Below, piece after piece: positions 1 through 64,000 of a stretch of DNA of 64,000 nt. The DNA lies in NCBI RefSeq assembly GCF_016903815.1, contig NZ_CP069973.1; one strand, given 5' to 3'. The DNA comes from Escherichia coli (GTDB lineage: Bacteria > Pseudomonadota > Gammaproteobacteria > Enterobacterales > Enterobacteriaceae). The position numbers were made by a program, and so were the translations under genes. The number at the start of each line of letters is the position of its first letter. Within the stretch, counting starts at the first letter, position 1. The notes under the pieces were generated by a model, which worked only from the letters and a program-made list of their open reading frames with translations, ran no database searches and was not told where the DNA came from.

Positions 1-112
1 GTGAAAAAATAGCATGTTTATCCAGTTCAACAGCTCCAACCAAGTTGAAACCGGCTCGAGTTGCCCCTAAGCTTAAACCGCCAACTCCAGAGAATAAATC
101 AACTACATTCAT
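1..112 (-). CDS. DNA (cytosine-5) methyltransferase, N-terminal 37 codons only (gene runs leftward out of the window)
   Basis: Reverse complement of 1..112 reads MNVVDLFSGVGGLSLGATRAGFNLVGAVELDKHAIFS: the FxGxGG AdoMet-binding motif I and the following E-x-D-K motif of C5-MTases. Start codon is complement of 110..112. Confidence 0.6.
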   Translation of the reverse strand, partial: MNVVDLFSGVGGLSLGATRAGFNLVGAVELDKHAIFS

Positions 113-394
113 ATTCAAATAACCATGCTAAAGATTCAACTAACGATCATGTATTCTATCATGACATCAGTCATTGTCTAAAGCCATAGTTGCTTTAAAA
201 GTTGAATCAAACTAACAATCCCTTAATGTGAGAAAGTGATTTTTCGGATGATTAATAGCCACGCTCCAGCCCCCTGAAGTTCCCAATTTGCTGCTGATGG
301 TCATTTTGAAAAACTCAAAGCAAGTGAACGACAGTTACTCTCTCCAAGCTCCGACCATCCAAACGAACAATGTAATCCTATGCAATTATATCAG

Positions 395-2500
395 CTAGCC
401 ACTTATCTTCTCTTGCCGAGTAAACATTGGCAAATAATGCTTTAATGTGTTTCTAAACACTCTGACGACCTCTGGGTCACTCCATTCGATAACACCGTCA
501 TCAACCAGATTAAGCACTGCTGCGGCGTGCTCAGAAGGTGTGGGAGCCGGTAACGAAGTATCACCACCAGTGAGCTTTCCACAGTTATTGACAGGACTCC
601 GAGGCGCGGCGATGCCGCTTTTTAAAGTCAAAGGCTCAACGACCGGAACTTTCGGCACAATGCGCCAGTCCGTCGTTCTGGTGATATGAATATGACGCGC
701 GCCGAGATGCGGCGCGTAAATGCCGACCACTCTCTCGACTTCTTCCTCGTACTCGTTAACGTCATCCGACGGGCTACGGGCAACCCTGACAGTCTGACAA
801 TCGCGCGGGACATTTGCCCCACCCTGCGCGCTGATATACAACGCAAAATCACCACTGTCTGCGGCAGCGCGAGCAGCCTCGACGCGTTCGTCAAACTCAT
901 CAGCAATACTGACGCCGCGAGGCAATTTGCGTAGTTCACGGTAAGCCCCCATTGTCGGCAGTCCAACCGTTTTAAATTGCGGGATGCGCCACGTTGACGC
1001 CCATGCAGTAACAGCCGCGGCAGTATCTTTCAGAGGTCTGCCGGTATCGTTATCGAGCTGACCATCCAGTGCATAGCCGTCGATGTTTTTTGAGATGTAT
1101 TTCGCGATATACCCCGCAGCACCGCCCCGGTTAAGGTGTTTTGCCTGAAAACGGTTTCGCGCGGCTCCTCTTTCGTCGCCATCCTCTTTGAGCGCATAGC
1201 GACGCATGATTTCGATAATCTGGTTACGCTGGCGCGGATTACAAAAAAGCATCATATGCCAGTGCGGCGTTCCGTCGTGGTGTGGCTCGACGACACGCAA
1301 ACCGTAGACCTGTAAATCATTATCCTTGAATGCCGTGCGCATCAGGCTCCAGATACGGCAGAGATAACGCTGCGCATCCTTTGGATTAAATGCCTCATCG
1401 TTCCAGCCGTGATTTAGCTGGACGGTTTTACTTTCGCCTTTTCTGACCTGACGTGTCGGGTGATACTTTGACGGCGCGGTCAGCGTGATAAACATCCCCA
1501 CATCACCCTCTGCTGCGGCGTAACGCTCAATACCGGCAATGGTGTTCATCAGCTCCATCCGGCGAATTTCAGGATTAGAAATACTGCCCATCACCTTACT
1601 GATAAGGTCGATGCGCTCGCCGGTTTCCCTGTTTTCGAGATCACACGATTTAAGAAATTCCAGATTTGCCTGGCGGCGTGCACGCACATCACGAATGGCA
1701 TGTTTACTGGCATAAGGAGAACGGTCTTTATTGACCTCCCCGACAGCAATCAGTAACGCCTCATGCCAGCGCATACGCTGGCCTTTAAGCTGATGAGTCC
1801 ACCACTCATCGTTAAACAGACGGGCAATGGCAGAATATGCCTGCCTCGTGGTCATCTGCCCTTTACGGTATTTTTTCCAGTAGAGAGGGGATATATTGAA
1901 AGCACGTGCAGCGCCAGCAACATGACCATAGAGGTGAGCCTGCGCCTCATCCGTAAACAGCGATTCTTTTTCGCCATGCGCATCCACCCAGGCATCGCTG
2001 AGTTCCTCATACATCATGAAAAGCTGCGATGAGATACGGGCAGCAAACTTTTTCAGCTCCTTGTCATTCATTCCCGGCAGGCGCGCATAGTGGTCACGCT
2101 CTGCCAGAAACAGTAACGACGCGTCGGTGTTCATTTCATGGCGCTGATTCACACGCTCAATGCGCGGCCATAAACGGCGCTGAAAAGTGGATGTGAGGAA
2201 ATAAAACCCGTGCACCGGGCTTTTATTGCGCCGGATGTAGTCATAGCGTGAAGTAAACAGCGAACGCAAAAAGTAAGGCAGGCGGTTAATCGTGGATAAA
2301 ACACCTTGCACCTGACGCATCTCGTCACGTGTAAGGGGTCTTTCGCGCCCGACAGCCTCGCGTGGCGCGCTCCATGCATAAGCACCGGTAAACGTCTTAC
2401 CGGTGCCTGCAGCAAATGCTGACGGAGGGACAAAACGCCCGGAGGCTTTAATGGCCATATGAGCCAAAAGCCTCTGAACAACGCTTGCTGAGTTGCTCAA
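395..2500 (-). CDS. P2 gpA-like replication initiation protein (701 aa)
   Basis: Large ORF at the distal end of the cox-B-A early operon; size and position as for P2 gene A. Confidence 0.7.
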   Translation of the reverse strand: MSNSASVVQRLLAHMAIKASGRFVPPSAFAAGTGKTFTGAYAWSAPREAVGRERPLTRDEMRQVQGVLSTINRLPYFLRSLFTSRYDYIRRNKSPVHGFYFLTSTFQRRLWPRIERVNQRHEMNTDASLLFLAERDHYARLPGMNDKELKKFAARISSQLFMMYEELSDAWVDAHGEKESLFTDEAQAHLYGHVAGAARAFNISPLYWKKYRKGQMTTRQAYSAIARLFNDEWWTHQLKGQRMRWHEALLIAVGEVNKDRSPYASKHAIRDVRARRQANLEFLKSCDLENRETGERIDLISKVMGSISNPEIRRMELMNTIAGIERYAAAEGDVGMFITLTAPSKYHPTRQVRKGESKTVQLNHGWNDEAFNPKDAQRYLCRIWSLMRTAFKDNDLQVYGLRVVEPHHDGTPHWHMMLFCNPRQRNQIIEIMRRYALKEDGDERGAARNRFQAKHLNRGGAAGYIAKYISKNIDGYALDGQLDNDTGRPLKDTAAAVTAWASTWRIPQFKTVGLPTMGAYRELRKLPRGVSIADEFDERVEAARAAADSGDFALYISAQGGANVPRDCQTVRVARSPSDDVNEYEEEVERVVGIYAPHLGARHIHITRTTDWRIVPKVPVVEPLTLKSGIAAPRSPVNNCGKLTGGDTSLPAPTPSEHAAAVLNLVDDGVIEWSDPEVVRVFRNTLKHYLPMFTRQEKISG

Positions 2501-2723
2501 CCTGCGCGTTTAAATCAGCAAAAGACTTTGCGCTTCCGGTCAGAATATCGTGATGCATCAGGCCGGAAACGAGCTGGCTTAATTTCGGGTAATAACCAAC
2601 CACCGCCAGCCACTCCTGACCGGCGTTTTTACCGCTTTCCGCTCTCTTTTTCTCATGGAGAATAAACTGAAAGCTGTCACTGGTAACGACATAACGTTCG
2701 CCAATTTCTATACGAATGCTCAT
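2448..2723 (-). CDS. Hypothetical phage early protein (orf83 position)
   Basis: 91-aa ORF in the early operon, overlapping the A start; no recognisable motif. Confidence 0.4.
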   Translation of the reverse strand: MSIRIEIGERYVVTSDSFQFILHEKKRAESGKNAGQEWLAVVGYYPKLSQLVSGLMHHDILTGSAKSFADLNAQVEQLSKRCSEAFGSYGH

Positions 2724-2944
2724 GCCATTCTCCGGTAATGTTTGTTTTTTGCTTCAAAGACTGACTGACAGGAAACACAACGCGTGGCTGACGGATAAGC
2801 CGCACGACGGGCAGCAGGTATTGGCACGTCACACTCTTCACAAACCAGCGCAGAAGCACCGCAATGTTTTACCCTTGCCGCGTTAATCTGGCGCTCCAGT
2901 AATTCAGCCTGCTGTTCCTGAATAAAATCCACGTTGTCCGGCAT
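2720..2944 (-). CDS. TraR/DksA-type C4 zinc-finger protein (orf82 position)
   Basis: 74 aa with CEECDVPIP...ATRCVSCQ, two CxxC pairs typical of phage TraR/DksA-like proteins. Confidence 0.55.
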   Translation of the reverse strand: MPDNVDFIQEQQAELLERQINAARVKHCGASALVCEECDVPIPAARRAAYPSATRCVSCQSVFEAKNKHYRRMA

Positions 2945-3249
2945 TACCAGCTCCTTTTGTCGTTCAGCTTCTTAAATTCATCAGCGCAATAGCTGGCGAT
3001 TTCTGTCGTTAATTTCGTCAGTTCATCCACGGAGGAGATTTGCTTATGAAATACAGCGCGTTTAACAAGTAAATTGACCACATCAGACAGGAGGTTTAAT
3101 TCGTTCTGATAAATCGCGATAACAGATTCAGTTATTTCGCGTTTTTCTTTATCAAGACCAAGTTGAATAAGAGACAAATCGCCATTTTTCATAACGGCGA
3201 TTTTTAAGGCATTGTTCAGTAATACAACTGAATGAGAACAGGACATCAA
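2944..3249 (-). CDS. Hypothetical phage early protein (orf81 position)
   Basis: 101-aa ORF, start overlaps stop of the upstream ORF. Confidence 0.4.
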
Positions 3250-3503
3250 AGCACCTCCCCGCGAGACAACCCGATATTGTGAAATTTTTCCGACTCCTGA
3301 CTGAGCAGCTCGACTATCTCCACGCGGGATAACTCCGCCTTTGTGATATGGCGAATCATGGCGTCAAGATGAGAAGAAAAGCGCGTCGCTGCGTCGGCCT
3401 GTGCTTCGGTTCTGGCCTGTTGCAGCAGTAATGCGTATTTACCGCACTGATTTTCAGAAACTGTATGCATGACTTTCTCCAGGCAAAAAGAAGCCCCGCA
3501 CAA
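3246..3503 (-). CDS. Hypothetical phage early protein (orf80 position)
   Basis: 85-aa ORF, 4-nt overlap with the next ORF. Confidence 0.4.
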
Positions 3504-3533
3504 TTAAGTGCGTTAAAAACTCTGGTTAATTAC

Positions 3534-4034
3534 TTAATGCAGATATTGCTCTGGTTTTACCGATGTCAGAATTGTCGGTGCATACTCAAACAGACTGAAT
3601 AATTCACGTAATGCACGGAATAAAGCTTCACGCCAGTAACATGATTCTTCATTAATTCGCCAGTATGGCTGGTTAAATTCTTTTTCTGTCAGTCGTGCGT
3701 GCATAAATAAAGTGCGGCGCTGACTGACAGTTAAAAAGCTAATATATGCATACTCACTTGCACCGACCTGACGGCGTTTTGAGAATGCCCCACGCAATTC
3801 ATCAATTGCACAAACCAGCCGTTCACGTTCGACGTCGTTCATTTCTTCAAAACGCATCGTTGCGTGACGTTGTTTTAACTGCGCATGAAAGCAAACTGTT
3901 AGCCGTTCGCGCTCCATCATCTGATTATAATAATCACATGTCTCCTGCCAGCGAGGAACGGCAAGATGCTTACCAATTATCCGGCGCATAGTTGCTGGCT
4001 GTTTTTCAACGAGATTGAGCGTCATCACTGTCAT
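3534..4034 (-). CDS. P2 gpB-like replication protein (166 aa)
   Basis: Exact size and position of P2 gene B between orf78-like and orf80-like. Confidence 0.6.
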   Translation of the reverse strand: MTVMTLNLVEKQPATMRRIIGKHLAVPRWQETCDYYNQMMERERLTVCFHAQLKQRHATMRFEEMNDVERERLVCAIDELRGAFSKRRQVGASEYAYISFLTVSQRRTLFMHARLTEKEFNQPYWRINEESCYWREALFRALRELFSLFEYAPTILTSVKPEQYLH

Positions 4035-4225
4035 TTCCAGCCCCTCCGGCTTTTCAGAAAGGTCAGAGCCTTCTTTAACGGACTCTGTTTTTTGGTGCGG
4101 ATAATGATTCCCTTGCGTCCCTTCCCGTGGGTGATGGTGAAGTCAATCGCCCTGGGGCTTTCGTTACGCAATAACTGAGCAATACAACGAGGCTCATTCA
4201 TACGGTTCTCCTTAACGTGGTTCAC
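4031..4225 (-). CDS. Small phage early protein (orf78 position)
   Basis: 64-aa ORF (56 aa from an internal Met) between cox and B. Confidence 0.35.
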   Translation of the reverse strand: MNHVKENRMNEPRCIAQLLRNESPRAIDFTITHGKGRKGIIIRTKKQSPLKKALTFLKSRRGWK

Positions 4226-4487
4226 CGAGACCTAACCACATCAACCAGCCGTCACGAATCTCTTTAGGACGGCTTTCATAAGCCAGTTTTAGTCCGTTAT
4301 TCCATGCCGGAATGTATACCCAATATTCACCAGCACGCCCCGATACTGACTGAGGGTCAGTAATCTCAATAACTGGTAATTTCCCTTTCTCAATCATGCC
4401 CCTTACAGCTCTTGGAGTTTTACCAATGAGTTTTGCAAACTCCTGATAAGGCACGGCATCAGTCACGCTTACAAGCTGTCTATTCAT
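4212..4487 (-). CDS. cox: Cox-like excisionase / transcriptional regulator (91 aa)
   Basis: First gene of the leftward early operon, divergent from the C repressor; 91 aa as for P2 Cox. Confidence 0.6.
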   Translation of the reverse strand: MNRQLVSVTDAVPYQEFAKLIGKTPRAVRGMIEKGKLPVIEITDPQSVSGRAGEYWVYIPAWNNGLKLAYESRPKEIRDGWLMWLGLGEPR

Positions 4488-4608
4488 CTGCTACGATTCT
4501 CCCTTAGTGCTTCTAATGGCTCCTAATGGCTAATTATTGCCTAAAAGGATAACTCCAGAAGCACAACATTTCACACCATCAGCAAGAAATTACGCAATCG
4601 GAGTAATT
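4488..4608. promoter_or_regulatory. Divergent early/repressor promoter region (lysis-lysogeny switch) with direct-repeat operator candidate
   Basis: 121-nt gap between divergent cox and C; direct repeat CTAATGGC at 4513..4520 and 4523..4530, one helical turn apart. Confidence 0.45.
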
Positions 4609-4908
4609 ATGTCAATAGACGTTTCGGAGAAGTTGAAGCTAATCCGTGAATCTGAAAGGTTAAACCGTAAAGAATTCAGTGAATTAACTGGTGTAGCCTA
4701 CAGCTCACTTTCGAGCTATGAGAGCCGGTCAAAAAACGCTGGAGTTGAAGCCATAATGAAGGTCTTACAACATCCCAGATTTACTAAATATACTTTGTGG
4801 TTCATGACTGATCAGGTAGCTCCAGAAGCCGGGCAAATTGCGCCCGCTCTCGCACACTTTGGGCAAAACGAAACAACGTCGCCCCACTCCGGTCAAAAGA
4901 CTGGTTAA
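4609..4908 (+). CDS. C: C-type immunity repressor (99 aa from internal Met; track ORF starts at 4537)
   Basis: MSIDVSEKLKLIRESERLNRKEFSELTGVAYSSLSSYE has an HTH-like segment; size and position as P2 C immediately upstream of int. Confidence 0.6.
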   Translation: MSIDVSEKLKLIRESERLNRKEFSELTGVAYSSLSSYESRSKNAGVEAIMKVLQHPRFTKYTLWFMTDQVAPEAGQIAPALAHFGQNETTSPHSGQKTG

Positions 4909-5023
4909 CAATTTATCGTGAATATATTCATCACAAGTGCCTACTATTGGTGGCTAAATTTCAGCCACCACGAAAAAAGCGATTAGTAGTAGCAAAAAAA
5001 AGTACCACTCGGAGGGTTTTCTG

Positions 5024-6037
5024 ATGGCAATCAAAAAACTCGATGATGGTCGATATGAAGTGGACATTCGCCCTACTGGACGTAACGGAAAACGCATCCG
5101 TAGGAAGTTTGATAAGAAAAGCGAAGCTGTCGCTTTCGAAAAATACACGTTGTACAACCACCACAATAAAGAATGGCTATCAAAACCAACAGACAAACGA
5201 CGTCTGTCGGAACTGACACAGATCTGGTGGGATTTAAAGGGTAAACACGAAGAGCATGGGAAATCTAATCTTGGAAAAATTGAAATCTTCACAAAAATAA
5301 CGAATGACCCATGCGCATTTCAAATCACGAAATCCCTTATCAGCCAGTACTGCGCCACCCGAAGAAGTCAGGGTATTAAACCTTCGAGTATCAATCGTGA
5401 TTTAACATGTATTAGCGGCATGTTTACAGCCCTGATTGAAGCGGAGTTATTCTTTGGTGAGCACCCTATCAGAGGGACAAAGAGGCTTAAGGAGGAAAAA
5501 CCAGAAACAGGCTATCTCACACAGGAAGAAATTGCCTTACTGCTTGCAGCACTTGACGGCGACAATAAAAAGATTGCGATTCTTTGCCTGAGTACAGGAG
5601 CACGTTGGGGAGAAGCAGCTCGTTTGAAAGCAGAAAATATCATCCATAACCGCGTCACGTTTGTTAAAACGAAAACAAACAAACCACGCACCGTCCCGAT
5701 CTCAGAGGCTGTTGCCAAAATGATCGCGGATAACAAACGAGGTTTTTTATTCCCTGATGCTGATTACCCTCGCTTCAGACGAACAATGAAAGCAATAAAA
5801 CCGGATTTGCCAACGGGGCAAGCCACACATGCACTAAGGCACAGCTTTGCCACTCATTTCATGATTAATGGAGGAAGTATTATCACGCTACAACGGATAC
5901 TAGGTCACACGCGGATTGAGCAAACTATGGTTTACGCTCATTTTGCGCCAGAGTACCTTCAGGACGCCATTTCTCTTAATCCGCTAAGAGGTGGTACTGA
6001 AGCCGAGAGTGTCCACACAGTGTCCACAGTAGAGTAA
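5024..6037 (+). CDS. int: Tyrosine recombinase, P2-type integrase (337 aa)
   Basis: C-terminal HALRHSFATHF...LGHTRIEQTMVYAHF carries the R/H-x-x-R/Y catalytic signature; 337 aa as P2 Int. Confidence 0.9.
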   Translation: MAIKKLDDGRYEVDIRPTGRNGKRIRRKFDKKSEAVAFEKYTLYNHHNKEWLSKPTDKRRLSELTQIWWDLKGKHEEHGKSNLGKIEIFTKITNDPCAFQITKSLISQYCATRRSQGIKPSSINRDLTCISGMFTALIEAELFFGEHPIRGTKRLKEEKPETGYLTQEEIALLLAALDGDNKKIAILCLSTGARWGEAARLKAENIIHNRVTFVKTKTNKPRTVPISEAVAKMIADNKRGFLFPDADYPRFRRTMKAIKPDLPTGQATHALRHSFATHFMINGGSIITLQRILGHTRIEQTMVYAHFAPEYLQDAISLNPLRGGTEAESVHTVSTVE

Positions 6038-6116
6038 CGTTTAAGGGCTTTCAGTGGTAATTTATGCCGCTCAAACCCGCATTGTACCGTTGAAAGCCCC
6101 TACTGGTGACACCCTA

Positions 6117-6143
6117 AATCTCCCTTACACGGGCTTATTTTTT
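6117..6143. other. Putative P2-type attachment site core (prophage/host junction)
   Basis: AATCTCCCTTACACGGGCTTATTTTTT is the reverse complement of the 27-bp P2 att core as I recall it (AAAAAATAAGCCCGTGTAAGGGAGATT); 80 nt past the int stop. Confidence 0.55.
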
Positions 6144-6313
6144 GTGCATAAACCATAGAGACGGATTGATCCCAGGTGACCGTCTTCCATTGACCACATC
6201 GATAGAATCTCCCTTCATAGCACGATGCCTTTCACGTAACGGCATCGTGCTCGCACAGGTTCCGGCTAAGCACAACCAGAACGCGCATGTTTGACGCTTA
6301 CCAAAAAATATTC

Positions 6314-6631
6314 TCACTCTCCACATTTGAATGTCAGACGAGCGACGCCATGTAATCCTGCACCTTCTGTCTTCAGGTCAACTATCTGCATTTTTTTGCC
6401 CTGAGTAACACAGAAATGAGCTGCATCATTTTTTACTATATTTTCTGCACCAGATATTCTGCCCCTGGCTAAAGAAGCTTCGGCTTCGGTGTAGTATTGG
6501 TTATCGAGTTTACGCTGAATATTACTTTTATATGCAAGACCAAATTTACCGATACTTGTCTCATCATTATGTACAGCACACCCAGACATAAGAAAAACAC
6601 TAATTAATGATATAGCAGCTATCTTTTTCAT
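6314..6631 (-). CDS. yegR: Small lipoprotein YegR (105 aa)
   Basis: MKKIAAISLISVFLMSGC signal peptide with lipobox; track ORF extends to 6691. Confidence 0.7.
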   Translation of the reverse strand: MKKIAAISLISVFLMSGCAVHNDETSIGKFGLAYKSNIQRKLDNQYYTEAEASLARGRISGAENIVKNDAAHFCVTQGKKMQIVDLKTEGAGLHGVARLTFKCGE

Positions 6632-7045
6632 CTTACCTTCCCCCATTAAATACCAACGACACGCTCTGGTGTTAAAATATAATAATGGCATGATTATTAT
6701 AATTGAATAGGATTATAATAAATGTTCTGTACAACATTTCCTACATAAGTAGGAATTACAAACATGAAGCCCTGCCCAGGTATCCCCATGAGGGCTTTAA
6801 TATATTTAGAATAAGATAGTGAAGATGCCACTGTTTAGTTGAATATTAGGTATATGCTCTTTTTTGAAATTTACCGGTGGCTACCGTTAACATTCACTGT
6901 CCCCATTGCAAGCTCCTGGTGGTAACCACTGAATCCTCCATACTTGAACTGATTTTTTATCCTCCGACTTTCATCCTGTTCTGACTCCACCTTTTCTTTT
7001 CTGCTCTACACTATCTACAGACCAATCATAAAGGCACATACGATC

Positions 7046-7945
7046 ATGGCAGAATTTCCCGCCAGCTTACTGATTCTTAATGGCAAAAGTACTGACAATT
7101 TACCATTGCGCGAAGCAATTATGCTGTTGCGTGAGGAAGGAATGACGATCCATGTGCGGGTCACCTGGGAGAAAGGCGATGCCGCACGATATGTAGAGGA
7201 GGCCCGGAAGTTGGGCGTCGCAACGGTGATTGCCGGTGGTGGCGATGGCACCATTAATGAAGTTTCTACGGCGTTGATTCAGTGTGAGGGGGATGACATA
7301 CCCGCGCTAGGAATTTTGCCATTAGGAACCGCCAATGATTTTGCCACCAGTGTAAGGATTCCTGAGGCACTGGATAAGGCGCTGAAACTGGCAATTGCCG
7401 GTGACGCCATTGCGATAGATATGGCGCAGGTCAACAAACAAACCTGTTTTATTAATATGGCGACAGGCGGATTTGGGACGCGTATTACCACAGAAACGCC
7501 GGAAAAATTAAAAGCCGCGCTGGGTGGCGTCTCTTACATCATTCATGGCTTAATGCGCATGGATACTCTGCAACCGGACCGTTGTGAGATCCGCGGTGAA
7601 AACTTTCACTGGCAAGGTGACGCCCTGGTCATTGGTATTGGTAACGGGCGTCAGGCCGGTGGCGGTCAGCAATTGTGCCCGAACGCGTTAATTAACGATG
7701 GCTTGCTGCAACTGCGCATTTTTACCGGCGATGAAATTCTTCCGGCTCTCGTATCAACATTAAAATCTGACGAAGATAACCCGAATATTATCGAAGGCGC
7801 TTCGTCGTGGTTTGATATACAAGCCCCACACGAAATCACTTTTAATCTTGATGGCGAACCGTTGAGCGGACAAAACTTTCATATTGAAATACTTCCGGCG
7901 GCGTTGCGTTGTCGATTACCACCAGATTGCCCATTGTTGCGTTAA
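7046..7945 (+). CDS. yegS: Lipid kinase YegS (DAGK-like)
   Basis: 299 aa with GGDGT motif of the diacylglycerol-kinase catalytic fold. Confidence 0.85.
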
Positions 7946-7981
7946 TCACACTATTCTCTCTTGAACCAGGGAGAATCCGTA

Positions 7982-8014
7982 ATGCCGGATGCGGTGTAAA
8001 AACTTTATCCGGCA
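7982..8014. repeat. REP-like palindrome / bidirectional terminator between yegS and gatR
   Basis: ATGCCGGAT...ATCCGGCAT perfect 9-bp inverted repeat of the GCCGGATG REP type. Confidence 0.4.
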
Positions 8015-8026
8015 TACAGAGCAATA

Positions 8027-8806
8027 CTACACCGTAATTAATTTCACCCGTGTCTTCTGCAATGCCAGTTTATCCACCTCTGACACGGCATCATCGGTAA
8101 TAATAATGTCAATTTTTTCGATTGGCAGTACCTGATTAAAACCGCGACGATTAAATTTCGATGAATCGAGAACGGCAATCACTTTATTTGCGGCTGTAAC
8201 CATCGCCCCGCTAATCGAATAACCTTCATTAAAGGTCGTAATACCATTAACCGCATCAATACCATCAGCACCGACAAACATTAAATCGGCATTAATATCC
8301 TGCAATGAACGCTCGGCAATGGAACCATGCATCGAGCGTGTTTTATGGCGGACGGTCCCACCACAGACGACCAGAGTAATGTCTTTATTTTCGGAAAGGG
8401 CAAATGCTGCCGGGAGACTGTTGGTAATCACCGTGATATTTTTGGCGGTCATTAATCCTTCGGCGATAAGCATTGTCGTACTTCCGCTGTCGAGAATAAC
8501 GGTCATCCCTTCGTGGATCATTTTGACTGCCGCCTGCGCTATTCTGTTTTTTGGCGCGCTGGCGAGCTGAAATCGCTCTTTAAACCCAACTTCCTGGGTC
8601 TCGGTTTCACTATTACCGGACATTATTTTCGCCGCACCGCCATGAAAGCGCGTAACCACGCCTTTTTGTTCGAGAAAGCGCAAATCGGCACGGATTGTCG
8701 CTTCCGAGGCAGCAAATACTCCCGCCAGATCCTGAACAAGCACGGTTCCCTGTTCATTCACTAATTGGATGATCTTATTCCTTCGCTCGAATGAATTCAT
8801 CGTCAT
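8027..8806 (-). CDS. gatR: DeoR-family repressor of the galactitol operon, intact
   Basis: 259-aa DeoR-type ORF adjacent to gatD; uninterrupted. Confidence 0.8.
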   Translation of the reverse strand: MTMNSFERRNKIIQLVNEQGTVLVQDLAGVFAASEATIRADLRFLEQKGVVTRFHGGAAKIMSGNSETETQEVGFKERFQLASAPKNRIAQAAVKMIHEGMTVILDSGSTTMLIAEGLMTAKNITVITNSLPAAFALSENKDITLVVCGGTVRHKTRSMHGSIAERSLQDINADLMFVGADGIDAVNGITTFNEGYSISGAMVTAANKVIAVLDSSKFNRRGFNQVLPIEKIDIIITDDAVSEVDKLALQKTRVKLITV

Positions 8807-8905
8807 TTACCCATATTCAATTGTGGCTAGTGTAAACGAAGGGGGACCATTGGTGAATGATCTGTTTTGCACAATACCGGGCCAGCATCACGCTGGCCCG
8901 CGGTT

Positions 8906-9946
8906 TCAGGGAATGAGCAACACTTTGCCCGGCATAGCATTACGAGCGATGTCACGCACCGCCTGGGCGAAGCTTTCAAAGCTTCCACGGTGAGCGATTA
9001 ATGGCTCCAGGCTTAACTTACGTTCTGTCAGCAACCGGCTCGCCGTTTCCCACTCCTGCCCCGGCCAAGGGCTGGAGTAGTTCATCCAGCTGCCGATAAC
9101 CGTCAGCTCTTTACGTAATATTTTGCCAAACGTTGTCGATGTTAAATGCAGATCCTGATGCAACGTGCCCACCAGCGCCAGCTGGGCATGAGGCCCGGCA
9201 ATCTCTACCGCCAGTTCGACGGTTTTCGGGACACCAGCCGTCTCGAGGATAAGCTGATTAAAGCGCAGCTCGCGTAAAACGCCCTGCATTTGCGGCGCGC
9301 TCATTTCAAGGCTGTTAAATGTTAGCATCGCCCCGAAAGATTTTGCCAGAGCCAGTTTTTCTGAGCTAATGTCGATAGCCGTCACACTCTTTGCTCCCAG
9401 CGCGACAGCGCACTGAATTGCCAGCAGGCCAATGGTTCCGGCACCAATAATAATAACGTTTTTATTCTCACAACCTTGCGCTAAATGAAAAGCATGCAGG
9501 CCAACGGTAATCGGCTCAATAAAAGCCCCATCCTCAATAGACATATCCGTGGGTAGAGCAAAGACATTTTTTCGCTTAACGACAATATATTCAGCAAATC
9601 CACCATCACGCCGCGAGCCAATAAAATCATATTTTGCGCACTGGGAATAAAACCCTTTCAAACACTCTGGACAAGTAAAACAGGGTAATAACGGCACACA
9701 GGCAACCGCATCGCCAGGGTGTAAATCATCAACACCGGATCCCACCGCATCAATATAGCCGCTAAATTCATGGCCTAACGTTATTGGATAATAATGTGCA
9801 CCATTTTTAAATATCCTGGGTAAATCGGAACCACATAAGCCCGAGCTGGCAATTTTTACCCGCACCTGATCCTGATGTTTAATTTCAGGAATGACGCTTT
9901 CTGCAATGCGCACGATACCATCAGTATCATTCACCACTGATTTCAT
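8906..9946 (-). CDS. gatD: Galactitol-1-phosphate 5-dehydrogenase
   Basis: 346-aa zinc-type alcohol dehydrogenase (GHEFSG, Cys cluster) in gat operon position. Confidence 0.9.
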   Translation of the reverse strand: MKSVVNDTDGIVRIAESVIPEIKHQDQVRVKIASSGLCGSDLPRIFKNGAHYYPITLGHEFSGYIDAVGSGVDDLHPGDAVACVPLLPCFTCPECLKGFYSQCAKYDFIGSRRDGGFAEYIVVKRKNVFALPTDMSIEDGAFIEPITVGLHAFHLAQGCENKNVIIIGAGTIGLLAIQCAVALGAKSVTAIDISSEKLALAKSFGAMLTFNSLEMSAPQMQGVLRELRFNQLILETAGVPKTVELAVEIAGPHAQLALVGTLHQDLHLTSTTFGKILRKELTVIGSWMNYSSPWPGQEWETASRLLTERKLSLEPLIAHRGSFESFAQAVRDIARNAMPGKVLLIP

Positions 9947-9993
9947 AAAAACTCCTGATTGTTAAGGGGGATTACCTCCCCCTCAGGTAAAAA

Positions 9994-11349
9994 TTATTCT
10001 GCGAGAACGGCTTTCTCTTGTTTAATAAAACCACGCGCTCTACGCCAGGTCATGAAAATACCGGTCAGATAAATTGCGCCGATAATAATGAAACCGGGAA
10101 TATTTTGCGGGGAGAAAACCTGAATCAGTAACCAGGTAATGGGAGAACCGCCCTGATCCATTGAAGCCACCATACCTCCGGCTTTTAACGCCCCAGCATT
10201 GGCCGCCAGTTGGGTGTGCAAACCAATAGTTTGCGTCGCGATCCACAGGGTGATGCTCATAATGATGACACCCGAGATTAAGGTGCGGAACAGATTTCCA
10301 CGATGCACGGCGACCGCCATCGCCACGAAGAAGCCGATAGTTGCAAGATCGCCAAACGGCAGCACCTGATTACCCGGCACACAAACAGCAATTAAAATGG
10401 TGAGTGGAATAAAAATCAGGCTTGCCGATACCACCGCCGTATGCCCCAGCAGCAACGCCGGATCAAGGCCAATCAGGAACTCCTGACCGCCGAACTTCGC
10501 CTGTAAACGACTACGGGCCTGCTTAGCGATGGGCGTTAAACCATCCATGATGGGTTTAATCACCCGTGGCATCAGCAGCATAACTGCCGCCGTTTTTACC
10601 GCCAGCTGCAATACACCTTTGACATCGTAACCCGCGAGGATGCCGATAATTAGCCCCATCACAAAACCCACGGTGACAGGCTCGCCAAATGGGCCAAATT
10701 TGCGCTGAATATCGTCGGCGCTAAATTTAATACGGTTAACGCCTGGGATTTTCTCGATGATAGCATCCACCAGCACCGCAATTGGCCCCAGATACGCCGA
10801 CGTACCGTGCGGAATGGCAATGCCTTCCAGCTCAAAGAAATTTCGGGTATCGCGGGCAAACCAGTCGCCGAGCTTATAAACAAACGCCGCGTGAATTACC
10901 ACACCCGCCATCCCTATCATCCATGAACCGGTTGCCAGATGCAGCAATGCGCCGGTGAAGGTCATATGCCAGATATTCCAGATATCAACATTTACCACCC
11001 GCGTCATACGGGTCAGTAGCATCGCCACGTTAACCAGAATCGCAATCGGAATCGCCACCAGCGCAATTTGCGACGCCCAGGTCATTGGTGAAGAGCCCGG
11101 CCAACCGACATCGACCACATGCAGATTCAGGTCGAAATTTTCCGCCATCGCTTTCGCCGCCGGGCCAATGGAATCCAGCATTAAGCCAATCACAAGGCCA
11201 ATGCCAACAAAGCCAATCCCGATATGCAGACCCGCTTTAAAGCAATCGCCTGCCTTCATGCCTAATATTTTAGAAAAAATAATGATGACAATCGGCAGCA
11301 TCACCGTAGGGCCGAGGTCGAGAATATAACGCATGACTTCTGAAAACAT
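9994..11349 (-). CDS. gatC: PTS galactitol EIIC
   Basis: 451-aa polytopic membrane protein between gatD and gatB. Confidence 0.9.
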   Translation of the reverse strand: MFSEVMRYILDLGPTVMLPIVIIIFSKILGMKAGDCFKAGLHIGIGFVGIGLVIGLMLDSIGPAAKAMAENFDLNLHVVDVGWPGSSPMTWASQIALVAIPIAILVNVAMLLTRMTRVVNVDIWNIWHMTFTGALLHLATGSWMIGMAGVVIHAAFVYKLGDWFARDTRNFFELEGIAIPHGTSAYLGPIAVLVDAIIEKIPGVNRIKFSADDIQRKFGPFGEPVTVGFVMGLIIGILAGYDVKGVLQLAVKTAAVMLLMPRVIKPIMDGLTPIAKQARSRLQAKFGGQEFLIGLDPALLLGHTAVVSASLIFIPLTILIAVCVPGNQVLPFGDLATIGFFVAMAVAVHRGNLFRTLISGVIIMSITLWIATQTIGLHTQLAANAGALKAGGMVASMDQGGSPITWLLIQVFSPQNIPGFIIIGAIYLTGIFMTWRRARGFIKQEKAVLAE

Positions 11350-11352
11350 AGG

Positions 11353-11637
11353 TCACCCCTGTAAGATAGTCAGAATTTTATTTTGTAATGCTTCGATACC
11401 GACACCAGAAACAAAAGGCATGCCGTGAACTAACGGAATATCGCCAAAACTACGGTCAACTTTGGCGGTAGTACATATCAAATGCACGCCATCCATATAG
11501 GTTTCTATTTCATTAACCCGACACTGGATTAATTCAACAGGAATATTATGACTCTGACACAACTCTTTAATTTCTTCCGCCGCCATCGTGGAGGTCGCAA
11601 CCGCGCCTCCGCAAGCGACAATAATCTTGCGTTTCAT
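11353..11637 (-). CDS. gatB: PTS galactitol EIIB
   Basis: 94 aa, [16 protein letters not shown] with active-site Cys. Confidence 0.9.
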
Positions 11638-11667
11638 AAATAGTCCTTTTTATTGTTACAGAGGGAT

Positions 11668-12120
11668 TTATTCGTCTGAATCTAAAACATACTTTGTGAA
11701 GTATTCCTTTAACTGGGTTTCAGGAAGAGTGATTAGTGTCTCGACGATCTCGGGCTGTTGTAACTTGCCAAATAAACAGCGTAAAAGTTTCAATTGCTGC
11801 TGCGGATTTTCCACAATTAACGCAATAACCAACGATACCGCCACGTCGTTATCATCATCCGCTTGCTGAAAATGAACTTTATTTGTTGGCCTTAACAGAT
11901 AAATGGCTGACGACTTAGCATGAATCGCCTCACAATGCGGTATTGCAATGGCGTGCTGCTCAAGCATTATCCCGGTAGGGAATTCTGCTTCTCTGGCAAT
12001 TAATGCCTGTGGCCAGGTATCATGAACCACACCTTTCGCGAGCATCTCATTACCGATATGGGTTAAAACTTCGCTACGATCGACAAAAGAAATTCCGCTA
12101 CGAACAAACAGGTTAGTCAT
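11668..12120 (-). CDS. gatA: PTS galactitol EIIA
   Basis: 150-aa EIIA-type ORF in operon position. Confidence 0.9.
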   Translation of the reverse strand: MTNLFVRSGISFVDRSEVLTHIGNEMLAKGVVHDTWPQALIAREAEFPTGIMLEQHAIAIPHCEAIHAKSSAIYLLRPTNKVHFQQADDDNDVAVSLVIALIVENPQQQLKLLRCLFGKLQQPEIVETLITLPETQLKEYFTKYVLDSDE

Positions 12121-12129
12121 ATACCGTCC

Positions 12130-14324
<2,195 letters not shown>

Positions 14325-14436
14325 TTAAATGTCGAGATAACGATCACAAAAACGACAATATGAAAATTGTTCGAGGAGTGAAAGGCAAAAAAACGGCCTC
14401 CCGATAGGGAAGCCGTAGCAAAGTGCGCGTTATTTT

Positions 14437-14473
14437 ATGCCGGATGCAGTGTAAACGCCTTATCCGTCATACG
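14437..14473. repeat. REP element
   Basis: ATGCCGGATGCAGTGTAAACGCCTTATCCGTCATACG matches the REP consensus family. Confidence 0.4.
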
Positions 14474-14499
14474 TGGCAGTGCTGGTCGTACAAAGCACA

Positions 14500-15552
14500 T
14501 CAGGCGATAGTAATTTTGCTATCGAGATAAACGTCCTGCACGGCGTTAATCAGTTTCACGCCGTCAGCCATCGATTTCTTGAACGCCTTACGTCCAAGAA
14601 TCAGCCCCATTCCGCCAGCGCGTTTGTTGATGACCGCAGTACGCACTGCATCGCTGAGGTCAGTTTCACCGCCTGCAGCACCGCCGGAGTTTATCAACCC
14701 TGCCCGGCCCATATAGCAGTTAGCTAACTGATAACGCACCAGATCAATCGGGTTTTCGCTGGTTAACTTGCTGTACACGCGATCGTCGGTATAACCGTAA
14801 TTAATCGCTTTATAGCCGCCGTTATTTTCCGCCATTTTTTGTTTAACGATATCTGCACCTATGGTCGCCGCCAGATGGTTTGCCTGACCGGTCAGGTCGG
14901 CGGAAACATGGTAATCAACGCCATCTTTCTTAAAGGCGGAGTTACGCAAATAGGCCCACAGCACTGTCACCATGCCCAGCTCGTGCGCACGTTCAAAAGC
15001 CGCAGAAATTTCTTCAATCTGGCGACGTGACTCTTCCGAACCAAAATAGATAGTCGCACCAACCGCCACCGCGCCCATGTTGAAGGCCTGCTCCACGCTG
15101 GCATACAGCGTTTGATCGTAGGTATTCGGGTAACTTAGCGTCTCGTTGTGATTAAGTTTGACGAGGAATGGAATGCGATGCGCGTAACGCCGCGATACCG
15201 ATGCCAGCACACCGTAAGTTGACGCCACACAGTTACAGCCCGCTTCGATCGCCAGTTCAACAATGTTTTTCGGGTCAAAGTAGAGCGGGTTAGCGGCAAA
15301 TGAAGCTCCGGCAGAGTGCTCAACGCCCTGGTCAACCGGCAGAATAGAAAGATATCCTGTGCCAGCCAGACGCCCAGTGTTGTACAACGTCTGCATATTA
15401 CGTAACACCGCTGGCGGGCGATTATTGTCAATCATCACGCGGTCTACGTAGTCATGCCCGGGGAGATAAAGCTGGTCAGAAGGAATAGTCATACAACGGT
15501 GCTGTAAAAGGTTGTCGGCGTCTTTGCCAAGCAACTGCGCAATATCTGTCAT
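14500..15552 (-). CDS. fbaB: Fructose-bisphosphate aldolase class I
   Basis: 350 aa from [16 protein letters not shown]; track ORF extends 24 codons upstream. Confidence 0.9.
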
Positions 15553-15808
15553 TACTATGCTCCCGTAAATTCCGATTGGATATCGGCTATGGATTGTCCT
15601 GGCCCGCCTTTTGCGGGCAATCATAATCCTGGTCGTTACAGGCGAGTTTTTCCATCTTTTGGATGTTTTTTCAGCGTTTTCTGTTGGCTCGATTCATCAG
15701 AAAAAATGTTACCGCGGTCAAGTTTTCACCGCAAAGGTATTTAAAAGGTATTATTAAATGGTATTGTCATCGCGTACCTTACATTACCTGTCATGAAGGA
15801 ATTAAAAG

Positions 15809-17086
15809 ATGAAAACAACAGCAAAGCTGTCGTTCATGATGTTTGTTGAATGGTTTATCTGGGGCGCGTGGTTTGTGCCATTGTGGTTGTGGTTAAGTAA
15901 AAGCGGTTTTAGTGCCGGAGAAATTGGCTGGTCGTATGCCTGTACCGCCATTGCGGCGATCCTGTCGCCAATTCTGGTTGGCTCCATCACTGACCGCTTT
16001 TTCTCGGCGCAGAAAGTGCTGGCGGTATTGATGTTCGCTGGTGCGGCGCTGATGTATTTCGCTGCGCAACAGACCACTTTTGCCGGGTTCTTCCCGTTAC
16101 TGCTGGCCTACTCGCTAACCTATATGCCGACCATTGCGCTGACTAACAGTATCGCTTTTGCCAACGTGCCGGATGTGGAGCGTGATTTCCCACGCATTCG
16201 TGTGATGGGCACTATCGGCTGGATTGCCTCCGGTCTGGCATGTGGATTTTTGCCGCAAATGCTGGGTTATGCCGATATCTCTCCGACTAACATCCCGCTA
16301 CTGATTACCGCCGGAAGTTCTGCTCTGCTCGGTGTGTTTGCGTTTTTCCTGCCCGACACGCCGCCAAAAAGCACCGGCAAAATGGACATTAAAGTCATGC
16401 TCGGCCTGGATGCGCTGATCCTGCTGCGCGATAAAAACTTCCTCGTCTTTTTCTTCTGTTCATTCCTGTTTGCGATGCCACTGGCGTTCTATTACATCTT
16501 TGCCAACGGTTATCTGACAGAAGTCGGCATGAAAAACGCCACCGGCTGGATGACGCTCGGCCAGTTCTCTGAAATCTTCTTTATGCTGGCATTGCCGTTT
16601 TTTACCAAACGCTTTGGTATCAAAAAGGTATTATTACTTGGTCTGGTCACCGCTGCGATCCGCTATGGCTTCTTTATTTACGGTAGTGCGGATGAATATT
16701 TCACCTACGCGTTACTGTTCCTCGGCATTTTGCTGCATGGAGTAAGTTACGATTTTTACTACGTTACCGCTTACATCTATGTCGATAAAAAAGCCCCCGT
16801 GCATATGCGTACCGCTGCGCAGGGGCTGATCACGCTCTGCTGCCAGGGCTTCGGCAGTTTGCTCGGCTATCGTCTTGGCGGTGTGATGATGGAAAAGATG
16901 TTCGCTTATCAGGAACCGGTAAACGGACTGACTTTCAACTGGTCCGGGATGTGGACTTTCGGCGCGGTGATGATTGCCATTATCGCCGTGCTGTTCATGA
17001 TTTTTTTCCGCGAATCCGACAACGAAATTACGGCTATCAAGGTCGATGATCGCGATATTGCGTTGACACAAGGGGAAGTTAAATGA
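15809..17086 (+). CDS. yegT: MFS nucleoside transporter
   Basis: 425-aa polytopic membrane protein, first gene of yegTUV. Confidence 0.85.
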   Translation: MKTTAKLSFMMFVEWFIWGAWFVPLWLWLSKSGFSAGEIGWSYACTAIAAILSPILVGSITDRFFSAQKVLAVLMFAGAALMYFAAQQTTFAGFFPLLLAYSLTYMPTIALTNSIAFANVPDVERDFPRIRVMGTIGWIASGLACGFLPQMLGYADISPTNIPLLITAGSSALLGVFAFFLPDTPPKSTGKMDIKVMLGLDALILLRDKNFLVFFFCSFLFAMPLAFYYIFANGYLTEVGMKNATGWMTLGQFSEIFFMLALPFFTKRFGIKKVLLLGLVTAAIRYGFFIYGSADEYFTYALLFLGILLHGVSYDFYYVTAYIYVDKKAPVHMRTAAQGLITLCCQGFGSLLGYRLGGVMMEKMFAYQEPVNGLTFNWSGMWTFGAVMIAIIAVLFMIFFRESDNEITAIKVDDRDIALTQGEVK

Positions 17087-18087
17087 AAACAGAACGTATT
17101 CTCGGTGCTCTTTATGGGCAGGCGTTAGGGGATGCGATGGGGATGCCCTCCGAGCTTTGGCCACGCAGCCGCGTTAAAGCACACTTTGGCTGGATTGACC
17201 GTTTTCTGCCTGGACCAAAGGAGAATAACGCGGCCTGTTATTTTAACCGCGCCGAATTCACCGACGATACCTCGATGGCGCTGTGTCTGGCGGATGCGTT
17301 ACTGGAACGTAAAGGCAAGATCGATCCGGATCTGATTGGGCGTAATATTCTCGACTGGGCGCTGCGTTTCGACGCCTTTAACAAAAACGTACTAGGTCCG
17401 ACCTCGAAGATTGCTCTCAACGCCATTCGCGACGGTAAACCCGTTGCTGAACTGGAAAACAACGGCGTGACCAACGGCGCAGCGATGCGCGTCTCGCCAT
17501 TAGGTTGTTTGCTTCCGGCGCGTGATGTTGATTCCTTTATTGATGATGTGGCGCTGGCGTCCAGCCCGACCCATAAATCCGATCTGGCGGTTGCAGGTGC
17601 GGTAGTCATCGCATGGGCGATTTCCCGTGCCATTGACGGAGAAAGCTGGTCAGCGATTGTTGATTCACTACCCTCGATTGCGCGACATGCACAGCAAAAA
17701 CGCATCACCACCTTCAGCGCCTCACTGGCGGCGCGCCTGGAGATTGCGCTGAAAATTGTGCGCAATGCCGACGGCACTGAATCCGCCAGCGAACAGCTTT
17801 ACCAGGTCGTTGGCGCAGGTACCAGCACTATTGAGTCCGTTCCGTGCGCCATTGCGCTGGTTGAACTGGCACAAACCGACCCGAACCGTTGCGCCGTCCT
17901 CTGCGCTAACCTTGGCGGCGATACAGACACCATCGGTGCTATGGCGACGGCAATCTGCGGCGCGTTGCATGGCATTAACGCTATCGATCCTGCGTTAAAG
18001 GTGGAGCTGGATGCGGTAAATCAGCTTGATTTCAACCGCTATGCCACAGCGCTGGCGAAATATCGTCAACAACGGGAGGCGGTATGA
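17083..18087 (+). CDS. yegU: ADP-ribosylglycohydrolase-family protein
   Basis: 334 aa, 4-nt overlap with yegT, Asp/Thr-rich metal-site segments. Confidence 0.8.
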   Translation: MKTERILGALYGQALGDAMGMPSELWPRSRVKAHFGWIDRFLPGPKENNAACYFNRAEFTDDTSMALCLADALLERKGKIDPDLIGRNILDWALRFDAFNKNVLGPTSKIALNAIRDGKPVAELENNGVTNGAAMRVSPLGCLLPARDVDSFIDDVALASSPTHKSDLAVAGAVVIAWAISRAIDGESWSAIVDSLPSIARHAQQKRITTFSASLAARLEIALKIVRNADGTESASEQLYQVVGAGTSTIESVPCAIALVELAQTDPNRCAVLCANLGGDTDTIGAMATAICGALHGINAIDPALKVELDAVNQLDFNRYATALAKYRQQREAV

Positions 18088-19049
18088 GCGGCGCTCGATT
18101 ACACACGCTGCTGCCTGAATTAACCACGCGTCAGTCGGTGATGGTCGTCGGCGCGGCGGTCATTGACGTGATCGCCGACGCTTATGCCCTCCCCTGGCGT
18201 GGGTGCGATATCGAACTGAAACAGCAGAGCGTTAACGTTGGCGGCTGCGCACTGAATATTGCCGTGGCGTTAAAGCGCCTCGGCATCGAAGCGGGTAACG
18301 CCTTGCCGCTCGGTCAGGGCGTGTGGGCGGAGATTATTCGCAACCGGATGGCAAAAGAGGGCTTAATCAGCCTGATCGATAACGCCGAAGGTGATAACGG
18401 CTGGTGTCTGGCGCTGGTTGAGCCGGATGGCGAACGCACTTTTATGTCATTCAGCGGTGTGGAAAATCAGTGGAATCGCCAGTGGCTGGCGCGATTAACC
18501 GTTGCGCCTGGCAGCCTGCTCTATTTTTCCGGTTATCAACTGGCCTCGCCCTGCGGCGAATTATTAGTGGAATGGCTGGAAAAGCTGCAAGACGTGACGC
18601 CGTTTATCGATTTTGGCCCACGTATTGGCGATATCCCGGATGCATTGCTGGCGCGGATCATGGCCTGTCGACCTTTAGTGTCACTCAATCGTCAGGAGGC
18701 TGAGATTGCCGCCGAACGTTTTGCTTTATCCGCAGAGATAACAACACTTGGCAAGCAATGGCAGGAGAAATTTGCCGCGCCGTTGATCATTCGTCTCGAT
18801 AAAGAGGGCGCATGGTATTTCAGCAACGACGCTTCTGGCTGCATTCCGGCATTTCCAACGCAAGTAGTAGACACCATTGGGGCGGGCGACAGTCATGCAG
18901 GTGGCGTACTTGCCGGGCTAGCCTCTGGTCTGCCACTGGCGGATGCCGTATTACTGGGCAATGCAGTGGCGTCGTGGGTTGTCGGGCATCGGGGCGGTGA
19001 TTGTGCGCCAACGCGCGAGGAACTACTCCTCGCACACAAAAACGTATAG
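18084..19049 (+). CDS. yegV: PfkB-family sugar/nucleoside kinase
   Basis: 321 aa with C-terminal DTIGAGDSHAGG ribokinase signature. Confidence 0.85.
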   Translation: MSGARLHTLLPELTTRQSVMVVGAAVIDVIADAYALPWRGCDIELKQQSVNVGGCALNIAVALKRLGIEAGNALPLGQGVWAEIIRNRMAKEGLISLIDNAEGDNGWCLALVEPDGERTFMSFSGVENQWNRQWLARLTVAPGSLLYFSGYQLASPCGELLVEWLEKLQDVTPFIDFGPRIGDIPDALLARIMACRPLVSLNRQEAEIAAERFALSAEITTLGKQWQEKFAAPLIIRLDKEGAWYFSNDASGCIPAFPTQVVDTIGAGDSHAGGVLAGLASGLPLADAVLLGNAVASWVVGHRGGDCAPTREELLLAHKNV

Positions 19050-19769
19050 ATCGCTGCGACAGTGGCTGATGCTGTACTCAATAGGCCGTTGCTGTTGGTC
19101 AAGCGCCACTTGCTTGATCACCAGCACCGGTATTTTGCTATCTAACTGAATATGTGACTGAAACTCGGCATCCGGCATCCGGGCGCTAACGCGGGAACGC
19201 GTACGTTGTGGGTAAATGTGCTGGCTGCGGAAGTAGTCATAAAGAGAAATTCCGATGGCATCAACATCATGAATTAAATGCGCAGGAACCCACGATTCCT
19301 CAATTGATACCGCTTCTTCATCGACATAGCGAATACGCTTAAGCAAAAAGACATTACTTCCTGCTTCGACCGCTAGCTGCTGCGCGACTTCTTCGGGACA
19401 TTTCACGACACGCTTGTTAACCCATAGTGTATCGGGCTTTTTCCCGCGCAATACCACCTGCTGAGAAAAACCTCGCGCTTCTTTCAACGAGTATTCGAAG
19501 ATGTTGTTGATCTGCGTACCGTAACCACGCGAACGCGTCACCACGCCCTCTTCTTCCAGCGCCTGCATCGCCTTGCGCACCGTAATGCGCGAAACGCCGG
19601 TTAACTGACTTAAATCACGCTCACCGGGCAAAATATTGCCATGCTCCAGCACCCCGCTGCGCACGGCATTTTTTACCGTTTCGGCAAACTTAATATAAAG
19701 CGGCGTGTTATCCGCCGCTAAAATACGTTCGTTCAGTTGGGCAATCAGCTGGGTATGCGCTTGTTCCAT
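19023..19769 (-). CDS. yegW: GntR/HutC-family transcriptional regulator
   Basis: 248 aa, N-terminal winged HTH (LPGERDLSQLTGVSRITVRKAM). Confidence 0.85.
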   Translation of the reverse strand: MEQAHTQLIAQLNERILAADNTPLYIKFAETVKNAVRSGVLEHGNILPGERDLSQLTGVSRITVRKAMQALEEEGVVTRSRGYGTQINNIFEYSLKEARGFSQQVVLRGKKPDTLWVNKRVVKCPEEVAQQLAVEAGSNVFLLKRIRYVDEEAVSIEESWVPAHLIHDVDAIGISLYDYFRSQHIYPQRTRSRVSARMPDAEFQSHIQLDSKIPVLVIKQVALDQQQRPIEYSISHCRSDLYVFVCEE

Positions 19770-19820
19770 TTGTCTTTTTCCTGCCAGGGAGTCTGGTGGG
19801 AGTATATCACTGCTTCTTAT

Positions 19821-20639
19821 TTAAGGCGTTTCTTTAATCCCATCAACGAATGCCTGCAACTCCTCCACCGTGCCATTAAATACATTAAAATCCACCGGAC
19901 CATTGATGCCATCTACCTGTCCACGGTCGGAATGCTGCCAGAAGCGCCAGGCCATTCCGTCATTGTCCGGACGACGTTGATAGTAATGAGCCACCCACCA
20001 CGGATATTCATTGAAATAGCCCGCCAGATTCGTGTGATAAAAAACGGCTCCTGAGTAAATAATCGGCTTTTTCCCCGTACTTTTTTCGACCATTTTTAGC
20101 CACTGACTTACCCACTTGCGTAATTCTTTTGCCGATAATTTTCCCCGTTCTTCTACGTCCAGCACGGCAGGGAAATCGCCTTGTGAGAAATCCACCGTTT
20201 GCAGAAATAATCTCGCCTGAACTGAAGCGGATACCGACGGGGAAAAATAATGATACGCCCCGCGCAGCAGGCCATTTTCGCGGCTTAGTTGCCAGTTACG
20301 CGAAAAATAGGGGTCCACCAGCTTTTCGCCTTCCGTCGCCTTGATAAAGGCAAATTGCAAGCGAATACCGTTATCGCGCATTTTTGCCACCCGCTGCCAG
20401 TCGATTCGCTCCTGCCAGCGCGAAACATCTATTCCGTGAATGGTGTAACTGGCAGGAATGCGAATAGCGAAAGATTTAACCGGGCGATAACCGTAGAAGT
20501 GGATGTAGTCTTTAATCTGAATTGCTGTCGAATAGAAAAAATTCACCGTCTGACGCGGATGAATCGCAACGATGGAAATTAGCCCAAGAGCGCATAATAA
20601 AGCGGTGAGTTTTTTTCGACTGGTGATTCTTAGCTGCAT
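19821..20639 (-). CDS. yegX: GH25 lysozyme-like glycoside hydrolase
   Basis: Signal peptide plus GH25-like GIDVSRWQ segment. Confidence 0.75.
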   Translation of the reverse strand: MQLRITSRKKLTALLCALGLISIVAIHPRQTVNFFYSTAIQIKDYIHFYGYRPVKSFAIRIPASYTIHGIDVSRWQERIDWQRVAKMRDNGIRLQFAFIKATEGEKLVDPYFSRNWQLSRENGLLRGAYHYFSPSVSASVQARLFLQTVDFSQGDFPAVLDVEERGKLSAKELRKWVSQWLKMVEKSTGKKPIIYSGAVFYHTNLAGYFNEYPWWVAHYYQRRPDNDGMAWRFWQHSDRGQVDGINGPVDFNVFNGTVEELQAFVDGIKETP

Positions 20640-20703
20640 TGGTTTCATCCCTGAATGTCAGTGCCAAAGGCTGACAATAACCAAAGCAGCTATAGTACGG
20701 TGC

Positions 20704-21504
20704 TCACCACCAGGCGTGGAAGTGGTGAACCGGACCAATACCGTGACCAACTTCCAGCGTGTCGGCCTGGGCTAACGCCGATGAAAGCCAGCTTTTTGCC
20801 TCCTGTACGGTGTCAGCCCAGTTTGTATGGCGCGGGCGTAGTGCAGCCAACGCCGCAGAGAGCGTACAACCAGTGCCGTGGGTGTTTTGGGTCATAATGC
20901 GCGGTGCAGTAAATCGTTGTTCCCCCTCACGAGTAAACAGCCAGTCAGGGCTTTGCTCATCATCCAGATGACCACCTTTCATTAGCACTGCGCCACAGCC
21001 CATCGCCAACAGCGATCGCCCTTGTTCCAGCATTTCCTGTTCGGTGCGCGCGTGTGGCGCGTCGAGCAAGGCAGCAGCTTCGGGCAAGTTTGGCGTTATT
21101 AATGAAACCTGTGGCAATAATCGACTGCGCAGCGTAGCAACCGCCGAAGGTGAAAGCAGCGGGTCGCCGCTTTTTGCCAGCATAACGGTGTCGAGTACCA
21201 CGTTTTGGATCTGATAACGTTGCAACCGTTCTGCCACCGCTTCAACAATATCGGTTTCCGCCAACATACCGATTTTAGTGGTGTCGATTCGCACATCGCT
21301 GAACACCGAATCGAGCTGGGCGGCGACAAAATCAGGCTCAATGCGATACACCGACTGTACGCCACGGGTATTTTGCGCCACCAGTGCAGTAATCACTGAG
21401 CAACCATAAGCGCCAAGTGCCGAGAAGGTTTTAAGATCGGCCTGAATCCCCGCACCACCACTCGGATCAGTACCGGCAATCGTCAGAGCGTTAATTCGTT
21501 TCAT
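20704..21504 (-). CDS. thiD: Hydroxymethylpyrimidine/phosphomethylpyrimidine kinase
   Basis: 266 aa, [21 protein letters not shown]-terminus typical of ThiD. Confidence 0.9.
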
Positions 21505-22289
21505 GCCTGCACCTCCGGCGTCAATTGCCAGAGCGCATCAAGGAAATGTGGAACAAAACTGCCTGGCCCCTCGCTACTGGCGACTGCGCGTTCTCCGGCT
21601 TGTTTCATCCAGTGACAGGCAGATGCGATATTTTCCAGCGTATCGCCTGGTAGCGCACAACAGGCAGCGACAACCGCCGATAATGCACAGCCAGTTCCTA
21701 CCACTTTGGTCATTAACGGATCGCCACCGTGAATACCAATGATACGATGTCCATCGGTAACATAATCCATCTCGCCAGTGACCACGACGATTGCGCCAGT
21801 TTCCCGTGCCAGTGTTTGTGCAGCGGGTATCGCATTAGCTGCGGCGTCAGTGGTATCCACTCCCCGTCCACCATTAGCAACGCCAGCTAATGCCATGATT
21901 TCCGAAGCATTACCACGTATGGCGGTTGGCTTATGAGACAGAAGTTCCAGACAAAAACGGCGGCGATAATCGAGTGCACCCACCGCTACTGGATCAAGCG
22001 TCCAGGGTGTTTGAGAGCGTTTTGCCTGTTCAATGGCGGCACGCATCGCCTGTGCGCGTGGCTGCGTCAGCGTGCCAACGTTAATCAGCAACGCACTGGC
22101 GATAGCCGCAAACTGACTGGCCTCTTCGGTTTCGATAACCATCGCTGGGGATGCACCGAGCGCCAGCAAGGTATTGGCAGTAAAGGTTTGCACCACATCG
22201 TTGGTCATGCAGTGCACAAGAGGGGAATGTTGGTGAAAAAGATGTAACGCGTGCGCAGATTGCGCGGAACTCAGCAGGTCGACTTGCAT
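21501..22289 (-). CDS. thiM: Hydroxyethylthiazole kinase
   Basis: 262 aa, 4-nt overlap with thiD. Confidence 0.9.
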
Positions 22290-22291
22290 AG

Positions 22292-22450
22292 TTTGCTCCT
22301 GCCATAACGTGAAGAAGCAATGACCTGGTGGTCCGTGACTTCCCTACGCTGGCATTATCCAGATCAGGTGATACGGGTATTTCTCAGCCTTCACGCAGAA
22401 GGGCACCCCGAGTCGTTTGATTGCGATGATAAATCGCAGAGGAGGATGGT
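22292..22450 (-). promoter_or_regulatory. TPP riboswitch (thi-box) in thiMD leader
   Basis: Minus strand reads GGGGTGCCCTTCTGCGTGAAGGCTGAGAAATACCCGTATCACCTGATCTGGATAATGCCAGCGTAGGGAA with the conserved CTGAGA; thiM RBS lies in the downstream stem. Confidence 0.8.
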
Positions 22451-22511
22451 AATGTCCAGCGCACGCGTTGTAAACGAGTAAAAACCGCAGTTTTACAATC
22501 GCGTTAATAAA

Positions 22512-22784
22512 TTATTTGATATAAGAATCCAGCACCTTCAGAACGACATCCAGATCTTCTTCACGTTTTAGCTCATCCCCCTGGTGAACGATGTGTTCCG
22601 TCAGATGACCTTTAATCACTTCCCGCATCAGACCGTTTACCGCGCCACGGATAGCAGCAATCTGTTGTAAAACTGCAGCGCATTCGTGCGGCTCGTCGAG
22701 CATTTTCTTGAGCGCCACGACCTGGCCCTGAATCTTACTGGCACGCGCTTTCAGTTTCTGTTTATCACGGATGGTATGAGACAT
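22512..22784 (-). CDS. rcnR: Ni/Co-responsive repressor (CsoR/RcnR family)
   Basis: 90-aa CsoR-like protein divergent from rcnA. Confidence 0.9.
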
Positions 22785-22832
22785 GGCAACACCTGGTTAA
22801 TAAGAATATGAAAAATCATAGCACTATTAATC

Positions 22833-22866
22833 TACTGGGGGGTAGTATCAGGTACTGGGGGGGAGT
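22833..22866. promoter_or_regulatory. RcnR operator sites in rcnR-rcnA intergenic region
   Basis: Two TACT-G6/G7-AGTA inverted repeats (TACTGGGGGGTAGTA, TACTGGGGGGGAGTA). Confidence 0.7.
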
Positions 22867-22904
22867 AGAATCAGATTGCCGAATTAATACTAAGAATTAT
22901 TATC

Positions 22905-23729
22905 ATGACCGAATTTACAACTCTTCTTCAGCAAGGAAACGCCTGGTTCTTCATCCCCAGCGCCATCTTACTTGGTGCGCTTCATGGCCTGGAACCAGGG
23001 CACTCAAAAACGATGATGGCGGCGTTTATCATCGCCATCAAAGGCACCATTAAACAGGCGGTGATGCTCGGACTGGCAGCAACCATTTCGCATACCGCAG
23101 TGGTCTGGTTGATTGCCTTTGGCGGGATGGTGATCAGCAAGCGCTTTACTGCTCAATCAGCAGAACCGTGGCTCCAGTTGATTTCCGCAGTGATCATTAT
23201 TGGCACCGCGTTCTGGATGTTCTGGCGTACCTGGCGCGGCGAACGAAACTGGCTGGAGAATATGCACGAGCATGATCATGAGCATCATCACCACGATCAC
23301 GAAGATCACCACGACCATGGACATCATCACCATCACGAACATGGCGAGTATCAGGATGCCCATGCACGAGCCCATGCCAATGACATTAAACGACGCTTTG
23401 ATGGTAGAGAGGTCACCAACTGGCAAATTTTGCTATTTGGCTTAACCGGTGGCCTTATCCCCTGCCCGGCAGCAATTACCGTGCTGTTGATATGCATTCA
23501 GTTGAAAGCCCTGACACTGGGCGCAACACTGGTCGTCAGTTTCAGCATTGGCCTGGCGTTAACGCTTGTCACCGTAGGCGTTGGCGCAGCAATCAGCGTT
23601 CAGCAGGTCGCAAAACGCTGGAGCGGATTTAACACTCTCGCTAAACGCGCCCCCTATTTTTCCAGTCTGTTGATTGGCTTAGTTGGTGTGTATATGGGCG
23701 TACATGGCTTCATGGGCATAATGCGATAA
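22905..23729 (+). CDS. rcnA: Nickel/cobalt efflux permease
   Basis: 274-aa membrane protein with His-rich loop HEHDHEHHHHDHEDHHDHGHHHHHEH. Confidence 0.9.
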   Translation: MTEFTTLLQQGNAWFFIPSAILLGALHGLEPGHSKTMMAAFIIAIKGTIKQAVMLGLAATISHTAVVWLIAFGGMVISKRFTAQSAEPWLQLISAVIIIGTAFWMFWRTWRGERNWLENMHEHDHEHHHHDHEDHHDHGHHHHHEHGEYQDAHARAHANDIKRRFDGREVTNWQILLFGLTGGLIPCPAAITVLLICIQLKALTLGATLVVSFSIGLALTLVTVGVGAAISVQQVAKRWSGFNTLAKRAPYFSSLLIGLVGVYMGVHGFMGIMR

Positions 23730-23947
23730 CTCAATCCTTTAGGCTTGCATGTTATCTTCAGCCCAGGATGATTCTTAAATCAGCTATTTCCGCTGACTCT
23801 CTGCTCGCTAAGGATGCTTTTAGGGCATCCTTTCATTTACACTTTTTACGAAATCATGGGATCACTAACAAAATATCGCTTGCCAGTTATATTGTATGGC
23901 AGGAAAGATATGCGACTGATATTACAGATCCCCAAAGTGGAGAGTTT

Positions 23948-24286
23948 ATGACCATTAAAAATAAGATGTTGCTGGGTGCGCTTTTGCTGGTTACCAGTGC
24001 CGCCTGGGCCGCACCAGCCACCGCGGGTTCGACCAATACCTCGGGAATTTCTAAGTATGAGTTAAGCAGTTTCATTGCTGACTTTAAGCATTTCAAACCA
24101 GGCGATACCGTCCCAGAGATGTACCGCACCGATGAGTACAACATTAAGCAGTGGCAGTTACGTAACCTGCCCGCGCCTGATGCCGGGACGCACTGGACCT
24201 ATATGGGTGGCGCGTACGTGTTGATCAGCGACACCGACGGTAAAATCATTAAAGCCTACGACGGTGAGATTTTTTATCATCGCTAA
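23948..24286 (+). CDS. rcnB: Periplasmic Ni/Co homeostasis protein (112 aa)
   Basis: Signal peptide MTIKNKMLLGALLLVTSAAWA; track ORF starts 60 codons upstream. Confidence 0.8.
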   Translation: MTIKNKMLLGALLLVTSAAWAAPATAGSTNTSGISKYELSSFIADFKHFKPGDTVPEMYRTDEYNIKQWQLRNLPAPDAGTHWTYMGGAYVLISDTDGKIIKAYDGEIFYHR

Positions 24287-24311
24287 AAAAAGCCCCCTCA
24301 TCATGAGGGGG
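24285..24311 (-). terminator. Intrinsic terminator of the yeh fimbrial operon
   Basis: GC hairpin CCCCCTCA/TGAGGGGG followed on the minus strand by a T7 run, 57 nt past the yehA stop. Confidence 0.5.
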
Positions 24312-24367
24312 AAATGCAGACACCTTGTTATTTTTTATTATTAGCCACTTGCTCGTCTTGCTTGTTA

Positions 24368-25402
24368 TTAGTCGTATTTCACGTTGATTAATGCGGTTGC
24401 CTCCAGTGCGCCAGATTTAACTTTGTTTGTATCGTAGACGTAGTAACTGGCAGTTATCGGAATTGAAACCGTTGTATCTGTAAGTTTTGACTTCGCAGCA
24501 ACTTCCTTTAAATTTGTATATCCTTTACTGCTGTTAGTGATATTTAAAAGTGTGACTGGCGAACCATTACTTTCAAGAATAAACCCTACGCCATTATCTT
24601 CCGCACCTTTCAGGATCGTGTTACTACTGCCCCACAAATCAGAACTTGATAAATACACCTGCATTTTTCGTGATGTTTGATTTTGTTGACCTAATAAATT
24701 TTTACAACGCAGAATAATATCTCCTTTTTTACTATTTATTGTTGCTTTGTTACCTGTGGCTGGTAATTGTGAAACGGGAGTACTCTCTAAAGTAATTAAT
24801 AAATCGTCCGGTTTGCAGGTCGTTGTTATCGGGTTATATGACAATGCCAGATTAAAGGAATAGACACCTGCATTTTGTGCCAATGCATTTCTGTAGCTAT
24901 TTACACATGCATCCCATGACTTGCCACCTAATAAACACAGTAGAAATTGTACTGCGGCACTCCCGCGTGTCGATGATGAAGCACTGGATAATGTCGCAAC
25001 TCCATTAATCATCACTGAACCGCCGCCCCCCGCAGAAACATTCACTTTTGCATTACTGGCTGCAGGTGTCACCGTTACCGAATAACCATTGGTGAAACTG
25101 GTCTGATTATTTGACAACGTGATGTTATTTTTATTGGTCCATTCAAAATGTAAATTTAATTTAATGGTATCGTTATAAAGTCCAACAATAATATCCGACG
25201 GGCTCATAGGGGTGATAGTATTTGTACTCACGCATGACGAATCATTAAAATTATGCTCATAGGTCGCCATTTGTGTTTGAGTAAGTGCAAAATCCCCCTG
25301 AACAACCAAATTGTGCTGAACAGATAACTCACTATAACATGCTGCATAGCTCACTGGCATAACCATCATCATTAATATAAATAGCATTATGCGAATTTTC
25401 AT
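24368..25402 (-). CDS. yehA: Fimbrial adhesin-like protein
   Basis: 344-aa secreted protein, last gene of the chaperone-usher cluster. Confidence 0.75.
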   Translation of the reverse strand: MKIRIMLFILMMMVMPVSYAACYSELSVQHNLVVQGDFALTQTQMATYEHNFNDSSCVSTNTITPMSPSDIIVGLYNDTIKLNLHFEWTNKNNITLSNNQTSFTNGYSVTVTPAASNAKVNVSAGGGGSVMINGVATLSSASSSTRGSAAVQFLLCLLGGKSWDACVNSYRNALAQNAGVYSFNLALSYNPITTTCKPDDLLITLESTPVSQLPATGNKATINSKKGDIILRCKNLLGQQNQTSRKMQVYLSSSDLWGSSNTILKGAEDNGVGFILESNGSPVTLLNITNSSKGYTNLKEVAAKSKLTDTTVSIPITASYYVYDTNKVKSGALEATALINVKYD

Positions 25403-25417
25403 AGAACCACCTGACTA

Positions 25418-27898
25418 TTACTGGCAAATATAATTTCTACTTTCATCAATCTCTTTACCGAAGGTGATTGTGCATGAAAGTCCTTGTTGCTTATTAATTG
25501 CCACATTAACCGACGGCGGTACTTCATTGGTGCGAATAAATAACTGGCTTCCCTGGCCGACAACGCCAATATTATGACCATGGATATCATTGACTTCATA
25601 ACCAAACGTTAATGGTTGCCCATCCGTTCTTAACGCTTTTATAAACCAGGGCTTGCGCTGATCGGTATCAAAATTAACCAGTACAACCGCGCCGCGATAA
25701 GGTGCGGCAATTTTCCGGTTACCGCGCAATTCTGCTTCGCTATCGCTTTGCGACACATCCAGCATCAGGTGATTTTCCCGATAAGGTGTCATTCCGTCGT
25801 ATACCACCACTCCATTACGGTTTGTTGTGCGATATTTTTGCCCATTGACATAAGCATCTTTAATTCCTGGCGCATTCATCACTGCAAACGTTTCGGAAAG
25901 ACGGTTCGCCAGATTAACGCCCTCCGACCAGGCGACAATGCCCCCTGAAACACTGGCTCCAGCCTGTAGATAAGTACTCGACTGACTATAACTGCCATTC
26001 ACTGTCGCAACCGGCGCGTTCCAGGTTAAATTCGCTCCAGCTGTCGTTTCATTTCCCTGATGCTGATGACTCAGGTTGACCCCATAGTTAAATTGATCCC
26101 GGCTTCCAACGGTTCCCGATAATCCCGTATTATTTGAGGCAAAACCCTGATCATCAAACGTCGTTGAGTTAGACATATATATTTGCCGACGAGGCGTCGT
26201 AACGTCATCACCCCAATCAAAGGGAATCGATATAAAAATATTAAAACGTTTCTCTTCATGATGATTCTCGTCATAAGCCTGGCTTGCCGCGAGGGTATAG
26301 CTTATCCGTCGCAGGTTGTTGGAATAACTCAACTGATAATCCTTACTGCTGCCGCTACGCCCCCAGTAATCTCGCCATAACGTACTTAAGGACACAGAAC
26401 CCCAGCCTTCTGGCAATGACTGGCTCATATTGGCAGAAAAGCTATTTTTACGGCCAAAATCGTTCTGGTAATAATCGGCAATGTCATAGATATCGTTTTC
26501 ATCACGGCGATAATTATCTTTATTGTTTGCCCAAACATGATCGTTAAATGTCCGGTAATCACGCGACGAATAACGCCAGGCCGCCAGACCAAAACGCGTC
26601 GACGTTTGGCTCACAAATTTGTTGTAGGCAATTTGATAACTTTGCCCGTCAAACACATCGCCGTTGTCTTGTTTACTATGCGACTTCGTGGCATCGACGG
26701 AAATGGCACCAATGCGTGTATTCCAGCCAGTCCCCAAAGTGAACGCGTAATAATTATTCGCGACCATCGATCCGCCATACAGCGTCAATAAGTTATTAAA
26801 ACCATACTGATAACCCGCCTGGACAAAATCACTTTGTTTGCTCGCCCCTTCAATATGGCTACGACCCGCCGCAAAATCATATTTCGACACGCCAGGTTGC
26901 AGCATATTCGGCACCGCTGCATAAGGCACCAGATAGGTGGTTACCGAACCGTCCGCCTCTTTCACGCTGACATCAAGATCTGCTCCACCACCGGCCAACT
27001 GCAAATCTGTAATCGCAAACGGGCCAGGAGGAACCTCTTTCTGATAAACCACAAAACCGTTCTGTTCAATAGTTACCAGCGCGTTACTCTGAGCAATCCC
27101 CTGCACCCGTGGAGTAAAATTCTGTTTCGAGTTAGGCAACATCTGCATATCACGAAACAACCGCACACCGCTGAAGCGAACAGAATCAAAAATATCGCTT
27201 GATGTGTACATATCACCCACGCGAAGCGTGCCGAGAAGTTGGGCAAATCCACGTTCCAGATACAGGGTATTGCTTTTCCACCCCCCTGGATTGCTATTTG
27301 TTTTACTGAAACTGGCATCAGAATGCAGTTGCCACCCCAGTAAGTTTAACCCGCTGTTAAAACGTACATATGTACTCTTGCTATTACCCGACGCTTTATA
27401 GTCGCTGTAATACTGACTCACATAATAAGAGGTATAAAACGCATTAATACCCCGCTCCCAGTTTTCCGGTGGAACATAGCCACTTTCCAGTTCTTCCACC
27501 CACGCCTGCGGGACACTGAAATCGAGACGAAAAACTCCGATATCCCAGGTATAGCTCCCACCCTGAACAAGTTGCTCAAATGTTAAACATTGCTTACCGC
27601 TGGCAAAGTTATCGGTATTAATGCCTAACCGCTTGATAATTTCCCTTGATATACATGTTTCTTGCGGGTTGTCTTTAACAATGATCTCATATTTCCCGCG
27701 CCATTGCTTATTGACATAAATATCGATGTCATACTGCCCCGGCAAGGGTTGATTATCATCAAGACGAATATTTGCAACCTGCTGGTCTTTCATTCCACCT
27801 ATCATAAAATGGGTATCAAAGGTTTCTTCAGCTGCATAAGCTTCAATGCCGAGCAATAACGCTACGATTGCTGATGCAAGTGGGGTCATTCTCAACAT
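25418..27898 (-). CDS. yehB: Fimbrial outer-membrane usher
   Basis: 826 aa from MLRMTPLA; usher-like beta-barrel protein. Confidence 0.85.
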   Translation of the reverse strand: MLRMTPLASAIVALLLGIEAYAAEETFDTHFMIGGMKDQQVANIRLDDNQPLPGQYDIDIYVNKQWRGKYEIIVKDNPQETCISREIIKRLGINTDNFASGKQCLTFEQLVQGGSYTWDIGVFRLDFSVPQAWVEELESGYVPPENWERGINAFYTSYYVSQYYSDYKASGNSKSTYVRFNSGLNLLGWQLHSDASFSKTNSNPGGWKSNTLYLERGFAQLLGTLRVGDMYTSSDIFDSVRFSGVRLFRDMQMLPNSKQNFTPRVQGIAQSNALVTIEQNGFVVYQKEVPPGPFAITDLQLAGGGADLDVSVKEADGSVTTYLVPYAAVPNMLQPGVSKYDFAAGRSHIEGASKQSDFVQAGYQYGFNNLLTLYGGSMVANNYYAFTLGTGWNTRIGAISVDATKSHSKQDNGDVFDGQSYQIAYNKFVSQTSTRFGLAAWRYSSRDYRTFNDHVWANNKDNYRRDENDIYDIADYYQNDFGRKNSFSANMSQSLPEGWGSVSLSTLWRDYWGRSGSSKDYQLSYSNNLRRISYTLAASQAYDENHHEEKRFNIFISIPFDWGDDVTTPRRQIYMSNSTTFDDQGFASNNTGLSGTVGSRDQFNYGVNLSHQHQGNETTAGANLTWNAPVATVNGSYSQSSTYLQAGASVSGGIVAWSEGVNLANRLSETFAVMNAPGIKDAYVNGQKYRTTNRNGVVVYDGMTPYRENHLMLDVSQSDSEAELRGNRKIAAPYRGAVVLVNFDTDQRKPWFIKALRTDGQPLTFGYEVNDIHGHNIGVVGQGSQLFIRTNEVPPSVNVAINKQQGLSCTITFGKEIDESRNYICQ

Positions 27899-27913
27899 AG
27901 GCAGCTCCTGCAA

Positions 27914-28588
27914 TTAAATTTTGTCACTAATATAGTTGCCATGGTCATCGATAATGGTCAGATACCAGTTATTCGCATTATTACTTTTGACATTAATACT
28001 CTGACTTTCTAAGGGGGCAATCATAATAGTTTCATAATTGACTTTGACATTATTAGCTTTGACATCCGAAATCGTTACCCAATTTGCTGAGTCATTTTTT
28101 ATCACCAATCCATTGCCACTGCGATTTACCAGTAACTTTTTAAATGTCGCTTTATTTACTGGCGCAATACCCGCAGGCCGGTAAAACAATTTAATTCTGT
28201 TTTGCATTGCAAATTTCAGTGCATTCTTGCCCTCTTGCTCTGGACTATTTGGTGGAATATCCAGAACATTCAGATAAAAAATGCTCTCTTTATTAGTGGG
28301 CAGTTTATTCGGCATAATTTTGATTTTTACTTGCTGCCCGGAATTTGCCCCTATTTTTGCCACTGGTGGCGTTAACATGAAAGGAACCTGAATTTTTTCT
28401 GGTGGTAACGACGTATCGCCATCATCAATCCACGCCTGCAGCAGCGAAGAACGGTTTCCCTGATTCATCAACTGCACCATCACTTCTTTATTTTCTGCCG
28501 GGTAAATAATACGCGTCCCGTAGATAACAATACCGGCATGTGCAGGAAGGACCATAGAAGAAATGAGTAAAGCTAATAATCCTTTCAT
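27914..28588 (-). CDS. yehC: Periplasmic fimbrial chaperone (PapD-like)
   Basis: 224 aa with signal peptide and chaperone-like N-terminal domain. Confidence 0.85.
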   Translation of the reverse strand: MKGLLALLISSMVLPAHAGIVIYGTRIIYPAENKEVMVQLMNQGNRSSLLQAWIDDGDTSLPPEKIQVPFMLTPPVAKIGANSGQQVKIKIMPNKLPTNKESIFYLNVLDIPPNSPEQEGKNALKFAMQNRIKLFYRPAGIAPVNKATFKKLLVNRSGNGLVIKNDSANWVTISDVKANNVKVNYETIMIAPLESQSINVKSNNANNWYLTIIDDHGNYISDKI

Positions 28589-28668
28589 CTTAATGCCTCT
28601 TAAATTAAAAGGCCGCCATGGGGATAGCGGCCATGTTTATTACCTGGAGAAACTTGAAGTTTTATTTA

Positions 28669-29211
28669 TTAATCCTGCGCCACACGCATAACCAGAGAAG
28701 ATAACACATCACCTGATTGCACTGAATTATCTGTCAGCTTCAGGTATTTTGCTTTAAACGGAATAGCATATTGACCTTCCGCTGTTTTATAACTCTCAAT
28801 GTTAAAAGGTGCAGAAACATCCAGGACATCGCTGTTATCACCTAAATAGAGATAGTACCCCACGGTATCGTTGCTACTGGCTATCGCCTTATCGTTTCCG
28901 GTTATTTTATCGTTGGTAATCAACGAGAGTTTTACACCAGCAACTTCTTTCGGACAGCTAATTTTTAACATGCTGCTGGTTACACCGACTGCATCATCAT
29001 AGGTCGAGTATTTAGCTTTACCTTCAAAGACAGTGGTTGGTACAGTTGGCATATTAATACTTACTGAATCGCCACCCGCTTCGAATTTACACGGAGATTC
29101 TGCAATATTCCCTTTAATGGTTAATGTTCCGGTATCAACGTCTGCGGCAAATACCCCAGCGCTCATAAAAAAAGAAGAAAAGACAGCGGCAGCAATAATT
29201 GAACGTTTCAT
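28669..29211 (-). CDS. yehD: Major fimbrial subunit
   Basis: 180-aa pilin-like protein with signal peptide and conserved Cys pair. Confidence 0.8.
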   Translation of the reverse strand: MKRSIIAAAVFSSFFMSAGVFAADVDTGTLTIKGNIAESPCKFEAGGDSVSINMPTVPTTVFEGKAKYSTYDDAVGVTSSMLKISCPKEVAGVKLSLITNDKITGNDKAIASSNDTVGYYLYLGDNSDVLDVSAPFNIESYKTAEGQYAIPFKAKYLKLTDNSVQSGDVLSSLVMRVAQD

Positions 29212-29431
29212 AATATGTTCCTTAATAAAATTTATTTTTTGGTTGTTAAGAGTCTGTATCTCTTGGAAACAAATTTCTCACATCAAAAAAGTTGCCGAAA
29301 TGTAAACATATTGTTTTATTGATTTAAAACAAATTAACTATTGCAATATAAACACAACAAATACTTAAGCATATTAAATATTTATCACATCTATTAATTA
29401 ATGCAGATTTTTGTAAGTGGTATTATTGATA

Positions 29432-29472
29432 TAAATAAAAAAGCTGAAATCATTCACACGAATGATTTCAGC
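29432..29472 (-). terminator. Intrinsic terminator downstream of yehE
   Basis: Perfect 13-bp stem GCTGAAATCATTC/GAATGATTTCAGC, 4-nt loop, then T-run on the minus strand. Confidence 0.5.
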
Positions 29473-29506
29473 TTTCTAAATCCGATTAAAAAACCAGGGT
29501 GGCAAA

Positions 29507-29788
29507 TTAATCGTAGCGATTTAACACGATTCGACGTTTGCTATCGCTACCTGCAACAACCACTTCTGTCGTTACACCTTTGACTGGCGAAGAAACCTGA
29601 TGACGGGTATCAACATCATACGTTAACTGACCACAATACTGTTGAGGTTGACCATTAACCATAGCCATACTGCATGTTGGGGGACTGATCCTGCCATTAA
29701 TCGTTAATGTGGCAGTCTGTGAAGAGAACGCGGGAGAAGCCATTCCATAGGCAAGAAAAATAATTCCTGACAGCCAGTACTTATTCAT
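29507..29788 (-). CDS. yehE: Small secreted protein YehE
   Basis: 93 aa with signal peptide. Confidence 0.7.
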   Translation of the reverse strand: MNKYWLSGIIFLAYGMASPAFSSQTATLTINGRISPPTCSMAMVNGQPQQYCGQLTYDVDTRHQVSSPVKGVTTEVVVAGSDSKRRIVLNRYD

Positions 29789-29977
29789 TGAACGTTATCC
29801 CTGTAGTAAAGGTTATGCCTGGATAGAATGAGTGCATAACAAACTATAGCTGTACATCCACTACACAGCCACGAAGGATGATAATGAAGCATTGCCTGTA
29901 CGATCAATCGACTTTATAGAGTTTCGGACGAAGGTCCGCAGAATATTTGCAGCATTAAATAAGTGTTCATTAATGCG

Positions 29978-30020
29978 GCAAAAACAAATACACCGCATCA
30001 ATGTAACATCTCTGCGGTGT
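29978..30020 (-). terminator. Putative mrp terminator
   Basis: Hairpin ACACCGCA...TGCGGTGT followed by ATTTGTTTTT on the minus strand, 30 nt past the mrp stop. Confidence 0.4.
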
Positions 30021-30050
30021 ATGAAAAACAACCAAAAAGGTTAATACGCG

Positions 30051-31160
30051 TTAGACCGCGCGGAAGGAAATCTCGCCAGGAATGACTTCTCCCTGCCAAT
30101 AAAGCTGGGCTGCAACGCGGTCAGCCAGCTGGCGGTAGATAGCGGTAAATTCGCTCTCCGGACGGCTGATAACCGTTGGCGTGCCTTTATCGAGATCTTC
30201 ACGTAAGGAGATGTGTAACGGCATCTGCCCCAGCAACTGCGTGTGATATTTCTCGGCCAGTTTCTCTGCACCACCGGTACCGAAAATCGGTTCATGGTGA
30301 CCACAGTTACTGCAAATATGCACACTCATGTTCTCGACAATACCGAGCACCGGAACCTCGACTTTCTCGAACATCACAATGCCTTTTTTCGCATCGATCA
30401 ACGCAATGTCCTGCGGAGTGGTGACCACTACCGCGCCAGTTACTGGTATGTTTTGTGCCAGTGTCAATTGAATGTCACCGGTGCCTGGCGGCATATCAAG
30501 CACCAGATAGTCGAGATCCGGCCACAAGGTTTCCTGCAACATCTGCATTAACGCCTTGCTCGCCATCGGACCACGCCACACCATCGCATTGTCGTCAGTG
30601 ACCAGATAACCAATTGAATTGGTTGCCAGTCCATGAGACATAATCGGTGCCATATGGGTACCGTCCGGCGAAGTTGGACGCTGATTTTCTGCACCCAGCA
30701 TGGTGGGTATTGATGGGCCGTAGATATCGGCGTCCAGAATGCCGACTTTCGCCCCTTCCGCCGCCAGTGCCAGCGCCAGGTTTACCGCCGTGGAGGATTT
30801 ACCCACGCCGCCTTTACCGGAGCTGACCGCAATGATGTTCTTCACGCCGTTAATTCCCGGCTGATTCTTCACGCGTTTTAAGGTGGCGATATTGTGCGAC
30901 AGTTTCCAGTCGATAGCTTTCGCCCCGGTGATGCGCAGCAGTTCGGCGCTACATTGCTCTTTTAACTCTTCGAACGCGCTATGCCAGACGAATGGCATAA
31001 CCAGTTCCACATGCAACGTGTCGTCCATCCAGGCGACATGGTGCAACGCTTTCAGCGTGGTGAGGTTATGCTTCAGGGTTGGGTGCTGAAAATTGGCCAG
31101 TGTCCCGGCGACCATTGCGCGCAAGGCTTCTGGTGATTTGGCCTGGGATTGTTCGTTCAT
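30051..31160 (-). CDS. mrp: Fe-S cluster carrier ATPase Mrp/ApbC
   Basis: 369 aa from MNEQSQ; deviant Walker A SGKGGVGKSS and CxxC. Confidence 0.9.
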   Translation of the reverse strand: MNEQSQAKSPEALRAMVAGTLANFQHPTLKHNLTTLKALHHVAWMDDTLHVELVMPFVWHSAFEELKEQCSAELLRITGAKAIDWKLSHNIATLKRVKNQPGINGVKNIIAVSSGKGGVGKSSTAVNLALALAAEGAKVGILDADIYGPSIPTMLGAENQRPTSPDGTHMAPIMSHGLATNSIGYLVTDDNAMVWRGPMASKALMQMLQETLWPDLDYLVLDMPPGTGDIQLTLAQNIPVTGAVVVTTPQDIALIDAKKGIVMFEKVEVPVLGIVENMSVHICSNCGHHEPIFGTGGAEKLAEKYHTQLLGQMPLHISLREDLDKGTPTVISRPESEFTAIYRQLADRVAAQLYWQGEVIPGEISFRAV

Positions 31161-31291
31161 CCCGACTCCTTTTTTGTATAGATAAACCATCAGCTGATAG
31201 TTTACCTGAAGAATATAGAGAAGTACTTACTTAACATTTTTCCATTTGGTACTATCTAACCCCTTTTCACTATTAAGAAGTAATGCCTACT

Positions 31292-33325
31292 ATGACTCAA
31301 GTCGCGAAGAAAATTCTGGTGACGTGCGCACTGCCGTACGCTAACGGCTCAATCCACCTCGGCCATATGCTGGAGCACATCCAGGCTGATGTCTGGGTCC
31401 GTTACCAGCGAATGCGCGGCCACGAGGTCAACTTCATCTGCGCCGACGATGCCCACGGCACACCGATCATGCTGAAAGCTCAGCAGCTCGGTATCACCCC
31501 GGAGCAGATGATTGGCGAAATGAGTCAGGAGCATCAGACTGATTTCGCAGGCTTTAACATCAGCTATGACAACTATCACTCGACGCACAGCGAAGAGAAC
31601 CGCCAGTTGTCAGAACTTATCTACTCTCGCCTGAAAGAAAACGGTTTTATTAAAAACCGCACCATCTCTCAGCTTTACGATCCGGAAAAAGGCATGTTCC
31701 TGCCGGACCGTTTTGTAAAAGGCACCTGCCCGAAATGTAAATCCCCGGATCAATACGGCGATAACTGCGAAGTCTGCGGTGCGACCTACAGCCCGACTGA
31801 ACTGATCGAGCCGAAATCGGTGGTTTCTGGCGCTACCCCGGTAATGCGTGATTCTGAACACTTCTTCTTTGATCTGCCCTCTTTCAGCGAAATGTTGCAG
31901 GCATGGACCCGCAGCGGTGCGTTGCAGGAGCAGGTGGCAAACAAAATGCAGGAGTGGTTTGAATCCGGCCTGCAACAGTGGGATATCTCCCGCGACGCCC
32001 CTTACTTCGGTTTTGAAATTCCGAACGCGCCGGGCAAATATTTCTACGTCTGGCTGGACGCACCGATTGGCTACATGGGTTCCTTCAAGAATCTGTGCGA
32101 CAAACGCGGCAACACCACCAGCTTCGATGAATACTGGAAGAAAGATTCCACCGCCGAGCTGTACCACTTCATCGGTAAAGATATCGTTTACTTCCACAGC
32201 CTGTTCTGGCCTGCCATGCTGGAAGGCAGCAACTTCCGCAAGCCGACTAACCTGTTTGTTCATGGCTATGTGACGGTGAACGGCGCGAAGATGTCCAAGT
32301 CTCGCGGCACCTTTATTAAAGCCAGTACCTGGCTGAATCATTTTGATGCTGACAGCCTGCGTTACTACTACACTGCGAAACTCTCTTCGCGCATTGATGA
32401 TATCGATCTCAACCTGGAAGATTTCGTTCAGCGTGTGAATGCCGATATCGTGAATAAAGTGGTTAACCTGGCATCCCGTAACGCTGGCTTTATCAACAAG
32501 CGTTTTGACGGCGTGCTGGCAAGCGAACTGGCTGACCCGCAGTTGTACAAAACCTTCACGGATGCCGCTGAAGTGATTGGTGAAGCGTGGGAAAGCCGCG
32601 AATTTGGTAAAGCAGTACGCGAAATTATGGCGCTGGCTGATCTGGCTAACCGCTATGTCGATGAACAGGCTCCGTGGGTGGTGGCGAAACAGGAAGGCCG
32701 CGATGCCGACCTGCAGGCAATTTGCTCGATGGGCATCAACCTGTTCCGCGTGCTGATGACTTACCTGAAGCCGGTACTGCCGAAACTGACCGAGCGTGCA
32801 GAAGCATTCCTCAATACAGAACTGACCTGGCATGGTATCCAGCAACCGCTGTTGGGCCATAAAGTGAATCCGTTCAAGGCGCTGTATAACCGCATCGATA
32901 TGAAGCAGGTTGAAGCACTGGTGGAAGCATCTAAAGAAGAAGTAAAAGCCGCTGCCGCGCCGGTAACTGGCCCGCTGGCTGACGATCCAATCCAGGAAAC
33001 TATCACCTTTGATGACTTCGCCAAAGTTGACCTGCGCGTGGCACTGATTGAAAACGCAGAGTTTGTTGAAGGTTCCGACAAACTGCTGCGCCTGACGCTG
33101 GATCTCGGCGGTGAAAAACGCAATGTCTTCTCCGGCATTCGTTCTGCTTACCCGGATCCGCAGGCACTGATTGGTCGTCACACCATTATGGTGGCTAACC
33201 TGGCACCACGTAAAATGCGCTTCGGTATCTCCGAAGGCATGGTGATGGCTGCCGGTCCTGGCGGGAAAGATATTTTCCTGCTAAGCCCGGATGCCGGTGC
33301 TAAACCGGGTCATCAGGTGAAATAA
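31292..33325 (+). CDS. metG: Methionyl-tRNA synthetase
   Basis: 677 aa from [14 protein letters not shown] (HLGH), KMSKS and zinc knuckles CPKC...CEVC. Confidence 0.95.
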
Positions 33326-33334
33326 TCTCCTTTC

Positions 33335-33366
33335 AAGGCGCTGTATCGACAGCGCCTTTTCTTTAT
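33335..33366 (+). terminator. metG intrinsic terminator
   Basis: Hairpin AGGCGCTGT-ATCG-ACAGCGCCT followed by TTTTCTTT. Confidence 0.6.
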
Positions 33367-33465
33367 AAATTCCTAAAGTTGTTTTCTTGCGATTTTGTCT
33401 CTCTCTAACCCGCATAAATACTGGTAGCATCAGCATTCAACTGGATAAAATTACAGGGATGCAGA

Positions 33466-36400
33466 ATGAGGCACTTTATCTTTCAGGACGAAAAATCACA
33501 TAAATTCTGGGCGGTGGAGCAACAGGGAAACGAGTTGCATATCTGTTGGGGAAAAGTTGGCACCAAAGGGCAAAACCAGGTAAAAAGTTTTGCGGATGCT
33601 GCGGCAGCGGCAAAAGCGGAGCTTAAGCTGATCGCAGAGAAAACGAAAAAAGGCTATGTGGAAAATGCTTTAGCAAACGTGCATATCCCCCCCATCACCA
33701 AAGCCACTCCTGAAGTTGAAACCTCCCCTGAGAGTAAAAACAAACGCCCATGGGTGGCTGATGATGCAGTCATTCCGGTAACTGGCGATATTAATCGATT
33801 TGCTTTTCCTCATCGCTCTCGCCCCAGAGAGATCAATTATCTGTACAAAGATGGCCAAATATGGAAGCGCATCGCGAATAACACCAGGGCATATGACCCC
33901 GACAATAATTACCGCTCTTATCCTGAAAACTGGCAGCTGGCGTTTGCCGAGTTACAAAGGCGAATTCTGAATAATCAACAAACAGGAAGTATACAATCTG
34001 ATGCGGCATTGCTCTGGAATTTATGGAACTCTTACTCTACAGATGAACTGGTCGATGACTTAGTCATTCGCTGTGGTCTGGAAACTACCGTTGAAATCGC
34101 CCTTCTCGCTCTTCAACTCAAATATAAACCAGTAAAAGCCGACGTCACCACCATTATTCCCCCTGATCTCAAAGCAGAATCACTACCGAACTGGCATCAA
34201 CGTCTATGTCATCATCTTTCACTCGCTTCAGAAGATGAGTGGCAACGCTGTGTAGATAAAGTTCTCGCTGCTATTCCCTCGCTATCCCCAGCACGGCAAC
34301 CTTTTGCGGCGTTACTGCTCCCTGAACGCCCGGATATTGCCAATGCTATGGCGCTACGTTATGCAGATCAAAACGTTCCGGCGATGACCTGGTTAAGACT
34401 GGTGGTAACCGATGACGCCGCTCTGACTACAGCAGAAAAATACGACTTCCCACCGTTGTATCATGATTTTCGCGCTTATCTGGCAATGTTGCTGGCAAAT
34501 AATGGGGTGCGCGGTGTAAGCCGGATACTTCTTGAGTTTACGGAAGAGCATTCTGACAATCCCACTTATCTCTTCGAGCGCATCAGCGAGACTGAAGATC
34601 TTGTCAAATGGCTATGGAAAACGAATCACCCGGATGCGATTCAAATTCTGATCCTCGGTGTAATTGGCAAGAAAAAGCACCTGGAATACTTAAGCAAAGC
34701 CTGTCAAAAACATCCCGCTGCGGCTCTTGCCGCTTATGCAACTTTACTGGCAATACATGAAGATGCACAGTGGCGTAAAGCGCTTGTCAAACTGATTACC
34801 GCCACGCCAGATTTAGTCACTGACGTCATTCCCTGGGTTAATGCTAAAGCGGCAGGCATCTTATCTGAATGTCGTACTCAGTTAGTCGCTGAAGAATGTG
34901 AATACGCCACTGCGGATATGTTGCCGGAGCTGTTTGTCGCTCCACCGTGGGTAATAAATAAGAAAACGAATGTAATACCCGTATTTGATTTACCGGTGCT
35001 TCCCATCCCTGCAGTCACTGACATCACGCCAGGAATTACAGAGTTAATCAGTCATACTGACATATCCAGATTCAGTGAAATCGCGCAATATCAGTCATCA
35101 CAGCAAACCTTATTTACCGACCTGCCACTAATTGAAAAAGAAAGCTGGGAGACATCTTTCATTCCTTTTACACCAGAACAACAAATCCTTTGGCAATTAG
35201 GTTTTAATGAATGGCTGCATTGCGAAGATGACTTACATGAAAAAAAATATATACCGCAAAGCGCTGTTGATGCCTTGTTGCGCTTTGATTTTCCAGCACT
35301 AAAAGCTGAGTTTGCGAAATATCACAACAATGCCAACAAAAGCTGGAATCTATCTGCGCTTTGTTACTTACCGGGACAACAGGCGATTTCATTTCTCAAC
35401 CAAATAATCATTGAGGAGCGATATTCAGGTGAGAAAGAGATTCTGGCAGTTTTTGGTAGTACGGCCATTCCTGCGTTTATGACCTGCTTGCAACGAGATC
35501 ATCAACGACTGTGGATATTCACCCTCTTTATTGGGGCCAGTGAACTAGCCTTACCAATGGCGCAGCGGTTACAGAAAAAAATGGCTTACAAGGATGCCAT
35601 TAATTGGCTGGCAAATAACCCGCGCCATGCCGCCGCCGGGCTACTGCCTTTGGCGCTGGGCAAACCGTGCCAAAATCGGGAATATGCCCGCCAGGCATTC
35701 CGCCTGCTAGTGAAATTAAACCAGCGAGAAACGATTGAAGAAATCGGCCGGAGATACAACCAACCTGATGTTTTAGCTGCGCTGGCAACATTGTTCGATA
35801 GCGATCCGCTGGAAGAATATCCCGCTAAAATCGCCCCACTGCCCGGCTTTTATCAGTTCACCTTATGGCGCAGACCACGGCTTAAAAGTAACAACCTGCC
35901 TCTGCCAGATGACGCTATGCGCCACCTGGGCACAATGTTGAGCTTTCCACGCGACATTACCTCCTACGCTGGGCTGGCGACCATCAAAGAGACCTTCACC
36001 CACGAATCACTGGCTGACTTTGGCTGGGATCTCTACACGGCATGGACAGAAGCTGGCGCACCCGCAAAAGAAAACTGGGCATTTACTTCGCTTGGGATTT
36101 TAGGCAATGACGACACCGCACGTAAATTAACCCCGCTTATCCGTGCCTGGCCGGGTGAATCCCAGCATAAACGCGCGGTTTACGGGCTGGATGTATTAGC
36201 TGATATTGGCAGCGATGTTGCGCTAATGCTGCTTAATGGCATCGCGCGAAAAATTAAATTCAAAGCATTACAGGAACATGCCCGCGAGAAAATCAACATA
36301 GTTGCTGAAAACCGTGGGCTGACTATGGCTGAACTGGAAGACCGCCTGGCTCCAGATTTAGGGCTTGATAACAGTGGCTCGCTGATACTGGATTTCGGCC

Positions 36401-37263
36401 CACGTCAATTCACCGTTGGTTTTGACGAAACCTTAAAACCTGTAGTGCACGATGCAAACGGCAAAGTCCTGAAAGATTTACCCAAACCAAATCAGAGCGA
36501 TGATCAAACACTGGCAACTGACTCCGTTAACCTCTTCAAACAATTGAAGAAAGATGTGCACGCCATTGCCAGCCAGCAGATTGATCGTCTGGAGCAGGAT
36601 ATGTGCCAGCGCAGACGCTGGACGGCAGAGCAGTTCCGCCTGTTTCTGGTGGAGCATCCGCTGGTACGTCACTTAACCCGACGGGTGTTATGGGGGGTAT
36701 ATACTGAGGAAAACACGCTGATCGCCTGCTTCCGGGTCGCAGAAGACAGCACTTACAGCGATGCGCAGGATGAGTTATTCACGCTGCCAGCAGGAAACAT
36801 CGGTATACCGCATGTGCTGGAAATATCTCCTGAATCCGCCACTGCATTTGGGCAAATTTATGCTGATTACGAAAAGCTTCCTCCCTTTCGCCAACTCGAT
36901 CGTGGTTATTACCACCTTACTGATAATGAACGTGATACCCATGAATTGATACGCTGGCAAGGACGTCTTTGCCAGGCCGGGCGCATTGTCGGGCTGGAAC
37001 GTCGAGGCTGGCAACGTCTGGAAGAAAGCGGCAGCGTCTATGCGATGCGCAAATCTACCCCTTATGGCGCTCTCGAACTTGAAACAGAACATTTTTCATT
37101 AATTTATGGCGAAACGGGGTATAGCGACCTGCTACCTGTTGAAAGCGTAAAAATCACTTCACCAGGGGAACGCTACAGTACACAGCCCTCGCTCACGTTC
37201 TCCGCGCTTGATGCCATCACCGCCAGCGAACTCATTAACGACATCGAATCACTTTTTGATTAA
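33466..37263 (+). CDS. molR: MolR-family giant protein, intact (1265 aa), N-terminal WGR-like module
   Basis: N-terminus HKFWAVEQQGNELHICWGKVGTKGQ resembles the WGR fold; long helical body; first gene after the metG terminator. Confidence 0.8.
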   Translation: MRHFIFQDEKSHKFWAVEQQGNELHICWGKVGTKGQNQVKSFADAAAAAKAELKLIAEKTKKGYVENALANVHIPPITKATPEVETSPESKNKRPWVADDAVIPVTGDINRFAFPHRSRPREINYLYKDGQIWKRIANNTRAYDPDNNYRSYPENWQLAFAELQRRILNNQQTGSIQSDAALLWNLWNSYSTDELVDDLVIRCGLETTVEIALLALQLKYKPVKADVTTIIPPDLKAESLPNWHQRLCHHLSLASEDEWQRCVDKVLAAIPSLSPARQPFAALLLPERPDIANAMALRYADQNVPAMTWLRLVVTDDAALTTAEKYDFPPLYHDFRAYLAMLLANNGVRGVSRILLEFTEEHSDNPTYLFERISETEDLVKWLWKTNHPDAIQILILGVIGKKKHLEYLSKACQKHPAAALAAYATLLAIHEDAQWRKALVKLITATPDLVTDVIPWVNAKAAGILSECRTQLVAEECEYATADMLPELFVAPPWVINKKTNVIPVFDLPVLPIPAVTDITPGITELISHTDISRFSEIAQYQSSQQTLFTDLPLIEKESWETSFIPFTPEQQILWQLGFNEWLHCEDDLHEKKYIPQSAVDALLRFDFPALKAEFAKYHNNANKSWNLSALCYLPGQQAISFLNQIIIEERYSGEKEILAVFGSTAIPAFMTCLQRDHQRLWIFTLFIGASELALPMAQRLQKKMAYKDAINWLANNPRHAAAGLLPLALGKPCQNREYARQAFRLLVKLNQRETIEEIGRRYNQPDVLAALATLFDSDPLEEYPAKIAPLPGFYQFTLWRRPRLKSNNLPLPDDAMRHLGTMLSFPRDITSYAGLATIKETFTHESLADFGWDLYTAWTEAGAPAKENWAFTSLGILGNDDTARKLTPLIRAWPGESQHKRAVYGLDVLADIGSDVALMLLNGIARKIKFKALQEHAREKINIVAENRGLTMAELEDRLAPDLGLDNSGSLILDFGPRQFTVGFDETLKPVVHDANGKVLKDLPKPNQSDDQTLATDSVNLFKQLKKDVHAIASQQIDRLEQDMCQRRRWTAEQFRLFLVEHPLVRHLTRRVLWGVYTEENTLIACFRVAEDSTYSDAQDELFTLPAGNIGIPHVLEISPESATAFGQIYADYEKLPPFRQLDRGYYHLTDNERDTHELIRWQGRLCQAGRIVGLERRGWQRLEESGSVYAMRKSTPYGALELETEHFSLIYGETGYSDLLPVESVKITSPGERYSTQPSLTFSALDAITASELINDIESLFD

Positions 37264-37275
37264 AAGGACTTTGCA

Positions 37276-40200
37276 ATGAAAACCTATATTTATCAGGACG
37301 AAAAATCACATAAATTCTGGGCGGTGGAGCAGCAGGGAAACGAACTGAATATCAGTTGGGGCAAAGTCGGCACCAACGGGCAAAGTCAGGTAAAAAGCTT
37401 TGCAGATGCTGCGGCGGCGGAAAAAGCGGAACTCAAGCTGATTGCGGAGAAAACGAAAAAGGGGTATGTGGAACATGCGGAGAATGCTACATCGAAACAT
37501 ACTCGAACGGTAACGAAATCTCTCGAATTATCTGACTTTTCTACCATCATTCAGGAACAGCCCTCAGTTACACCAGAATTCTACGTGGCTGACAAAAATA
37601 CAGACGTTATTTTACCGTGGCTGGCAAAAGATATTGCTGTCGTTTTTCCGCTTGAAGTCGTACCCACCACCTTAAGCCATCGCCGCTTTCCCGGAGATCC
37701 TGTTACACCTGTAGATAAATTAACCCAGTTACGTCGCTTAGCCTGTGGCGTGTCGCAACGGGATAACAAAACAGCTACATTTGACTTCAGCGCCTGTACT
37801 TTAGAGTGGCAAAACTTCATCGCTCAGGCGATCGATCTGATTAACAGCCCGAAAACGACAAAATTACCATCACCGGTAATGGCTGTACTCGCGGCACTTG
37901 AACTGCACTGCACGAGATATAAAGAGCGTGCGGATGTTATGGATCAGATTATTCAGGAAGGCGGTCTGGAATATGCTACTGATGTAATAATACATCTTCA
38001 ACAAATATCTATTGAATGGGATTATGTCAACAATAATATTGTTTTCCTGTCGTCTGGCATTTCACCTGATTATTTGCAGCAATATTCCAGCTTTGAATTA
38101 CGCCTACGTAAACATTTATCACTGGCGGAAGAGTCTCTCTGGCAAAAATGTGCACAAAAACTTATTGCCGCAGTTCCACATATTCCAGAATGGCGGCAAC
38201 CATTAATTGCTTTGTTATTGCCCGAAAAACCAGAAATTGCACATGAAATTGCCCAGCGTCTACTGGGGCAAAAGAAATTACCCTCGCTGGAGTGGCTAAA
38301 AATAGTGGCGACTGATGAGCACATTCTTGCCTCATTAGAAAAATATCACGAGCCATATGCCATTTTTGATGATTACTATTGTGGTGCGATATGGTCAGCC
38401 ACCGTATTACAGGAGCAAGGTGTTGCGGCCCTGCCCCGATTTGCTCCCTATGTCGCAAGTGACTACTGCGCCGATGTGTTGCGTCATATCAATCATCCGT
38501 TCGCATTAACACTGCTTATACGTGTAGCAGGGCATACTAAACGCTGTCACGATCGAATGACGAAAGCCTGCGCTGCGTTCCCACACGCAGCACTGGCAGC
38601 ACTGGCGGAACTTCTAGTGCAAAAAGAAGAGAATAGTTGGCGCATTATGCTAATGACGATGCTTATCTCGCAACCGACACTAGCAGAACAGGTCATTCCC
38701 TGGCTTTCGACACCCGCAGTTGCAGTGCTGAAATCATGCCAGCAACAACTGACACAGCCCTCAAACCATGCCAGCGCCGATCTACTGCCGGCCATAGTAG
38801 TCTCCCCACCATGGCTTTCGAAAAAGAAAAAATCGCCGATTCCAGTGCTTGATTTAGCACCATTAGGTATTGAGCCAATCAGTTATCTGACAGAAGAAAT
38901 CAGTAATCAACTTTTGGCGAAATATATCTGGTATTCAAAACACATCACGGTTAGTCATGAAGAAAGTACTGCCAATCTGTTGGCAAGGATGGGTTTTCAA
39001 CGACGGATCGCTGGTACATATATTAAAGCTCCCGAAGCGGTAGTTGAGGCATGGCTAAATGAAGATTATTCAACTTTAATAAGTGAATTTAAGGTGTTTC
39101 ATTCACCTACCGGGCATTATTGGCATTTGGGGATTTTGACAACATTGCCGCTGGAGAAAGCAGTAAGAGCATGGAATGCCCTTACTCTATCTCCGCATAC
39201 CGATACCGAATACGCCATGTTACATTTTGGACTCAAAGGATTACCTGGGTTAGTAAACTCACTTGCACGCTATCCACAGGAAGCCTTGCCCATAACGAAT
39301 TACTTCGCAGCGAGTGAGCTGGCACCTGCCGTCGCCCGCGCCTTCAACAAACTCAAAACCCTACGACAAGACGCCCGCACCTGGCTGCTGAAATACCCGG
39401 AACACGCCATTACCGGCCTGCTGTCTGCGGCGCTCGGCAAAGCCGGTGAAGCACAGGATAACGCCCGCGCTGCATTGCGTATGCTTACCGAAAACGGTCA
39501 TCAACCATTACTGCAAGAAATCGCCCGGCGTTATAACCAGCCGGAAGTAACAGATGCGGTGAACGCTATGCTTGCGCTCGATCCCTTAGATAATCACCCG
39601 ACAAAAATCCCCACTCTTCCGGCCTTTTATCAGCCATCGATCTGGACCCGCCCGGTATTAAAAGCAAATGCCCAATCACTGCCCGATAGCGCACTCCAGC
39701 ACCTCGGTGAAATGCTCCGCTTCCATCAGGAGGAGGCGCTGTATCCGGGATTATTGCAGGTGAAAGATGCCTGTACCGCCGACTCACTGGCTGAATTTGC
39801 CTGGGATCTGTTTACCGCCTGGCAGACCGCTGGCGCGCCGTCGAAAGAGAGTTGGGCGTTCACTGCGTTAGGCGTTCTCGGTAACGATGACACCGCCCGC
39901 AAACTGACGCCATTAATACGCGCCTGGCCTGGTGAATCCCAGCATAAACGCGCCACCGTCGGGCTGGATATCCTCGCCGCTATCAGTAGTGATATCGCCC
40001 TGATGCAGCTTAACGGCATTGCCCAGAAACTGAAATTCAAAGCATTACAGGAGCGGGCGAAAGAGAAAATTGCCGACATTGCCGAAAGTCGCGAACTGAC
40101 GGTAGCGGAGCTTGAAGATCGGTTAGCACCGGCTCTCGGTCTGGATGATAACGGTTCGCTGCTGCTGGATTTTGGCCCACGGCAGTTCACCGTCAGCTTT

Positions 40201-41070
40201 GATGAAACCTTAAAACCGTTTGTGCGCGATGTTTCCGGCAGCCGCCTGAAAGACTTACCTAAACCCAATAAAAGCGATGATGAATCACAGGCAAACGATG
40301 CTGTTAACCGCTACAAATTGCTGAAAAAAGATGCGCGTACCGTCGCCGCCCAGCAGGTAGCAAGGCTGGAATCCGCCATGTGCCTGCGCCGCCGCTGGTC
40401 GCCGGAAAACTTTCAGCTCTTCCTGGTTGAGCATCCGCTGGTTCGTCACTTAACCCGCCGTCTGATTTGGGGCGTTTATAGCGCCGAAAACCAGCTACAG
40501 GCGTGCTTTAGGGTGGCGGAAGATAACAGCTACAGCACCGCTGACGATGATCTTTTCACCTTGCAGGAAGGCGATATCTCTGTTGGCATTCCTCACGTTC
40601 TGGAAATATCACCGACGGATGCTGTCGCCTTTGGTCAGCTTTTTGCCGACTACGAACTGCTACCACCGTTCCGTCAGCTTGAACGTAACAGTTACGCCCT
40701 GACAGAAGCCGAGCGCAACGCCAGCGAACTGACCCGCTGGGCAGGCAGAAAATGCCCGAGCGGCCGGGTCATGGGGCTGGCAAATAAAGGCTGGATAAAG
40801 GGCGAACCACAGGATGGAGGCTGGATCGGATGGATGATCAAACCTCTCGGTCGCTGGTCGTTAATCATGGAAATCGACGAAGGTTTTGCGGTGGGTATGT
40901 CACCAGCCGATCTTAGCGCTGAGCAGGTCTTAAGCAAGCTGTGGCTATGGGAAGGCAAAGCGGAAAGCTATGGCTGGGGGAGTAATTCAACTCAGGAAGC
41001 GCAGTTCTCCGTGCTCGACGACATCACCGCCAGCGAACTCATTAACGATATTGAAGCCCTGTTTGAATAA
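37276..41070 (+). CDS. yehI: MolR paralog (1264 aa), N-terminal WGR-like module
   Basis: Collinear homology to molR along its length; near-identical N- and C-terminal ends; 12-nt gap after molR stop with AAGGA RBS. Confidence 0.8.
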   Translation: MKTYIYQDEKSHKFWAVEQQGNELNISWGKVGTNGQSQVKSFADAAAAEKAELKLIAEKTKKGYVEHAENATSKHTRTVTKSLELSDFSTIIQEQPSVTPEFYVADKNTDVILPWLAKDIAVVFPLEVVPTTLSHRRFPGDPVTPVDKLTQLRRLACGVSQRDNKTATFDFSACTLEWQNFIAQAIDLINSPKTTKLPSPVMAVLAALELHCTRYKERADVMDQIIQEGGLEYATDVIIHLQQISIEWDYVNNNIVFLSSGISPDYLQQYSSFELRLRKHLSLAEESLWQKCAQKLIAAVPHIPEWRQPLIALLLPEKPEIAHEIAQRLLGQKKLPSLEWLKIVATDEHILASLEKYHEPYAIFDDYYCGAIWSATVLQEQGVAALPRFAPYVASDYCADVLRHINHPFALTLLIRVAGHTKRCHDRMTKACAAFPHAALAALAELLVQKEENSWRIMLMTMLISQPTLAEQVIPWLSTPAVAVLKSCQQQLTQPSNHASADLLPAIVVSPPWLSKKKKSPIPVLDLAPLGIEPISYLTEEISNQLLAKYIWYSKHITVSHEESTANLLARMGFQRRIAGTYIKAPEAVVEAWLNEDYSTLISEFKVFHSPTGHYWHLGILTTLPLEKAVRAWNALTLSPHTDTEYAMLHFGLKGLPGLVNSLARYPQEALPITNYFAASELAPAVARAFNKLKTLRQDARTWLLKYPEHAITGLLSAALGKAGEAQDNARAALRMLTENGHQPLLQEIARRYNQPEVTDAVNAMLALDPLDNHPTKIPTLPAFYQPSIWTRPVLKANAQSLPDSALQHLGEMLRFHQEEALYPGLLQVKDACTADSLAEFAWDLFTAWQTAGAPSKESWAFTALGVLGNDDTARKLTPLIRAWPGESQHKRATVGLDILAAISSDIALMQLNGIAQKLKFKALQERAKEKIADIAESRELTVAELEDRLAPALGLDDNGSLLLDFGPRQFTVSFDETLKPFVRDVSGSRLKDLPKPNKSDDESQANDAVNRYKLLKKDARTVAAQQVARLESAMCLRRRWSPENFQLFLVEHPLVRHLTRRLIWGVYSAENQLQACFRVAEDNSYSTADDDLFTLQEGDISVGIPHVLEISPTDAVAFGQLFADYELLPPFRQLERNSYALTEAERNASELTRWAGRKCPSGRVMGLANKGWIKGEPQDGGWIGWMIKPLGRWSLIMEIDEGFAVGMSPADLSAEQVLSKLWLWEGKAESYGWGSNSTQEAQFSVLDDITASELINDIEALFE

Positions 41071-41079
41071 GGAAAGAGC

Positions 41080-43278
41080 ATGGACAAGGAATTACCGTGG
41101 CTGGCGGATAACGCCCAAGTGGAACTGAAATATAAAAAAGGCAAAACGCCGCTCAGCCATCGCAGTTGGCCGGGCGAACCGGTGCCTGTTATCACTGAAA
41201 GCCTCATCCAGACACTGGGTGATGAATTGCTACAAAAAGCTGAGAAGAAAAAAAACATTGTCTGGCGTTATGAAAATTTTTCACTGGAGTGGCAGTCGGC
41301 CATTACGCAGGCCATCAACTTGATTGGCGAACACAAACCCTCAGTTCCGGCCCGGACAATGGCGGCGCTAGCCTGTATCGCGCAAAATGATAGCCAACAG
41401 TTGCTCGACGAAATCGTCCAACAAGAGGGACTGGAATATGCGACTGAGGTGGTGATTGCACGCCAGTTTATTACACGATGTTATGAAAGTGATCCTCTGC
41501 TAGTGACATTGCAGTATCAGAACGAGGATTATGGCTATGGTTATCGATCAGAAACCTATAACGAATTCGATCTCCGACTGCGTAAGCATCTCTCTCTGGC
41601 AGAGGAAAGCAGCTGGCAGCGTTGCGCCGACAAACTCATTGCCGCACTGCCAGGAATAACCAAAGTTCGCCGCCCTTTTATTGCTCTGATCCTCCCGGAA
41701 AAACCAGAAATCGCCAATGAGTTGGTAAGCCTTGAATGCCCGTGGACTCATTTTCATTCTAAGGAGTGGTTAAAAGTTGTTGCTATTGACCCCAGAGCGG
41801 TGAGAAAACTCGAACGCTACTGGAGCCAGGATATATTTAGCGATCGGGAAGCCAGCTACATGTCGCATGAAAACCACTTCGGCTACGCGGCCTGCGCTGC
41901 CCTTTTGCGCGAACAAGGACTGGCAGCCGTTCCACGCCTGGCAATGTATGCCCATAAAGAAGATTGCGGCAGTCTGCTGGTACAAATTAACCATCCGCAG
42001 GTCATCCGCACCCTGCTGTTAGTTGCTGATAAAAACAAACCCAGCCTGCAACGTGTAGCTAAATACAGTAAAAATTTCCCCCATGCGACGCTTGCCGCAC
42101 TGGCAGAACTGCTGGCGCTAAAAGAACCACCTACGCGCCCTGGTTATCCAATCATCGAAGACAAAAAGCTGCCTGCACAGCAAAAAGCACGTGATGAATA
42201 CTGGCGTACGCTGTTACAAACGCTGATGGCATCGCAGCCACAACTGGCAGAAGAGGTGATGCCGTGGTTAAGTACTCAAGCCCGGTCAGTGCTGAATAGT
42301 TATTTATCGGCACCGCCTAAAACGGTTATTGATAGCACCGATAACAGCCAAATGCCTGAAATCCTCGTTTCACCACCGTGGCGTAGTAAGAAAAAAATGA
42401 CAGTTCCACGTCTTGATTTGGCACCGTTCGAATTAACGCCGCAAGTTTACTGGCAACCAGGCGAACGAGAGAGGCTTGCCGCCACTGAGTCTGCCCGTTA
42501 TTTCAGCACGGAATCTCTTGCGGAACGCATGGAACATAAAAGTGGACGAGTTGTACTACAGGAGCTGGGTTTTGGAGATGATGTATGGCTGTTTCTGAAT
42601 TATATACTCCCCGGAAAACTGGATGCTGCACGCAATTCACTCATTGTTCAGTGGCATTACTACCAGGGGCGGGTTGAAGAGATCCTGAATGGCTGGAACT
42701 CCCCGGAAGCACAATTAGCAGAACAGGCGCTTCGCAGCGGTCACGTAGAAGTGTTAATTAACATATGGGAAAATGACAGCTACTCACGCTATCGTCGGGA
42801 AAAGAGTATCTGGAACCTGTATTTATTGGCACAGTTGCCGCGTGAGATGGCTTTGACTTTCTGGCTACGTATCAATGAGAAAAAGCATCTGTTCGCGGGT
42901 GAGGACTATTTTCTCAGTATCTTCGGATTGGATGCTCTACCAGGTCTGCTGTTGGCTTTTTCACATCGTCCAAAAGAAACATTTCCGTTAATTTTAAATT
43001 TTGGCGCAACAGAACTGGCCCTGCCCGTTGCCCGCGTCTGGCGACGTTTCGCGGCGCAGCGTGATCTGGCTCGCCAGTGGATTTTACAATGGCCGGAACA
43101 TACGGCTACTGCACTTATCCCTCTTGTCTTCACCAAATCCAGCGATAATAGCGAAGCTGCATTACTTGCCCTACGTTTACTTTACGAACAGGGACATGGT
43201 GAATTGCTGCAAACCGCGGCAAACCGCTGGCAGCGTACAGATGTATGGCCTGCCCCGGTCTGGCAAAACTGGTGCTGA
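41080..43278 (+). CDS. Third MolR/YehI-family paralog (732 aa), no WGR module, ends at TGA
   Basis: Aligns to YehI residues ~100-800 (LPWLA, LRLRKHLSLAEES, PEKPEIA, VSPPW.SKKK blocks); starts 10 nt after yehI stop with AAGGAAAGA RBS; no P-loop. Confidence 0.6.
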   Translation: MDKELPWLADNAQVELKYKKGKTPLSHRSWPGEPVPVITESLIQTLGDELLQKAEKKKNIVWRYENFSLEWQSAITQAINLIGEHKPSVPARTMAALACIAQNDSQQLLDEIVQQEGLEYATEVVIARQFITRCYESDPLLVTLQYQNEDYGYGYRSETYNEFDLRLRKHLSLAEESSWQRCADKLIAALPGITKVRRPFIALILPEKPEIANELVSLECPWTHFHSKEWLKVVAIDPRAVRKLERYWSQDIFSDREASYMSHENHFGYAACAALLREQGLAAVPRLAMYAHKEDCGSLLVQINHPQVIRTLLLVADKNKPSLQRVAKYSKNFPHATLAALAELLALKEPPTRPGYPIIEDKKLPAQQKARDEYWRTLLQTLMASQPQLAEEVMPWLSTQARSVLNSYLSAPPKTVIDSTDNSQMPEILVSPPWRSKKKMTVPRLDLAPFELTPQVYWQPGERERLAATESARYFSTESLAERMEHKSGRVVLQELGFGDDVWLFLNYILPGKLDAARNSLIVQWHYYQGRVEEILNGWNSPEAQLAEQALRSGHVEVLINIWENDSYSRYRREKSIWNLYLLAQLPREMALTFWLRINEKKHLFAGEDYFLSIFGLDALPGLLLAFSHRPKETFPLILNFGATELALPVARVWRRFAAQRDLARQWILQWPEHTATALIPLVFTKSSDNSEAALLALRLLYEQGHGELLQTAANRWQRTDVWPAPVWQNWC

Positions 43279-43332
43279 CAGTGGGGCTTACAGCAGGCGG
43301 GAGAACAACTGCTAAAAACGGTTCTCACCCGT

Positions 43333-44772
43333 TTGCGCCAGCACCACTTGCCTGCTTCGACCGCGGATATGGCTGCCGCTCATCTGCATGCGATGGCGCT
43401 GGCACAGTTGCGCGGACATAAACTACCGTTACGCACTGACTGGCTGGATGCCATAGCAGGCTCGCTGATTAAAGAAGCCCTGAACGCGCCGTTGCCGTGG
43501 AGCTATCGCGGCGTTATTCATCCCGACACCGATCCGATTCTGCTAACGTTGATAGACACATTAGCGGGTGACGGATTCGGTAAACTTGCCCCTTCTACGC
43601 CACAACCGCCTCTGCCAAAAGATGTCACCTGCGAACTGGAACGTACCGCAATCTCTCTTCCGGCGGAGCTTACCTTAAATCGCTTTAACCCCAATGGACT
43701 AGCGCAAAGTCAGGTGTTACATCGGCTGGCAATACTGGAGATCCCAGGGATTGTACGCCAGCAGGGAAGCACACTGACACTTGCAGGCAACGGTGAAGAA
43801 CAGTGGAAATTAACCCGCCCGCTTAGCCAGCATGCGGCATTGATTGAGGCCGCCTGCTTTGGTGCCACACTCCAGGAAGCCGCACGCCATAAATTAGAAG
43901 CCGATATGCTGGACGCGGGTGGAATCGGCAGTATCACCACATGTCTTAGCCAGGCGGCGTTAGCGGGTCTGGCGTCCTTCAGTCAACAATTATTGGAGCA
44001 ACTCACATTATTAATCGCCCAGGAAAATCAATTTGCCGAAATGGGCCAGGCGCTGGAAGTGCTATATGCCTTATGGCGGCTGGATGAAATTAGCGGTATG
44101 CAAGGCGCGCAGATATTACAAACGACGTTATGCGCGGCTATCGATCGCACGCTGTGGCTGTGTGAATCTAACGGCAGACCAGATGAAAAGGAGTTTCACG
44201 CTCACCTGCATAGCTGGCAGGCGCTTTGCCATATCCTGCGCGATCTACATAGCGGCGTTAATTTACCCGGCGTTTCTCTTTCTGCGGCGGTAGCCTTACT
44301 GGACCGCCGCAGTCAAGCGATTCATGCCCCGGCGCTGGATCGCGGCGCGGCTCTTGGCGCACTGATGCGTCTGGAACATCCCAACGCCAGTGCCGAAGCG
44401 GCGCTGACAATGCTGGCGCAGTTATCCCCGGCACAATCCGGCGAAGCGCTGCACGGTTTGCTGGCGCTGGCCCGCCATCAACTGGCCTGTCAGCCGGCAT
44501 TTATCGCCGGTTTCAGTAGTCATTTAAATCAACTGAGTGACGACGATTTTATTAACGCCCTGCCCGATTTACGCGCGGCGATGGCCTGGCTACCACCACG
44601 AGAACGCGGGACGCTGGCGCATCAGGTGCTTGAGCATTATCAACTGGCGCAACTTCCCGTTTCGGCACTGCAAATGCCGTTGCATTGTCCACCACAAGCC
44701 ATTGCACATCATCAACAACTCGAACAGCAGGCACTGGCATCGCTGCAACACTGGGGAGTTTTCCATGTCTGA
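43333..44772 (+). CDS. Ala/Leu-rich protein, start uncertain (TTG 43333 or ATG 43369); same frame as upstream paralog
   Basis: 479-aa ORF unrelated to the MolR C-terminal domain; overlaps yehP start by 8 nt. May correspond to the C-terminal part of K-12 yehM (recollection, unverified). Confidence 0.5.
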   Translation: MRQHHLPASTADMAAAHLHAMALAQLRGHKLPLRTDWLDAIAGSLIKEALNAPLPWSYRGVIHPDTDPILLTLIDTLAGDGFGKLAPSTPQPPLPKDVTCELERTAISLPAELTLNRFNPNGLAQSQVLHRLAILEIPGIVRQQGSTLTLAGNGEEQWKLTRPLSQHAALIEAACFGATLQEAARHKLEADMLDAGGIGSITTCLSQAALAGLASFSQQLLEQLTLLIAQENQFAEMGQALEVLYALWRLDEISGMQGAQILQTTLCAAIDRTLWLCESNGRPDEKEFHAHLHSWQALCHILRDLHSGVNLPGVSLSAAVALLDRRSQAIHAPALDRGAALGALMRLEHPNASAEAALTMLAQLSPAQSGEALHGLLALARHQLACQPAFIAGFSSHLNQLSDDDFINALPDLRAAMAWLPPRERGTLAHQVLEHYQLAQLPVSALQMPLHCPPQAIAHHQQLEQQALASLQHWGVFHV

Positions 44773-45901
44773 ACTGAACGATCTTCTGACCACCCGTGAG
44801 CTACAACGCTGGCGATTAATTCTTGGCGAAGCGGCAGAAACGACGCTTTGTGGGCTGGATGACAACGCCCGGCAGATAGACCACGCGCTGGAGTGGCTGT
44901 ATGGGCGCGATCCTGAACGGCTCCAGCGTGGTGAACGCTCCGGTGGATTAGGTTGCTCAAATCTCACCACCCCTGAGTGGATCAACAGTATTCACACGCT
45001 GTTTCCGCAACAGGTGATTGAACGGCTGGAAAGCGATGCCGTACTGCGCTACGGCATTGAAGATGTGGTGACGAATCTCGACGTGCTGGAACGTATGCAG
45101 CCTTCTGAAAGCCTGCTACGCGCCGTTTTGCACACCAAACATCTGATGAATCCCGAAGTACTGGCTGCCGCCCGCCGGATAGTACGCCAGGTTGTTGAAG
45201 AAATTATGGCGCGACTGGCAAAGGAAGTTCGTCAGGCTTTTTCTGGTGTCCGCGATCGCCGTCGCCGCTCATTTATTCCACTGGCGCGAAACTTTGATTT
45301 CAAAAGTACGCTGCGCGCCAACCTGCAACACTGGCACCCGCAACACGGCAAGTTGTATATCGAATCCCCCCGCTTTAACAGCCGCATTAAACGCCAAAGC
45401 GAACAATGGCAACTGGTCTTACTGGTTGATCAAAGCGGATCAATGGTGGACTCGGTGATCCACTCAGCGGTGATGGCGGCCTGTTTATGGCAGTTACCCG
45501 GTATTCGTACCCATCTGGTGGCGTTTGACACCAGCGTGGTTGATCTCACGGCAGATGTTGCCGATCCGGTAGAGTTATTAATGAAAGTGCAATTAGGCGG
45601 CGGAACCAATATCGCCAGTGCCATGGAATATGGTCGGCAACTTATTGAACAACCAGTGAAAAGCGTCATTATCCTCGTGAGCGATTTTTACGAAGGGGGT
45701 TCATCATCATTACTGACGCATCAGGTGAAAAAGTGTGTCCAGAGCGGCATCAAAGTGCTGGGACTGGCGGCGCTCGATAGCACCGCAACACCTTGCTATG
45801 ACCACGATACGGCCCAGGCGCTGGTTAATGTCGGCGCACAAATAGCCGCCATGACACCGGGCGAGCTGGCATCATGGCTTGCGGAGAATCTTCAGTCATG
45901 A
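44765..45901 (+). CDS. yehP: von Willebrand factor A domain protein
   Basis: 378 aa from MSELNDLL; MIDAS-like DQSGSM...GGTN...SDF. Confidence 0.8.
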   Translation: MSELNDLLTTRELQRWRLILGEAAETTLCGLDDNARQIDHALEWLYGRDPERLQRGERSGGLGCSNLTTPEWINSIHTLFPQQVIERLESDAVLRYGIEDVVTNLDVLERMQPSESLLRAVLHTKHLMNPEVLAAARRIVRQVVEEIMARLAKEVRQAFSGVRDRRRRSFIPLARNFDFKSTLRANLQHWHPQHGKLYIESPRFNSRIKRQSEQWQLVLLVDQSGSMVDSVIHSAVMAACLWQLPGIRTHLVAFDTSVVDLTADVADPVELLMKVQLGGGTNIASAMEYGRQLIEQPVKSVIILVSDFYEGGSSSLLTHQVKKCVQSGIKVLGLAALDSTATPCYDHDTAQALVNVGAQIAAMTPGELASWLAENLQS

Positions 45902-47898
45902 ATTCACTACGTCCGGAATTATTAGAACTGACACCACAAGCTTTGACGGCGTTAAGCAATGCCGGTTTTGTTAAGCGCAGCCTTAAAGAACTGGAAAATG
46001 GCAACGTCCCGGAAATCAGCCATGAGAACGGCGCTTTAATCGCCACCTTCAGTGACGGTGTCCGCACCCAGCTGGCGAACGGTCAGGCACTGAAAGAGGC
46101 TCAGTGCAGCTGCGGGGCCAGCGGCATGTGCCGCCATCGCGTGATGCTGGTTTTAAGTTATCAGCGACTTTGCGCCACCACCCAGCCTACGGAAAAAGAA
46201 GAAGAGTGGGATCCGGCAATCTGGCTGGAAGAACTGGCTACCCTGCCCGATGCCACCCGCAAACGCGCGCAGGCACTGGTCGCTAAAGGTATCACCATTG
46301 AGTTGTTCTGTACGCCGGGCGAAATTCCCTCTGCCCGCTTACCGATGAGCGATGTACGTTTTTATTCCCGCAGCAGCATTCGTTTCGCACGCTGTGATTG
46401 TATTGAAGGAACACTTTGCGAACATGTCGTACTGGCAGTACAGGCCTTTGTCCAGGCCAAAGCGCAGCAAGCGGAATTTACTCATTTAATCTGGCAGATG
46501 CGCAGCGAACACGTCACATCATCTGACGATCCGTTTGCCAACGATGAGGGCGACGCGTGTCGTCAATATGTTCAGCAATTAAGCCAGGCGTTATGGCTTG
46601 GCGGCATCAGCCAGCCGCTTATTCATTACGAGGCTGCTTTCAGCCGCGCGCAGCAAGCGGCGGAACGCTGCAACTGGCGATGGGTGAGTGAATCGCTACG
46701 GCAACTGCGCGCCAGCGTTGATGCCTTCCACGCCCGCGCCAGCCACTATCATGCCGGAGAATGCTTACGTCAGCTTGCGGCATTAAACAGTCGATTAAAT
46801 TGCGCACAAGAGATGGCGCGGCGCGACAGTGTTGGTGAAGTTCCTCCGATGCCGTGGCGCACGGTCGTTGGCGCTGGCATTGCCGGAGAAGCAAAGCTTG
46901 ATCATCTGCGGCTGGTGTCTTTAGGTATGCGTTGCTGGCAGGATATTGAGCAGTATGGTTTACGCATCTGGTTCACCGATCCCGACACCGGCAGTATTTT
47001 GCACCTTTCGCGCAGTTGGCCGCGAAGTGAACAGGAAAACTCACCGGCAGCGACGCGTCGGCTATTTAGTTTTCAGGCTGGCGCACTGGCAGGTGGGCAA
47101 ATTGTTTCACAAGCAGCAAAACGCAGTGCCGATGGCGAGCTGTTGTTAGCTACCCGCAACCGCTTGAGTAGTGTTGTGCCGCTGTCGCCAGACGCCTGGC
47201 AAATGTTGAGCGCGCCATTGCGCCAGCCGGGCATTGTGGCTTTGCGGGAATATTTACGCCAGCGTCCCCCCGCCTGCATACGGCCTCTTAATCAGGTGGA
47301 TAACTTATTTATTCTGCCAGTCGCTGAGTGTATTTCACTCGGTTGGGATAGCAGCCGCCAGACGCTGGATGCGGAGGTAATCAGCGGCGAAGGTGAAGAT
47401 AACGTGCTGACATTATCCCTACCAGCCTCTGCCTGTTCGCCCTTTGCTGTTGAACGCATGGCAGCTCTGTTACAACAAACAGAGGACCCCGTGAGTATGG
47501 TTTCTGGCTTTGTCAGTTTTGTAGAGGGGCAATTGACACTGGAACCACAGGTAATGATGACAAAGACTCGTGCCTGGGCTCTGGACGCAGAAACTACGCC
47601 TGTGGCACCGCTACCTTCTGCCAGCGTTTTGCCTGTGCCGTCTACCGCTCATCAGTTGCTGATGCGCTGCCAGGCGTTACTTATTCAACTGCTCCATAAC
47701 GGCTGGCGCTATCAGGAACAGAGTGCTATTGGTCAGGCAGAGTTGCTGGCGAATGACCTCACCGCGGTGGGTTTTTATCGGCTGGCACATGTGTTGGCAC
47801 AATTTCGTAATACAGAAAGCGAGGCACGGGTAGAAGCAATGAATAACGGTGTTTTGCTTTGCGAACAATTATTCCCCATGCTTCAGCAACAAGGATGA
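45898..47898 (+). CDS. yehQ: SWIM zinc-finger protein, two SWIM motifs
   Basis: ATGA overlap with yehP; CSCGASGMCRHRV and CDCIEGTLCEHVV are both CxCx(n)CxH. Confidence 0.8.
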   Translation: MNSLRPELLELTPQALTALSNAGFVKRSLKELENGNVPEISHENGALIATFSDGVRTQLANGQALKEAQCSCGASGMCRHRVMLVLSYQRLCATTQPTEKEEEWDPAIWLEELATLPDATRKRAQALVAKGITIELFCTPGEIPSARLPMSDVRFYSRSSIRFARCDCIEGTLCEHVVLAVQAFVQAKAQQAEFTHLIWQMRSEHVTSSDDPFANDEGDACRQYVQQLSQALWLGGISQPLIHYEAAFSRAQQAAERCNWRWVSESLRQLRASVDAFHARASHYHAGECLRQLAALNSRLNCAQEMARRDSVGEVPPMPWRTVVGAGIAGEAKLDHLRLVSLGMRCWQDIEQYGLRIWFTDPDTGSILHLSRSWPRSEQENSPAATRRLFSFQAGALAGGQIVSQAAKRSADGELLLATRNRLSSVVPLSPDAWQMLSAPLRQPGIVALREYLRQRPPACIRPLNQVDNLFILPVAECISLGWDSSRQTLDAEVISGEGEDNVLTLSLPASACSPFAVERMAALLQQTEDPVSMVSGFVSFVEGQLTLEPQVMMTKTRAWALDAETTPVAPLPSASVLPVPSTAHQLLMRCQALLIQLLHNGWRYQEQSAIGQAELLANDLTAVGFYRLAHVLAQFRNTESEARVEAMNNGVLLCEQLFPMLQQQG

Positions 47899-47975
47899 AA
47901 TAGTGTTTTTTACTAAGAGTTCCACTCCAGTTCCGGACTGCTCACGCCACGGTATTAGGCATATCCTATATAGCC

Positions 47976-47999
47976 CCTGGTGAGAGTCACCAGTTTCTT
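47976..47999 (+). terminator. Intrinsic terminator after yehQ
   Basis: Hairpin CTGGTGA-GAG-TCACCAG followed by TTTCTTG. Confidence 0.5.
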
Positions 48000-48022
48000 G
48001 ATTAAATAAAATGGAGTTTTAC

Positions 48023-48484
48023 ATGAAGGCTTTCAATAAGCTGTTTTCCCTCGTTGTTGCATCTGTTCTGGTTTTCTCTCTTGCTGGCTGCGGTGACAAA
48101 GAAGAATCGAAAAAATTCAGCGCCAATCTGAACGGTACTGAAATTGCCATTACCTATGTCTACAAAGGTGACAAGGTGCTTAAGCAATCTTCTGAAACCA
48201 AAATTCAATTTGCCTCCATTGGTGCAACCACCAAAGAAGACGCTGCCAAGACACTTGAGCCGTTAAGCGCCAAATACAAAAACATCGCGGGTGTTGAAGA
48301 AAAATTAACCTATACCGATACTTACGCGCAGGAAAACGTGACTATCGATATGGAAAAAGTGGATTTCAAAGCCCTGCAGGGTATTTCAGGAATCAACGTT
48401 TCTGCTGAAGATGCCAAAAAAGGTATCACTATGGCGCAAATGGAACTGGTGATGAAAGCCGCTGGTTTTAAAGAAGTGAAATAA
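48023..48484 (+). CDS. yehR: Lipoprotein YehR
   Basis: MKAFNKLFSLVVASVLVFSLAGC lipobox. Confidence 0.8.
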   Translation: MKAFNKLFSLVVASVLVFSLAGCGDKEESKKFSANLNGTEIAITYVYKGDKVLKQSSETKIQFASIGATTKEDAAKTLEPLSAKYKNIAGVEEKLTYTDTYAQENVTIDMEKVDFKALQGISGINVSAEDAKKGITMAQMELVMKAAGFKEVK

Positions 48485-48490
48485 TCTGTC

Positions 48491-48516
48491 GGCGGCCATG
48501 TTTTTGCATGGCCGCC
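48491..48516. terminator. Hairpin between convergent yehR and yehS
   Basis: GGCGGCCATG/CATGGCCGCC 10-bp stem; no strong T-tract. Confidence 0.35.
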
Positions 48517-48525
48517 ATACCCGTC

Positions 48526-48996
48526 TTAGCTTTTCTTCACATGCTGGCGCGCTGCCAGTCCACGCAGAAAATAACGTAAAAATTGATCGCCGCATTCGCG
48601 GAAGTTTTTATGATCCGGTGCACGCATCATCGCCGTAATTTCCGGCATCGAAACGCGGAACTGCTGTTCGGTAAGGATCGCCAGAATGTCATCGGTTTTC
48701 AGCGAAAACGCGATGCGTAATTTTTTCAGCACGATGTTGTTATTAATGCGACGTTCCGGCTCCAGTGCCGGAGCAGACTCATCCTTGCCGCGTTTTTCAT
48801 AAATCAGGCCATTGAGGAAGGAAGACAAAACAATGTCCGGACAACGCTGAAAACCCTCTTCGTCTTCTTTACGTAGCCAGACGGCGATCTGTTCCGCGGT
48901 GGCTTCGACATTACCCAGCGCCAGAATACGCACCAGGTCATTATTATTGGCTTTCAAAATGTAGCGCACGCTGCGCAGAATATCGTTACTTAGCAT
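48526..48996 (-). CDS. yehS: DUF1456-family protein YehS
   Basis: 156 aa from MLSNDILRSV; position before btsR. Confidence 0.75.
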   Translation of the reverse strand: MLSNDILRSVRYILKANNNDLVRILALGNVEATAEQIAVWLRKEDEEGFQRCPDIVLSSFLNGLIYEKRGKDESAPALEPERRINNNIVLKKLRIAFSLKTDDILAILTEQQFRVSMPEITAMMRAPDHKNFRECGDQFLRYFLRGLAARQHVKKS

Positions 48997-49042
48997 GAGG
49001 CCTTCAGGTGTTGATGAGGCAAAAAGCCATTTTAGCAGTCTT

Positions 49043-49762
49043 TTAAAGGCCAATCGCCTCTTTTAAGCTTTTCAGATAACGGCGGCTGACCGGCACGGTT
49101 AAGCCATTACGCAAAATCAACTCGGCCTGGCCGTTATCTTCCAGACGAATCTCCTGTAAATGCGCGAGGTTAACCAGATACTGACGATGGCAGCGCAGTA
49201 GTGGTGTACGACTTTCCAGGGTACGTAATGTCAATTCGGTAAAGCCCTCTTTCCCTTCGTGGCTGGTAACGTAGACACCGCTCATCCGACTGCTGACAAA
49301 TGCCACATCTTTCATTTGCAGCAAATAAATCCGACTATGCCCCGTACAAGGGATAAACTTCAGCGCCTGTTGATTTTCCGGTAACAGCGAAACATCCTGC
49401 TTGCTGCGCTCCTGACGCAATCGCGCCAGCGTTTTTTCCAGTCGCGCTTCATCAATTGGCTTCAGCAGATAATCAAAGGCATGTTCTTCAAAGGCTTTAA
49501 TAGCGTATTCGTCAAACGCGGTGAGAAAAACGATATACGGTCGATGTTCGGGGTCGAGCATCCCCACCATTTCCAGACCACTGATGCGCGGCATCTGGAT
49601 ATCGAGAAACAGCACATCCGGGCGCAGTTTATGCACCGCGCCGATCCCTTCTACGGCGTTTGAACACTCTCCAACGATTTCAATATCGCTCTGCTCCTGC
49701 AAAAATACGCGCAGGTTCTCCCGTGCAAGCGGTTCATCATCGACAATTAAGACTTTAATCAT
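49043..49762 (-). CDS. btsR: LytTR-family response regulator
   Basis: 239 aa from [16 protein letters not shown]; receiver domain plus LytTR. Confidence 0.9.
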
Positions 49763-51444
49763 GCCTCGTCCCTCCATGGTAGTCGTAACGTTATTCGGGT
49801 GTAACAATCAGGCTCACAGGCGACGCTTATCCCATAGTCATCGCCAAACCGTTCACGTAAACGCTTATCCACCAGATTCATCCCCAGCCCACTGGCATTG
49901 GTTACCGGTTGATACAAACCGGCATTGTCTTCGATCTCCAGCATCAAATGTTGCCCCTCACGTCGGGCGCTGATCGCCACTCGCCCTGTATCCAGCAGTT
50001 GTGATGTCCCATGTTTAATGGCGTTTTCCACTATCGGTTGCAGGGTAAACGCGGGCAATTGCTGCTGGGATAATTCTTGCGGAATAGCAATATTGACCTG
50101 CAACCGCGACTGGAAGCGCGCCTTTTCAATTTGCAGATAAGCGTTCACATGTTCAATTTCGTCGGCGAGAGTAACAAACTCCGAAGGCCGCTTTAAGTTT
50201 TTGCGGAAAAAAGTGGAAAGATACTGCACCAGCTGGCTGGCCTGTTCGCTGTCGCGGCGGATCACCGCTTTAATGGTGTTAAGCGCATTAAACAAAAAAT
50301 GGGGGTTCACCTGGGCGTGAAGCAGTTTGATCTCTGACTGGGTGAGCATCGCTTTTTGCCGCTCATATTGCCCGGCGAGGATCTGCGCCGAAAGCAGTTG
50401 CGCAATCCCCTCACCCAGCGTGCGATTGATTGAACTGAATAAACGGTTTTTGGCTTCATACAATTTGATGGTACCCATCACCCGCTGATTTTCACCACGC
50501 AACGGAATTACCAGCGTCGACCCCAGTTTGCATTGCGGATGCAAAGAGCAACGATAAGGTACTTCGTTGCCATCAGCGTAGACCACTTCACCGGTTTCAA
50601 TCGCTTTTAAGGTGTAAGTCGAAGAAATCGGTTTGCCGGGTAAATGGTGATCGTCACCAATTCCGGTAAAGGCCAGCAATTTCTCTCGATCGGTAATCGC
50701 GACTGCACCAATATCCAGCTCCTGATACAGCACCTGTGCCACTTTCATGCTGTTCACTTCGTTAAACCCCTGGCGCAAAATGCCTTCCGTCGAGGCAGCC
50801 ACTTTTAGCGCAGTGGCAGAAAAAGCCGAAGTGTATTTTTCAAACATCGCGCGTTTATCGAGCAATATACGCATAAACAGCGCCGCGCCGACGGTATTGG
50901 TGACCATCATTGGCGCAGCAATATTACTCACCAGACGCACCGCATCTTCATAAGGTCGGGCGATTGCCAGGATGATCAACATTTGCACCATTTCAGCGAC
51001 GAACGTGACGGCACCGGCGGTAATGGGGTTAAAGACTTTATCAGTGCGCCCGCGACGGATCAGGATGCTGTGTACCAGGCCGCCGAGCAACCCTTCAACG
51101 ATGGTCGAGATCATGCAACTTAGCGCGGTCATGCCCCCCATCGAATATCGATGTAACCCGCCGGTCAGACCAACCAGCCCACCGACGACCGGACCGCCGA
51201 GTAAGCCGCCCATTACCGCGCCTATCGCACGGGTATTGGCAATAGAATCGTCAATGTGCAACCCAAACCAGGTGCCCATGATGCAGAAGATGGAAAAGAC
51301 GATGTAGCAGAGAAATTTATGCGGCAGACGAACCGTGACCTGCATTAACGGTATGAATAATGGCGTTTTACTCATTAACCACGCAATGACTAAAAAAACG
51401 CACATCTGCTGAAGCAGCAGCAACACCAGATTAAAATCGTACAT
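49759..51444 (-). CDS. btsS: LytS-type sensor histidine kinase
   Basis: 561 aa from MYDFNLV; stop overlaps btsR start. Confidence 0.9.
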
Positions 51445-51665
51445 ACCCGCAAACCACACTTCCCTTTAAAACGCGTAACATACATTGCCTGCGTTTAACT
51501 TTCTTTGAACTCTTGCAGAAAAATGAGAATTCGTGAGTACGATCACTCAAAATCGCCTGGCAAAAATAAAATCACCCTATAGATGCACAAAAAACGGGCA
51601 AAACTACCTGGTTCGCAAAACTGCGTCTAAAGTTAAACCGGGACCTCGCGAGCAAGGGTGAGACG

Positions 51666-52397
51666 ATGGCGCTTTACACAATTGGTGAAGTGGCGTTGCT
51701 TTGTGATATTAACCCTGTCACGTTACGCGCGTGGCAGAGGCGTTACGGATTGCTGAAACCGCAACGGACAGACGGCGGCCATCGGCTGTTCAACGATGCC
51801 GATATTGACCGGATCCGCGAGATCAAACGCTGGATCGACAACGGCGTGCAGGTCAGCAAAGTTAAAATGCTGCTCAGTAATGAAAATGTTGATGTGCAGA
51901 ACGGCTGGCGCGATCAGCAAGAAACATTACTGACTTACCTGCAAAGCGGCAATCTGCATAGCCTGCGAACGTGGATCAAAGAGCGCGGTCAGGATTACCC
52001 CGCCCAGACGCTCACCACACATCTGTTTATTCCTCTGCGCCGACGACTTCAGTGCCAACAACCGACTCTCCAGGCGCTGCTGGCGATCCTCGACGGCGTA
52101 CTGATCAACTACATCGCCATTTGCCTGGCTTCGGCACGTAAAAAACAGGGTAAAGATGCGCTGGTGGTTGGCTGGAATATTCACGATACCACCCGTCTGT
52201 GGCTGGAGGGCTGGATTGCCAGTCAACAAGGATGGCGCATTGATGTCCTCGCCCACTCGCTCAATCAACTACGCCCTGAACTGTTCGAAGGCCGTACATT
52301 GCTGGTGTGGTGCGGTGAAAATCGAACCTCCGCCCAACAGCAGCAACTCACCAGTTGGCAGGAACAAGGCCATGATATTTTCCCACTCGGCATTTAA
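51666..52397 (+). CDS. mlrA: MerR-family regulator MlrA
   Basis: 243 aa, N-terminal MerR HTH YTIGEVALLCDINPVTLRAWQRRYGL. Confidence 0.9.
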   Translation: MALYTIGEVALLCDINPVTLRAWQRRYGLLKPQRTDGGHRLFNDADIDRIREIKRWIDNGVQVSKVKMLLSNENVDVQNGWRDQQETLLTYLQSGNLHSLRTWIKERGQDYPAQTLTTHLFIPLRRRLQCQQPTLQALLAILDGVLINYIAICLASARKKQGKDALVVGWNIHDTTRLWLEGWIASQQGWRIDVLAHSLNQLRPELFEGRTLLVWCGENRTSAQQQQLTSWQEQGHDIFPLGI

Positions 52398-52456
52398 TCA
52401 TTCGTTAACAAATGCGCTTTACTGTACAATCCTTTCGTTAACATAAGGAGTGCATC

Positions 52457-52564
52457 ATGCGCATAGCTAAAATTGGGGTCATCGCCCTGTTCCTGTTTAT
52501 GGCGTTAGGCGGAATTGGTGGCGTCATGCTCGCAGGTTATACCTTTATTTTGCGTGCTGGCTAA
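52457..52564 (+). CDS. yohO: Small membrane protein (35 aa)
   Basis: [35 protein letters not shown] with GGAG RBS; below ORF-track cutoff. Confidence 0.55.
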
Positions 52565-53276
52565 GCGCCTGCACCAGCCTTTCAAACAGGCGGTCTGCAA
52601 TGATCGCCGCCAGTGCCACCAGTAACGCCCCCTGGATCACATACGCGGTATTAAATCCGCTAAGCCCGATGATGATGGGCGTACCCAGCGTGCTGGCCCC
52701 TACCGTTGAGGCGATCGTCGCCGTACCAATGTTGATAATCACCGAAGTTCGCACGCCCGCCAGAATCACCGGAGCCGCCAGCGGTAGCTCGACCTTACGC
52801 AGTCGCTGACCACGGCTCATTCCCATACCTTTCGCAACTTCTGTCACGCTGACATCAATCGCTCCCAGCCCGGCAAGTGTCGCCTGCAGGACGGGCAGCA
52901 CGCCGTAAAGGATCAAGGCGATAATCGCGGGTTGCAGACCAAAGCCGATCACCGGAACGGCAATCGCCAGCACCGCAACGGGCGGAAAAGTCTGCCCAAC
53001 GGCGGCAATAGTTTCCACCAGTGGGCGAAATTCCGCGCCCCACGGGCGAGTAACAATAATTCCGGCACCAGTACCAATGATCACCGCAAACAAACTCGAA
53101 ATTCCCACCAGCCAGAAATGAGCCAGTGCCAGAGCTGCAAAGCTTTCCTGCTGATAAACGGGTCGTGGCAGTTGTGGGAACAAGGCAGCAAACAGCGGCT
53201 GGCTGTAAGGCAGCCAGAAAAGCAGTGCCACAAACAAAGCAATGAGCCAGAACAGCGGATCGCGCAACATCTTCAT
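52545..53276 (-). CDS. yehW: Osmoprotectant ABC permease
   Basis: 243-aa ABC permease in yehZYXW operon. Confidence 0.9.
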
Positions 53277-53280
53277 ACGC

Positions 53281-54207
53281 TTACGCCTCCACCAGCAGAT
53301 CCTGAAAATGCAGCGTGCCGCAAGGCTGGCCCTGCGTGTTCACCACCGGCAGCACCTCGCATCCCCGCGCGACAAACAGGGAGAGCGCATCGCGTAGCGT
53401 CATCTCTTCTGCCAGTGCCTCACCTTCTGCCCGTTCTTCGCGACGCACGTAATCCGCCACACTACGTAACGAAAGCAGGCGGACACCCAGTTCACTATGC
53501 CCAAAAAACTGGCGGACAAAATCATTCGCCGGACGAGTCAGCATCGTCAGCGGATTGCCCTGCTGCACCACTTCACCGTGATCCATCAACACCAGATGTT
53601 CTGCCAGTCGTAGCGCCTCATCAATATCATGAGTGACCAGCACAATGGTACGCCCCAGCAAACGGTGTATGCGCGTCATCTCTTGTTGCAACGCGCCGCG
53701 CGTTACCGGGTCCAGCGCGCCAAAAGGTTCATCCATCAGTAAGACTTGCGGATCGGCAGCCAGTGCGCGCGCCACTCCCACACGTTGCTGCTGACCACCG
53801 GAAAGCTGATGCGGATAACGCTCACGCAAATTTGGCTCCAACCCCAGTAGCGCCATTAATTCGTCGATACGATCGTCGATCCGCGCCCGTGACCATTTTT
53901 GTAATTGCGGCACGGTGGCAATATTTTGCGCCACGCTCCAGTGGGGAAACAGGCCAATAGATTGAATGGCATAGCCCATCCGGCGGCGCAACTCCAGCAC
54001 TGGCAGCGAGCGAATTTCTTCTCCGGCAAAGCGGATCACGCCACTGTCATGCTCCACCAGGCGGTTAATCATTTTCAGAGTGGTGGATTTACCGGAGCCT
54101 GATGTACCAATCAGCACCGAAAAACTCCCCTCCTGAAAATTGAGATTGAGATCGTTAACGGCTTTTTGTATGCCGAACAGTTTGCTGACATGGCTAAATT
54201 CAATCAT
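53281..54207 (-). CDS. yehX: Osmoprotectant ABC ATP-binding protein
   Basis: Walker [10 protein letters not shown], signature [10 protein letters not shown]-terminal CBS-like region. Confidence 0.9.
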
Positions 54208-55357
54208 TACGTTTCACCTTCAGCAGTGCGATAAGCAAATCGAACAGCGCATCGATCAGCACCGCCAGAACAATTACCGGGATCACCCCTAGCAACACTA
54301 AATCAATGGCACTGCTTAGCAGCCCCTGGAAAACCAGCGCACCAAAACCGCCTGCGCCGATTAACGCCGCAATCACCGCCATGCCGACGGTTTGCACCAT
54401 CACCACCCGCAGGCTACGCAGAAATACCGGTAACGCCAGTGGTAACTGAACATGCAGGAATCGCTGCGCCCCGCTCATGCCCATCGCTCTGGCGCTCTCC
54501 AGCACATCGCGCGGGATCTGGTTCAAGCCGACTACCACGCCGCGCACCAGCGGCAGCAAGGCATAGAGCACCAGCGCAATCAGTGCGGGTGTCATTCCGG
54601 TTCCTGCTATGCCGAGCTTACCCAGCCACGGAAAGGCCGTAACCAGTGCGGCAAGCGGCGCAATCAACAGGCCAAAGAGCGCCACCGAAGGCACGGTCTG
54701 AATGACATTCAGCAGAGAAAAAATCGCCCCCTGCCGCGCAGTGGAAAAGTAGCACCAGACGCCCAGCGGCACACCAATCACTAACGCAGGCAGCACCGCA
54801 CCAAACAGCAACGTCAGATGTTGCGCCAGCGCGTCATCAAACACATCCTGACGGTTGGCGTATTCTTTCATTAGCGAGAGATCGTTAAGCGCGCCGGAAT
54901 ACAGCAACCACAGCGGAATGATGGCAATCTGCATATGCAACAACCAGCGCCACAGCGGATGCGTGGAGATTCGGCGGATGGCATCGCTACAGGCCAGCAA
55001 TGCCAGCGCCGCAGCCAGCCAGAAACCACTGCCGAGGCTGGTACGCGCCAGCGCACTGCCATTTTGTGCCAGTTGTGTCGCCGCCTTTCCTGCTCCCCAC
55101 ACCAGCAATACGAAGACGAATTGCGCCAGAATGAGTGCAAAAATGCTGCCTTTTTTAGCGGGAATAAAACAGGCTGTCATCCAGGCGCAACCAACGCCCA
55201 CCAGCATCCAGATCGTTTGCGGCCACAGCTGCCAGAGATGACGCCCCTCACCCGAAACTAAACGATTAGGCGCGTAACTGATAAACGGCAGCGCCGCTGC
55301 GATTGCCGTCAGCAACAGCAGCAGCGCCAGAACAGGATTAATACGGAAATAAGTCAC
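54200..55357 (-). CDS. yehY: Osmoprotectant ABC permease
   Basis: 385-aa polytopic permease, 8-nt overlap with yehX. Confidence 0.9.
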
Positions 55358-55363
55358 GGGAAA

Positions 55364-56281
55364 TTACTTCGTCCACCCTTTTTGTTTCAGGTAGTCGGCA
55401 GCCACTTTTTTGGCATCCAGTCCTTCCACAGCAATGCTGGCATTCAGTTGCTGCAATGTTTTTTCATCGAGGCTGGCGAAGACTGGCTGTAGCCACTGTG
55501 CCATTTGTGGATACTCTTTCAACACCGACTCACGCACCACTGGTGCAGGCGCGTAGATAGGTTGCACGCCTTGCGGATCGCTTAAGGTTTGCAGCCCCAG
55601 CGCCGCGACCGGGCCGTCAGTGCCGTAAGCCATCGCCGCATTAACGCCAGAGGTTTGCTGGGCAGCGGCTTTGATCGTCACCGCCGTGTCGCCACCAGCC
55701 AGTGACAGCAACTGATCCTGACCGAGCTTAAAGCCATAGGCTTTTTCAAACGCGGGTAACGCATCGGCGCGTTCAATAAATTCTGCCGAGGCCGCCAGTT
55801 TGAAGGTGCCGCCCTCTTTCAGATAACGACTCAGGTCGGCAAGCGAAGTGAGTTTGTTTTTCTCTGCCACATCTTGACGCACGGCGATAGTCCAGGTGTT
55901 ATTTGCAGGCGCGGGCGTCAGCCAGATTAACTTGTTTTGCTCTGCATCGAGTTTTTTGACTTTCTCGTAGCCTTGCCCGGCATTTTTCCATGCCGCATCG
56001 TTTTCATCTTTAAAGAAAAACGCGCCATTGCCGGTATATTCCGGATAGATATCCAGTTCACCGGAAGTAATCGCCCCGCGCACCACGGGAGTCGTTCCCA
56101 GTTGCACTTTATTTACCGTAGGAACACCGTGACTTTCCAGCACCTGCAAAATGATATTGCCGAGCAGCGCGCCTTCGGTATCGATTTTTGAACCGACCTT
56201 AACGGGGGAAGCCGCCTGTAGCGGCAGGCTCACGGCTGCCAACAAAACCAATGAACCTGCCCAGAGCTTTGAGAGTGGCAT
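55364..56281 (-). CDS. osmF: Periplasmic glycine betaine-binding protein
   Basis: 305 aa with signal peptide; first gene of the operon. Confidence 0.9.
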   Translation of the reverse strand: MPLSKLWAGSLVLLAAVSLPLQAASPVKVGSKIDTEGALLGNIILQVLESHGVPTVNKVQLGTTPVVRGAITSGELDIYPEYTGNGAFFFKDENDAAWKNAGQGYEKVKKLDAEQNKLIWLTPAPANNTWTIAVRQDVAEKNKLTSLADLSRYLKEGGTFKLAASAEFIERADALPAFEKAYGFKLGQDQLLSLAGGDTAVTIKAAAQQTSGVNAAMAYGTDGPVAALGLQTLSDPQGVQPIYAPAPVVRESVLKEYPQMAQWLQPVFASLDEKTLQQLNASIAVEGLDAKKVAADYLKQKGWTK

Positions 56282-56375
56282 GATGCTTTCCTCATTCTTT
56301 TACTGTTGTTTTCAGCGAATTAAGAGAAAAGCATAGTTGATAATGACAGGGTTAGCCTGTCTGGGCGGATTCAGT

Positions 56376-56420
56376 TGCAGAATCAGATAAATACTTAAAG
56401 GGCGCAGACGTCGCGCCCTT
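56376..56420 (-). terminator. Putative bglX terminator
   Basis: Hairpin AAGGGCGC-AGACGTC-GCGCCCTT just past the bglX stop, T-rich tail on minus strand. Confidence 0.45.
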
Positions 56421-56429
56421 ACTAAAGCA

Positions 56430-58727
56430 TTACAGCAACTCAAACTCGCCTTTCTTAACGCGTGCGGAATCAGTGCCGATAAAGACATTGAACTTGCCAG
56501 GCTCGGCGTCATATTTCATCTGTTGATTCCAGAACTTCAGCGCCTCGATATCAATCGGGAAGCTGACGGTCTGGGTTTCGCCCGGTTTCAGGGTGATTTT
56601 CTCAAAGCCTTTCAGCTGCTTCACCGGACGACTCATGGAAGCCGTCACATCCTGCAAGTACATCTGCACTACCGTCGCCCCTTCGCGCTTACCGGTGTTC
56701 GTCACCTGCACACTGGCGGTCACTTTGCCGTCACGCTTCATGGTCGGCGCAGAAAGTTTCACATCAGAGACGGTGAAAGTGGTATAGCTCAGACCATAGC
56801 CGAACGGATAAAGCGCCCCGTTAGCTTCATCAAAATAACGCGAAGTGTATTTGTTCGGCTTATCGGCGTTATACGGGCGACCGGTATTCAGATGGCTGTA
56901 GTACACAGGGATCTGCCCGACAGAACGCGGGAAGGACATCGGCAGCTTGCCGGACGGGTTGTAATCGCCAAACAATACATCGGCAATCGCATTCCCCCCT
57001 TCAGTCCCCGCAAACCAGGTTTCCAGAATCGCATCAGCCTGCTGATCTTCTTTCACCAGCGCCAGCGGACGCCCATTCATCAGCACCAGCACCAGCGGTT
57101 TACCGGTGGCTTTCAGCGCCGCAATCAAGTCACGTTGGCTTTGCGGAATAGTGATATCGGTACGGCTGGAAGCCTCGTGCGCCATCCCCTGTGCTTCACC
57201 GACCACAGCCACCACCACATCAGATTGTTTCGCGGTTTGCACCGCTTCATCAATCATCTCTTGCGGCGAACGCGGATCGACTTTGACCGCTTCTTCATAC
57301 TGATTCAGGAAATCGATAATGCCTTTGTCACTGGTAACGTTAGCCCCTTTGGCATACAGCACTTTACCGTTTTCACCGACGGCATTTTTAATCCCGGTCA
57401 GCACGGTCACGGATTGATCGGCAACCCCTGCCGCCGACCAGCTGCCCATCACGTCACGCTTGCTGTCTGCCAGCGGGCCAACCACCGCAATGGTTGCGGA
57501 TTTTTTCAGCGGTAACGTTTCGAGACGGTTTTTCAGCAACACCAGGCTTTCGCGCGCCACTTCACGCGCTTCTTTGCGGTGCAGGCGGCTTTCGGCATTG
57601 GTATCCACCGGGTCAGACTCTTTCGGCCCCAAATGGCTGTATGGGTCGTTAAACAACCCCATATCATATTTAACGTTCAGTACGTGGCGGGCTGCATCGT
57701 CCAGCTCTGCCATGGTCACTTTGCCGGATTTGATCAACCCAGGCAGATACTTCGAGTAATACTCGTCGCTCATACTCATGTTGATGCCGGATTTCAGCGC
57801 CACGCGCACCGCGTCTTCCGGGTCTGCCGCCGTGCCATGTTTAATCAGCTCTTTGATTGCGCCGTGATCGGAAACGGTGATGCCTTTAAAGCCCCACTGG
57901 TCGCGCAGAACATCTTTCAGCAGCCAGGAGTCGGAGGTGGCTGGCGTACCGTTCAGCGAGTTCAGCGCCACCATCACCGCGCCGCTGCCTGCCTCCAGCC
58001 CCGCTTTGTACGGCGGCATATAATCATTAAACAGGCGCTGCGGACTCATATCGACGGTGTTGTACTCTTTACCGCCTTCTACCGCGCCGTAAGCGGCAAA
58101 GTGTTTGACGCTGGTCATCACCGAGTAGCGATCTGCCGGACTTTTACCCTGCATCGCTTCCACCATGGTTTTCCCCATTATTGAGGTGAGATACGTATCT
58201 TCGCCAAAACCTTCGGAAGCACGTCCCCAGCGCGGATCGCGCGAGACATCGACCATTGGTGCCCAGGTCATATTCAGGCCATCATCTGCCGCTTCATAAG
58301 CAGAGACACGCCCGACTGTTTTCACCGCATCGAGGTTAAAAGACGAGGCCAGACCGAGGCTAATCGGGAACACCGTGCGCTGACCGTGCAGCACGTCGTA
58401 AGCAAAGAAAAGAGGAATTTTCAGGCGGCTTAATTCCATCACCTGATCCTGCATGGCGCGGATATCCTGACGGGTTACGGTGTTGAAAATCGCCCCAACC
58501 TGCCCGTCTTTGATCATCTCGCGGATCGCCTCTTTCGGGTTATCCGGGCCGACGCTGATTAAGCGCAGCTGACCAATTTTCTCATCAACTGTCATTTTCT
58601 TAAGCAGTTCGGTGACGAACGCATCCCGCGCTTCAGGCGTTAATGGATGGTTACCGAATAAATCATCCGCCAGTGCTGGCTGCAGAGCCAGACTCACCGC
58701 GATTCCTACTGAACATAGCCATTTCAT
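56430..58727 (-). CDS. bglX: Periplasmic beta-glucosidase (GH3)
   Basis: 765 aa from MKWLCSVGIAVSLALQPALA; GH3 motifs. Confidence 0.9.
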   Translation of the reverse strand: MKWLCSVGIAVSLALQPALADDLFGNHPLTPEARDAFVTELLKKMTVDEKIGQLRLISVGPDNPKEAIREMIKDGQVGAIFNTVTRQDIRAMQDQVMELSRLKIPLFFAYDVLHGQRTVFPISLGLASSFNLDAVKTVGRVSAYEAADDGLNMTWAPMVDVSRDPRWGRASEGFGEDTYLTSIMGKTMVEAMQGKSPADRYSVMTSVKHFAAYGAVEGGKEYNTVDMSPQRLFNDYMPPYKAGLEAGSGAVMVALNSLNGTPATSDSWLLKDVLRDQWGFKGITVSDHGAIKELIKHGTAADPEDAVRVALKSGINMSMSDEYYSKYLPGLIKSGKVTMAELDDAARHVLNVKYDMGLFNDPYSHLGPKESDPVDTNAESRLHRKEAREVARESLVLLKNRLETLPLKKSATIAVVGPLADSKRDVMGSWSAAGVADQSVTVLTGIKNAVGENGKVLYAKGANVTSDKGIIDFLNQYEEAVKVDPRSPQEMIDEAVQTAKQSDVVVAVVGEAQGMAHEASSRTDITIPQSQRDLIAALKATGKPLVLVLMNGRPLALVKEDQQADAILETWFAGTEGGNAIADVLFGDYNPSGKLPMSFPRSVGQIPVYYSHLNTGRPYNADKPNKYTSRYFDEANGALYPFGYGLSYTTFTVSDVKLSAPTMKRDGKVTASVQVTNTGKREGATVVQMYLQDVTASMSRPVKQLKGFEKITLKPGETQTVSFPIDIEALKFWNQQMKYDAEPGKFNVFIGTDSARVKKGEFELL

Positions 58728-58922
58728 ATGGATTTTTCTTCCTTTGTTGCCCGACGTGGCAGCGAAAATGGTGCAAAAACCGTAGTTTGCCATAAGCATG
58801 ATGGAGAGAGAAAAAGAATGCTCAGTTTATTGTCTGAATTTTCAAAATATTCACTCGCTGAATTGTCATACAAGGCGCTATTCTAGTTTGTGATATTTTT
58901 TCGCCACCACAAGGAGTGGAAA

Positions 58923-60638
58923 ATGTCTTCCATGACAACAACTGATAATAAAGCCTTTTTGAATGAACTTGCCCGACTGGTGGGTTCTTCACACCTGCTC
59001 ACCGATCCCGCAAAAACGGCCCGCTATCGCAAGGGCTTCCGTTCTGGTCAGGGCGATGCACTGGCTGTCGTTTTCCCTGGCTCACTACTGGAATTGTGGC
59101 GGGTGCTGAAAGCCTGCGTCACCGCCGACAAAATTATTCTGATGCAGGCAGCCAATACAGGTCTGACCGAAGGCTCGACGCCAAACGGTAACGACTATGA
59201 TCGCGATATCGTGATCATCAGCACCCTGCGTCTCGACAAGCTGCACGTTCTTGGCAAGGGCGAACAGGTGCTGGCCTATCCGGGCACCACGCTTTATTCG
59301 CTGGAAAAAGCCCTCAAACCGCTGGGACGCGAACCGCACTCGGTGATTGGCTCATCGTGTATAGGCGCATCGGTCATCGGCGGTATTTGTAACAACTCCG
59401 GCGGCTCGCTGGTGCAGCGTGGCCCAGCGTATACCGAAATGTCGTTATTCGCGCGTATAAATGAAGACGGCAAACTGACGCTGGTGAACCATCTGGGGAT
59501 TGATCTGGGCGAAACGCCGGAGCAGATCCTTAGCAAGCTGGATGACGATCGCATCAAAGATGACGATGTGCGCCACGATGGTCGTCACGCCCACGATTAT
59601 GACTATGTCCACCGCGTTCGTGATATTGAAGCCGACACGCCCGCACGTTATAACGCCGATCCGGATCGGTTATTTGAATCTTCTGGTTGCGCCGGGAAGC
59701 TGGCCGTCTTTGCGGTACGTCTTGATACCTTCGAAGCGGAAAAAAATCAGCAGGTGTTTTATATCGGCACCAACCAGCCGGAAGTACTGACCGAAATCCG
59801 CCGTCATATTCTGGCTAATTTCGAAAATCTGCCGGTTGCCGGGGAATATATGCACCGGGATATCTACGATATTGCGGAAAAATACGGCAAAGACACCTTC
59901 CTGATGATTGATAAGTTAGGCACCGACAAGATGCCGTTCTTCTTTAATCTCAAGGGGCGCACCGATGCGATGCTGGAGAAAGTGAAATTCTTCCGTCCGC
60001 ATTTTACCGACCGTGCGATGCAAAAATTCGGTCACCTGTTCCCCAGCCATTTACCGCCGCGCATGAAAAACTGGCGCGATAAATATGAACATCATCTGCT
60101 GTTAAAAATGGCGGGCGATGGCGTCGGTGAAGCCAAATCGTGGCTGGTGGATTATTTCAAACAGGCCGAAGGCGATTTCTTTGTCTGTACGCCGGAGGAA
60201 GGTAGCAAAGCGTTTTTACACCGTTTCGCCGCTGCGGGCGCAGCAATTCGTTATCAGGCGGTGCATTCCGATGAAGTCGAAGACATTCTGGCGCTGGATA
60301 TCGCTCTGCGGCGTAACGACACCGAGTGGTATGAGCATTTACCGCCGGAGATCGACAGCCAGCTGGTGCACAAGCTCTATTACGGCCATTTTATGTGCTA
60401 TGTCTTCCATCAGGATTACATCGTTAAAAAAGGCGTGGATGTGCATGCGTTGAAAGAACAGATGCTGGAACTGCTACAGCAGCGCGGCGCGCAATACCCT
60501 GCCGAGCATAATGTCGGTCATTTGTATAAAGCACCGGAGACGTTGCAGAAGTTCTATCGCGAGAACGATCCGACCAACAGTATGAATCCGGGGATCGGTA
60601 AAACCAGTAAGCGGAAAAACTGGCAGGAAGTGGAGTAA
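58923..60638 (+). CDS. dld: FAD-dependent D-lactate dehydrogenase
   Basis: 571 aa from MSSMTTTDNKAFLNEL; track start is an upstream GTG. Confidence 0.9.
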   Translation: MSSMTTTDNKAFLNELARLVGSSHLLTDPAKTARYRKGFRSGQGDALAVVFPGSLLELWRVLKACVTADKIILMQAANTGLTEGSTPNGNDYDRDIVIISTLRLDKLHVLGKGEQVLAYPGTTLYSLEKALKPLGREPHSVIGSSCIGASVIGGICNNSGGSLVQRGPAYTEMSLFARINEDGKLTLVNHLGIDLGETPEQILSKLDDDRIKDDDVRHDGRHAHDYDYVHRVRDIEADTPARYNADPDRLFESSGCAGKLAVFAVRLDTFEAEKNQQVFYIGTNQPEVLTEIRRHILANFENLPVAGEYMHRDIYDIAEKYGKDTFLMIDKLGTDKMPFFFNLKGRTDAMLEKVKFFRPHFTDRAMQKFGHLFPSHLPPRMKNWRDKYEHHLLLKMAGDGVGEAKSWLVDYFKQAEGDFFVCTPEEGSKAFLHRFAAAGAAIRYQAVHSDEVEDILALDIALRRNDTEWYEHLPPEIDSQLVHKLYYGHFMCYVFHQDYIVKKGVDVHALKEQMLELLQQRGAQYPAEHNVGHLYKAPETLQKFYRENDPTNSMNPGIGKTSKRKNWQEVE

Positions 60639-60641
60639 TAA

Positions 60642-60671
60642 TTACGGATGGCAGAGTATCGCCATCCGTAA
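60642..60671. terminator. Bidirectional terminator between dld and pbpG
   Basis: 11-bp stem TTACGGATGGC/GCCATCCGTAA between convergent stops. Confidence 0.5.
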
Positions 60672-60676
60672 TTCAT

Positions 60677-61609
60677 TTAATCGTTCTGTGCCGTCTGCCC
60701 CGCCGCCGCCATTTGGGCGGCTTTTTGTTTTTTATAGCTCAACGCTGCTGCCGGAACAGGCATCACTTTACCGGTTTCAATCCAGGTACGCAGGCGGCTG
60801 GCATCGGCAAAATGGGTATATTTGCCAAACGCGTCCATCACTACCAGCGCCACCGGTTTATTATTGATAACCGTACGCATCACCAGACAATGGCCCGCCG
60901 CATTGGTAAAGCCGGTTTTGGTTAACTGAATATTCCAGTTATCGCGATACACCAGATGGTTAGTATTGCGGAACGGCAGCGTATACGTCGGGTTAGAGAA
61001 GGTTGCCATATCTTCCCGGGTGGTACTTAACTGCCCGATCAACGGATATTGTTTGCTGGCAATGAGCAGTTTGGTTAAGTCACGGGCGGTTGAAACGTTA
61101 TGCACCGACAATCCGGTCGGTTCAACAAAGCGCGTGTTGTTCATTCCGAGCGATTTCGCTTTCGCATTCATCGCCTTAATAAAGGCTTTGTAACCACCGG
61201 GATAATGGTGCGCAAGGCTTGCCGCCGCGCGGTTTTCTGAAGACATCAGCGCCAGCAACAGCATATCTTTACGGCTGATTTCGCTATTCAGTCGTACGCG
61301 CGAATAGACCCCTTTCATCTCCGGCGTCTGGCTGATATCCACTTTTAGTTTTTCATCCAGCGGCAGTCGTGCATCCAGCACAACCATCGCGGTCATTAAT
61401 TTGCTGATAGACGCAATCGGGCGCACCAGATCCGGGTGGTTCGAATAGATCACTTTGTTGGTATTCAGATCAACAATCATCGCGCTACCGGAGGCAATTT
61501 CCGGCTGTGAAGCGGTGGTAGCGGCTGCCGTTTTCGCAACGGCCTGCGGTGCAAAAGGCACAGCCAGCATCAGGGCCAGGCTAAATAAAGAAACTCGAAA
61601 TTTCGGCAT
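60677..61609 (-). CDS. pbpG: D-alanyl-D-alanine endopeptidase (PBP7)
   Basis: Signal peptide and SxxK active site (ASISKLMT). Confidence 0.85.
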
Positions 61610-61782
61610 GATGAGCATTCAGATAGTGGTTCACGCGCACGGGTTGCGCACCGCCGGAGTAAGGATTTACTGAGGCTAGCGACGCCATCATAACGAGCAA
61701 AAAGTGCGATCGTCAAAGGAGAATCGTGAGGAAATGCTGCATTGCTGACATTTACGCCAGCAATGCAACACAAAAGAACTTT

Positions 61783-62370
61783 CTAGAACAAACGATAACC
61801 GTAACCCCATAGTATAACGGTAAGGGCGAGCAGCACTTCCAGCACCAGCACGCCTATCGCCAGCGTCGAACTGGAGAAGCTAAGGCCTTCCTCTTTGTTG
61901 ATATTCAGGAAGCTCGGAATACCGAGATAAAGCAGGTAGCCGGTGTAAAACAGCGCCACCGTGCCGACCAGCGCACACAACCAGACCAGCGGATAAAGCG
62001 CCACCAGACCGCTTAAAAACAGCGGAGTTGCAACGTAGCCCGCGAAGACCATGCAGTGCGCAAGTGACGGACGCTGTGGGTAATTGCGCGCCATCCACCA
62101 GATGACCCGCCCCATCACCGCGACCCCAGCCAGCATAACGCCGTAAAACAAGACAGCCAGCGCCAGTCCGGTAAACCAGGATAACTTCAGAATAGTGCCA
62201 TCGCCAAAATTCCAGCCAATCTGTGTAGTGCCAATGAAGGCGCAAATCACCGGAATCGCCGCCATCAGCAAAACGTGGTGGGTGTAGTGATGAGAAATCG
62301 TTTCGTTTTCACGATTAATCACCTGCATTTCACGATCGGGATGGGAAAACAGTCCCCAGACATGGCTCAT
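61783..62370 (-). CDS. yohC: Yip1-family inner membrane protein
   Basis: 195 aa from MSHVWGLFSHP; polytopic. Confidence 0.8.
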   Translation of the reverse strand: MSHVWGLFSHPDREMQVINRENETISHHYTHHVLLMAAIPVICAFIGTTQIGWNFGDGTILKLSWFTGLALAVLFYGVMLAGVAVMGRVIWWMARNYPQRPSLAHCMVFAGYVATPLFLSGLVALYPLVWLCALVGTVALFYTGYLLYLGIPSFLNINKEEGLSFSSSTLAIGVLVLEVLLALTVILWGYGYRLF

Positions 62371-62539
62371 ACCGCCCCCTTGTTGTGAGTTCATGAACCT
62401 GACAGTTCAAGTATAAGCCAGCTTGTGATTATTTTTTGTTCGCTCATATAATTTGCACCGTCTGATGTACGTCCTTTTTCAGCGTGAACTATTCACAGGG
62501 TGTATGCTTACAGGCAACTAAAGGGAGACAGACTGGCCT

Positions 62540-63118
62540 ATGGATCTCAATACACTCATCTCACAATATGGTTATGCCGCGCTGGTGATCGGTAGCCTGG
62601 CGGAAGGTGAAACCGTGACTTTGCTGGGAGGCGTTGCGGCACATCAGGGGCTATTAAAGTTCCCGCTGGTGGTACTTTCTGTGGCGCTTGGCGGCATGAT
62701 TGGCGACCAGGTGCTTTATCTGTGCGGGCGGCGGTTTGGCGGCAAGCTGTTACGCCGTTTCTCGAAACATCAGGATAAAATTGAGCGGGCGCAGAAACTT
62801 ATCCAACGCCATCCGTATCTGTTTGTCATTGGTACGCGTTTTATGTATGGCTTTAGGGTGATTGGCCCGACGCTGATTGGTGCCAGCCAGCTGCCGCCGA
62901 AAATCTTTCTGCCACTGAATATCCTTGGCGCATTTGCCTGGGCGTTGATTTTTACCACTATCGGTTACGCTGGTGGTCAGGTGATTGCGCCGTGGTTGCA
63001 CAATCTCGACCAGCATTTGAAGCACTGGGTCTGGTTGATTCTGGTCGTGGTTCTGGTGGTAGGCGTGCGCTGGTGGCTGAAACGACGCGGGAAGAAAAAG
63101 CCGGATAATCAGGCGTAA
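62540..63118 (+). CDS. yohD: DedA-family inner membrane protein
   Basis: 192-aa DedA/SNARE-associated-type membrane protein. Confidence 0.85.
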   Translation: MDLNTLISQYGYAALVIGSLAEGETVTLLGGVAAHQGLLKFPLVVLSVALGGMIGDQVLYLCGRRFGGKLLRRFSKHQDKIERAQKLIQRHPYLFVIGTRFMYGFRVIGPTLIGASQLPPKIFLPLNILGAFAWALIFTTIGYAGGQVIAPWLHNLDQHLKHWVWLILVVVLVVGVRWWLKRRGKKKPDNQA

Positions 63119-63128
63119 AACCATTGCC

Positions 63129-63207
63129 TAGGATAAGGCGTTCGCGCCGCATCCGACATCCGGTGCACCATGCCTGATGCGACGCTTGTGCGTCTTATCA
63201 TGCCTAC
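63129..63207. repeat. REP elements (pair)
   Basis: GGATAAGGCGTTCGCGCCGCATCCGACATCCGG and TGCCTGATGCGACGCTTGTGCGTCTTATCATGCCTAC are REP-family palindromes. Confidence 0.5.
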
Positions 63208-63247
63208 CCAAATATTACCCATTGAAATAACCACGCACCTCACTGCG

Positions 63248-64000
63248 CTATTCTGGGTTGAACTGCGGATTCGCCAGCATAAAGCCGCCATCCACTATCA
63301 ACGACTGCCCAGTGGTGTAATTTGCGCCCTCCGAACAAAGCCACACCACCAGGCTGGCAATCTCATGCGTTGCGCCAAAACGCCGCAAGGGAATCGAAGG
63401 CTCCGCGCCGGGCTTCACGTCGCCATCATCCATGCCGTTCATTGGCGTGGCGATCGCCCCAGGTGCAACCGCATTCACCAAAATCTTATGCCTGACCAGC
63501 TCCAGCGCCATCGCTTTGGTTAACCCGCCGAGCGCATGTTTAGCGGCTGTGTAGGCGCTGGCATCCGGCAACGGCGTATGTTCATGCACCGACGTAATGT
63601 TGATGATGCGACCACCCTGCCCTTGTTTCACCATCTGGCGGGCAGCAATTTGCGAGCATAAAAATGCACCATCGACATCAACGGTAAAAATCTTGCGCCA
63701 CTCATCGAAAGCCATATCAAGAAACGGCGCTTTGGTCATTGCACCCGCATTATTCACCAGCACATCAATACGCCCCAGCCGTTGAATGAGTTTCTCCAGC
63801 GCCAGTGCCCCTTCTGGTAGATTGCCGAGATCCAGCTGCACGATCTCCGCACGTACGCCGTGGCTAACTACCTCACGCGCGGTATCTTTTGCCCCTTCTT
63901 CATCTGAGTGCCAGGTAATACCAATATCAAACCCCTGCTGCGCCAGTAATAACGCGCACTCTTTGCCGATCCCCGAATCGGAAGCGGTAATAATCGCAAC
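63248..64000 (-). CDS. yohF: Short-chain dehydrogenase/reductase, 5' end cut by window
   Basis: Minus-strand translation at the window edge reads VAIITASDSGIGKECALLLAQQGFD (TGxxxGIG Rossmann motif). Confidence 0.8.
   Translation of the reverse strand, partial: VAIITASDSGIGKECALLLAQQGFDIGITWHSDEEGAKDTAREVVSHGVRAEIVQLDLGNLPEGALALEKLIQRLGRIDVLVNNAGAMTKAPFLDMAFDEWRKIFTVDVDGAFLCSQIAARQMVKQGQGGRIINITSVHEHTPLPDASAYTAAKHALGGLTKAMALELVRHKILVNAVAPGAIATPMNGMDDGDVKPGAEPSIPLRRFGATHEIASLVVWLCSEGANYTTGQSLIVDGGFMLANPQFNPE

Follow-up and report, generated by a model that had tools for sequence, protein, structure and literature searches.

A P2-like prophage of Escherichia coli carries orf82, which probably encodes a TraR-family RNA polymerase-binding factor

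We show that orf82, a short gene in the early operon of an E. coli prophage, very probably encodes the Orf82 protein of phage P2, a TraR-family factor that would act by binding host RNA polymerase (RNAP) and not DNA. The gene was studied within a 64-kb stretch of E. coli DNA (hereafter the window, to which all positions refer) and is an ORF of exactly 74 codons with an ATG start (2720-2944, minus strand), preceded by a ribosome-binding site (GGAG) 7 nt 5' of the ATG. Its product carries two CxxC pairs, C35-E-E-C38 and C56-V-S-C59, with 17 residues between them, a spacing equal to that of C40 to C58 in F-plasmid TraR. A fifth cysteine, C28, is not a zinc ligand since it is variable (G, Y or A) among orthologues. 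The orf81 stop overlaps the orf82 start (TAATG), the orf82 stop overlaps the orf83 start (ATGA), and orf82 is translationally coupled with both neighbours. The features of the region are as follows, in the direction of early transcription.

4609-4908, plus strand: C-type immunity repressor, 99 aa with an HTH, divergently transcribed and unlike P2 C in sequence
4587-4615, minus strand: putative Pe-like early promoter, with TTGACA at 4615-4610, a 17-nt spacer and TAATTT at 4592-4587
4212-4487, minus strand: cox, first gene of the early operon (Pfam Phage_Cox, 142 bits)
3534-4034, minus strand: gene B, replication gene (lagging-strand synthesis in P2), assigned from a PHROG match and its P2 position
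3497-3512, minus strand: putative rho-independent terminator stem-loop between B and orf80, identical to the one annotated in P2
3246-3470, minus strand: orf80 (DUF2732), first gene past the intra-operon terminator
2944-3246, minus strand: orf81 (DUF5405), upstream neighbour, its stop overlapping the orf82 ATG
2720-2944, minus strand: orf82, TraR-family C4 zinc-finger protein of 74 aa and P2 Orf82 orthologue, assigned from the ORF and profile matches
2448-2723, minus strand: orf83 (DUF5405), downstream neighbour, its ATG overlapping the orf82 stop
395-2458, minus strand: gene A, rolling-circle replication endonuclease and last gene of the operon, 96% identical to P2 gpA over 684 aa and lacking the final ~77 aa

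An earlier note on this DNA had reported a 74-aa ORF with two CxxC pairs among phage early genes. Its coordinates and description proved exact, and the placement holds, with cox, orf78, B, orf80, orf81, orf83 and A as neighbours in P2 early-operon order (cox-orf78-B-terminator-orf80-orf81-orf82-orf83-A, as in the P2 Pe operon). An antisense ORF on the plus strand (56 aa, 2716-2886) was set aside, given the strong family matches and purifying selection of the minus-strand frame. Scanning window positions 1-7000 with Rfam at the gathering threshold returned no RNA families, so there is no evidence for an RNA element over orf82.

The orf82 protein scored 42.1 bits against Pfam PF01258 zf-dskA_traR (gathering score 24.9) and 78.1 bits against NCBIfam TIGR02419 (C4_traR_proteo; cut-off 59.7, E 5.6e-22), entitled 'phage/conjugal plasmid C-4 type zinc finger protein, TraR family', with residues 3-64 covering model positions 1-64 of 64. 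PHROG 54 ('DksA-like zinc-finger protein') matched at E 6e-32. Judged by these scores, the family match is far above chance. A sequence search of the PDB placed TraR chains 5w1s_M and 6n57_M first (E ~1e-9; 1.2e-9), followed by YbiI and DksA. Equivalog models scored under their cut-offs, namely the three for DksA (TIGR02420, 20.1 vs 115.5 bits; NF008045, 17.7 vs 289; NF033459, 27.2 vs 105), the one for F-type conjugal TraR (NF010268, 42.4 vs 108 bits) and the one for YbiI (NF008243, 46 vs 96 bits). By profile comparison, then, the protein is a TraR-family member and not an equivalog of DksA, F-plasmid TraR or YbiI. The TraR/DksA-like zinc-finger assignment of the earlier note is right; the protein is a TraR-type member of the superfamily and not DksA proper, for which the equivalogs gave 17-27 bits vs the 105-289 needed. 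The RefSeq entry WP_029701699.1, on identical E. coli DNA, is named 'TraR/DksA family transcriptional regulator'; the product is not new, and public databases already name it correctly.

The defining motifs of the family point the same way. The protein is a single chain of 74 aa that lacks a DksA-type coiled-coil hairpin in the predicted model, and its C35/C38 and C56/C59 form the CxxC-(17)-CxxC arrangement expected of a C4 protein, with putative zinc binding. Both D3 and D6 are present and aligned with D3 and D6 of TraR, and the equivalents of TraR R48/R49 are the invariant R46 and R47. The sole departure from the family motifs lies at position 8, where F TraR has alanine in DxxDxA and the orf82 protein reads D3-N-V-D6-F-I8 (V in one allele). 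P2 Orf82 shares I8 and is functional, so the deviation does not exclude membership.

P2-like phages also encode Ogr, a C4 zinc-finger late activator of ~72 aa that is superficially similar to the orf82 protein in size and cysteines, and we considered whether orf82 might encode an Ogr/Delta-type protein that switches on P2 late promoters, or a zinc-finger regulator of another kind that binds DNA. However, zf-dskA_traR was the only Pfam match at E<=0.01, with no match to Ogr_Delta, and both sequence and fold matches go to TraR and DksA. The position is also wrong, as P2 ogr lies across att, beside D, and orf82 is the positional orthologue of P2 orf82. We therefore rejected such a regulator as extremely improbable.

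Orthology with P2 is close. The protein is identical to P2 Orf82 (AAD03304.1; GenBank AF063097) at 72 of 74 residues (97.3%), the differences being A40V and T73M, and the two genes differ at 6 nt, 4 of them synonymous. They share length, location in the Pe operon (orf81 on one side, orf83 on the other), and the start and stop overlaps. Over the surrounding 5.7 kb the prophage shows 96.7% identity to P2 and is collinear with it (int, C, cox, orf78, B, putative terminator, orf80, orf81, orf82, orf83, A). It departs from P2 in its immunity region and in the truncation of its gene A. A40V aligns with the variable N42 of TraR, beside the first CxxC, and T73M falls past the C-terminus of F TraR; the two substitutions probably leave activity unchanged. 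V40 and M73 each occur singly among other IMG/VR alleles of P2-like phages, and the combination of both is absent among 79 IMG/VR orthologues. In phage genomes searched by tblastn, 75 records matched at 90-99% identity, all of them P2-type phages, P2 included. Within bacterial genomes, a 901-base query spanning orf83-orf80 matched 1602 of 5426 complete E. coli genomes (~30%), and DNA identical to the prophage region was found in E. coli 7/2 and others.

The activity of P2 Orf82 has been characterized biochemically. The purified protein displaces labelled DksA from E. coli RNAP, half-maximally at 0.65-1 uM, like TraR (Gopalkrishnan et al., mBio 2022, PMC9239242). Without ppGpp, its IC50 for inhibition of rrnB P1 is 250 nM; it also activates thrABC and argI ~2-4 fold and, expressed from a plasmid, complements a dksA null for growth on minimal medium (PMC9239242). 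The authors suggest that the missing A8 may account for its ~5-fold lower potency relative to TraR, and they place P2 orf82 under Pe together with the replication genes (PMC9239242). According to Liu et al. 1993, as cited in PMC9239242, overexpression of P2 Orf82 halts cell growth. The earlier note had proposed RNAP binding and transcriptional reprogramming, with rRNA-promoter reporters and RNAP-binding assays as the means of checking; the former has been shown experimentally with the P2 protein (97% identical), and the latter are published for it, with effects and binding both present (PMC9239242). By analogy, the orf82 allele studied here would bind the RNAP secondary channel, inhibit rrnB P1 and activate amino-acid promoters without ppGpp.

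Conservation among relatives was examined at two depths. In a 12-homologue alignment (the orf82 protein, P2, 186, EtG, 613R3, VP882 gp61, D3 orf77, a P22-like Salmonella phage, a Mannheimia phage, a Xanthomonas jumbo phage, lambda Orf73 and F TraR), D6, C35, C38, R46, R47, C56 and C59 were invariant. Among close orthologues (79, out of 80 IMG/VR loci), D3, D6, the four cysteines and the arginine pair showed no variation. The ORF was intact at 74 aa in 79/79, and 58 distinct orf82 alleles gave a pN/pS of 0.25, which points to purifying selection. The orf80-orf81-orf82-orf83-A block was kept in every one of the 80 related loci that no contig end interrupts. These results bear on whether orf82 could be a chance ORF or a decaying pseudogene in a defective prophage, a reading to which the adjacent gene A, truncated and flagged by PGAP as a pseudogene, lends some credence. 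We rejected it as having next to no probability, since the gene is intact with its ribosome-binding site and coupled neighbours, scores over the cut-offs of the family HMMs and carries the selection signature seen across its relatives.

The predicted structure is likewise consistent with a TraR-family protein. An AF2 model built from the 12-sequence alignment (pLDDT 75.7) has helices at 3-28, 44-49 and 57-73, and the published TraR layout comprises an N-helix (2-27), a globular part (28-57) and a C-helix (58-73) (PMC6970531), which the predicted helices match. When the model was compared with the PDB using Foldseek, RNAP-bound TraR (6n57_M) came first (E 3e-4, TM 0.51-0.53, rmsd 7 A), followed by DksA, DksA2 and YbiI. 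This structural match is of moderate quality, which is expected because the protein is elongated, with two helices, and was modelled from a 12-sequence alignment.

On these grounds we propose how Orf82 may act. In cryo-EM structures of TraR-RNAP, the N-helix passes through the secondary channel to the active site, the globular domain rests against the beta' rim helices and beta'Si3, and the C-helix rotates the beta lobe/Si1 (PMC6970531); R48/R49 of TraR take part in the beta' rim helix and beta'Si3 contacts (PMC9239242). Applied to Orf82 from its conserved residues and predicted fold, this mechanism would have the N-terminal helix (~3-28) enter the secondary channel, bringing D3 and D6 close to the catalytic centre. 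The globular Zn-ribbon (C35, C38, C56, C59; R46, R47) would sit on the beta' rim helices and touch beta'Si3, and the C-terminal helix (~57-73) would contact the beta lobe/Si1. Together, these contacts would alter RNAP conformation such that promoters with short-lived open complexes (rRNA, ribosomal-protein) are inhibited and some amino-acid biosynthesis promoters activated, with no ppGpp needed. Presumably transcribed from Pe with B and A on infection or prophage derepression, orf82 would then slow host ribosome synthesis and growth, a likely role that would free RNAP and resources for the phage. The homologue in phage 186 is annotated 'not essential'.

The Pe-like promoter has the position and geometry of P2 Pe, with its -35 element over the C start codon. 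It was read by eye against the P2 annotation; the automatic promoter scan did not report it because its -10 hexamer matches at 3/6 positions only. By position, and with a weak -10, TTGACA-17-TAATTT is probably the counterpart of Pe. In the automatic scan, no sigma-70-like site appeared immediately 5' of orf82, the lone same-strand site lying inside B (3951-3924). Between ~4400 and ~4700, the C repressor, the operators and the 5' end of cox have diverged from P2, with flanks ~97% identical, and the prophage is therefore heteroimmune to P2. Tandem 10-bp repeats (GCTTCTAATG/GCTCCTAATG) occupy 4509-4528, where P2 has Pc and control sites.

The earlier note had suggested that the protein could affect host physiology in the lysogen if expressed. 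Its transcriptional part is borne out by P2 Orf82; its lysogenic part is weak, as Pe is shut by C in P2 lysogens. The idea that constitutive or leaky expression lets Orf82 act in an established lysogen draws on the observation that expressed TraR homologues slow host growth (PMC9239242; bioRxiv 10.64898/2026.07.27.740977, a preprint on VP882), and on the presence of the region in those 1602 E. coli genomes, such that even weak expression would be widespread. However, orf82 lies 1.6 kb inside the Pe operon, past cox, B and the terminator-like hairpin, with no nearer sigma-70-like promoter on its strand save the site inside B, and the prophage too has a C-type repressor, divergent from cox, and a Pe-like promoter. 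Growth inhibition on overexpression further speaks against tolerated constitutive expression. Because orf82 sits behind a repressor-controlled early promoter, it is unlikely to affect the stable lysogen, and we regard this alternative as very improbable; Orf82 action is instead expected during lytic growth or derepression. P2 is not known to be SOS-inducible, and the satellite P4 derepresses P2.

A second question is whether Orf82 works alone. In phage VP882, TraR, which is countered by QtiQ, pairs with QisA (gp60), encoded upstream, to cause strong growth arrest, and the QisA-TraR_VP882 complex has been reported (bioRxiv 10.64898/2026.07.27.740977). Orf82 might similarly work only or mainly in complex with a small early neighbour (Orf80, Orf81 or Orf83). 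Its translational coupling to orf81 and orf83, the conservation of the orf80-to-A block in the uninterrupted loci among those 80, and the DUF2732 gene directly 5' of the TraR homologue in 186, EtG and 613R3 are all compatible with a partner. Yet VP882 gp60, compared by BLASTP with all nine early proteins of the prophage, gave no significant match (best E 0.17 over 19 aa), and no QisA homologue was thus detected in the prophage. Tight coupling is moreover general to all genes of the operon, the TraR gene of 613R3 is present without DUF5405 neighbours, and purified P2 Orf82 needs no other phage protein to bind RNAP and act on promoters (PMC9239242). We thus consider such dependence on a partner unlikely. 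A more elaborate version, in which a complex of Orf82 with Orf80, Orf81 or Orf83 would link RNAP reprogramming to the start of gpA rolling-circle replication (or, in a weaker variant, the operon would be a domesticated growth-arrest module in the truncated-A lineage), is quite unlikely.

The arrangement of the neighbours varies among relatives. In 186-type Peduoviridae, the DUF2732 (Orf80-like) gene lies immediately 5' of the TraR homologue and overlaps it (phage 186, L004, 2268-2728; also L009 and L010, 1274-1722), and in P2-type phages orf81 is inserted between the two. In 613R3, the TraR gene lies immediately 5' of gene A, without a DUF5405 gene. The paralogues orf81 and orf83 (Pfam DUF5405) are labelled 'replication initiation protein' in PHROGs, a label whose experimental basis is not evident.

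The gene at the end of the operon is altered. Similarity of gene A to the gpA of P2 and 720R8 is lost at ~462, and the reading frame ends ~77 aa early with an unrelated tail of ~20 aa; PGAP lists it in the identical E. coli 7/2 as 'incomplete; missing C-terminus'. The P2 ori nick site maps to ~600 and is retained. As gene A is truncated, the prophage may be replication-defective and its early operon rarely used. A cargo block adjoins the truncated gene, where P2 has its tin/old hotspot (1-112, minus strand, continuing leftwards; L002, 3198-6713). Its genes encode a DNA cytosine methyltransferase (first), an O-methyltransferase and an ATP-binding protein, and the block may serve in defence or modification. 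Of 5426 complete E. coli genomes, only 45 share the exact A/cargo junction, and ~1600 have the neighbouring A sequence. On the other side, int lies at 5024-6037, and near 6143 the resemblance to the P2 attP core stops. In the region 6100-7945 the prophage end adjoins yegR and yegS (lipid kinase, 7046-7945), and what remains of the 64-kb window belongs to the E. coli chromosome (gat operon side).

Taken on its own, the orf82 finding is correct but ordinary and matters little beyond correct annotation: this is an ORF of a textbook phage, whose biochemical activity was published in 2022. The locus does not sharpen the questions that Orf82 raises for P2 biology (burst size, timing, replication coupling, partners, prophage expression).

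Set against known systems, Orf82 shares with E. coli DksA the C4 superfamily and the RNAP secondary-channel site, and P2 Orf82 can replace DksA in the null mutant. DksA differs in its 151 aa, its long coiled-coil hairpin and its need of ppGpp for full activity, compared with the 74 aa of Orf82. Lambda Orf73, a TraR-family protein of 73 aa encoded in the exo-xis region, inhibits rRNA and r-protein promoters, and it makes the host grow more slowly and increases the burst size (PMC9239242). It aligns with the orf82 protein at the conserved D6, C4 and RR positions, but is only 30% identical overall and gives little activation of thrABC and argI, compared with 2-4 fold for P2 Orf82 (PMC9239242); the contexts also differ, orf82 being in a replication operon. 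TraR of VP882 (gp61), 36% identical to the orf82 protein, is likewise repressor-controlled in a temperate phage, and its RNAP-binding motif is needed for growth arrest (bioRxiv 10.64898/2026.07.27.740977).

TraR-family genes also occur elsewhere in phage genomes. The Mannheimia P2-like phage 535AP1 (L008, 1411-1632) has one in the late region, between the lysis genes and the tail-completion gene R, with its own annotated promoter and terminator, and a Salmonella P22-like phage (L007, 1441-1662) has one in the ea region near int.

The closest comparison among well-described systems is with F-plasmid TraR (PDB 5W1S chain M; 6N57/6N58 chain M), which is 39% identical to the orf82 protein and shares with it the N-helix, the C4 Zn globular domain, the C-helix, D3, D6, the R48/R49 equivalents, and the PIP and KHY motifs. 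The two differ in context, orf82 belonging to a phage early operon and F TraR to a conjugative transfer operon, and in potency at rrnB P1, where F TraR has an IC50 of ~50 nM vs the 250 nM of P2 Orf82 (PMC9239242). Like F TraR, P2 Orf82 uses the same site on RNAP and the same promoters, and needs no ppGpp (PMC9239242).

Follow-up and report, generated by a model that had tools for sequence, protein, structure and literature searches.

C operators have been mapped in P2, WPhi and P2 Hy dis. In P2, half-sites with a length of 8 bp lie 22 bp apart, flanking the Pe -10 hexamer, and in WPhi they are 10 bp long and 34 bp apart, again flanking the Pe -10 hexamer (PMC1904268). The half-sites of P2 Hy dis measure 8 bp, have their centres 26 bp apart and flank the Pe -35 hexamer, with a natural point mutation in O2 (PMC1904268). 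The known C operators sit on Pe -10 or -35, next to or inside the start of C (PMC1904268). The annotated P2 record (AF063097) has O1 and O2 (ATCTAAAC) 22 bp apart, the Pe -10 and -35 hexamers against the C start codon, and the Pc -35 and -10 hexamers within ~45 nt of the cox start. The Pe and Pc transcripts of P2 overlap by ~35 nt.

Cox reads a different kind of site. The cox-box consensus is TTAAA(G/C)NC(A/C), with 10-11 bp between starts, and in P2 the boxes overlap the -10 and -35 hexamers of Pc (PMC3936717). Cox wraps the P2 Pc DNA, its footprints cover Pc, and the promoter is thereby shut off (PMC3936717). A spacing of direct repeats by one helical turn is a general hallmark of recombination directionality factors.

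The window, by which we mean the whole 64-kb stretch of Escherichia coli DNA that was analysed, contains a switch of this type. Its genes and spacer are as follows.

4212-4487, minus strand: cox, first gene of the early (lytic) operon; Pfam Phage_Cox (4.3e-42), PDB 4lhf (1e-50).
4488-4608, no strand assigned: cox-C spacer of 121 nt with convergent Pc and Pe, aligned to the annotated P2 switch.
4609-4908, plus strand: C, 99 aa; immunity repressor, probably of the P2 Hy dis class; Pfam HTH_3.
5024-6037, plus strand: int, an intact P2-type tyrosine integrase; Pfam Int_N and Phage_integrase; ~97% nucleotide identity to P2 int.

The start codon of cox occupies 4485-4487 (CAT on the plus strand) and the C ATG 4609-4611, so that the divergent arrangement with 121 nt between the two genes, as described in the earlier note, is borne out. 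The same holds for its description of a compact P2-type switch with an intact int, in view of the Pfam and PDB matches and of the gene order cox (-), C (+), int (+), which is that of P2. By its sequence, the locus is recognisable as the end of a P2-like prophage, beside yegR. An Rfam scan of 3800-6400 returned no RNA family.

Cox of the window shares 82% amino acid identity with P2 Cox and would act both as the Pc repressor and as the excisionase. The Cox proteins of the window and of E. coli B have T24-P25, and P2 Cox has S24-T25. Residue 25 has been given as threonine in P2 Cox and Hy dis Cox alike (PMC3936717). What is said there of Hy dis (Thr) and of WPhi (Pro) accords with residue 24 and not with 25, which looks like an off-by-one in the comparison, and E33 agrees.

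The C protein has the traits of a P2-type repressor, namely a length of ~100 aa, an N-terminal HTH and a conserved C-terminal dimerisation region, and the P2 C structures in the PDB (2xcj and 2l49) match it over its full length (2.5e-39). It is 65% identical to P2 C, with a nearly identical C-terminal half (residues 61-99) and a diverged N-terminal DNA-binding half. The C proteins of P2 and Hy dis have been reported to share 63% identity (PMC1904268). Primer A3-44, a Hy dis-specific EMSA primer that served to amplify the Hy dis operator (PMC1904268), matches the window exactly at 4644-4659, inside the diverged part of C. The prophage of E. coli B occupies the same chromosomal site (yegR, yegS, gatR, gatD), with a C that is 100% identical and a spacer that differs by 1 nt. 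Three comparisons point to the Hy dis class, namely the exact primer match, the 65% identity next to the published 63%, and a C identical to that of the E. coli B prophage. Together with the operator and the Cox array discussed below, they make it likely that this switch belongs to the P2 Hy dis immunity class and that the P2-like prophage of E. coli B is one and the same element.

P2 Hy dis is said to have come from recombination of P2 with the E. coli B prophage, an account reportedly given by Cohen in 1959, and the Hy dis region is presumably the region of that prophage. The developmental switch of bacteriophage P2 Hy dis was reportedly the subject of a study by Renberg-Eriksson et al. in 2001 (Virology 290:199). 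Experimental mapping of the Hy dis operator and promoters dates from 2001-2007. In the protein collection searched, the cluster names of C and Cox are generic ("Bacteriophage P2 C-like protein") and none names Hy dis. The switch occurs at >=99% identity in 348 of 5426 complete E. coli genomes (~6%). Three of the 350 places with the switch are on plasmids, including the 216-kb KPC plasmid pEC316_KPC (NZ_CP018956.1, 23590-23910), and a Hy dis-type P2 prophage or a fragment of one is thus present on resistance plasmids.

The C operator was sought at the C end of the spacer, where the following features were placed.

4598-4605, no strand assigned: proximal C half-site candidate TCGGAGTA, in the spacer of Pe; it covers -11 to -4 relative to the C ATG, exactly as O1 does in P2, and so falls between the -35 and -10 hexamers.
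4624-4631, no strand assigned: distal C half-site candidate TCGGAGAA, on the upstream side of Pe -35; it falls in codons 6-8 of C, outside the interval of the earlier note.
4610-4615, minus strand: Pe -35 hexamer TTGACA (reverse complement of TGTCAA), overlapping the C start; it agrees with the annotated P2 Pe -35 (L001 1892-1897) both in sequence and in its placement with respect to the C ATG.
4587-4592, minus strand: inferred Pe -10 candidate TAATTT, 17 bp from the -35, a spacing as in P2 Pe (TTGACA-17-TAGTAT).

Direct repeats were scanned as 8-mers with at most one mismatch, and the scan recovers the known operators, that is, ATCTAAAC at 22 bp in P2 and GTCACCAATA at 34 bp in WPhi. Applied to this region of the window, it gives one single pair at 26 bp, TCGGAGTA and TCGGAGAA. 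The motif TCGGAG(T/A)A has no occurrence in the 64 kb besides these two half-sites. The pair brackets the TTGACA at 4610-4615 and displays all the published features of the Hy dis operator, including the one natural mismatch. We therefore assign the TCGGAG(T/A)A pair as the candidate C operator, the identification of the half-sites resting on their fit to a verbal description.

Some features of the pair call for a cautious reading. The proximal half-site includes the Shine-Dalgarno GGAG of C and the distal one falls in conserved Ser-Glu-Lys codons; the similarity between them could in part be due to translation or coding constraints. If the 26-bp spacing is not taken as prior knowledge, such a pair is not unusual, as an 11-mer with at most 2 mismatches at 15-40 bp spacing appears in 26% of shuffles. 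A consensus promoter and terminator scan of 4380-4720 found nothing and called neither Pe nor Pc. The promoters were placed by homology to P2 because both the Pe -10 (TAATTT) and Pc fall below the threshold of that scan. A different Pe -10, the minus-strand TAGTGT created by the T4577 allele of E. coli B, was considered and rejected, since it lies 30 nt from the -35.

The direct repeat to which the earlier note had drawn attention lies at the other end of the spacer, together with the candidate Pc.

4513-4521 and 4523-4531, plus strand: the two copies of CTAATGGCT, with a 10-bp period and a 1-nt gap between the 9-mers.
4508-4547, minus strand: four-unit, 10-bp-phased array, a putative Cox operator that would cover Pc, with positional homology to the P2 cox-boxes.
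4532-4537, plus strand: inferred Pc -10 candidate AATTAT, aligning with the P2 Pc -10 TATAAT (L001 1814-1819); the -35 would lie at ~4510-4517, in the first repeat unit.

The repeat had been given as CTAATGGC (8 nt) spaced 10 bp apart. It is real: the octamer is found at 4513-4520 and 4523-4530, the exact match extends to 9 nt rather than 8 (CTAATGGCT), and the 10 bp are counted from start to start. The window holds just two copies of CTAATGGCT, both here, and once the flanking letters are included, GCTTCTAATGGCT and GCTCCTAATGGCT share 12 of 13 positions. When the 121-nt spacer was shuffled 5000 times with its dinucleotides preserved, 0.3% of the shuffles contained an exact 8-mer as a direct repeat spaced by 10-11 bp, and 1.0% contained an exact 9-mer spaced by 8-40 bp. 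The repeat is thus confirmed and unlikely to be due to chance (p about 0.003-0.01).

The earlier note took the two CTAATGGC copies as the half-sites of the C operator. That P2-type C proteins bind direct and not inverted repeats (PMC1904268) speaks for this reading, as does the exact, non-random nature of the repeat. The geometry, however, argues against it. The period is 10 bp, as opposed to 22, 26 and 34 bp in the three mapped operators, and a complete symmetric dimer, covering two consecutive major grooves, is believed to occupy each half-site, so that two dimers would clash at 10 bp. The repeat moreover lies over Pc, at a distance of ~60-100 bp from the hexamers of Pe, which C has to block, and published work locates the Hy dis operator at Pe -35 (PMC1904268). 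Finally, P2 and a Klebsiella phage, with C recognition regions that differ, have conserved the array, whereas true operators vary by class. We regard it as very improbable that the two copies are C half-sites. What stands of the earlier proposal is the expectation of a direct-repeat operator for C, but the operator itself had been misassigned to a repeat with a 10-bp period, over Pc, at the cox end; between 70 and 110 bp separate that repeat from the C half-site pair.

A closer look at the surroundings of the repeat reveals that the CTAATGGCT tandem is the best-conserved part of a longer array. On the plus strand, the four units start at 4508, 4518, 4528 and 4538 and read TGCTTCTAAT, GGCTCCTAAT, GGCTAATTAT and TGCCTAAAAG. 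Scored on the minus (cox-sense) strand, the frame homologous to that of P2 (the plus strand was also tried), the boxes are TTAGAAGCA (4516-4508), TTAGGAGCC (4526-4518), TAATTAGCC (4536-4528) and TTTTAGGCA (4546-4538), which agree with the cox-box consensus at 6/8, 5/8, 4/8 and 6/8 positions, respectively, and are individually near background. The P2 units at the homologous positions are TGCGTTTAAT, GTCTTATAAT and GCCTTTTAGT, and the cox-sense boxes of P2 score 8/8 (TTAAACGCA), 6/8 (TATAAGACA) and 7/8 (TAAAAGGCA). As a four-box chain with 10-11 bp spacing, read on the minus strand from 4546, the array scores 21/32, a value reached by 0.03% of window positions and modestly significant after correction for the positions tested within the switch. 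The same chain score amounts to 22 at the P2 switch and 21-22 at the P2 att site. Four boxes are clear in the window, and at least six cox-boxes per site have been described for P2 (PMC3936717).

A distance of 26-44 nt separates the repeat from the cox ATG. In the alignment to the annotated P2 promoter, the repeat corresponds to the -35/-10 region of Pc, and the array overlaps the -35 and -10 of Pc. The Klebsiella phage ST16-OXA48phi5.4, whose Cox is 88% and whose C only 78% identical to the proteins of the window, has TTAATTGC, TTAATGGG and TTAATTGC at 10 bp in the same place, with a chain score of 25. A homologous 10-bp array is consequently present in P2, the window and ST16-OXA48phi5.4 despite three different C proteins. 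Given the positional homology of the array to the P2 cox-boxes, and its occurrence in a Klebsiella phage whose C is another one, the CTAATGGCT repeat most likely belongs to a Cox operator over Pc and not to the C operator. The Cox protein of the window would be expected to read P2-like boxes, since the att Cox site is identical to that of P2 and since Hy dis Cox complements a cox3 mutant of P2.

Two further explanations of the repeat deserve consideration. It might be mere promoter sequence, or a neutral 10-bp tandem duplication in Pc without a dedicated protein. Slippage easily yields short tandem duplications, the repeat overlaps the putative Pc -35 and spacer, and single boxes match the cox-box consensus weakly (5/8), all of which would be compatible with a neutral origin. 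Against it, the 10-bp phasing spans four units rather than two copies, the array recurs in place in P2, where Cox footprints lie over Pc, and in the Klebsiella phage, and the repeat shows neither substitution nor change in copy number in any of seven natural variants (0/7). In addition, Cox must repress Pc somewhere, and the spacer offers no better phased array. We judge a neutral repeat to be unlikely.

The repeat might also serve as a secondary C site for autoregulation of Pc, or as the site of a host factor. P2 C regulates Pc both up and down, and the location could serve such a function. Yet the autoregulation in P2 is explained by C at the Pe operator, close to polymerase at Pc, and neither P2 nor WPhi revealed a perfect secondary site for C (PMC1904268). 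Likewise, there is no TCGGAG-like motif near 4513-4531, and a second C site or a host-factor site appears highly unlikely here. A Cox operator over Pc remains our preferred reading of the array.

The direct repeats at the two ends of the spacer were also compared in other phages.

L-413C: repeat at 10 bp at the cox end; CCTATATA at 34 bp at the C end.
WPhi: repeat at 20 bp at the cox end; GTCACCAATA at 34 bp at the C end.
pro483: repeat at 10 bp at the cox end; no clear pair found at the C end.

Among phages with a P2-type Cox, short-period repeats thus persist across C classes, and the long-spaced repeats differ by C class. In switches of the P2 kind, whether a repeat has a period of one helical turn or of two to three indicates the protein that reads it.

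In the seven natural variants, all substitutions in the spacer fall in 4563-4595, and none of them affects the array, the half-sites or the promoter hexamers. This 33-nt stretch corresponds to the region in which the Pe and Pc transcripts overlap. The C that the window has at 4577 was seen in none of these other class genomes, which have T in 7 of 7 cases. A second 10-bp repeat, CACAACAT/CACACCAT at 4562-4579, was rejected as an element, being weak and freely changed in the natural variants. The spacer further contains a perfect 8-nt inverted repeat, GTGCTTCT and AGAAGCAC at 4507-4514 and 4557-4564, with arms 42 nt apart. It brackets Pc and the start of the overlap region, and its AAGCAC is also conserved in P2; it may be due to chance.

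These features suggest a scheme for the working of the switch, in which the promoter hexamers, start sites and protein binding are predicted. Pc on the plus strand (-10 at ~4532-4537) would drive co-transcription of C and int, and Pe on the minus strand (-35 at 4610-4615, -10 at 4587-4592) would drive cox and the replication genes. By analogy with P2, transcription would start near 4580 for Pe and near 4544 for Pc. In the lysogen, C made from Pc would occupy the half-sites, and cox and the replication genes would be blocked: C dimers on TCGGAGTA and TCGGAGAA, 26 bp apart around the Pe -35, are proposed to shut Pe and thereby to confer immunity to phages of the same class. Superinfection immunity had been put forward in the earlier note, and it is plausible given a C that is 100% identical to that of the E. 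coli B prophage.

Once Pe fires, Cox would most likely assemble as a head-to-tail oligomer on the array at 4508-4547, with one protomer per helical turn. Cox on this array, which extends from the Pc -35 to +1, would turn Pc off, so that synthesis of C and Int stops and lytic growth ensues. At the att site, Cox would direct excision. The corrected map would accordingly have the C operator at the start of C, partly in the open reading frame, and the 10-bp tandem on the Cox/Pc side.

The attachment site lies downstream of int.

6036-6099, no strand assigned: att-side Cox binding region, identical to P2 attP; Cox binding is annotated there in the P2 record.
6116-6143, plus strand: att core at the int-side prophage-host junction, with the same sequence as in P2.

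Cox-box hits fall in the att-side Cox site, which is among the top 10 of the window for phased cox-box chains, and a second copy of the att core, with 1 mismatch, is found at the ogr end in the sequence-identical genome L006. The adjoining segment at 6144-6205, supposedly the bacterial side, is still similar to the attP P arm of P2 (GGATT..TGGT.AC...CATTGACCACATCGA). Apart from a deletion of 16 bp, this sequence is also that of E. coli B. An older P2-like remnant at the integration site is suggested by this. In the interval from the att core to yegR, positions 6209-6241 contain an inverted repeat that is perfect over 11 bp (AGCACGATGCC...GGCATCGTGCT); no T-run follows it, and it is kept in E. 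coli B with a changed loop.

Cox of this class may read two cox-box "dialects", with different thresholds for excision and for the shut-off of Pc. The Pc array has drifted to TTAG(A/G)AGC(A/C), with the unusually perfect CTAATGGCT tandem, and the att site is identical to that of P2; changes in the recognition region of Cox comprise T24, P25, R26, G30 and E33. Such a dual reading is a speculative idea that we think will probably not hold; if true, it would amount to a class-specific retuning of the switch.

An intact switch together with an intact int had also led to the suggestion that the prophage may still be inducible. P2-type prophages are classically non-inducible. The C protein has an HTH domain only and no peptidase S24 or autocleavage domain (Pfam), which does not agree with an SOS-inducible, RecA-cleavable repressor, and a Tum-like, LexA-controlled antirepressor as in phage 186 would lie outside the window. 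A further point concerns gene A.

395-2458, minus strand: gene A (replication endonuclease), 3'-truncated and divergent in its tail; it encodes ~687 aa, and its E. coli B counterpart 760 aa.

Gene A lacks ~73 C-terminal residues. In strain 7/2, which is 100% identical over positions 1-1500 of the window, it is annotated as a pseudogene, "missing C-terminus" (PGAP); the prophage of this strain extends from ogrK to int with a full late gene set and both att cores. The truncated A is a candidate for the "inactivating lesion elsewhere" in the prophage that the earlier note had named as evidence against its own proposal. Production of phage is questionable because gene A is truncated. With a C that lacks an autocleavage domain and a gene A that lacks its C-terminus, inducibility of the prophage is doubtful. 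On the side of positions 1-394, gene A is followed by cargo in a variable hotspot between A and the portal gene; the cargo genes code for a DNA cytosine methyltransferase, an O-methyltransferase and an ATP-binding protein, and methyltransferase cargo likewise stands after gene A in strain 7/2.

Compared with other arrays of directionality factors, the putative Cox operator is of a familiar kind. The cox-boxes of P2 Cox, the Apl sites of phage 186 at pR-pL and the X1-X1.5-X2 sites of lambda Xis are likewise direct repeats one helical turn apart; their place is over or between lytic and lysogenic promoters that face each other, and they occur again at the attachment site. The array of the window differs from them in that Cox binding is predicted and in its per-box consensus match of 4-6/8.

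With the P2 switch (AF063097), the window shares the gene order, the convergent Pe and Pc and a spacer of 114-121 nt. Common to both are also the Pe -35 TTGACA on the C start, the proximal half-site at -11 to -4 and the 10-bp cox-box array over Pc, and identity or near-identity extends to int, the att core and the att Cox site. In contrast, the half-sites are ATCTAAAC in P2 and TCGGAG(T/A)A in the window. The second half-site of P2 lies 22 bp downstream, flanking the -10, whereas that of the window lies 26 bp upstream, flanking the -35. The N-terminal DNA-binding half of C has diverged, so that the two phages would be heteroimmune, and the cox-boxes of the window are further from the consensus than those of P2.

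The closest likeness is to P2 Hy dis, with an exact primer match, ~65% identity to P2 C and the published operator geometry, as well as a Cox with E33 and P2-like specificity and an att Cox site identical to that of P2. At 4577 the window carries C, as opposed to T in E. coli B and in the six further members of the class that were examined, and we detected no functional difference from the P2 Hy dis switch. Beyond correct annotation, the significance of such a common prophage switch is slight. The switch is an ordinary and already known one, whose candidate operator and Cox array follow the published architecture.

Follow-up and report, generated by a model that had tools for sequence, protein, structure and literature searches.

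The question raised by this locus is what the 27 nucleotides at positions 6117 to 6143 of the window (the whole 64,000-nt stretch of E. coli DNA that was analysed) represent, and what lies on either side of them. The initial annotation had recognised here a P2 core located 80 nt past an integrase gene, and the sequence, the coordinates and the spacing all proved to be right. The 27-mer, AATCTCCCTTACACGGGCTTATTTTTT, which is the crossover region, was aligned by exact string search to NC_001895.1 24356-24382 (L001 8146-8172), where the P2 record carries a misc_feature "attP" and an Int "attP core". Allowing up to 3 mismatches, the motif had one match in the window and none in 100 shuffles (query 6116-6142), and no further core-like copies were found in a search at up to 7 mismatches. 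The first base of the core is the 80th nucleotide past the int ORF. The window matches P2 exactly between the int stop codon and the end of the core, the single difference in 5990-6143 being at 6001, inside int. Between int and the core the P'-arm repeats and the Cox-binding region are present in P2-identical form; their positions were carried over from the protein_bind features of NC_001895 (P' arm, 24470-24496; Cox, 24399-24472), with the offset set by the core. The features of the int-proximal junction are as follows.

5024..6037, plus strand: P2-type tyrosine integrase gene int, 336 of 337 residues identical to P2 Int
6003..6100, no strand: P' arm Int sites and attP Cox-binding region, with direct repeats TGTCCACA at 6010-6017 and 6021-6028
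6117..6143, no strand: att core of the int-proximal junction, 27/27 against the annotated P2 attP core

With the P' arm beside int, as in the annotation of NC_001895, the lambda/P2 convention names the flagged junction attL (BOP') and its counterpart at cyaR attR. The boundary between positions 6143 and 6144 is the exact edge of the prophage.

The integration site, at the 3' end of the sRNA gene cyaR, is P2 locI, the preferred site in E. coli C. It lies between yegQ and yegR in the gene order yegQ-cyaR...yegR-yegS. P2 attP and its attB at locI were reportedly described by Barreiro and Haggard-Ljungquist in 1992; the P2 site has been known since the early 1990s, and the junction is of the textbook type. 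A P2-type int was found beside yegR in 802 of 5,426 complete E. coli genomes (~15%). Since "cyaR RNA" is listed as a P2-prophage site, with "ogr-D'" as the entry for K-12 (PMC3032704, Table 2), the junction is ordinary and already known biology.

No CyaR match was obtained by Rfam in window 5900-6400, even at E<=10, because just the last 27 nt of cyaR are present there. The STnc320 match returned by Rfam in the same interval (13.7 bits) was dismissed as chance, and a consensus scan of 5900-7100 revealed no terminators. The core together with its phage left flank folded no better than shuffled sequences (z=-0.42) and lacks a 5' stem to pair with; a role of the junction copy of the core as a good int terminator was therefore discarded.

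The window stops inside the cargo of the prophage, and completeness was read from a near-identical public genome, that of E. coli strain 7/2 (NZ_CP023820.1). The two sequences were identical over 8,314 nt and differed once in a further 49,901 nt, giving 1 mismatch in 58,215 nt, at window 45657 within yehP; the window thus stems from strain 7/2 itself or from a very close relative. In strain 7/2 a second exact copy of the core is located at L002 8925-8951, 32,879 bp upstream, and the full P2 gene set, with complete late operons, lies between both cores in the order yegQ - cyaR/core - ogr - D ... late operons ... P - Q - cargo - A - ... - cox - C - int - core - yegR. The second core copy and the late genes to which the initial annotation had pointed are hence present in this close relative. 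None of the 40 annotated CDS of the prophage that were translated had an internal stop; gpA, at 687 aa against 761, carries a pseudogene call. The upstream core forms the end of an intact cyaR (Rfam RF00112, 100.7 bits) and makes up the loop, U-tail and 3' stem half of its terminator hairpin (-15.9 kcal/mol, z=-5.7).

Seen from the window, the arm from A to int might be all that is left beside a core, with no late genes and no second core: the window begins inside a cargo gene, which places the late genes out of view, and gpA is truncated. We regard such a remnant as very improbable, since strain 7/2 holds the whole prophage and the second core at 1 mismatch per 58,215 nt, and since the first 1000 nt of the window are common to 45 genomes, of which the 30 listed were all (30/30) 100% identical. 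These 45 genomes have in common the particular junction between the Dcm-type methylase gene and A. The 27-mer is, very probably, the int-proximal attL (BOP') of a complete 32.9-kb Peduovirus prophage at locI, and the island with yegR beyond it appears to be what is left of an earlier P2-like integration.

Integration would have proceeded as in P2, from whose biology the steps are drawn. The P2-type Int would recombine the core of the phage with its identical 27-nt counterpart in cyaR, which forms the loop, 3' stem half and U-tail of the cyaR terminator; the Int arm sites, the Cox sites and the core do not differ from those of P2. Recombination would duplicate the core, leaving cyaR intact at the ogr-side junction and a core devoid of cyaR past int. 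P2-type phages are classically non-inducible by DNA damage, and treatment with mitomycin C is hence a poor test.

The A-gene region matches at a further location in the genome of strain 7/2, as it does in many of the 45 related ones, and these genomes therefore probably carry a second P2-like prophage. Two accessory ORFs were noted in the strain 7/2 prophage, one of 197 aa (L002 15985-16578) between the tail sheath and tail fibre assembly genes and one of 261 aa (L002 21860-22645) between the baseplate V and virion morphogenesis genes. Neither had a Pfam, PADLOC or NCBIfam match, and both matched just PHROGs of unknown function. Elsewhere in the window, gatZ (12130-13387, minus strand) is annotated as frameshifted in strain 7/2, and the galactitol operon may thus be defective. 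Two adjoining pseudogene calls in strain 7/2 correspond to window 41080-44772 (plus strand), between the DUF4132 genes and yehP; one is a hypothetical protein without its C-terminus and the other a DUF5682 protein with an internal stop.

The part of the prophage that lies in the window follows the P2 gene order, and 465-6143 showed 96-97% nucleotide identity to P2 and Peduovirus records. Upstream of int the following genes were identified.

1..112, minus strand: 5' end of a C-5 cytosine DNA methyltransferase gene, last cargo gene at the gpA-gpQ hotspot (strain 7/2, L002 34648-35799, minus strand)
395..2458, minus strand: gpA replication endonuclease, 687 aa (761 aa in P2), 660 residues identical to P2 gpA
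2448..4201, minus strand: P2 early genes orf83, orf82, orf81, orf80, B and orf78, assigned by protein identity to P2 (identical residues 89/91, 72/74, 95/100, 73/74, 161/166 and 55/56, respectively)
4212..4487, minus strand: cox (excisionase, Pc repressor), 75 of 91 residues identical to P2 Cox, mosaic, with a diverged N-terminal part
4609..4908, plus strand: C immunity repressor, 99 aa, 64 of 99 residues identical to P2 C

The last ~20 residues of gpA are diverged from or unrelated to P2 gpA, and 74 C-terminal residues are absent; the gene is flagged by PGAP as a pseudogene with "missing C-terminus". The breakpoint falls at approximately window 441-465, where the match of every phage record ends; the exchange of cargo at the gpA-gpQ hotspot thus removed part of the A gene. 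The equivalent of the P2 ori nick site is kept at approximately window 600, a position derived from the annotated P2 site (record 29892) by applying the alignment offset. Given the truncation and the pseudogene call, the prophage may not be able to replicate.

The interval between gpA and gpQ is a hotspot of anti-phage systems in P2-like phages (PMC9122126). Three non-P2 genes occupy it in the strain 7/2 prophage (L002 32284-35799), of which just 112 nt are inside the window.

Cargo 1, 474 aa: GHKL/HATPase_c_3 ATPase (Pfam HATPase_c_3)
Cargo 2, 330 aa: PF20553 "putative O-methyltransferase" (Pfam Methyltransf_35)
Cargo 3, 383 aa, convergent: Dcm-type C-5 cytosine methylase (Pfam PF00145, E=1.7e-59; PADLOC MTase_II, Type II MTase, E=9.6e-100)

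The GHKL ATPase and the PF20553 protein had no PADLOC or NCBIfam match and fell into PHROGs families of unknown function. PADLOC called no system in the cargo, recognising the methylase by itself. The suggestion that the prophage carries likely defence cargo agrees with the hotspot position, but the genes lie almost wholly outside the window and the methylase is the one component that PADLOC recognises. Based on their position and on the combination of a methylase with an ATPase, a defence role is plausible, and the cargo looks like an uncharacterised modification-linked system.

An immunity repressor had also been predicted, and it was indeed found at 4609-4908, but it is not of the P2 immunity type. 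A P2-type repressor would be nearly identical to P2 C; at 64/99 this one is not, the differences being mostly within the first ~55 residues. Nucleotide identity to P2 falls to 59-78% over window 4301-4800, and the region 4205-4960, which contains C, is 99.7% identical to the prophage record ON470606.1. Set against int, the attP Cox sites and all that lies to the left, which are P2-like, the diverged C/Cox region marks a mosaic: the att/int module is that of P2, and the immunity module is not. The divergence of C and Cox further suggests that the prophage is probably heteroimmune to P2. The Cox protein is itself a variant, diverged in its N-terminal part, while the attP Cox sites at attL stay P2-identical.

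On the other side of the core the initial annotation placed yegR immediately beyond. This is roughly the case, but yegR is on the minus strand and it is its 3' end that sits 170 nt past the core. The megablast match to P2 runs on past the core to 6202, as the sequence on the right side of the core is similar to the IHF site and P arm, which make up the ogr-side half of attP. This attP-like flank was seen in the window, in the empty sites of E. coli C and Yu5, and in K-12. The features beyond the core are as follows.

6144..6205, no strand: decayed P2 P-arm, left end of the apparent older remnant, from the P2 alignment; also present in prophage-free E. coli C and Yu5
6219..6251, no strand: perfect inverted repeat with an 11-bp stem, 3' of yegR; fold -24.6 kcal/mol on the minus strand (z=-4.3) and -22.4 on the plus strand (z=-4.7)
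6314..6631, minus strand: yegR, gene for a 105-aa lipoprotein, from the annotation, in an AT-rich stretch of 33-37% GC
6903..6958, no strand: decayed P'-side (6903-6931) and degenerate core (6932-6958, 19/27), right end of the apparent older remnant, from the attP alignment
6959..7945, plus strand: ancestral spacer between cyaR and yegS, including the yegS promoter region, followed by yegS (7046-7945), from outgroup comparison

The left end contains GGATTGAT at 6163-6170, which resembles the end of the IHF site, and, at 6188-6202, CATTGACCACATCGA, which exactly copies the half of an arm-type Int site. None of 1000 shuffles reached the score of the local alignment to the P2 P arm, and Escherichia sp. 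MOD1-EC7003 has a full-length, diverged P arm at P2 spacing. The inverted repeat at 6219-6251 is probably the yegR terminator.

P2 similarity for 59 nt past the core (to 6202), including a P-arm Int site at 6188-6202, is what an intact attP would produce, either at the junction of a tandem double lysogen or in an excised circle. This we judge to be extremely improbable: the similarity past the core is patchy, no ogr follows, and E. coli C and Yu5, which have no prophage here, show the same flank behind the core, running into yegR and yegS.

The right end of the island provides the counterpart of the left. Its P'-side was aligned with the int-proximal half of P2 attP at a score reached by 0 of 500 shuffles in the window, in E. 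coli C and in MOD1-EC7003. The degenerate core, located via outgroup alignments, is the best non-self match to the core in the window and improves to 21/27 in MOD1-EC7003; MAFFT aligned 6932-6958 with the true core of Escherichia genomes that lack the island. By itself, a match of 19/27 should occur ~0.12 times per window of such size, and the case rests on the exact position together with the arm homology.

The ancestral state was determined from cyaR loci sampled at one genome per species. In 66 of the 118 species-representative loci yegS starts less than 250 nt past the core, and in E. whittamii, E. coli E69 and Escherichia sp. E1V33 the yegS promoter spacer directly follows the cyaR core. 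Relative to other Enterobacteriaceae, E. coli has an insertion of ~815 nt (6144-6958) exactly at the P2 crossover point. An insertion at that point, a core repeat and both attP arms in correct orientation were thus all found. The island ends are conserved in K-12, C, Yu5 and UTAK-4, and 5,423 of 5,426 complete E. coli genomes matched the yegR island region. In MOD1-EC7003 the island measures 479 nt, a fragment of YegR with the signal peptide and lipobox is on the opposite strand compared with E. coli, and the sequence past the yegS promoter diverges; the island was therefore rearranged differently in that lineage.

Other small insertions (~0.3-2.9 kb) between the cyaR core and yegS were observed in 18 species, several of them with the same ~630-nt insert; the insert loci include L020, L048, L060 and L086 (Enterobacter/Lelliottia), L105, L109 and L117 (Kluyvera) and L088 (Salmonella diarizonae). 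In general, the cyaR 3' end seems to act as a hotspot at which small islands accumulate.

From the decayed P arm, the P'-side and the core repeat at the ancestral junction, the island appears to be the stump of an earlier P2-like prophage at cyaR. The flank that had been described as host DNA is, on sequence comparison, itself a probable fossil P2-like remnant, and on this reading the flagged junction would join a modern prophage to a fossil one. The arms could instead be of another origin, P2-like phages having taken theirs from the E. coli flank or the similarity being convergent, and the island does lack any phage coding remnant and yegR is no phage gene. We hold this to be highly unlikely. 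P2-like prophages at cyaR of Citrobacter and Buttiauxella have this arm site too, with the spacing seen in P2, and the arms are annotated functional Int sites of P2. Both island ends match the correct attP halves in the right orientation, with a core-like repeat at the ancestral junction, and cyaR stands directly beside yegS in island-free Escherichia and 66/118 other species.

The origin of yegR was approached separately. A tblastn search of 40 prophage proteins against the island returned noise only, and YegR was not found in true phage genomes by tblastn or distant blastn. As a candidate phage gene it was rejected, the sole matches being ON470606.1 and AY639599.1, both of which carry host flank. 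The YegR match to phrog_21109, a family with no assigned function, may stem from prophage calls overrunning into the flank. The YegR family (PF27694) is nearly confined to Escherichia and Shigella; two distant homologues were located, one in an IS-rich region and one in an ordinary chromosomal context, neither in a P2-like prophage. In other species, P2-like prophages at cyaR have cargo between the P arm and ogr. As the island holds no phage genes and YegR is absent from phages, yegR may or may not have arrived with the phage. The YegR lipoprotein has been detected by proteomics (PMC3210124). No link of yegR to a prophage remnant was found in the literature searched; the 1992 description of locI (J Bacteriol 174:4086) was beyond that search.

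For the fossil reading, the left core of the older prophage would have outlived the decay of the rest as the cyaR terminator. Its preservation would be due to this role, and it would thereby have kept serving as attB, to be reused by later phages, namely the one that left the ogr-D' remnant of K-12 and the present prophage. The cyaR terminator would then have been reused as attB through at least 2-3 rounds of lysogeny and decay, and the "empty" locI, including those of E. coli C and K-12, would be a scar left when an earlier P2-like phage integrated and either introduced or trapped yegR. The fossil island is a small evolutionary footnote, probably so far undescribed. It is doubtful that the attP-like architecture of the yegR side of locI, to which the arm-type Int site and the IHF-like remnant kept beside the bacterial core in all E. 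coli would contribute, helps to explain the preference of P2, with the attL of a lysogen amounting to a near-complete attP and yegR to domesticated att-ogr cargo; if true, a near-complete attP at attL would alter excision or permit secondary recombination. The retained Int arm site at 6188-6202 is unlikely to be functional.

Comparison with K-12 confirmed that its yegQ-yegR interval holds just ogrK and a D fragment, as the initial annotation had stated; in an MG1655 derivative the order is yegQ - cyaR/core - ogrK - D fragment - yegR. A partial second core, TACACGGGCTTATTTTTT, is kept at the D'/yegR joint, which indicates that the int-side part was lost by internal deletion. The K-12 arrangement arose from a full prophage that lost ~31 kb, with one deletion endpoint within D and the other within the int-proximal core. 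The claim that the present strain retains the int-side arm that K-12 has lost is therefore correct as to the loss in K-12, but what is kept here is the whole 32.9-kb prophage, not just an arm. The ogr-D' region of the strain 7/2 prophage was aligned with the K-12 remnant at a score of 263 over 295 nt (~95% identity), a level at which both retention and independent lysogenisation are possible.

E. coli C and strain Yu5 have an empty site, E. coli C with the same core and the same flank. In E. coli UTAK-4 (L006 2308-2334) a different P2-like prophage is located at this site. It matched the int-to-yegR query from the window at 79.9%, and its int-side core is a variant, AAACGCCCTTACACGGGCTTATTTTTT, with a left end unlike the P2 core. 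On these two grounds, more than one integrase lineage seems to use the cyaR attB.

The prophage can be compared with several known systems. With P2 attP/locI it shares the 27-nt core, Int (336/337), the P' arm repeats, the Cox-site region and the position between yegQ/cyaR and yegR; it differs from P2 in C (64/99), in Cox (75/91), in the truncated gpA and in the replacement of old/tin by other cargo. The site and orientation are the same as for the ogrK and D' remnant of K-12, with a nearly identical ogr-side junction, but ~31 kb were lost there and the strain 7/2 prophage keeps all. The prophage record vB_EcoM-720R8 (ON470606.1) agrees in integration site, in the C/cox immunity region (99.7%) and in int, and differs in having a full-length gpA (2,280-nt gene) and other hotspot cargo. 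Wphi2 of E. coli W and P2*B of E. coli B are prophages at the same cyaR site. More generally, the locus belongs with integrations at the 3' ends of tRNA and sRNA genes, in that the core is the 3' end of cyaR, the terminator is restored, and a good and a decayed core flank the yegR island. Unlike the remnants usual at such ends, the yegR island keeps arm-type recombinase sites without phage genes and is fixed in essentially all E. coli.

Follow-up and report, generated by a model that had tools for sequence, protein, structure and literature searches.

A reading of the letters alone had placed two control elements close together on a 64,000-nucleotide stretch of Escherichia coli DNA (hereafter the window): a TPP riboswitch in front of thiM, and a tandem pair of operators for the repressor RcnR between rcnR and rcnA. 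The question that this locus raises is whether the two elements are what they appear to be, and whether their proximity has any bearing on how the genes are controlled. We regard it as nearly certain that the region contains two independent and already characterised control elements, the TPP riboswitch and the RcnR operators. Together they provide a landmark for the yegX–thiDM–rcnRAB–yeh region of the E. coli chromosome and set the strand and register of the neighbouring genes.

Positions 2428687–2492686 of NZ_CP023820.1 (E. coli strain 7/2) and the window are identical but for one of their 64,000 bases, and the RefSeq annotation of that sequence gives thiM, thiD, rcnR, rcnA and rcnB together with a TPP riboswitch, as in the window. 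(The sole mismatch is at position 45657, which is T in the window and C in NZ_CP023820.1.) The NCBIfam scores of ThiM, ThiD, RcnR and RcnA all exceed the curated cutoffs of the models concerned, which are of the equivalog or subfamily type. In particular, the RcnR translation contains His3, Cys35, His60 and His64, which are the metal ligands of this protein, and rcnA and rcnB (22905–24286, + strand) are the genes under RcnR repression. The features of the locus are collected in Table 1.

Table 1 Genes, control elements and putative promoters of the thiMD–rcnRAB locus, with positions in the window.
Feature	Position	Strand	Content or evidence
thiD	20704–21504	−	NCBIfam TIGR00097, 361.5 bits; RefSeq
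thiM	21501–22289	−	NCBIfam TIGR00694, 334 bits; RefSeq
thiMD operon (riboswitch-regulated)	20704–22289	−	NCBIfam and RefSeq
Expression platform	22287–22320	−	anti-SD UUGCUUCU 22320–22313; SD GGAG 22299–22296; AUG 22289–22287
TPP riboswitch aptamer (thi-box)	22324–22420	−	RF00059; RefSeq
Putative thiMD promoter	22446–22474	−	−35 TTTACA (22474–22469), 17-nt spacer, −10 TACCAT (22451–22446); consensus scan
rcnR, 90 aa, Ni(II)/Co(II)-responsive repressor	22512–22784	−	NCBIfam NF011613 equivalog, 197.3 bits (cutoff 138)
Probable rcnR extended −10, TGCTATGAT	22815–22823	−	read from sequence and conservation
RcnR operator site 1 (rcnR-proximal)	22833–22847	+	TACTGGGGGGTAGTA; TACT-G6-T-AGTA, exact
RcnR operator site 2 (rcnA-proximal)	22853–22867	+	TACTGGGGGGGAGTA; TACT-G7-AGTA, that is TACT-G6-N-AGTA with N = G, exact
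Probable rcnA −10, TAGAAT	22866–22871	+	overlaps the outer half of site 2; conservation
rcnA, His-rich efflux pump	22905–23729	+	NCBIfam NF007454, 560.5 bits; RefSeq
rcnB	23948–24286	+	RefSeq annotation

When the whole window was scanned against Rfam with cmscan, two matches exceeded their gathering scores, and one of these was the TPP riboswitch model RF00059 in the leader of thiM (71.8 bits against a gathering score of 54.3, E = 3.6e-12). The match spans model positions 1–105 of 105 and reaches E = 4.5e-14 in a local scan; a permissive local scan of 22200–23000 detected no further Rfam family, even at E ≤ 1. RefSeq labels the identical 97 nt as a TPP riboswitch. In the aptamer, 22414–22411 closes on 22340–22337 to form the P1 helix, the pyrimidine-sensor CUGAGA is located at 22387–22382, and the pyrophosphate-sensor thi-box (22369–22347, consensus ACCUGAUC..GG.UAAU.CC.GCG) lies inside the P1–P5 helices. 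Every one of the pairs that we assigned by hand is Watson–Crick or G-U, and cmscan flags a non-canonical pair at the base of P1 and another in P3. The end of the aptamer is separated by 34 nt from the ATG of thiM, which is on the same strand. The leader thus scores as a TPP riboswitch well over the gathering score, and the thi-box aptamer that had been predicted upstream of thiM is borne out by the covariance model, by the RefSeq label and by the assignment of thiM itself through TIGR00694.

The window RNA occupies the same locus as, and shares the architecture of, the E. coli thiM TPP riboswitch (RF00059, THI element). Both contain the CUGAGA and ACCUGAUCUGGAUAAUGCCAGCG motifs and do without the optional P3a stem, and both form a leader 5′ of thiMD in which translation is controlled by an anti-SD/SD platform. 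Comparison with the K-12 primer sequence revealed one SNP (CAATC versus CAACC) in the 5′ hairpin of the leader, outside the aptamer, and nothing else of substance. Binding of TPP and repression have been reported for the E. coli thiM RNA (PMC1920254, PMC7815308).

Upstream of the aptamer a consensus scan identified a σ70-like block that, from the match of its hexamers, is the putative promoter of thiMD and is kept in other Escherichia species. Transcription is predicted to start at about 22439, which would give a leader of 150 nt up to the thiM ATG; the thiM 5′ UTR that Adams et al. 2021 cloned with primer CTGCGATTTATCATCGCAACC (PMC7815308 supplement) begins at this very base. To the 3′ side of the aptamer, constrained folding with the aptamer enforced produced an 8-bp helix between 22300–22293 and 22313–22320, in which the SD GGAG pairs with 22317–22314 and has a probability of being unpaired of 0.00. 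Without the constraint, the ensemble has the anti-SD paired to the 3′ half of the aptamer instead, and the unpaired probability of GGAG rises to only 0.28–0.41. As modelled, these mutually exclusive pairings would link closure of the aptamer to occlusion of the SD, which reproduces the published switch; the same switch model was set up by probing of the thiM RNA (PMC1920254). The unconstrained minimum free energy of the leader is no lower than that of shuffled sequences (z = −0.88), so that thermodynamic folding alone is not diagnostic of a riboswitch, whereas the covariance model is.

The pairings are consistent with a mechanism in which, without TPP, the 3′ half of the aptamer would pair with the anti-SD and leave the GGAG ribosome-binding site available. 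Binding of TPP would close the aptamer (22414–22337) and free the anti-SD, which would then pair with the SD and block translation of thiM. Published work indicates that the untranslated thiM mRNA is then also open to Rho-dependent termination. A Rho-dependent terminator has been described for thiM, and a Term-seq 3′ end flagged ‘riboswitch’ has been placed 41 nt upstream of the thiM ORF (both Adams et al. 2021, PMC7815308). This 3′ end maps to about position 22330 of the window, just beyond P1.

At the other end of the region, a search of both strands of the 64 kb for TACTGGGGGGNAGTA, with up to two mismatches allowed, returned sites 1 and 2 as the sole matches, both of them exact; shuffled windows gave a mean of 0.18 matches at this threshold, compared with the 2 observed. 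The sites form a 15-nt direct repeat (family D1) with a spacing of 20 bp from start to start, and both fall within the 120 bp that separate rcnR from the divergently transcribed rcnA. The published tandem RcnR operator reads TACT-G6-N-AGTA, as it is quoted from Iwig & Chivers 2009 in PMC3902906 and PMC7055735, and both G-tract palindromes of the window equal this motif. The flanking genes are identified by NCBIfam models, and the tandem operator pair of the original prediction is thereby confirmed. Its shorthand for the pair, TACT-G6/7-AGTA, is a fair one in that site 2 has G7, although site 1 reads TACT-G6-T-AGTA. The span that it gave for the two elements, 22292–22866, begins 3 nt before the start codon of thiM and ends one base short of the last base of site 2.

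The sites do not differ from the tandem type-1 operator of E. coli RcnR, which has the same two exact copies at 20 bp, each with one uninterrupted G tract between the arms of the inverted repeat TACT/AGTA. The type-2 operators of CsoR, in contrast, contain two short, interrupted G/C tracts and are bound by two tetramers, whereas the G6 and G7 tracts of the window are unbroken. As for FrmR, another member of the CsoR/RcnR family with an operator of its own, the regulator encoded next to the sites scores as RcnR (197 bits) and not as FrmR, with 76.5 bits on the FrmR model against a cutoff of 133.

We compared the operators with those at 80 rcnR loci of other species, drawn from one-genome-per-species bacterial contigs, in which RcnR is 76–100% identical and which extend from Escherichia to Morganella and Vibrio europaeus. 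With a slightly relaxed pattern, at least one RcnR site was found in 79 of the 80 loci and two sites in 65, and in 62 of these 65 the sites are exactly 20 bp apart. The commonest forms of the sites are the two of the window: site 1 reads TACTACCCCCCAGTA (rcnR strand) in 60 loci, and site 2 reads TACTCCCCCCCAGTA, with G7, in 73. On these counts (73 versus 60 of 80), the rcnA-proximal G7 site is better conserved than site 1 and, by the same measure, more constrained; it would thus be expected to contribute more than site 1 to the repression of rcnA. In an alignment of 31 intergenic regions the operator block is almost invariant amid freely drifting sequence; three more blocks are conserved, namely the rcnR extended −10, the rcnA −10 and the rcnA translation-initiation region. 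The tandem RcnR operator and its 20-bp spacing are thus kept across the Enterobacterales and as far as Vibrio.

The conserved blocks suggest how the operators are placed with respect to the promoters. Across the genera of the alignment the rcnR −10 block is kept as TGnTATAAT or TGnTATGAT, and from its position the −35 of the rcnR promoter would fall inside site 1. On the rcnA side, most genera keep AGTAGAAT past the end of the operator, and the two sites together would cover the rcnA core promoter. Transcription is predicted from these assignments to begin near 22808 for rcnR (− strand) and near 22878 for rcnA (+ strand). Hexamers assigned in this way are putative, and the overlap of the sites with both promoters agrees with the published description of a ‘shared operator’. 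The only + strand promoter-like match of the consensus scan (22876–22903) ends 2 nt before the rcnA ATG; we rejected it as a promoter, and it probably represents the conserved rcnA translation-initiation region.

Published work has established that apo-RcnR binds its operator and that Ni(II) or Co(II) releases it (PMC7055735, PMC7105576, PMC3902906). In the window, metal-free RcnR tetramers would bind sites 1 and 2, which are two helical turns apart and would overlap the cores of both divergent promoters, that of rcnA and that of rcnR. We propose that rcnA and rcnR are repressed because the sites overlap both core promoters. Binding of Ni(II) or Co(II) would cause RcnR to leave the DNA, and the RcnAB efflux system and RcnR itself would therefore be expressed.

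Individual loci depart from the common arrangement in several ways. In Escherichia whittamii Sa2BVA5 (locus L010, about 1420–1435), some 140 bp are deleted between 11-nt direct repeats, AACACCTGGTT and AACGCCTGGTT, that correspond to 22788–22798 and 22938–22948 of the window; the deletion takes the two RcnR sites, the promoters of both genes and the first rcnA codons and leaves the rcnR ORF intact. Three loci of Kosakonia and Phytobacter (L051, L054 and L066) contain, on the rcnR side of site 1, a third element that resembles an operator, AACTGGGGGGGAGTT; it lies about 20 bp away and so keeps the ~20-bp phase, and the intergenic region is longer to match. The spacing of the sites is 19 or 21 bp in three loci. 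In some species the G/C tract of a site has changed by one base (C6 or C8 for C7, or C5 for C6), which suggests homopolymer slippage; loci L012, L027, L050 and L080 show such variation in tract or spacing.

Could the elements nevertheless have arisen by accident, the G-tract palindromes as chance low-complexity sequence or promoter spacers and the leader as a chance match to the TPP model? We give this reading virtually no credence. Runs of G are simple sequence, and two matches with at most two mismatches arose in 2 of 100 shuffled windows; however, the two sites of the window are exact, are 20 bp apart and stand between rcnR and rcnA, and the pair persists at that spacing in 62 of the 80 orthologous loci while the flanking intergenic DNA diverges freely. 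The TPP match, for its part, has an E value of 3.6e-12, covers the full model and is directly upstream of a thiamine gene. Conservation of the operator pair thus refutes an origin by chance.

With both elements taken as genuine, there is the matter of their closeness, which had been predicted correctly. The aptamer and the operators lie ~410 bp apart because thiMD follows directly after rcnR on the same strand. Their proximity would be functional if transcription of rcnR induced by Ni or Co continued into the leader of thiMD, where the riboswitch would go on controlling translation, and such read-through is conceivable because rcnR and thiMD are co-directional and no terminator was found between them. 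Only 37 nt separate the rcnR stop codon from the thiM −35, and our scan of 22200–23000 detected no terminator-like site. The sole hairpin 3′ of rcnR (22465–22504), considered as an intrinsic rcnR terminator and rejected, is AU-rich, has no U tract and is no stabler than shuffled sequences (z = −1.03). A TPP riboswitch with thiM downstream of it is present at four other Escherichia loci and at one Erwinia MAG locus (L069), with scores of 69.8–72.2 bits, and the Erwinia locus is the only one outside Escherichia to repeat the order rcnR–TPP riboswitch–thiM. The lack of a terminator here says little, however, since the same crude scan found nothing 3′ of rcnR in 71 of 82 loci and terminators in 11; the supplements of Adams et al. 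2021 (PMC7815308) list no 3′ ends for rcnR or rcnA. The adjacency of rcnR and thiM, moreover, is missing in 72 of the 80 loci, that is, in all genera but Escherichia and the one Erwinia MAG. Even within E. coli, 477 of 5,424 matched genomes (~9%) have no single match over 80% of the query, and in the two such strains that we examined either a 2.27-kb island splits rcnR from thiM or rcnRAB is replaced outright. In addition, thiMD has a predicted promoter of its own, with a start at 22439, and nothing in the papers searched connected rcnR with thiM, a single seeming co-mention having proved to be the restriction motif ‘RCNRC’. We consider it improbable that derepression of rcnR by Ni or Co could send read-through transcripts into thiMD; if it did, the capacity for thiamine salvage would rise when cobalt harms the Fe–S enzymes of de novo thiamine synthesis. 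The closeness of the riboswitch and the operators is instead a matter of gene order, not of coupling. Nothing is new at either element: both match published elements exactly and were already known, as the original prediction had held in calling them established.

One more candidate was considered in this interval and rejected. A perfect 12-nt inverted repeat, GCAGTTTTACAA / TTGTAAAACTGC, joins 22487–22498 in the 3′ flank of rcnR with 22665–22676 in rcnR codons 37–40, and seemed too long to be expected by chance in 521 bp. In four of six other Escherichia loci (including those of E. albertii and E. whittamii), however, the repeat is broken by substitutions without compensating changes, and it has no equivalent in other genera. 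It is probably a product of chance, because it is unconserved even within Escherichia.

The junction just upstream of the thiM aptamer is variable. In strain 7784 (locus L002, 1729–4000), a 2.27-kb insert that encodes an HTH-like protein, a hypothetical protein and an outer-membrane protein replaces 22424–22513 of the window, with its breakpoint 3 nt from the aptamer. With the insert, this strain lacks the thiM promoter and the 3′ flank of rcnR seen in the window, so thiMD must use a different promoter there. Strain ET474 (locus L003, from 4215 onward) contains an E. coli B-type island in place of rcnRAB–yehABC, the first ORF of which matches a primer, ECD_02033, from the EcoBLMcrX locus of E. 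coli B; an island adjoining thiM had been identified in E. coli B (PMC5487053). The site just upstream of the thiM aptamer is thus a recurrent point of island insertion in E. coli. At the Erwinia locus (L069, 2501–3800; an uncultured Erwinia MAG), rcnR is followed by a spacer of ~110 nt that holds a TTTACA −35-like hexamer, a TPP riboswitch of 70.7 bits and a thiM that is 67% identical.

Elsewhere in the window, the second Rfam match above gathering is a Peptidase-S11 RNA (RF03039; 61614–61694, − strand; 72.8 bits against 34.8) directly upstream of pbpG (60677–61609, − strand), which encodes a D-alanyl-D-alanine endopeptidase. Positions 1–6037 constitute a P2-like prophage remnant adjoining yegR, with a partial DNA cytosine methyltransferase gene, a truncated replication endonuclease, a cox-family regulator, an HTH protein and an integrase (5024–6037). 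According to RefSeq, gatZ (12130–13387) is frameshifted, and the yehL–yehM region (41080–44772) holds two adjacent pseudogene pieces, one for a hypothetical protein that lacks its C-terminus and the other a DUF5682 gene with an internal stop.

Follow-up and report, generated by a model that had tools for sequence, protein, structure and literature searches.

The Yeh pilus of Escherichia coli is assigned by its usher to the gamma-4 class of chaperone-usher pili (PMC7098969, PMC11287998, PMC12778044). In K-12, Table 2 of PMC5797941 (citing Korea et al. 2010, also cited in PMC3966885) lists yehDCBA as cryptic and as part of the H-NS regulon, and the yehD/yehE spacer is counted among 78 "promoter islands" that are bound by H-NS and overlap with IslandViewer and GIST islands (PMC3661553 Table 1). 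Overproduction of SlyA raises yehDCBA 3.6-fold (PMC5797941), BolA induces yeh (PMC4337573), and H-NS antagonists, low temperature, and ethanolamine are further published means of relieving the silencing. The four genes form a single transcript, with CsrA binding and acting on the yehD leader (PMC11287998). Flexible pili are visible upon induced expression (PMC7098969), and Yeh has been described as natively expressed in EHEC, as contributing to gut colonization, and as binding pectin (PMC11287998, PMC12778044); the receptor-binding domain of the adhesin, which binds pectin, has been solved (PDB 9N4G; PMC12778044). The locus is core-associated and common to the Stc system of Salmonella (PMC3559732).

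We analyzed a stretch of 64,000 nucleotides of E. coli DNA (hereafter, the window), in which positions 24368–29788 on the minus strand are the known Yeh chaperone-usher pilus locus, yehDCBA plus yehE. The locus has been published before, as have its AT-rich promoter island bound by H-NS, its age, and the structure of its adhesin, and the core finding itself adds nothing new to the Yeh literature; the gains here are a sharper anatomy, namely a subdivision of the spacer, the allelism of Yeh and Yhl, and the candidacy of yehE, which are modest, specialist-level leads. We are highly confident in the overall reading of a chromosomal gamma-4 class Yeh pilus locus in its K-12/UTI89 allelic form that is H-NS-silenced, ancient, and separate from yehE.

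Identity of the locus and its structural genes

The genes of the cluster and the hairpins associated with yehDCBA are as follows:

24293–24311, minus strand: intrinsic terminator of yehDCBA, in an 81-bp gap common to convergent rcnB
24368–25402, minus strand: yehA, 344 aa, two-domain tip adhesin (YehD in UPEC naming)
25418–27898, minus strand: yehB, 826 aa, outer-membrane usher
27914–28588, minus strand: yehC, 224 aa, PapD-like periplasmic chaperone
28611–28632, minus strand: G+C-rich stem-loop between the major-pilin and chaperone genes
28669–29211, minus strand: yehD, 180 aa, major pilin (YehA in UPEC naming)
29507–29788, minus strand: yehE, 93 aa, small secreted DUF2574 protein

An earlier note on this DNA had proposed a complete usher, chaperone, subunit, and adhesin set plus yehE, and five intact minus-strand ORFs with Pfam domains in agreement bear this out. 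The cluster occupies a fixed chromosomal site with rcnB on one side and apbC (mrp)/metG on the other, and the region is 100% identical to that of E. coli strain 7/2, which carries the same yehA–E annotation. K-12 MG1655, a different E. coli lineage, has yehDCBA (b2111–b2108) and yehE (b2112) at the same site with the same gene order and gene lengths, yehC apart; the proteins are 92.6–99.4% and the genes 96–97% (nucleotide) identical. The exception concerns the yehC start site, as YehC is annotated with 239 aa in K-12 and the ORF in the window cannot extend that far. The locus was found in 5,412 to 5,425 of 5,426 complete E. coli genomes, and 96% of the genomes retain 80% or more of the 8-kb region. 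Strain LR-03 carries a frameshifted yehD, and strain LF3-1 has lost most of the cluster by an IS1-mediated deletion.

The locus holds what defines a Yeh/Stc-type chaperone-usher pilus: an usher, a chaperone, a pilin, a two-domain adhesin, and the fixed site. YehB matches PapC_N, Usher, and PapC_C (Pfam, E = 2e-195) and NCBIfam NF011763 (1750.9 bits, cut-off 933). YehC contains PapD_N and PapD_C (Pfam) and a signal peptide followed by GIVIYGTR; the anchor residues of the mature protein are Arg8 in this motif and Lys115 (Lys112-equivalent) in a RIKLFYRP motif, and in NCBIfam it scores best against StcB and related chaperones, below the curated cut-offs (347 vs 500 and 322 vs 372). YehA combines a receptor-binding domain (residues 21–193), with 2 of 173 residues mismatched to PDB 9N4G (the UTI89 YehD receptor-binding domain), and a C-terminal pilin domain (Pfam Fimbrial, 189–344), and scores 678.7 bits against NCBIfam NF011788 (cut-off 395). 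YehD has a signal peptide, the N-terminal motif TGTLTIKGNIAESPC, and Cys41 and Cys86; it matches Pfam Fimbrial at 31.2 bits (cut-off 25.6) and scores 112.7 bits, under the cut-off of 136, against the NCBIfam "fimbrial protein YehD" equivalog.

Just past yehA, an 8-bp G+C stem at 24311–24293 (CCCCCTCA-TGA-TGAGGGGG) is followed by CTTTTTTT (T7), and the T-run lies 3' of the stem on the minus strand only. A stem-loop occupies the same yehD–yehC position, with differing sequences, in 9 of 9 loci (Escherichia, Salmonella, Citrobacter, and others). In the pap and fim operons a stem-loop also follows the major-subunit gene; by analogy, the yehD–yehC stem-loop is likely a partial terminator or mRNA stabilizer that sets the pilin-to-machinery ratio. 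A generic terminator scan returned 8 terminator-like structures versus 7.5 expected from shuffles, i.e., not above expectation, and individual hairpins are credited because of their position and conservation, not the scan count.

The yehD–yehE spacer and the operon boundary

The spacer and the sequence upstream of yehE contain the following features:

29212–29506, no strand assigned: AT-rich yehD–yehE spacer, 295 bp, 24.7% GC, counterpart of the K-12 H-NS-bound promoter island
29217–29225, minus strand: yehD Shine-Dalgarno region TTAAGGAAC, in which AAGGAA is invariant across genera (alignment)
29227–29356, minus strand: conserved block upstream of yehD, a candidate promoter, operator, and 5' UTR
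29311–29332, no strand assigned: inverted repeat TTGTTTTA-N6-TAAAACAA inside the conserved block, a candidate operator
29438–29477, minus strand: yehE intrinsic terminator, 18-bp stem, −23.7 kcal/mol, z = −7.0
29789–30050, minus strand: yehE upstream region, holding the next three features
29806–29795, minus strand: CsrA-consensus-like CTACAGGGATAA, a consensus match only
29907–29878, minus strand: promoter-like TTGATC-18-TATCAT, a consensus match only
30022–29988, minus strand: apbC terminator, upstream of yehE

Three parts make up the AT-rich region flagged earlier: the terminator of yehE, which covaries, a rapidly evolving AT stretch, and a block of 130 bp that is conserved across genera. 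Identity across the block is 72–73% in Salmonella and C. youngae, 68% in Citrobacter MGH106, and 84–96% within Escherichia, and it is 50–55% in the variable stretch beside it. The inverted repeat hardly varies among 10 sequences that represent three or more genera and is overlapped by a weak −35 element (TTAAAT) that is paired with a −10 element (TACATT) at 29304–29299. A simple sigma-70 scan, with 13 matches in total versus a shuffle expectation of 17.8, gave no minus-strand promoter match in the spacer, and a relaxed scan of the spacer returned many weak overlapping candidates and nothing better. For the yehD leader, conserved RNA folding was rejected given a consensus energy of −2.4 kcal/mol and no useful covariation, and so we read the conservation as acting at the level of DNA. 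An Rfam scan of 21000–33500 (E ≤ 1) found no RNA family in the spacer; it returned the thiM TPP riboswitch, a sub-threshold Hrs1 match on the yehA/rcnB terminator, and nothing else.

Because AAGGAA holds the only GG near the yehD start codon, the published CsrA binding likely falls at 29217–29225. Matches to the CsrA consensus were below chance expectation across the window, and the best one locally precedes yehE rather than yehD. In the spacer, the H-NS high-affinity motif TCGATAAATT is matched at only two places, each with two mismatches. The annotation of the locus includes no recombinase or regulator gene. We rejected an invertible, fimS-type element given the lack of a recombinase and of inverted repeats at the spacer other than short, imperfect ones (terminator arms aside, 11–20 nt and 75–92% complementary), and a Pap-type Dam/Lrp phase switch given that 29195–29445 contains no GATC.

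The earlier note had strong hairpins flanking the cluster, which holds for those after yehA (24311–24293) and upstream of yehE (30022–29988); the strongest, at 29477–29438, is located between yehE and yehD and therefore lies inside the flagged span rather than at its edge. This intrinsic terminator, directly 3' of yehE, is maintained in different genera through compensatory changes (both sides changed in 6 of 14 pairs; 93.6% of cells pair vs 37–47% with partners slid), which argues against a five-gene operon, yehEDCBA, that would start with yehE and in which the AT-rich region would be an internal spacer and not the main promoter. Such an operon would be consistent with yehE and yehD being neighbors of like orientation in Escherichia, Salmonella, and Citrobacter, and with the location of the best CsrA-consensus match just upstream of yehE. 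It would also fit the observation that ECs2914–2918, cloned from the yehE ATG behind PtetA, gave Yeh pili only once expression was induced (PMC7098969), from which it follows that some transcripts cross the spacer. However, the conservation of the 130-bp block ahead of yehD resembles that of a promoter or operator, the DUF2574 gene of a further locus (L013) is oriented divergently to its Yeh-like operon, and in RT-PCR work a four-gene transcript is taken to begin with yehD (PMC11287998). We consider a five-gene operon unlikely and favor yehE as a small, separate upstream gene that would end at its own conserved terminator.

YehE matches Pfam PF10836 over positions 1–93 of 93 (170.1 bits, cut-off 27.5), and an exhaustive HMMER search identified a narrow family of ~90-aa proteins; long multi-stretch matches were low-complexity in appearance and were set aside. 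The N-terminal 45 residues of YehE are homologous to the YehD N-terminus (hhalign vs YehD residues 1–47, probability 93.6%, E = 2e-7). The C-terminal RxIVLNRYD motif is invariant in the family alignment, and neither an Ig-like pilin fold nor a match to the pilin family PF00419 (Fimbrial) was found for YehE. DUF2574 genes are linked to Yeh-type operons in four of five genomic contexts, one at another locus in divergent orientation, and orphan copies occur in Klebsiella. The uncharacterized yehE is a candidate accessory gene that is evolutionarily linked to Yeh-type operons. With rather low confidence, we speculate that YehE may be a small periplasmic accessory factor dedicated to Yeh/Stc-type pili, derived from the 5' end of the pilin gene, which would have supplied the signal peptide, a donor-strand-like TATLTINGR..PTC motif, and the first Cys, and interacting with YehC or YehB, e.g., as an assembly modulator or terminator.

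Base composition, silencing, and age

The AT-rich region upstream of yehD (29212–29500), noted earlier by eye, has a GC content of 24.2% and is the lowest stretch of the 64 kb: the lowest-GC 289-bp window starts at 29206 (23.2%), and windows as low as this region make up 0.06% of the total, every one at the spacer. The calculation of GC content and codon usage that had been proposed as a check distinguishes the cluster from its neighbors, with spacer, yeh genes, and flanks at 24%, 39–46%, and 51% GC. More precisely, the yeh genes have 38.6–45.8% GC and 34–45% GC3, and the 39 other genes in the window have 51.1 ± 4.2% GC and 54.7 ± 7.6% GC3; of all genes in the window, yehA and yehE deviate most in codon usage.

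The reading of the locus as H-NS-silenced and compositionally foreign agrees with work on the K-12 orthologue, for which in vivo occupancy by H-NS and derepression upon loss of hns are reported (PMC3661553 Table 1; PMC5797941 Table 2, citing Korea et al. 2010). The H-NS occupancy data are those of K-12, whose spacer (292 bp, 24.3% GC) is 89.8% identical to the one here. The term "cryptic" matches the K-12 listing in PMC5797941 but is dated, given the published expression in EHEC, gut colonization, and pectin binding (PMC11287998, PMC12778044).

We posit the following mechanism. yehDCBA would be one minus-strand transcription unit whose start lies in the 130-bp conserved part of the spacer, with the 24% GC spacer acting as an H-NS nucleation platform that would keep the operon nearly silent in laboratory culture until SlyA, BolA, low temperature, or ethanolamine lifts the silencing, and with CsrA acting on the yehD leader. 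From the anatomy of the locus, the stem-loop after yehD probably lifts the ratio of pilin to machinery and the terminator past yehA would close the unit. YehD pilins and the YehA tip adhesin would be exported via Sec, YehC would fold and cap them by donor-strand complementation, and YehB would polymerize them into a thin, flexible pilus whose tip domain would bind pectin and plant fiber in the gut lumen. The export, chaperone, and usher steps are established knowledge of the chaperone-usher pathway.

The suggestion that the locus was horizontally acquired stands only in a deep sense; it is not recent, as the locus is core in E. coli, and Salmonella and Citrobacter keep both its synteny and its AT-rich spacer (PMC3559732). 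We observed synteny in 9 non-E. coli loci, and the spacers of seven other taxa are 272–295 bp long with 25–30% GC. The patchy occurrence in the species and the lack of the locus at that site in sister genera that a recent acquisition would show were not seen: over 99% of all complete E. coli genomes carry the locus, and it is syntenic in Salmonella and Citrobacter. The locus behaves like a silenced island yet is an ancient core locus, older than the divergence of Escherichia, Salmonella, and Citrobacter, and its low G+C is an old, maintained property.

An AT-richness that is merely the un-ameliorated relic of recent transfer and is devoid of regulatory function would fit the low GC, the atypical codon usage, and the flagging of the region by island-prediction programs (PMC3661553), but it is largely refuted, and we judge it very improbable, by the near-universal presence of the locus in E. 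coli, its unchanged chromosomal position in Salmonella, Citrobacter, E. albertii, and others with spacer length and GC retained, and the far better conservation of part of the spacer than of the YehD protein (29–36% identical). We dismiss as least probable of all a decaying, non-functional remnant for which "cryptic" means dead, given that, little expression in laboratory K-12 (PMC5797941) and occasional disruptions such as those in LR-03 and LF3-1 notwithstanding, the five ORFs are intact at K-12 lengths (yehC start apart), the region is retained as stated above, and the literature describes assembled pili, pectin binding, and colonization phenotypes.

Comparison with related pilus systems

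The Yeh pilus of UPEC UTI89 has the same gamma-4 four-gene architecture as the window, and the two differences in the receptor-binding domain are S to N and T to A; its naming is reversed, such that A is the pilin and D the adhesin. The "Yhl" pilus of E. coli O157:H7 Sakai (receptor-binding domain PDB 8V9V) is encoded by the same five genes at the same rcnB–apbC site, with YehB 93%, YehC 88%, YehD 86%, and YehE 70% identical to those of the window, and the adhesin only 33%. The Yhl form is present in 650 of 5,426 complete genomes and the form in the window in 4,605; the "Yeh" and "Yhl" adhesins are alternative alleles of one chromosomal site. The ligand of Yhl is colonic epithelium, versus pectin for Yeh (PMC12778044).

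In Salmonella enterica, stcABCD occupies the orthologous position between apbC/metG and rcnB with a yehE homologue upstream (PMC3559732). The stc spacer is likewise AT-rich (278 bp, 24.8% GC), and the usher and chaperone are 81% and 71% identical to those of the window, whereas the pilin is only 34% identical and the adhesin lacks detectable similarity.

Unlike the fim (type 1) and pap (P) pili, yeh has no invertible fimS-type switch, recombinase, GATC sites in the spacer, or locus-encoded regulator. It shares with fim and pap the chaperone-usher assembly logic and H-NS repression at an AT-rich promoter region, and the conserved 130-bp block with its invariant inverted repeat makes the regulator of Yeh expression approachable by experiment.

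Gene content and integrity of the yeh locus

The window is chromosomal E. coli DNA. Genes were called from its open reading frames and from the RefSeq annotation of identical sequence; strain 7/2 (NZ_CP023820.1) and several further isolates match 23500-31500 with 100% identity.

Genes of the yeh locus and its flanks
ends 24286, convergent with the yeh genes: rcnB, one flank of the locus
24368-25402, minus strand: yehA (adhesin), Pfam Fimbrial (pilin) domain at residues 189-344
25418-27898, minus strand: yehB, Pfam PapC_N, Usher and PapC_C (E = 2e-195)
27914-28588, minus strand: yehC, Pfam PapD_N and PapD_C
28669-29211, minus strand: yehD (major pilin), Pfam Fimbrial domain
29507-29788, minus strand: yehE, Pfam DUF2574
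30051-31160: apbC/mrp, then metG, the other flank of the locus

The Pfam assignments, with which the NCBIfam results agree, bear out the earlier note's reading of a complete usher, chaperone, subunit and adhesin set accompanied by yehE. The chaperone YehC has the canonical Arg8 and a lysine at mature position 115. Given that all gene lengths except that of yehC equal those of K-12 MG1655 b2108-b2112, the cluster is intact. YehC is annotated as 239 aa in K-12; in the window its frame is limited to 224 aa by the lack of a start codon before the upstream stop. As the 224-aa form starts with a normal signal peptide, the K-12 start seems over-extended. The window YehD scores 112.7 against the NCBIfam "fimbrial protein YehD" equivalog, under the curated cut-off of 136, and YehC likewise falls short of the cut-offs for StcB and the chaperone; a different allele appears to underlie these models.

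The 8-kb query 23500-31500 is matched in 5,425 of the 5,426 complete E. coli genomes and at least 80% covered in 5,233. Plasmids carry 221 of the 5,678 matching places, presumably as partial matches to related usher or fimbrial genes or as IS-flanked fragments. Elsewhere in the window, the RefSeq annotation of identical sequence includes a P2-like prophage remnant beside yegR (1-6037; integrase, cox and a truncated replication endonuclease), a frameshifted gatZ (12130-13387) and two pseudogene fragments in the yehL/yehM region (41080-44772). A TPP riboswitch lies, as expected, upstream of thiM (22324-22420, minus strand; Rfam RF00059, 71.8 bits).

Base composition, age and allelic variation

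The AT-rich region upstream of yehD is real and extreme. The GC content of 29212-29500 is 24.2%, a value reached by only 0.06% of 289-bp windows, all at the same place; the minimum for the 64 kb is the 289-bp window beginning at 29206 (23.2%). The yeh genes range from 38.6 to 45.8% GC (GC3 34-45%), compared with means of 51.1 ± 4.2% GC and 54.7 ± 7.6% GC3 for the 39 other genes; codon usage is the most atypical of all window genes in yehA and yehE and only mildly so in yehB, yehC and yehD. The composition is therefore distinguishable from that of the flanks, and not the indistinguishable one that the earlier note held would speak against its reading.

Wurpel et al. described Yeh as "core-associated" and common to Salmonella (as Stc) and Citrobacter at the same site (PMC3559732). 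The order metG-apbC-yehE-pilin-chaperone-usher-adhesin-rcnB is kept in Escherichia spp., E. albertii and E. whittamii, and also in two Citrobacter species, S. enterica arizonae and two further genomes.

Protein identity to the window across genera
ApbC, MetG: 95-99%
YehB: 62-82%
YehC: 57-71%
YehE: 38-54%
YehD: 29-36%
adhesin: often undetectable

In seven of the syntenic taxa the yehD-yehE spacer is 272-291 bp long with 25-30% GC, and the GC content of the yeh genes stays under the flanking level. Based on this synteny and on the retention of the AT-rich spacer and low gene GC, the foreign-looking composition is old and has been maintained, in a locus that is inherited vertically and whose surface subunits evolve fast. 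The locus behaves like a silenced island but does not qualify as a recent acquisition.

Among E. coli genomes, polymorphism is unusually high in the yehD-yehE segment: most are only 90-95% identical to the window there, and 372 are 80-90% identical. A second deep allele occupies the same rcnB-apbC site in O26 and O157 strains (adhesin at 1711-2745 and 7001-8035 of two such loci, L005 and L026). Its products share 33% (YehA), 86% (YehD), 70% (YehE), 88% (YehC) and 93% (YehB) identity with those of the window, and the flanking ApbC and MetG share 100% and 99%. The adhesin domain of this allele matches PDB 8V9V ("YhlD" of O157 Sakai) at 170 of 171 residues. The yehA type is found in 4,605 of 5,426 complete genomes and the yhl type in 650, with a median of one place per genome. 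The shared site and this single place per genome suggest that "Yeh" and "Yhl" represent a single locus with two alternative alleles and not two operons; a recent paper puts the share of E. coli genomes with yehD at about half, and that of phylogroup E strains with both at half. The LR-03 locus is a recombinant mosaic in which yehA and yehB are K-12-type and yehD and yehE are EHEC-type; its yehD is frameshifted and an IS1 is inserted in rcnB. Rare losses of yeh occur via IS1, as in the LF3-1 locus, where an IS1-associated deletion extends from mid-yehA through yehE.

Stem-loops and the yehD-yehE spacer

Stem-loops of the locus
24311-24293, minus strand: G+C stem then T7, in an orientation that suits yehA termination
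28632-28611, minus strand: in the yehD-yehC gap
29477-29438, minus strand: directly 3' of yehE; 18-bp stem, -23.7 kcal/mol, z = -7.0
30022-29988, minus strand: apbC terminator

The expectation that strong terminators flank the cluster is correct at the yehA end, but the strongest hairpin (29477-29438) is located inside both the flagged span and the AT-rich region and separates yehE from yehDCBA. Spacers from ten loci were aligned, three of them E. coli alleles and the others from E. albertii, Escherichia sp. E1V33, S. enterica arizonae, two Citrobacter species and two more enterobacteria. In this alignment 93.6% of cells in the yehE hairpin pair, compared with 37-47% when the partners are slid, and both sides have changed in 6 of 14 pairs, that is, the changes are compensatory. 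The pilin-chaperone gap contains a G+C-rich stem-loop in 9/9 loci examined, with unrelated sequences; by analogy with the pap and fim operons, the yehD-yehC stem-loop is probably a partial terminator or mRNA stabilizer that favors the pilin over the machinery.

The alignment divides the spacer into four parts.

Parts of the yehD-yehE spacer
29476-29434: yehE terminator
29433-29357: fast-evolving AT stretch, 50-55% identity to Salmonella and Citrobacter
29356-29227: conserved block of 130 bp; 72-73% identity to Salmonella and C. youngae, 68% to Citrobacter MGH106, 84-96% within Escherichia
29226-29195: ribosome-binding region with an invariant AAGGAA

Conservation is far higher in this block than in the YehD protein (29-36% identity across the same genera). 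Within the block are an almost invariant inverted repeat, TTGTTTTA-N6-TAAAACAA (29332-29311), and an GTTTACATTGCGG motif that is invariant but for one base in its window counterpart at 29307-29295. The inverted repeat is not known to match the consensus of any regulator. A relaxed promoter search returned TTAAAT and TACATT (29304-29299) with 17-bp spacing; at the level of a consensus-based guess, this promoter would put the inverted repeat over the -35 element and the promoter spacer. Given that a search for conserved RNA structure in 29356-29227 found none, we read the block as a candidate promoter and operator acting at the DNA level. A phase switch of the fim or pap type is unlikely because the locus and its control region have no recombinase gene, long flanking inverted repeats or GATC sites.

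Regulation, function and YehE

Published work on the locus supports, with refinements, the claim of an H-NS-silenced cryptic fimbrial operon (PMC5797941, PMC3661553). The yehDCBA genes are listed as a cryptic chaperone-usher operon that belongs to the H-NS regulon in the Kahramanoglou and Oshima data sets, overlaps a GIST island and is induced 3.6-fold by SlyA over-production (PMC5797941); H-NS repression is attributed to Korea et al. 2010 as cited there. The yehD/yehE spacer is one of 78 "promoter islands," sequences to which both RNA polymerase and H-NS bind and which are associated with genes of predicted foreign origin (PMC3661553). BolA induces yehD and yehC (PMC4337573). In EHEC, the native promoter drives a single transcript of the four yeh genes, the yehD leader is bound by CsrA, and YehD is induced by ethanolamine; the locus also influences virulence-gene expression and colonization (PMC11287998). 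Locally, the CsrA consensus RUACARGGAUGU is best matched by CUACAGGGAUAA (9/12; 29795-29806, minus strand), 7 nt upstream of the yehE start codon, whereas the yehD leader, despite the published binding to its 5' UTR, has only AAGGAA at the Shine-Dalgarno site.

Induced Yeh expression yields thin, flexible pili of the gamma-4 type (PMC7098969). The structure of the receptor-binding domain of the tip adhesin is available (9N4G) and includes an alpha-helical flap; the domain binds pectin and dietary fiber and contributes to gut colonization (PMC12778044). The window YehA differs from 9N4G at 2 of 173 residues.

The YehE family is small: a search of 1.84 billion proteins gave 32 representatives, of about 90 aa in essentially every case. 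A conserved ATLTINGR..PTC follows the signal peptide, and the C-terminal RxIVLNRYD is invariant. The first 45 residues of YehE, comprising the signal peptide and a TATLTINGR..PTC motif, are common with the pilin YehD; a pilin fold was not detected in YehE. DUF2574 genes adjoin the Yeh-type four-gene operon in the syntenic loci and, in divergent orientation, in another chromosomal context (L013/L014); orphan copies occur in Klebsiella-like genomes. Given linkage in most contexts yet orphan copies in others, a functional link of YehE to Yeh-type operons is plausible from gene neighborhood. Our literature search found no paper on YehE function.

The reading of the region as an H-NS-silenced cryptic fimbrial operon is already known from published work and is essentially the textbook one for the yeh locus.
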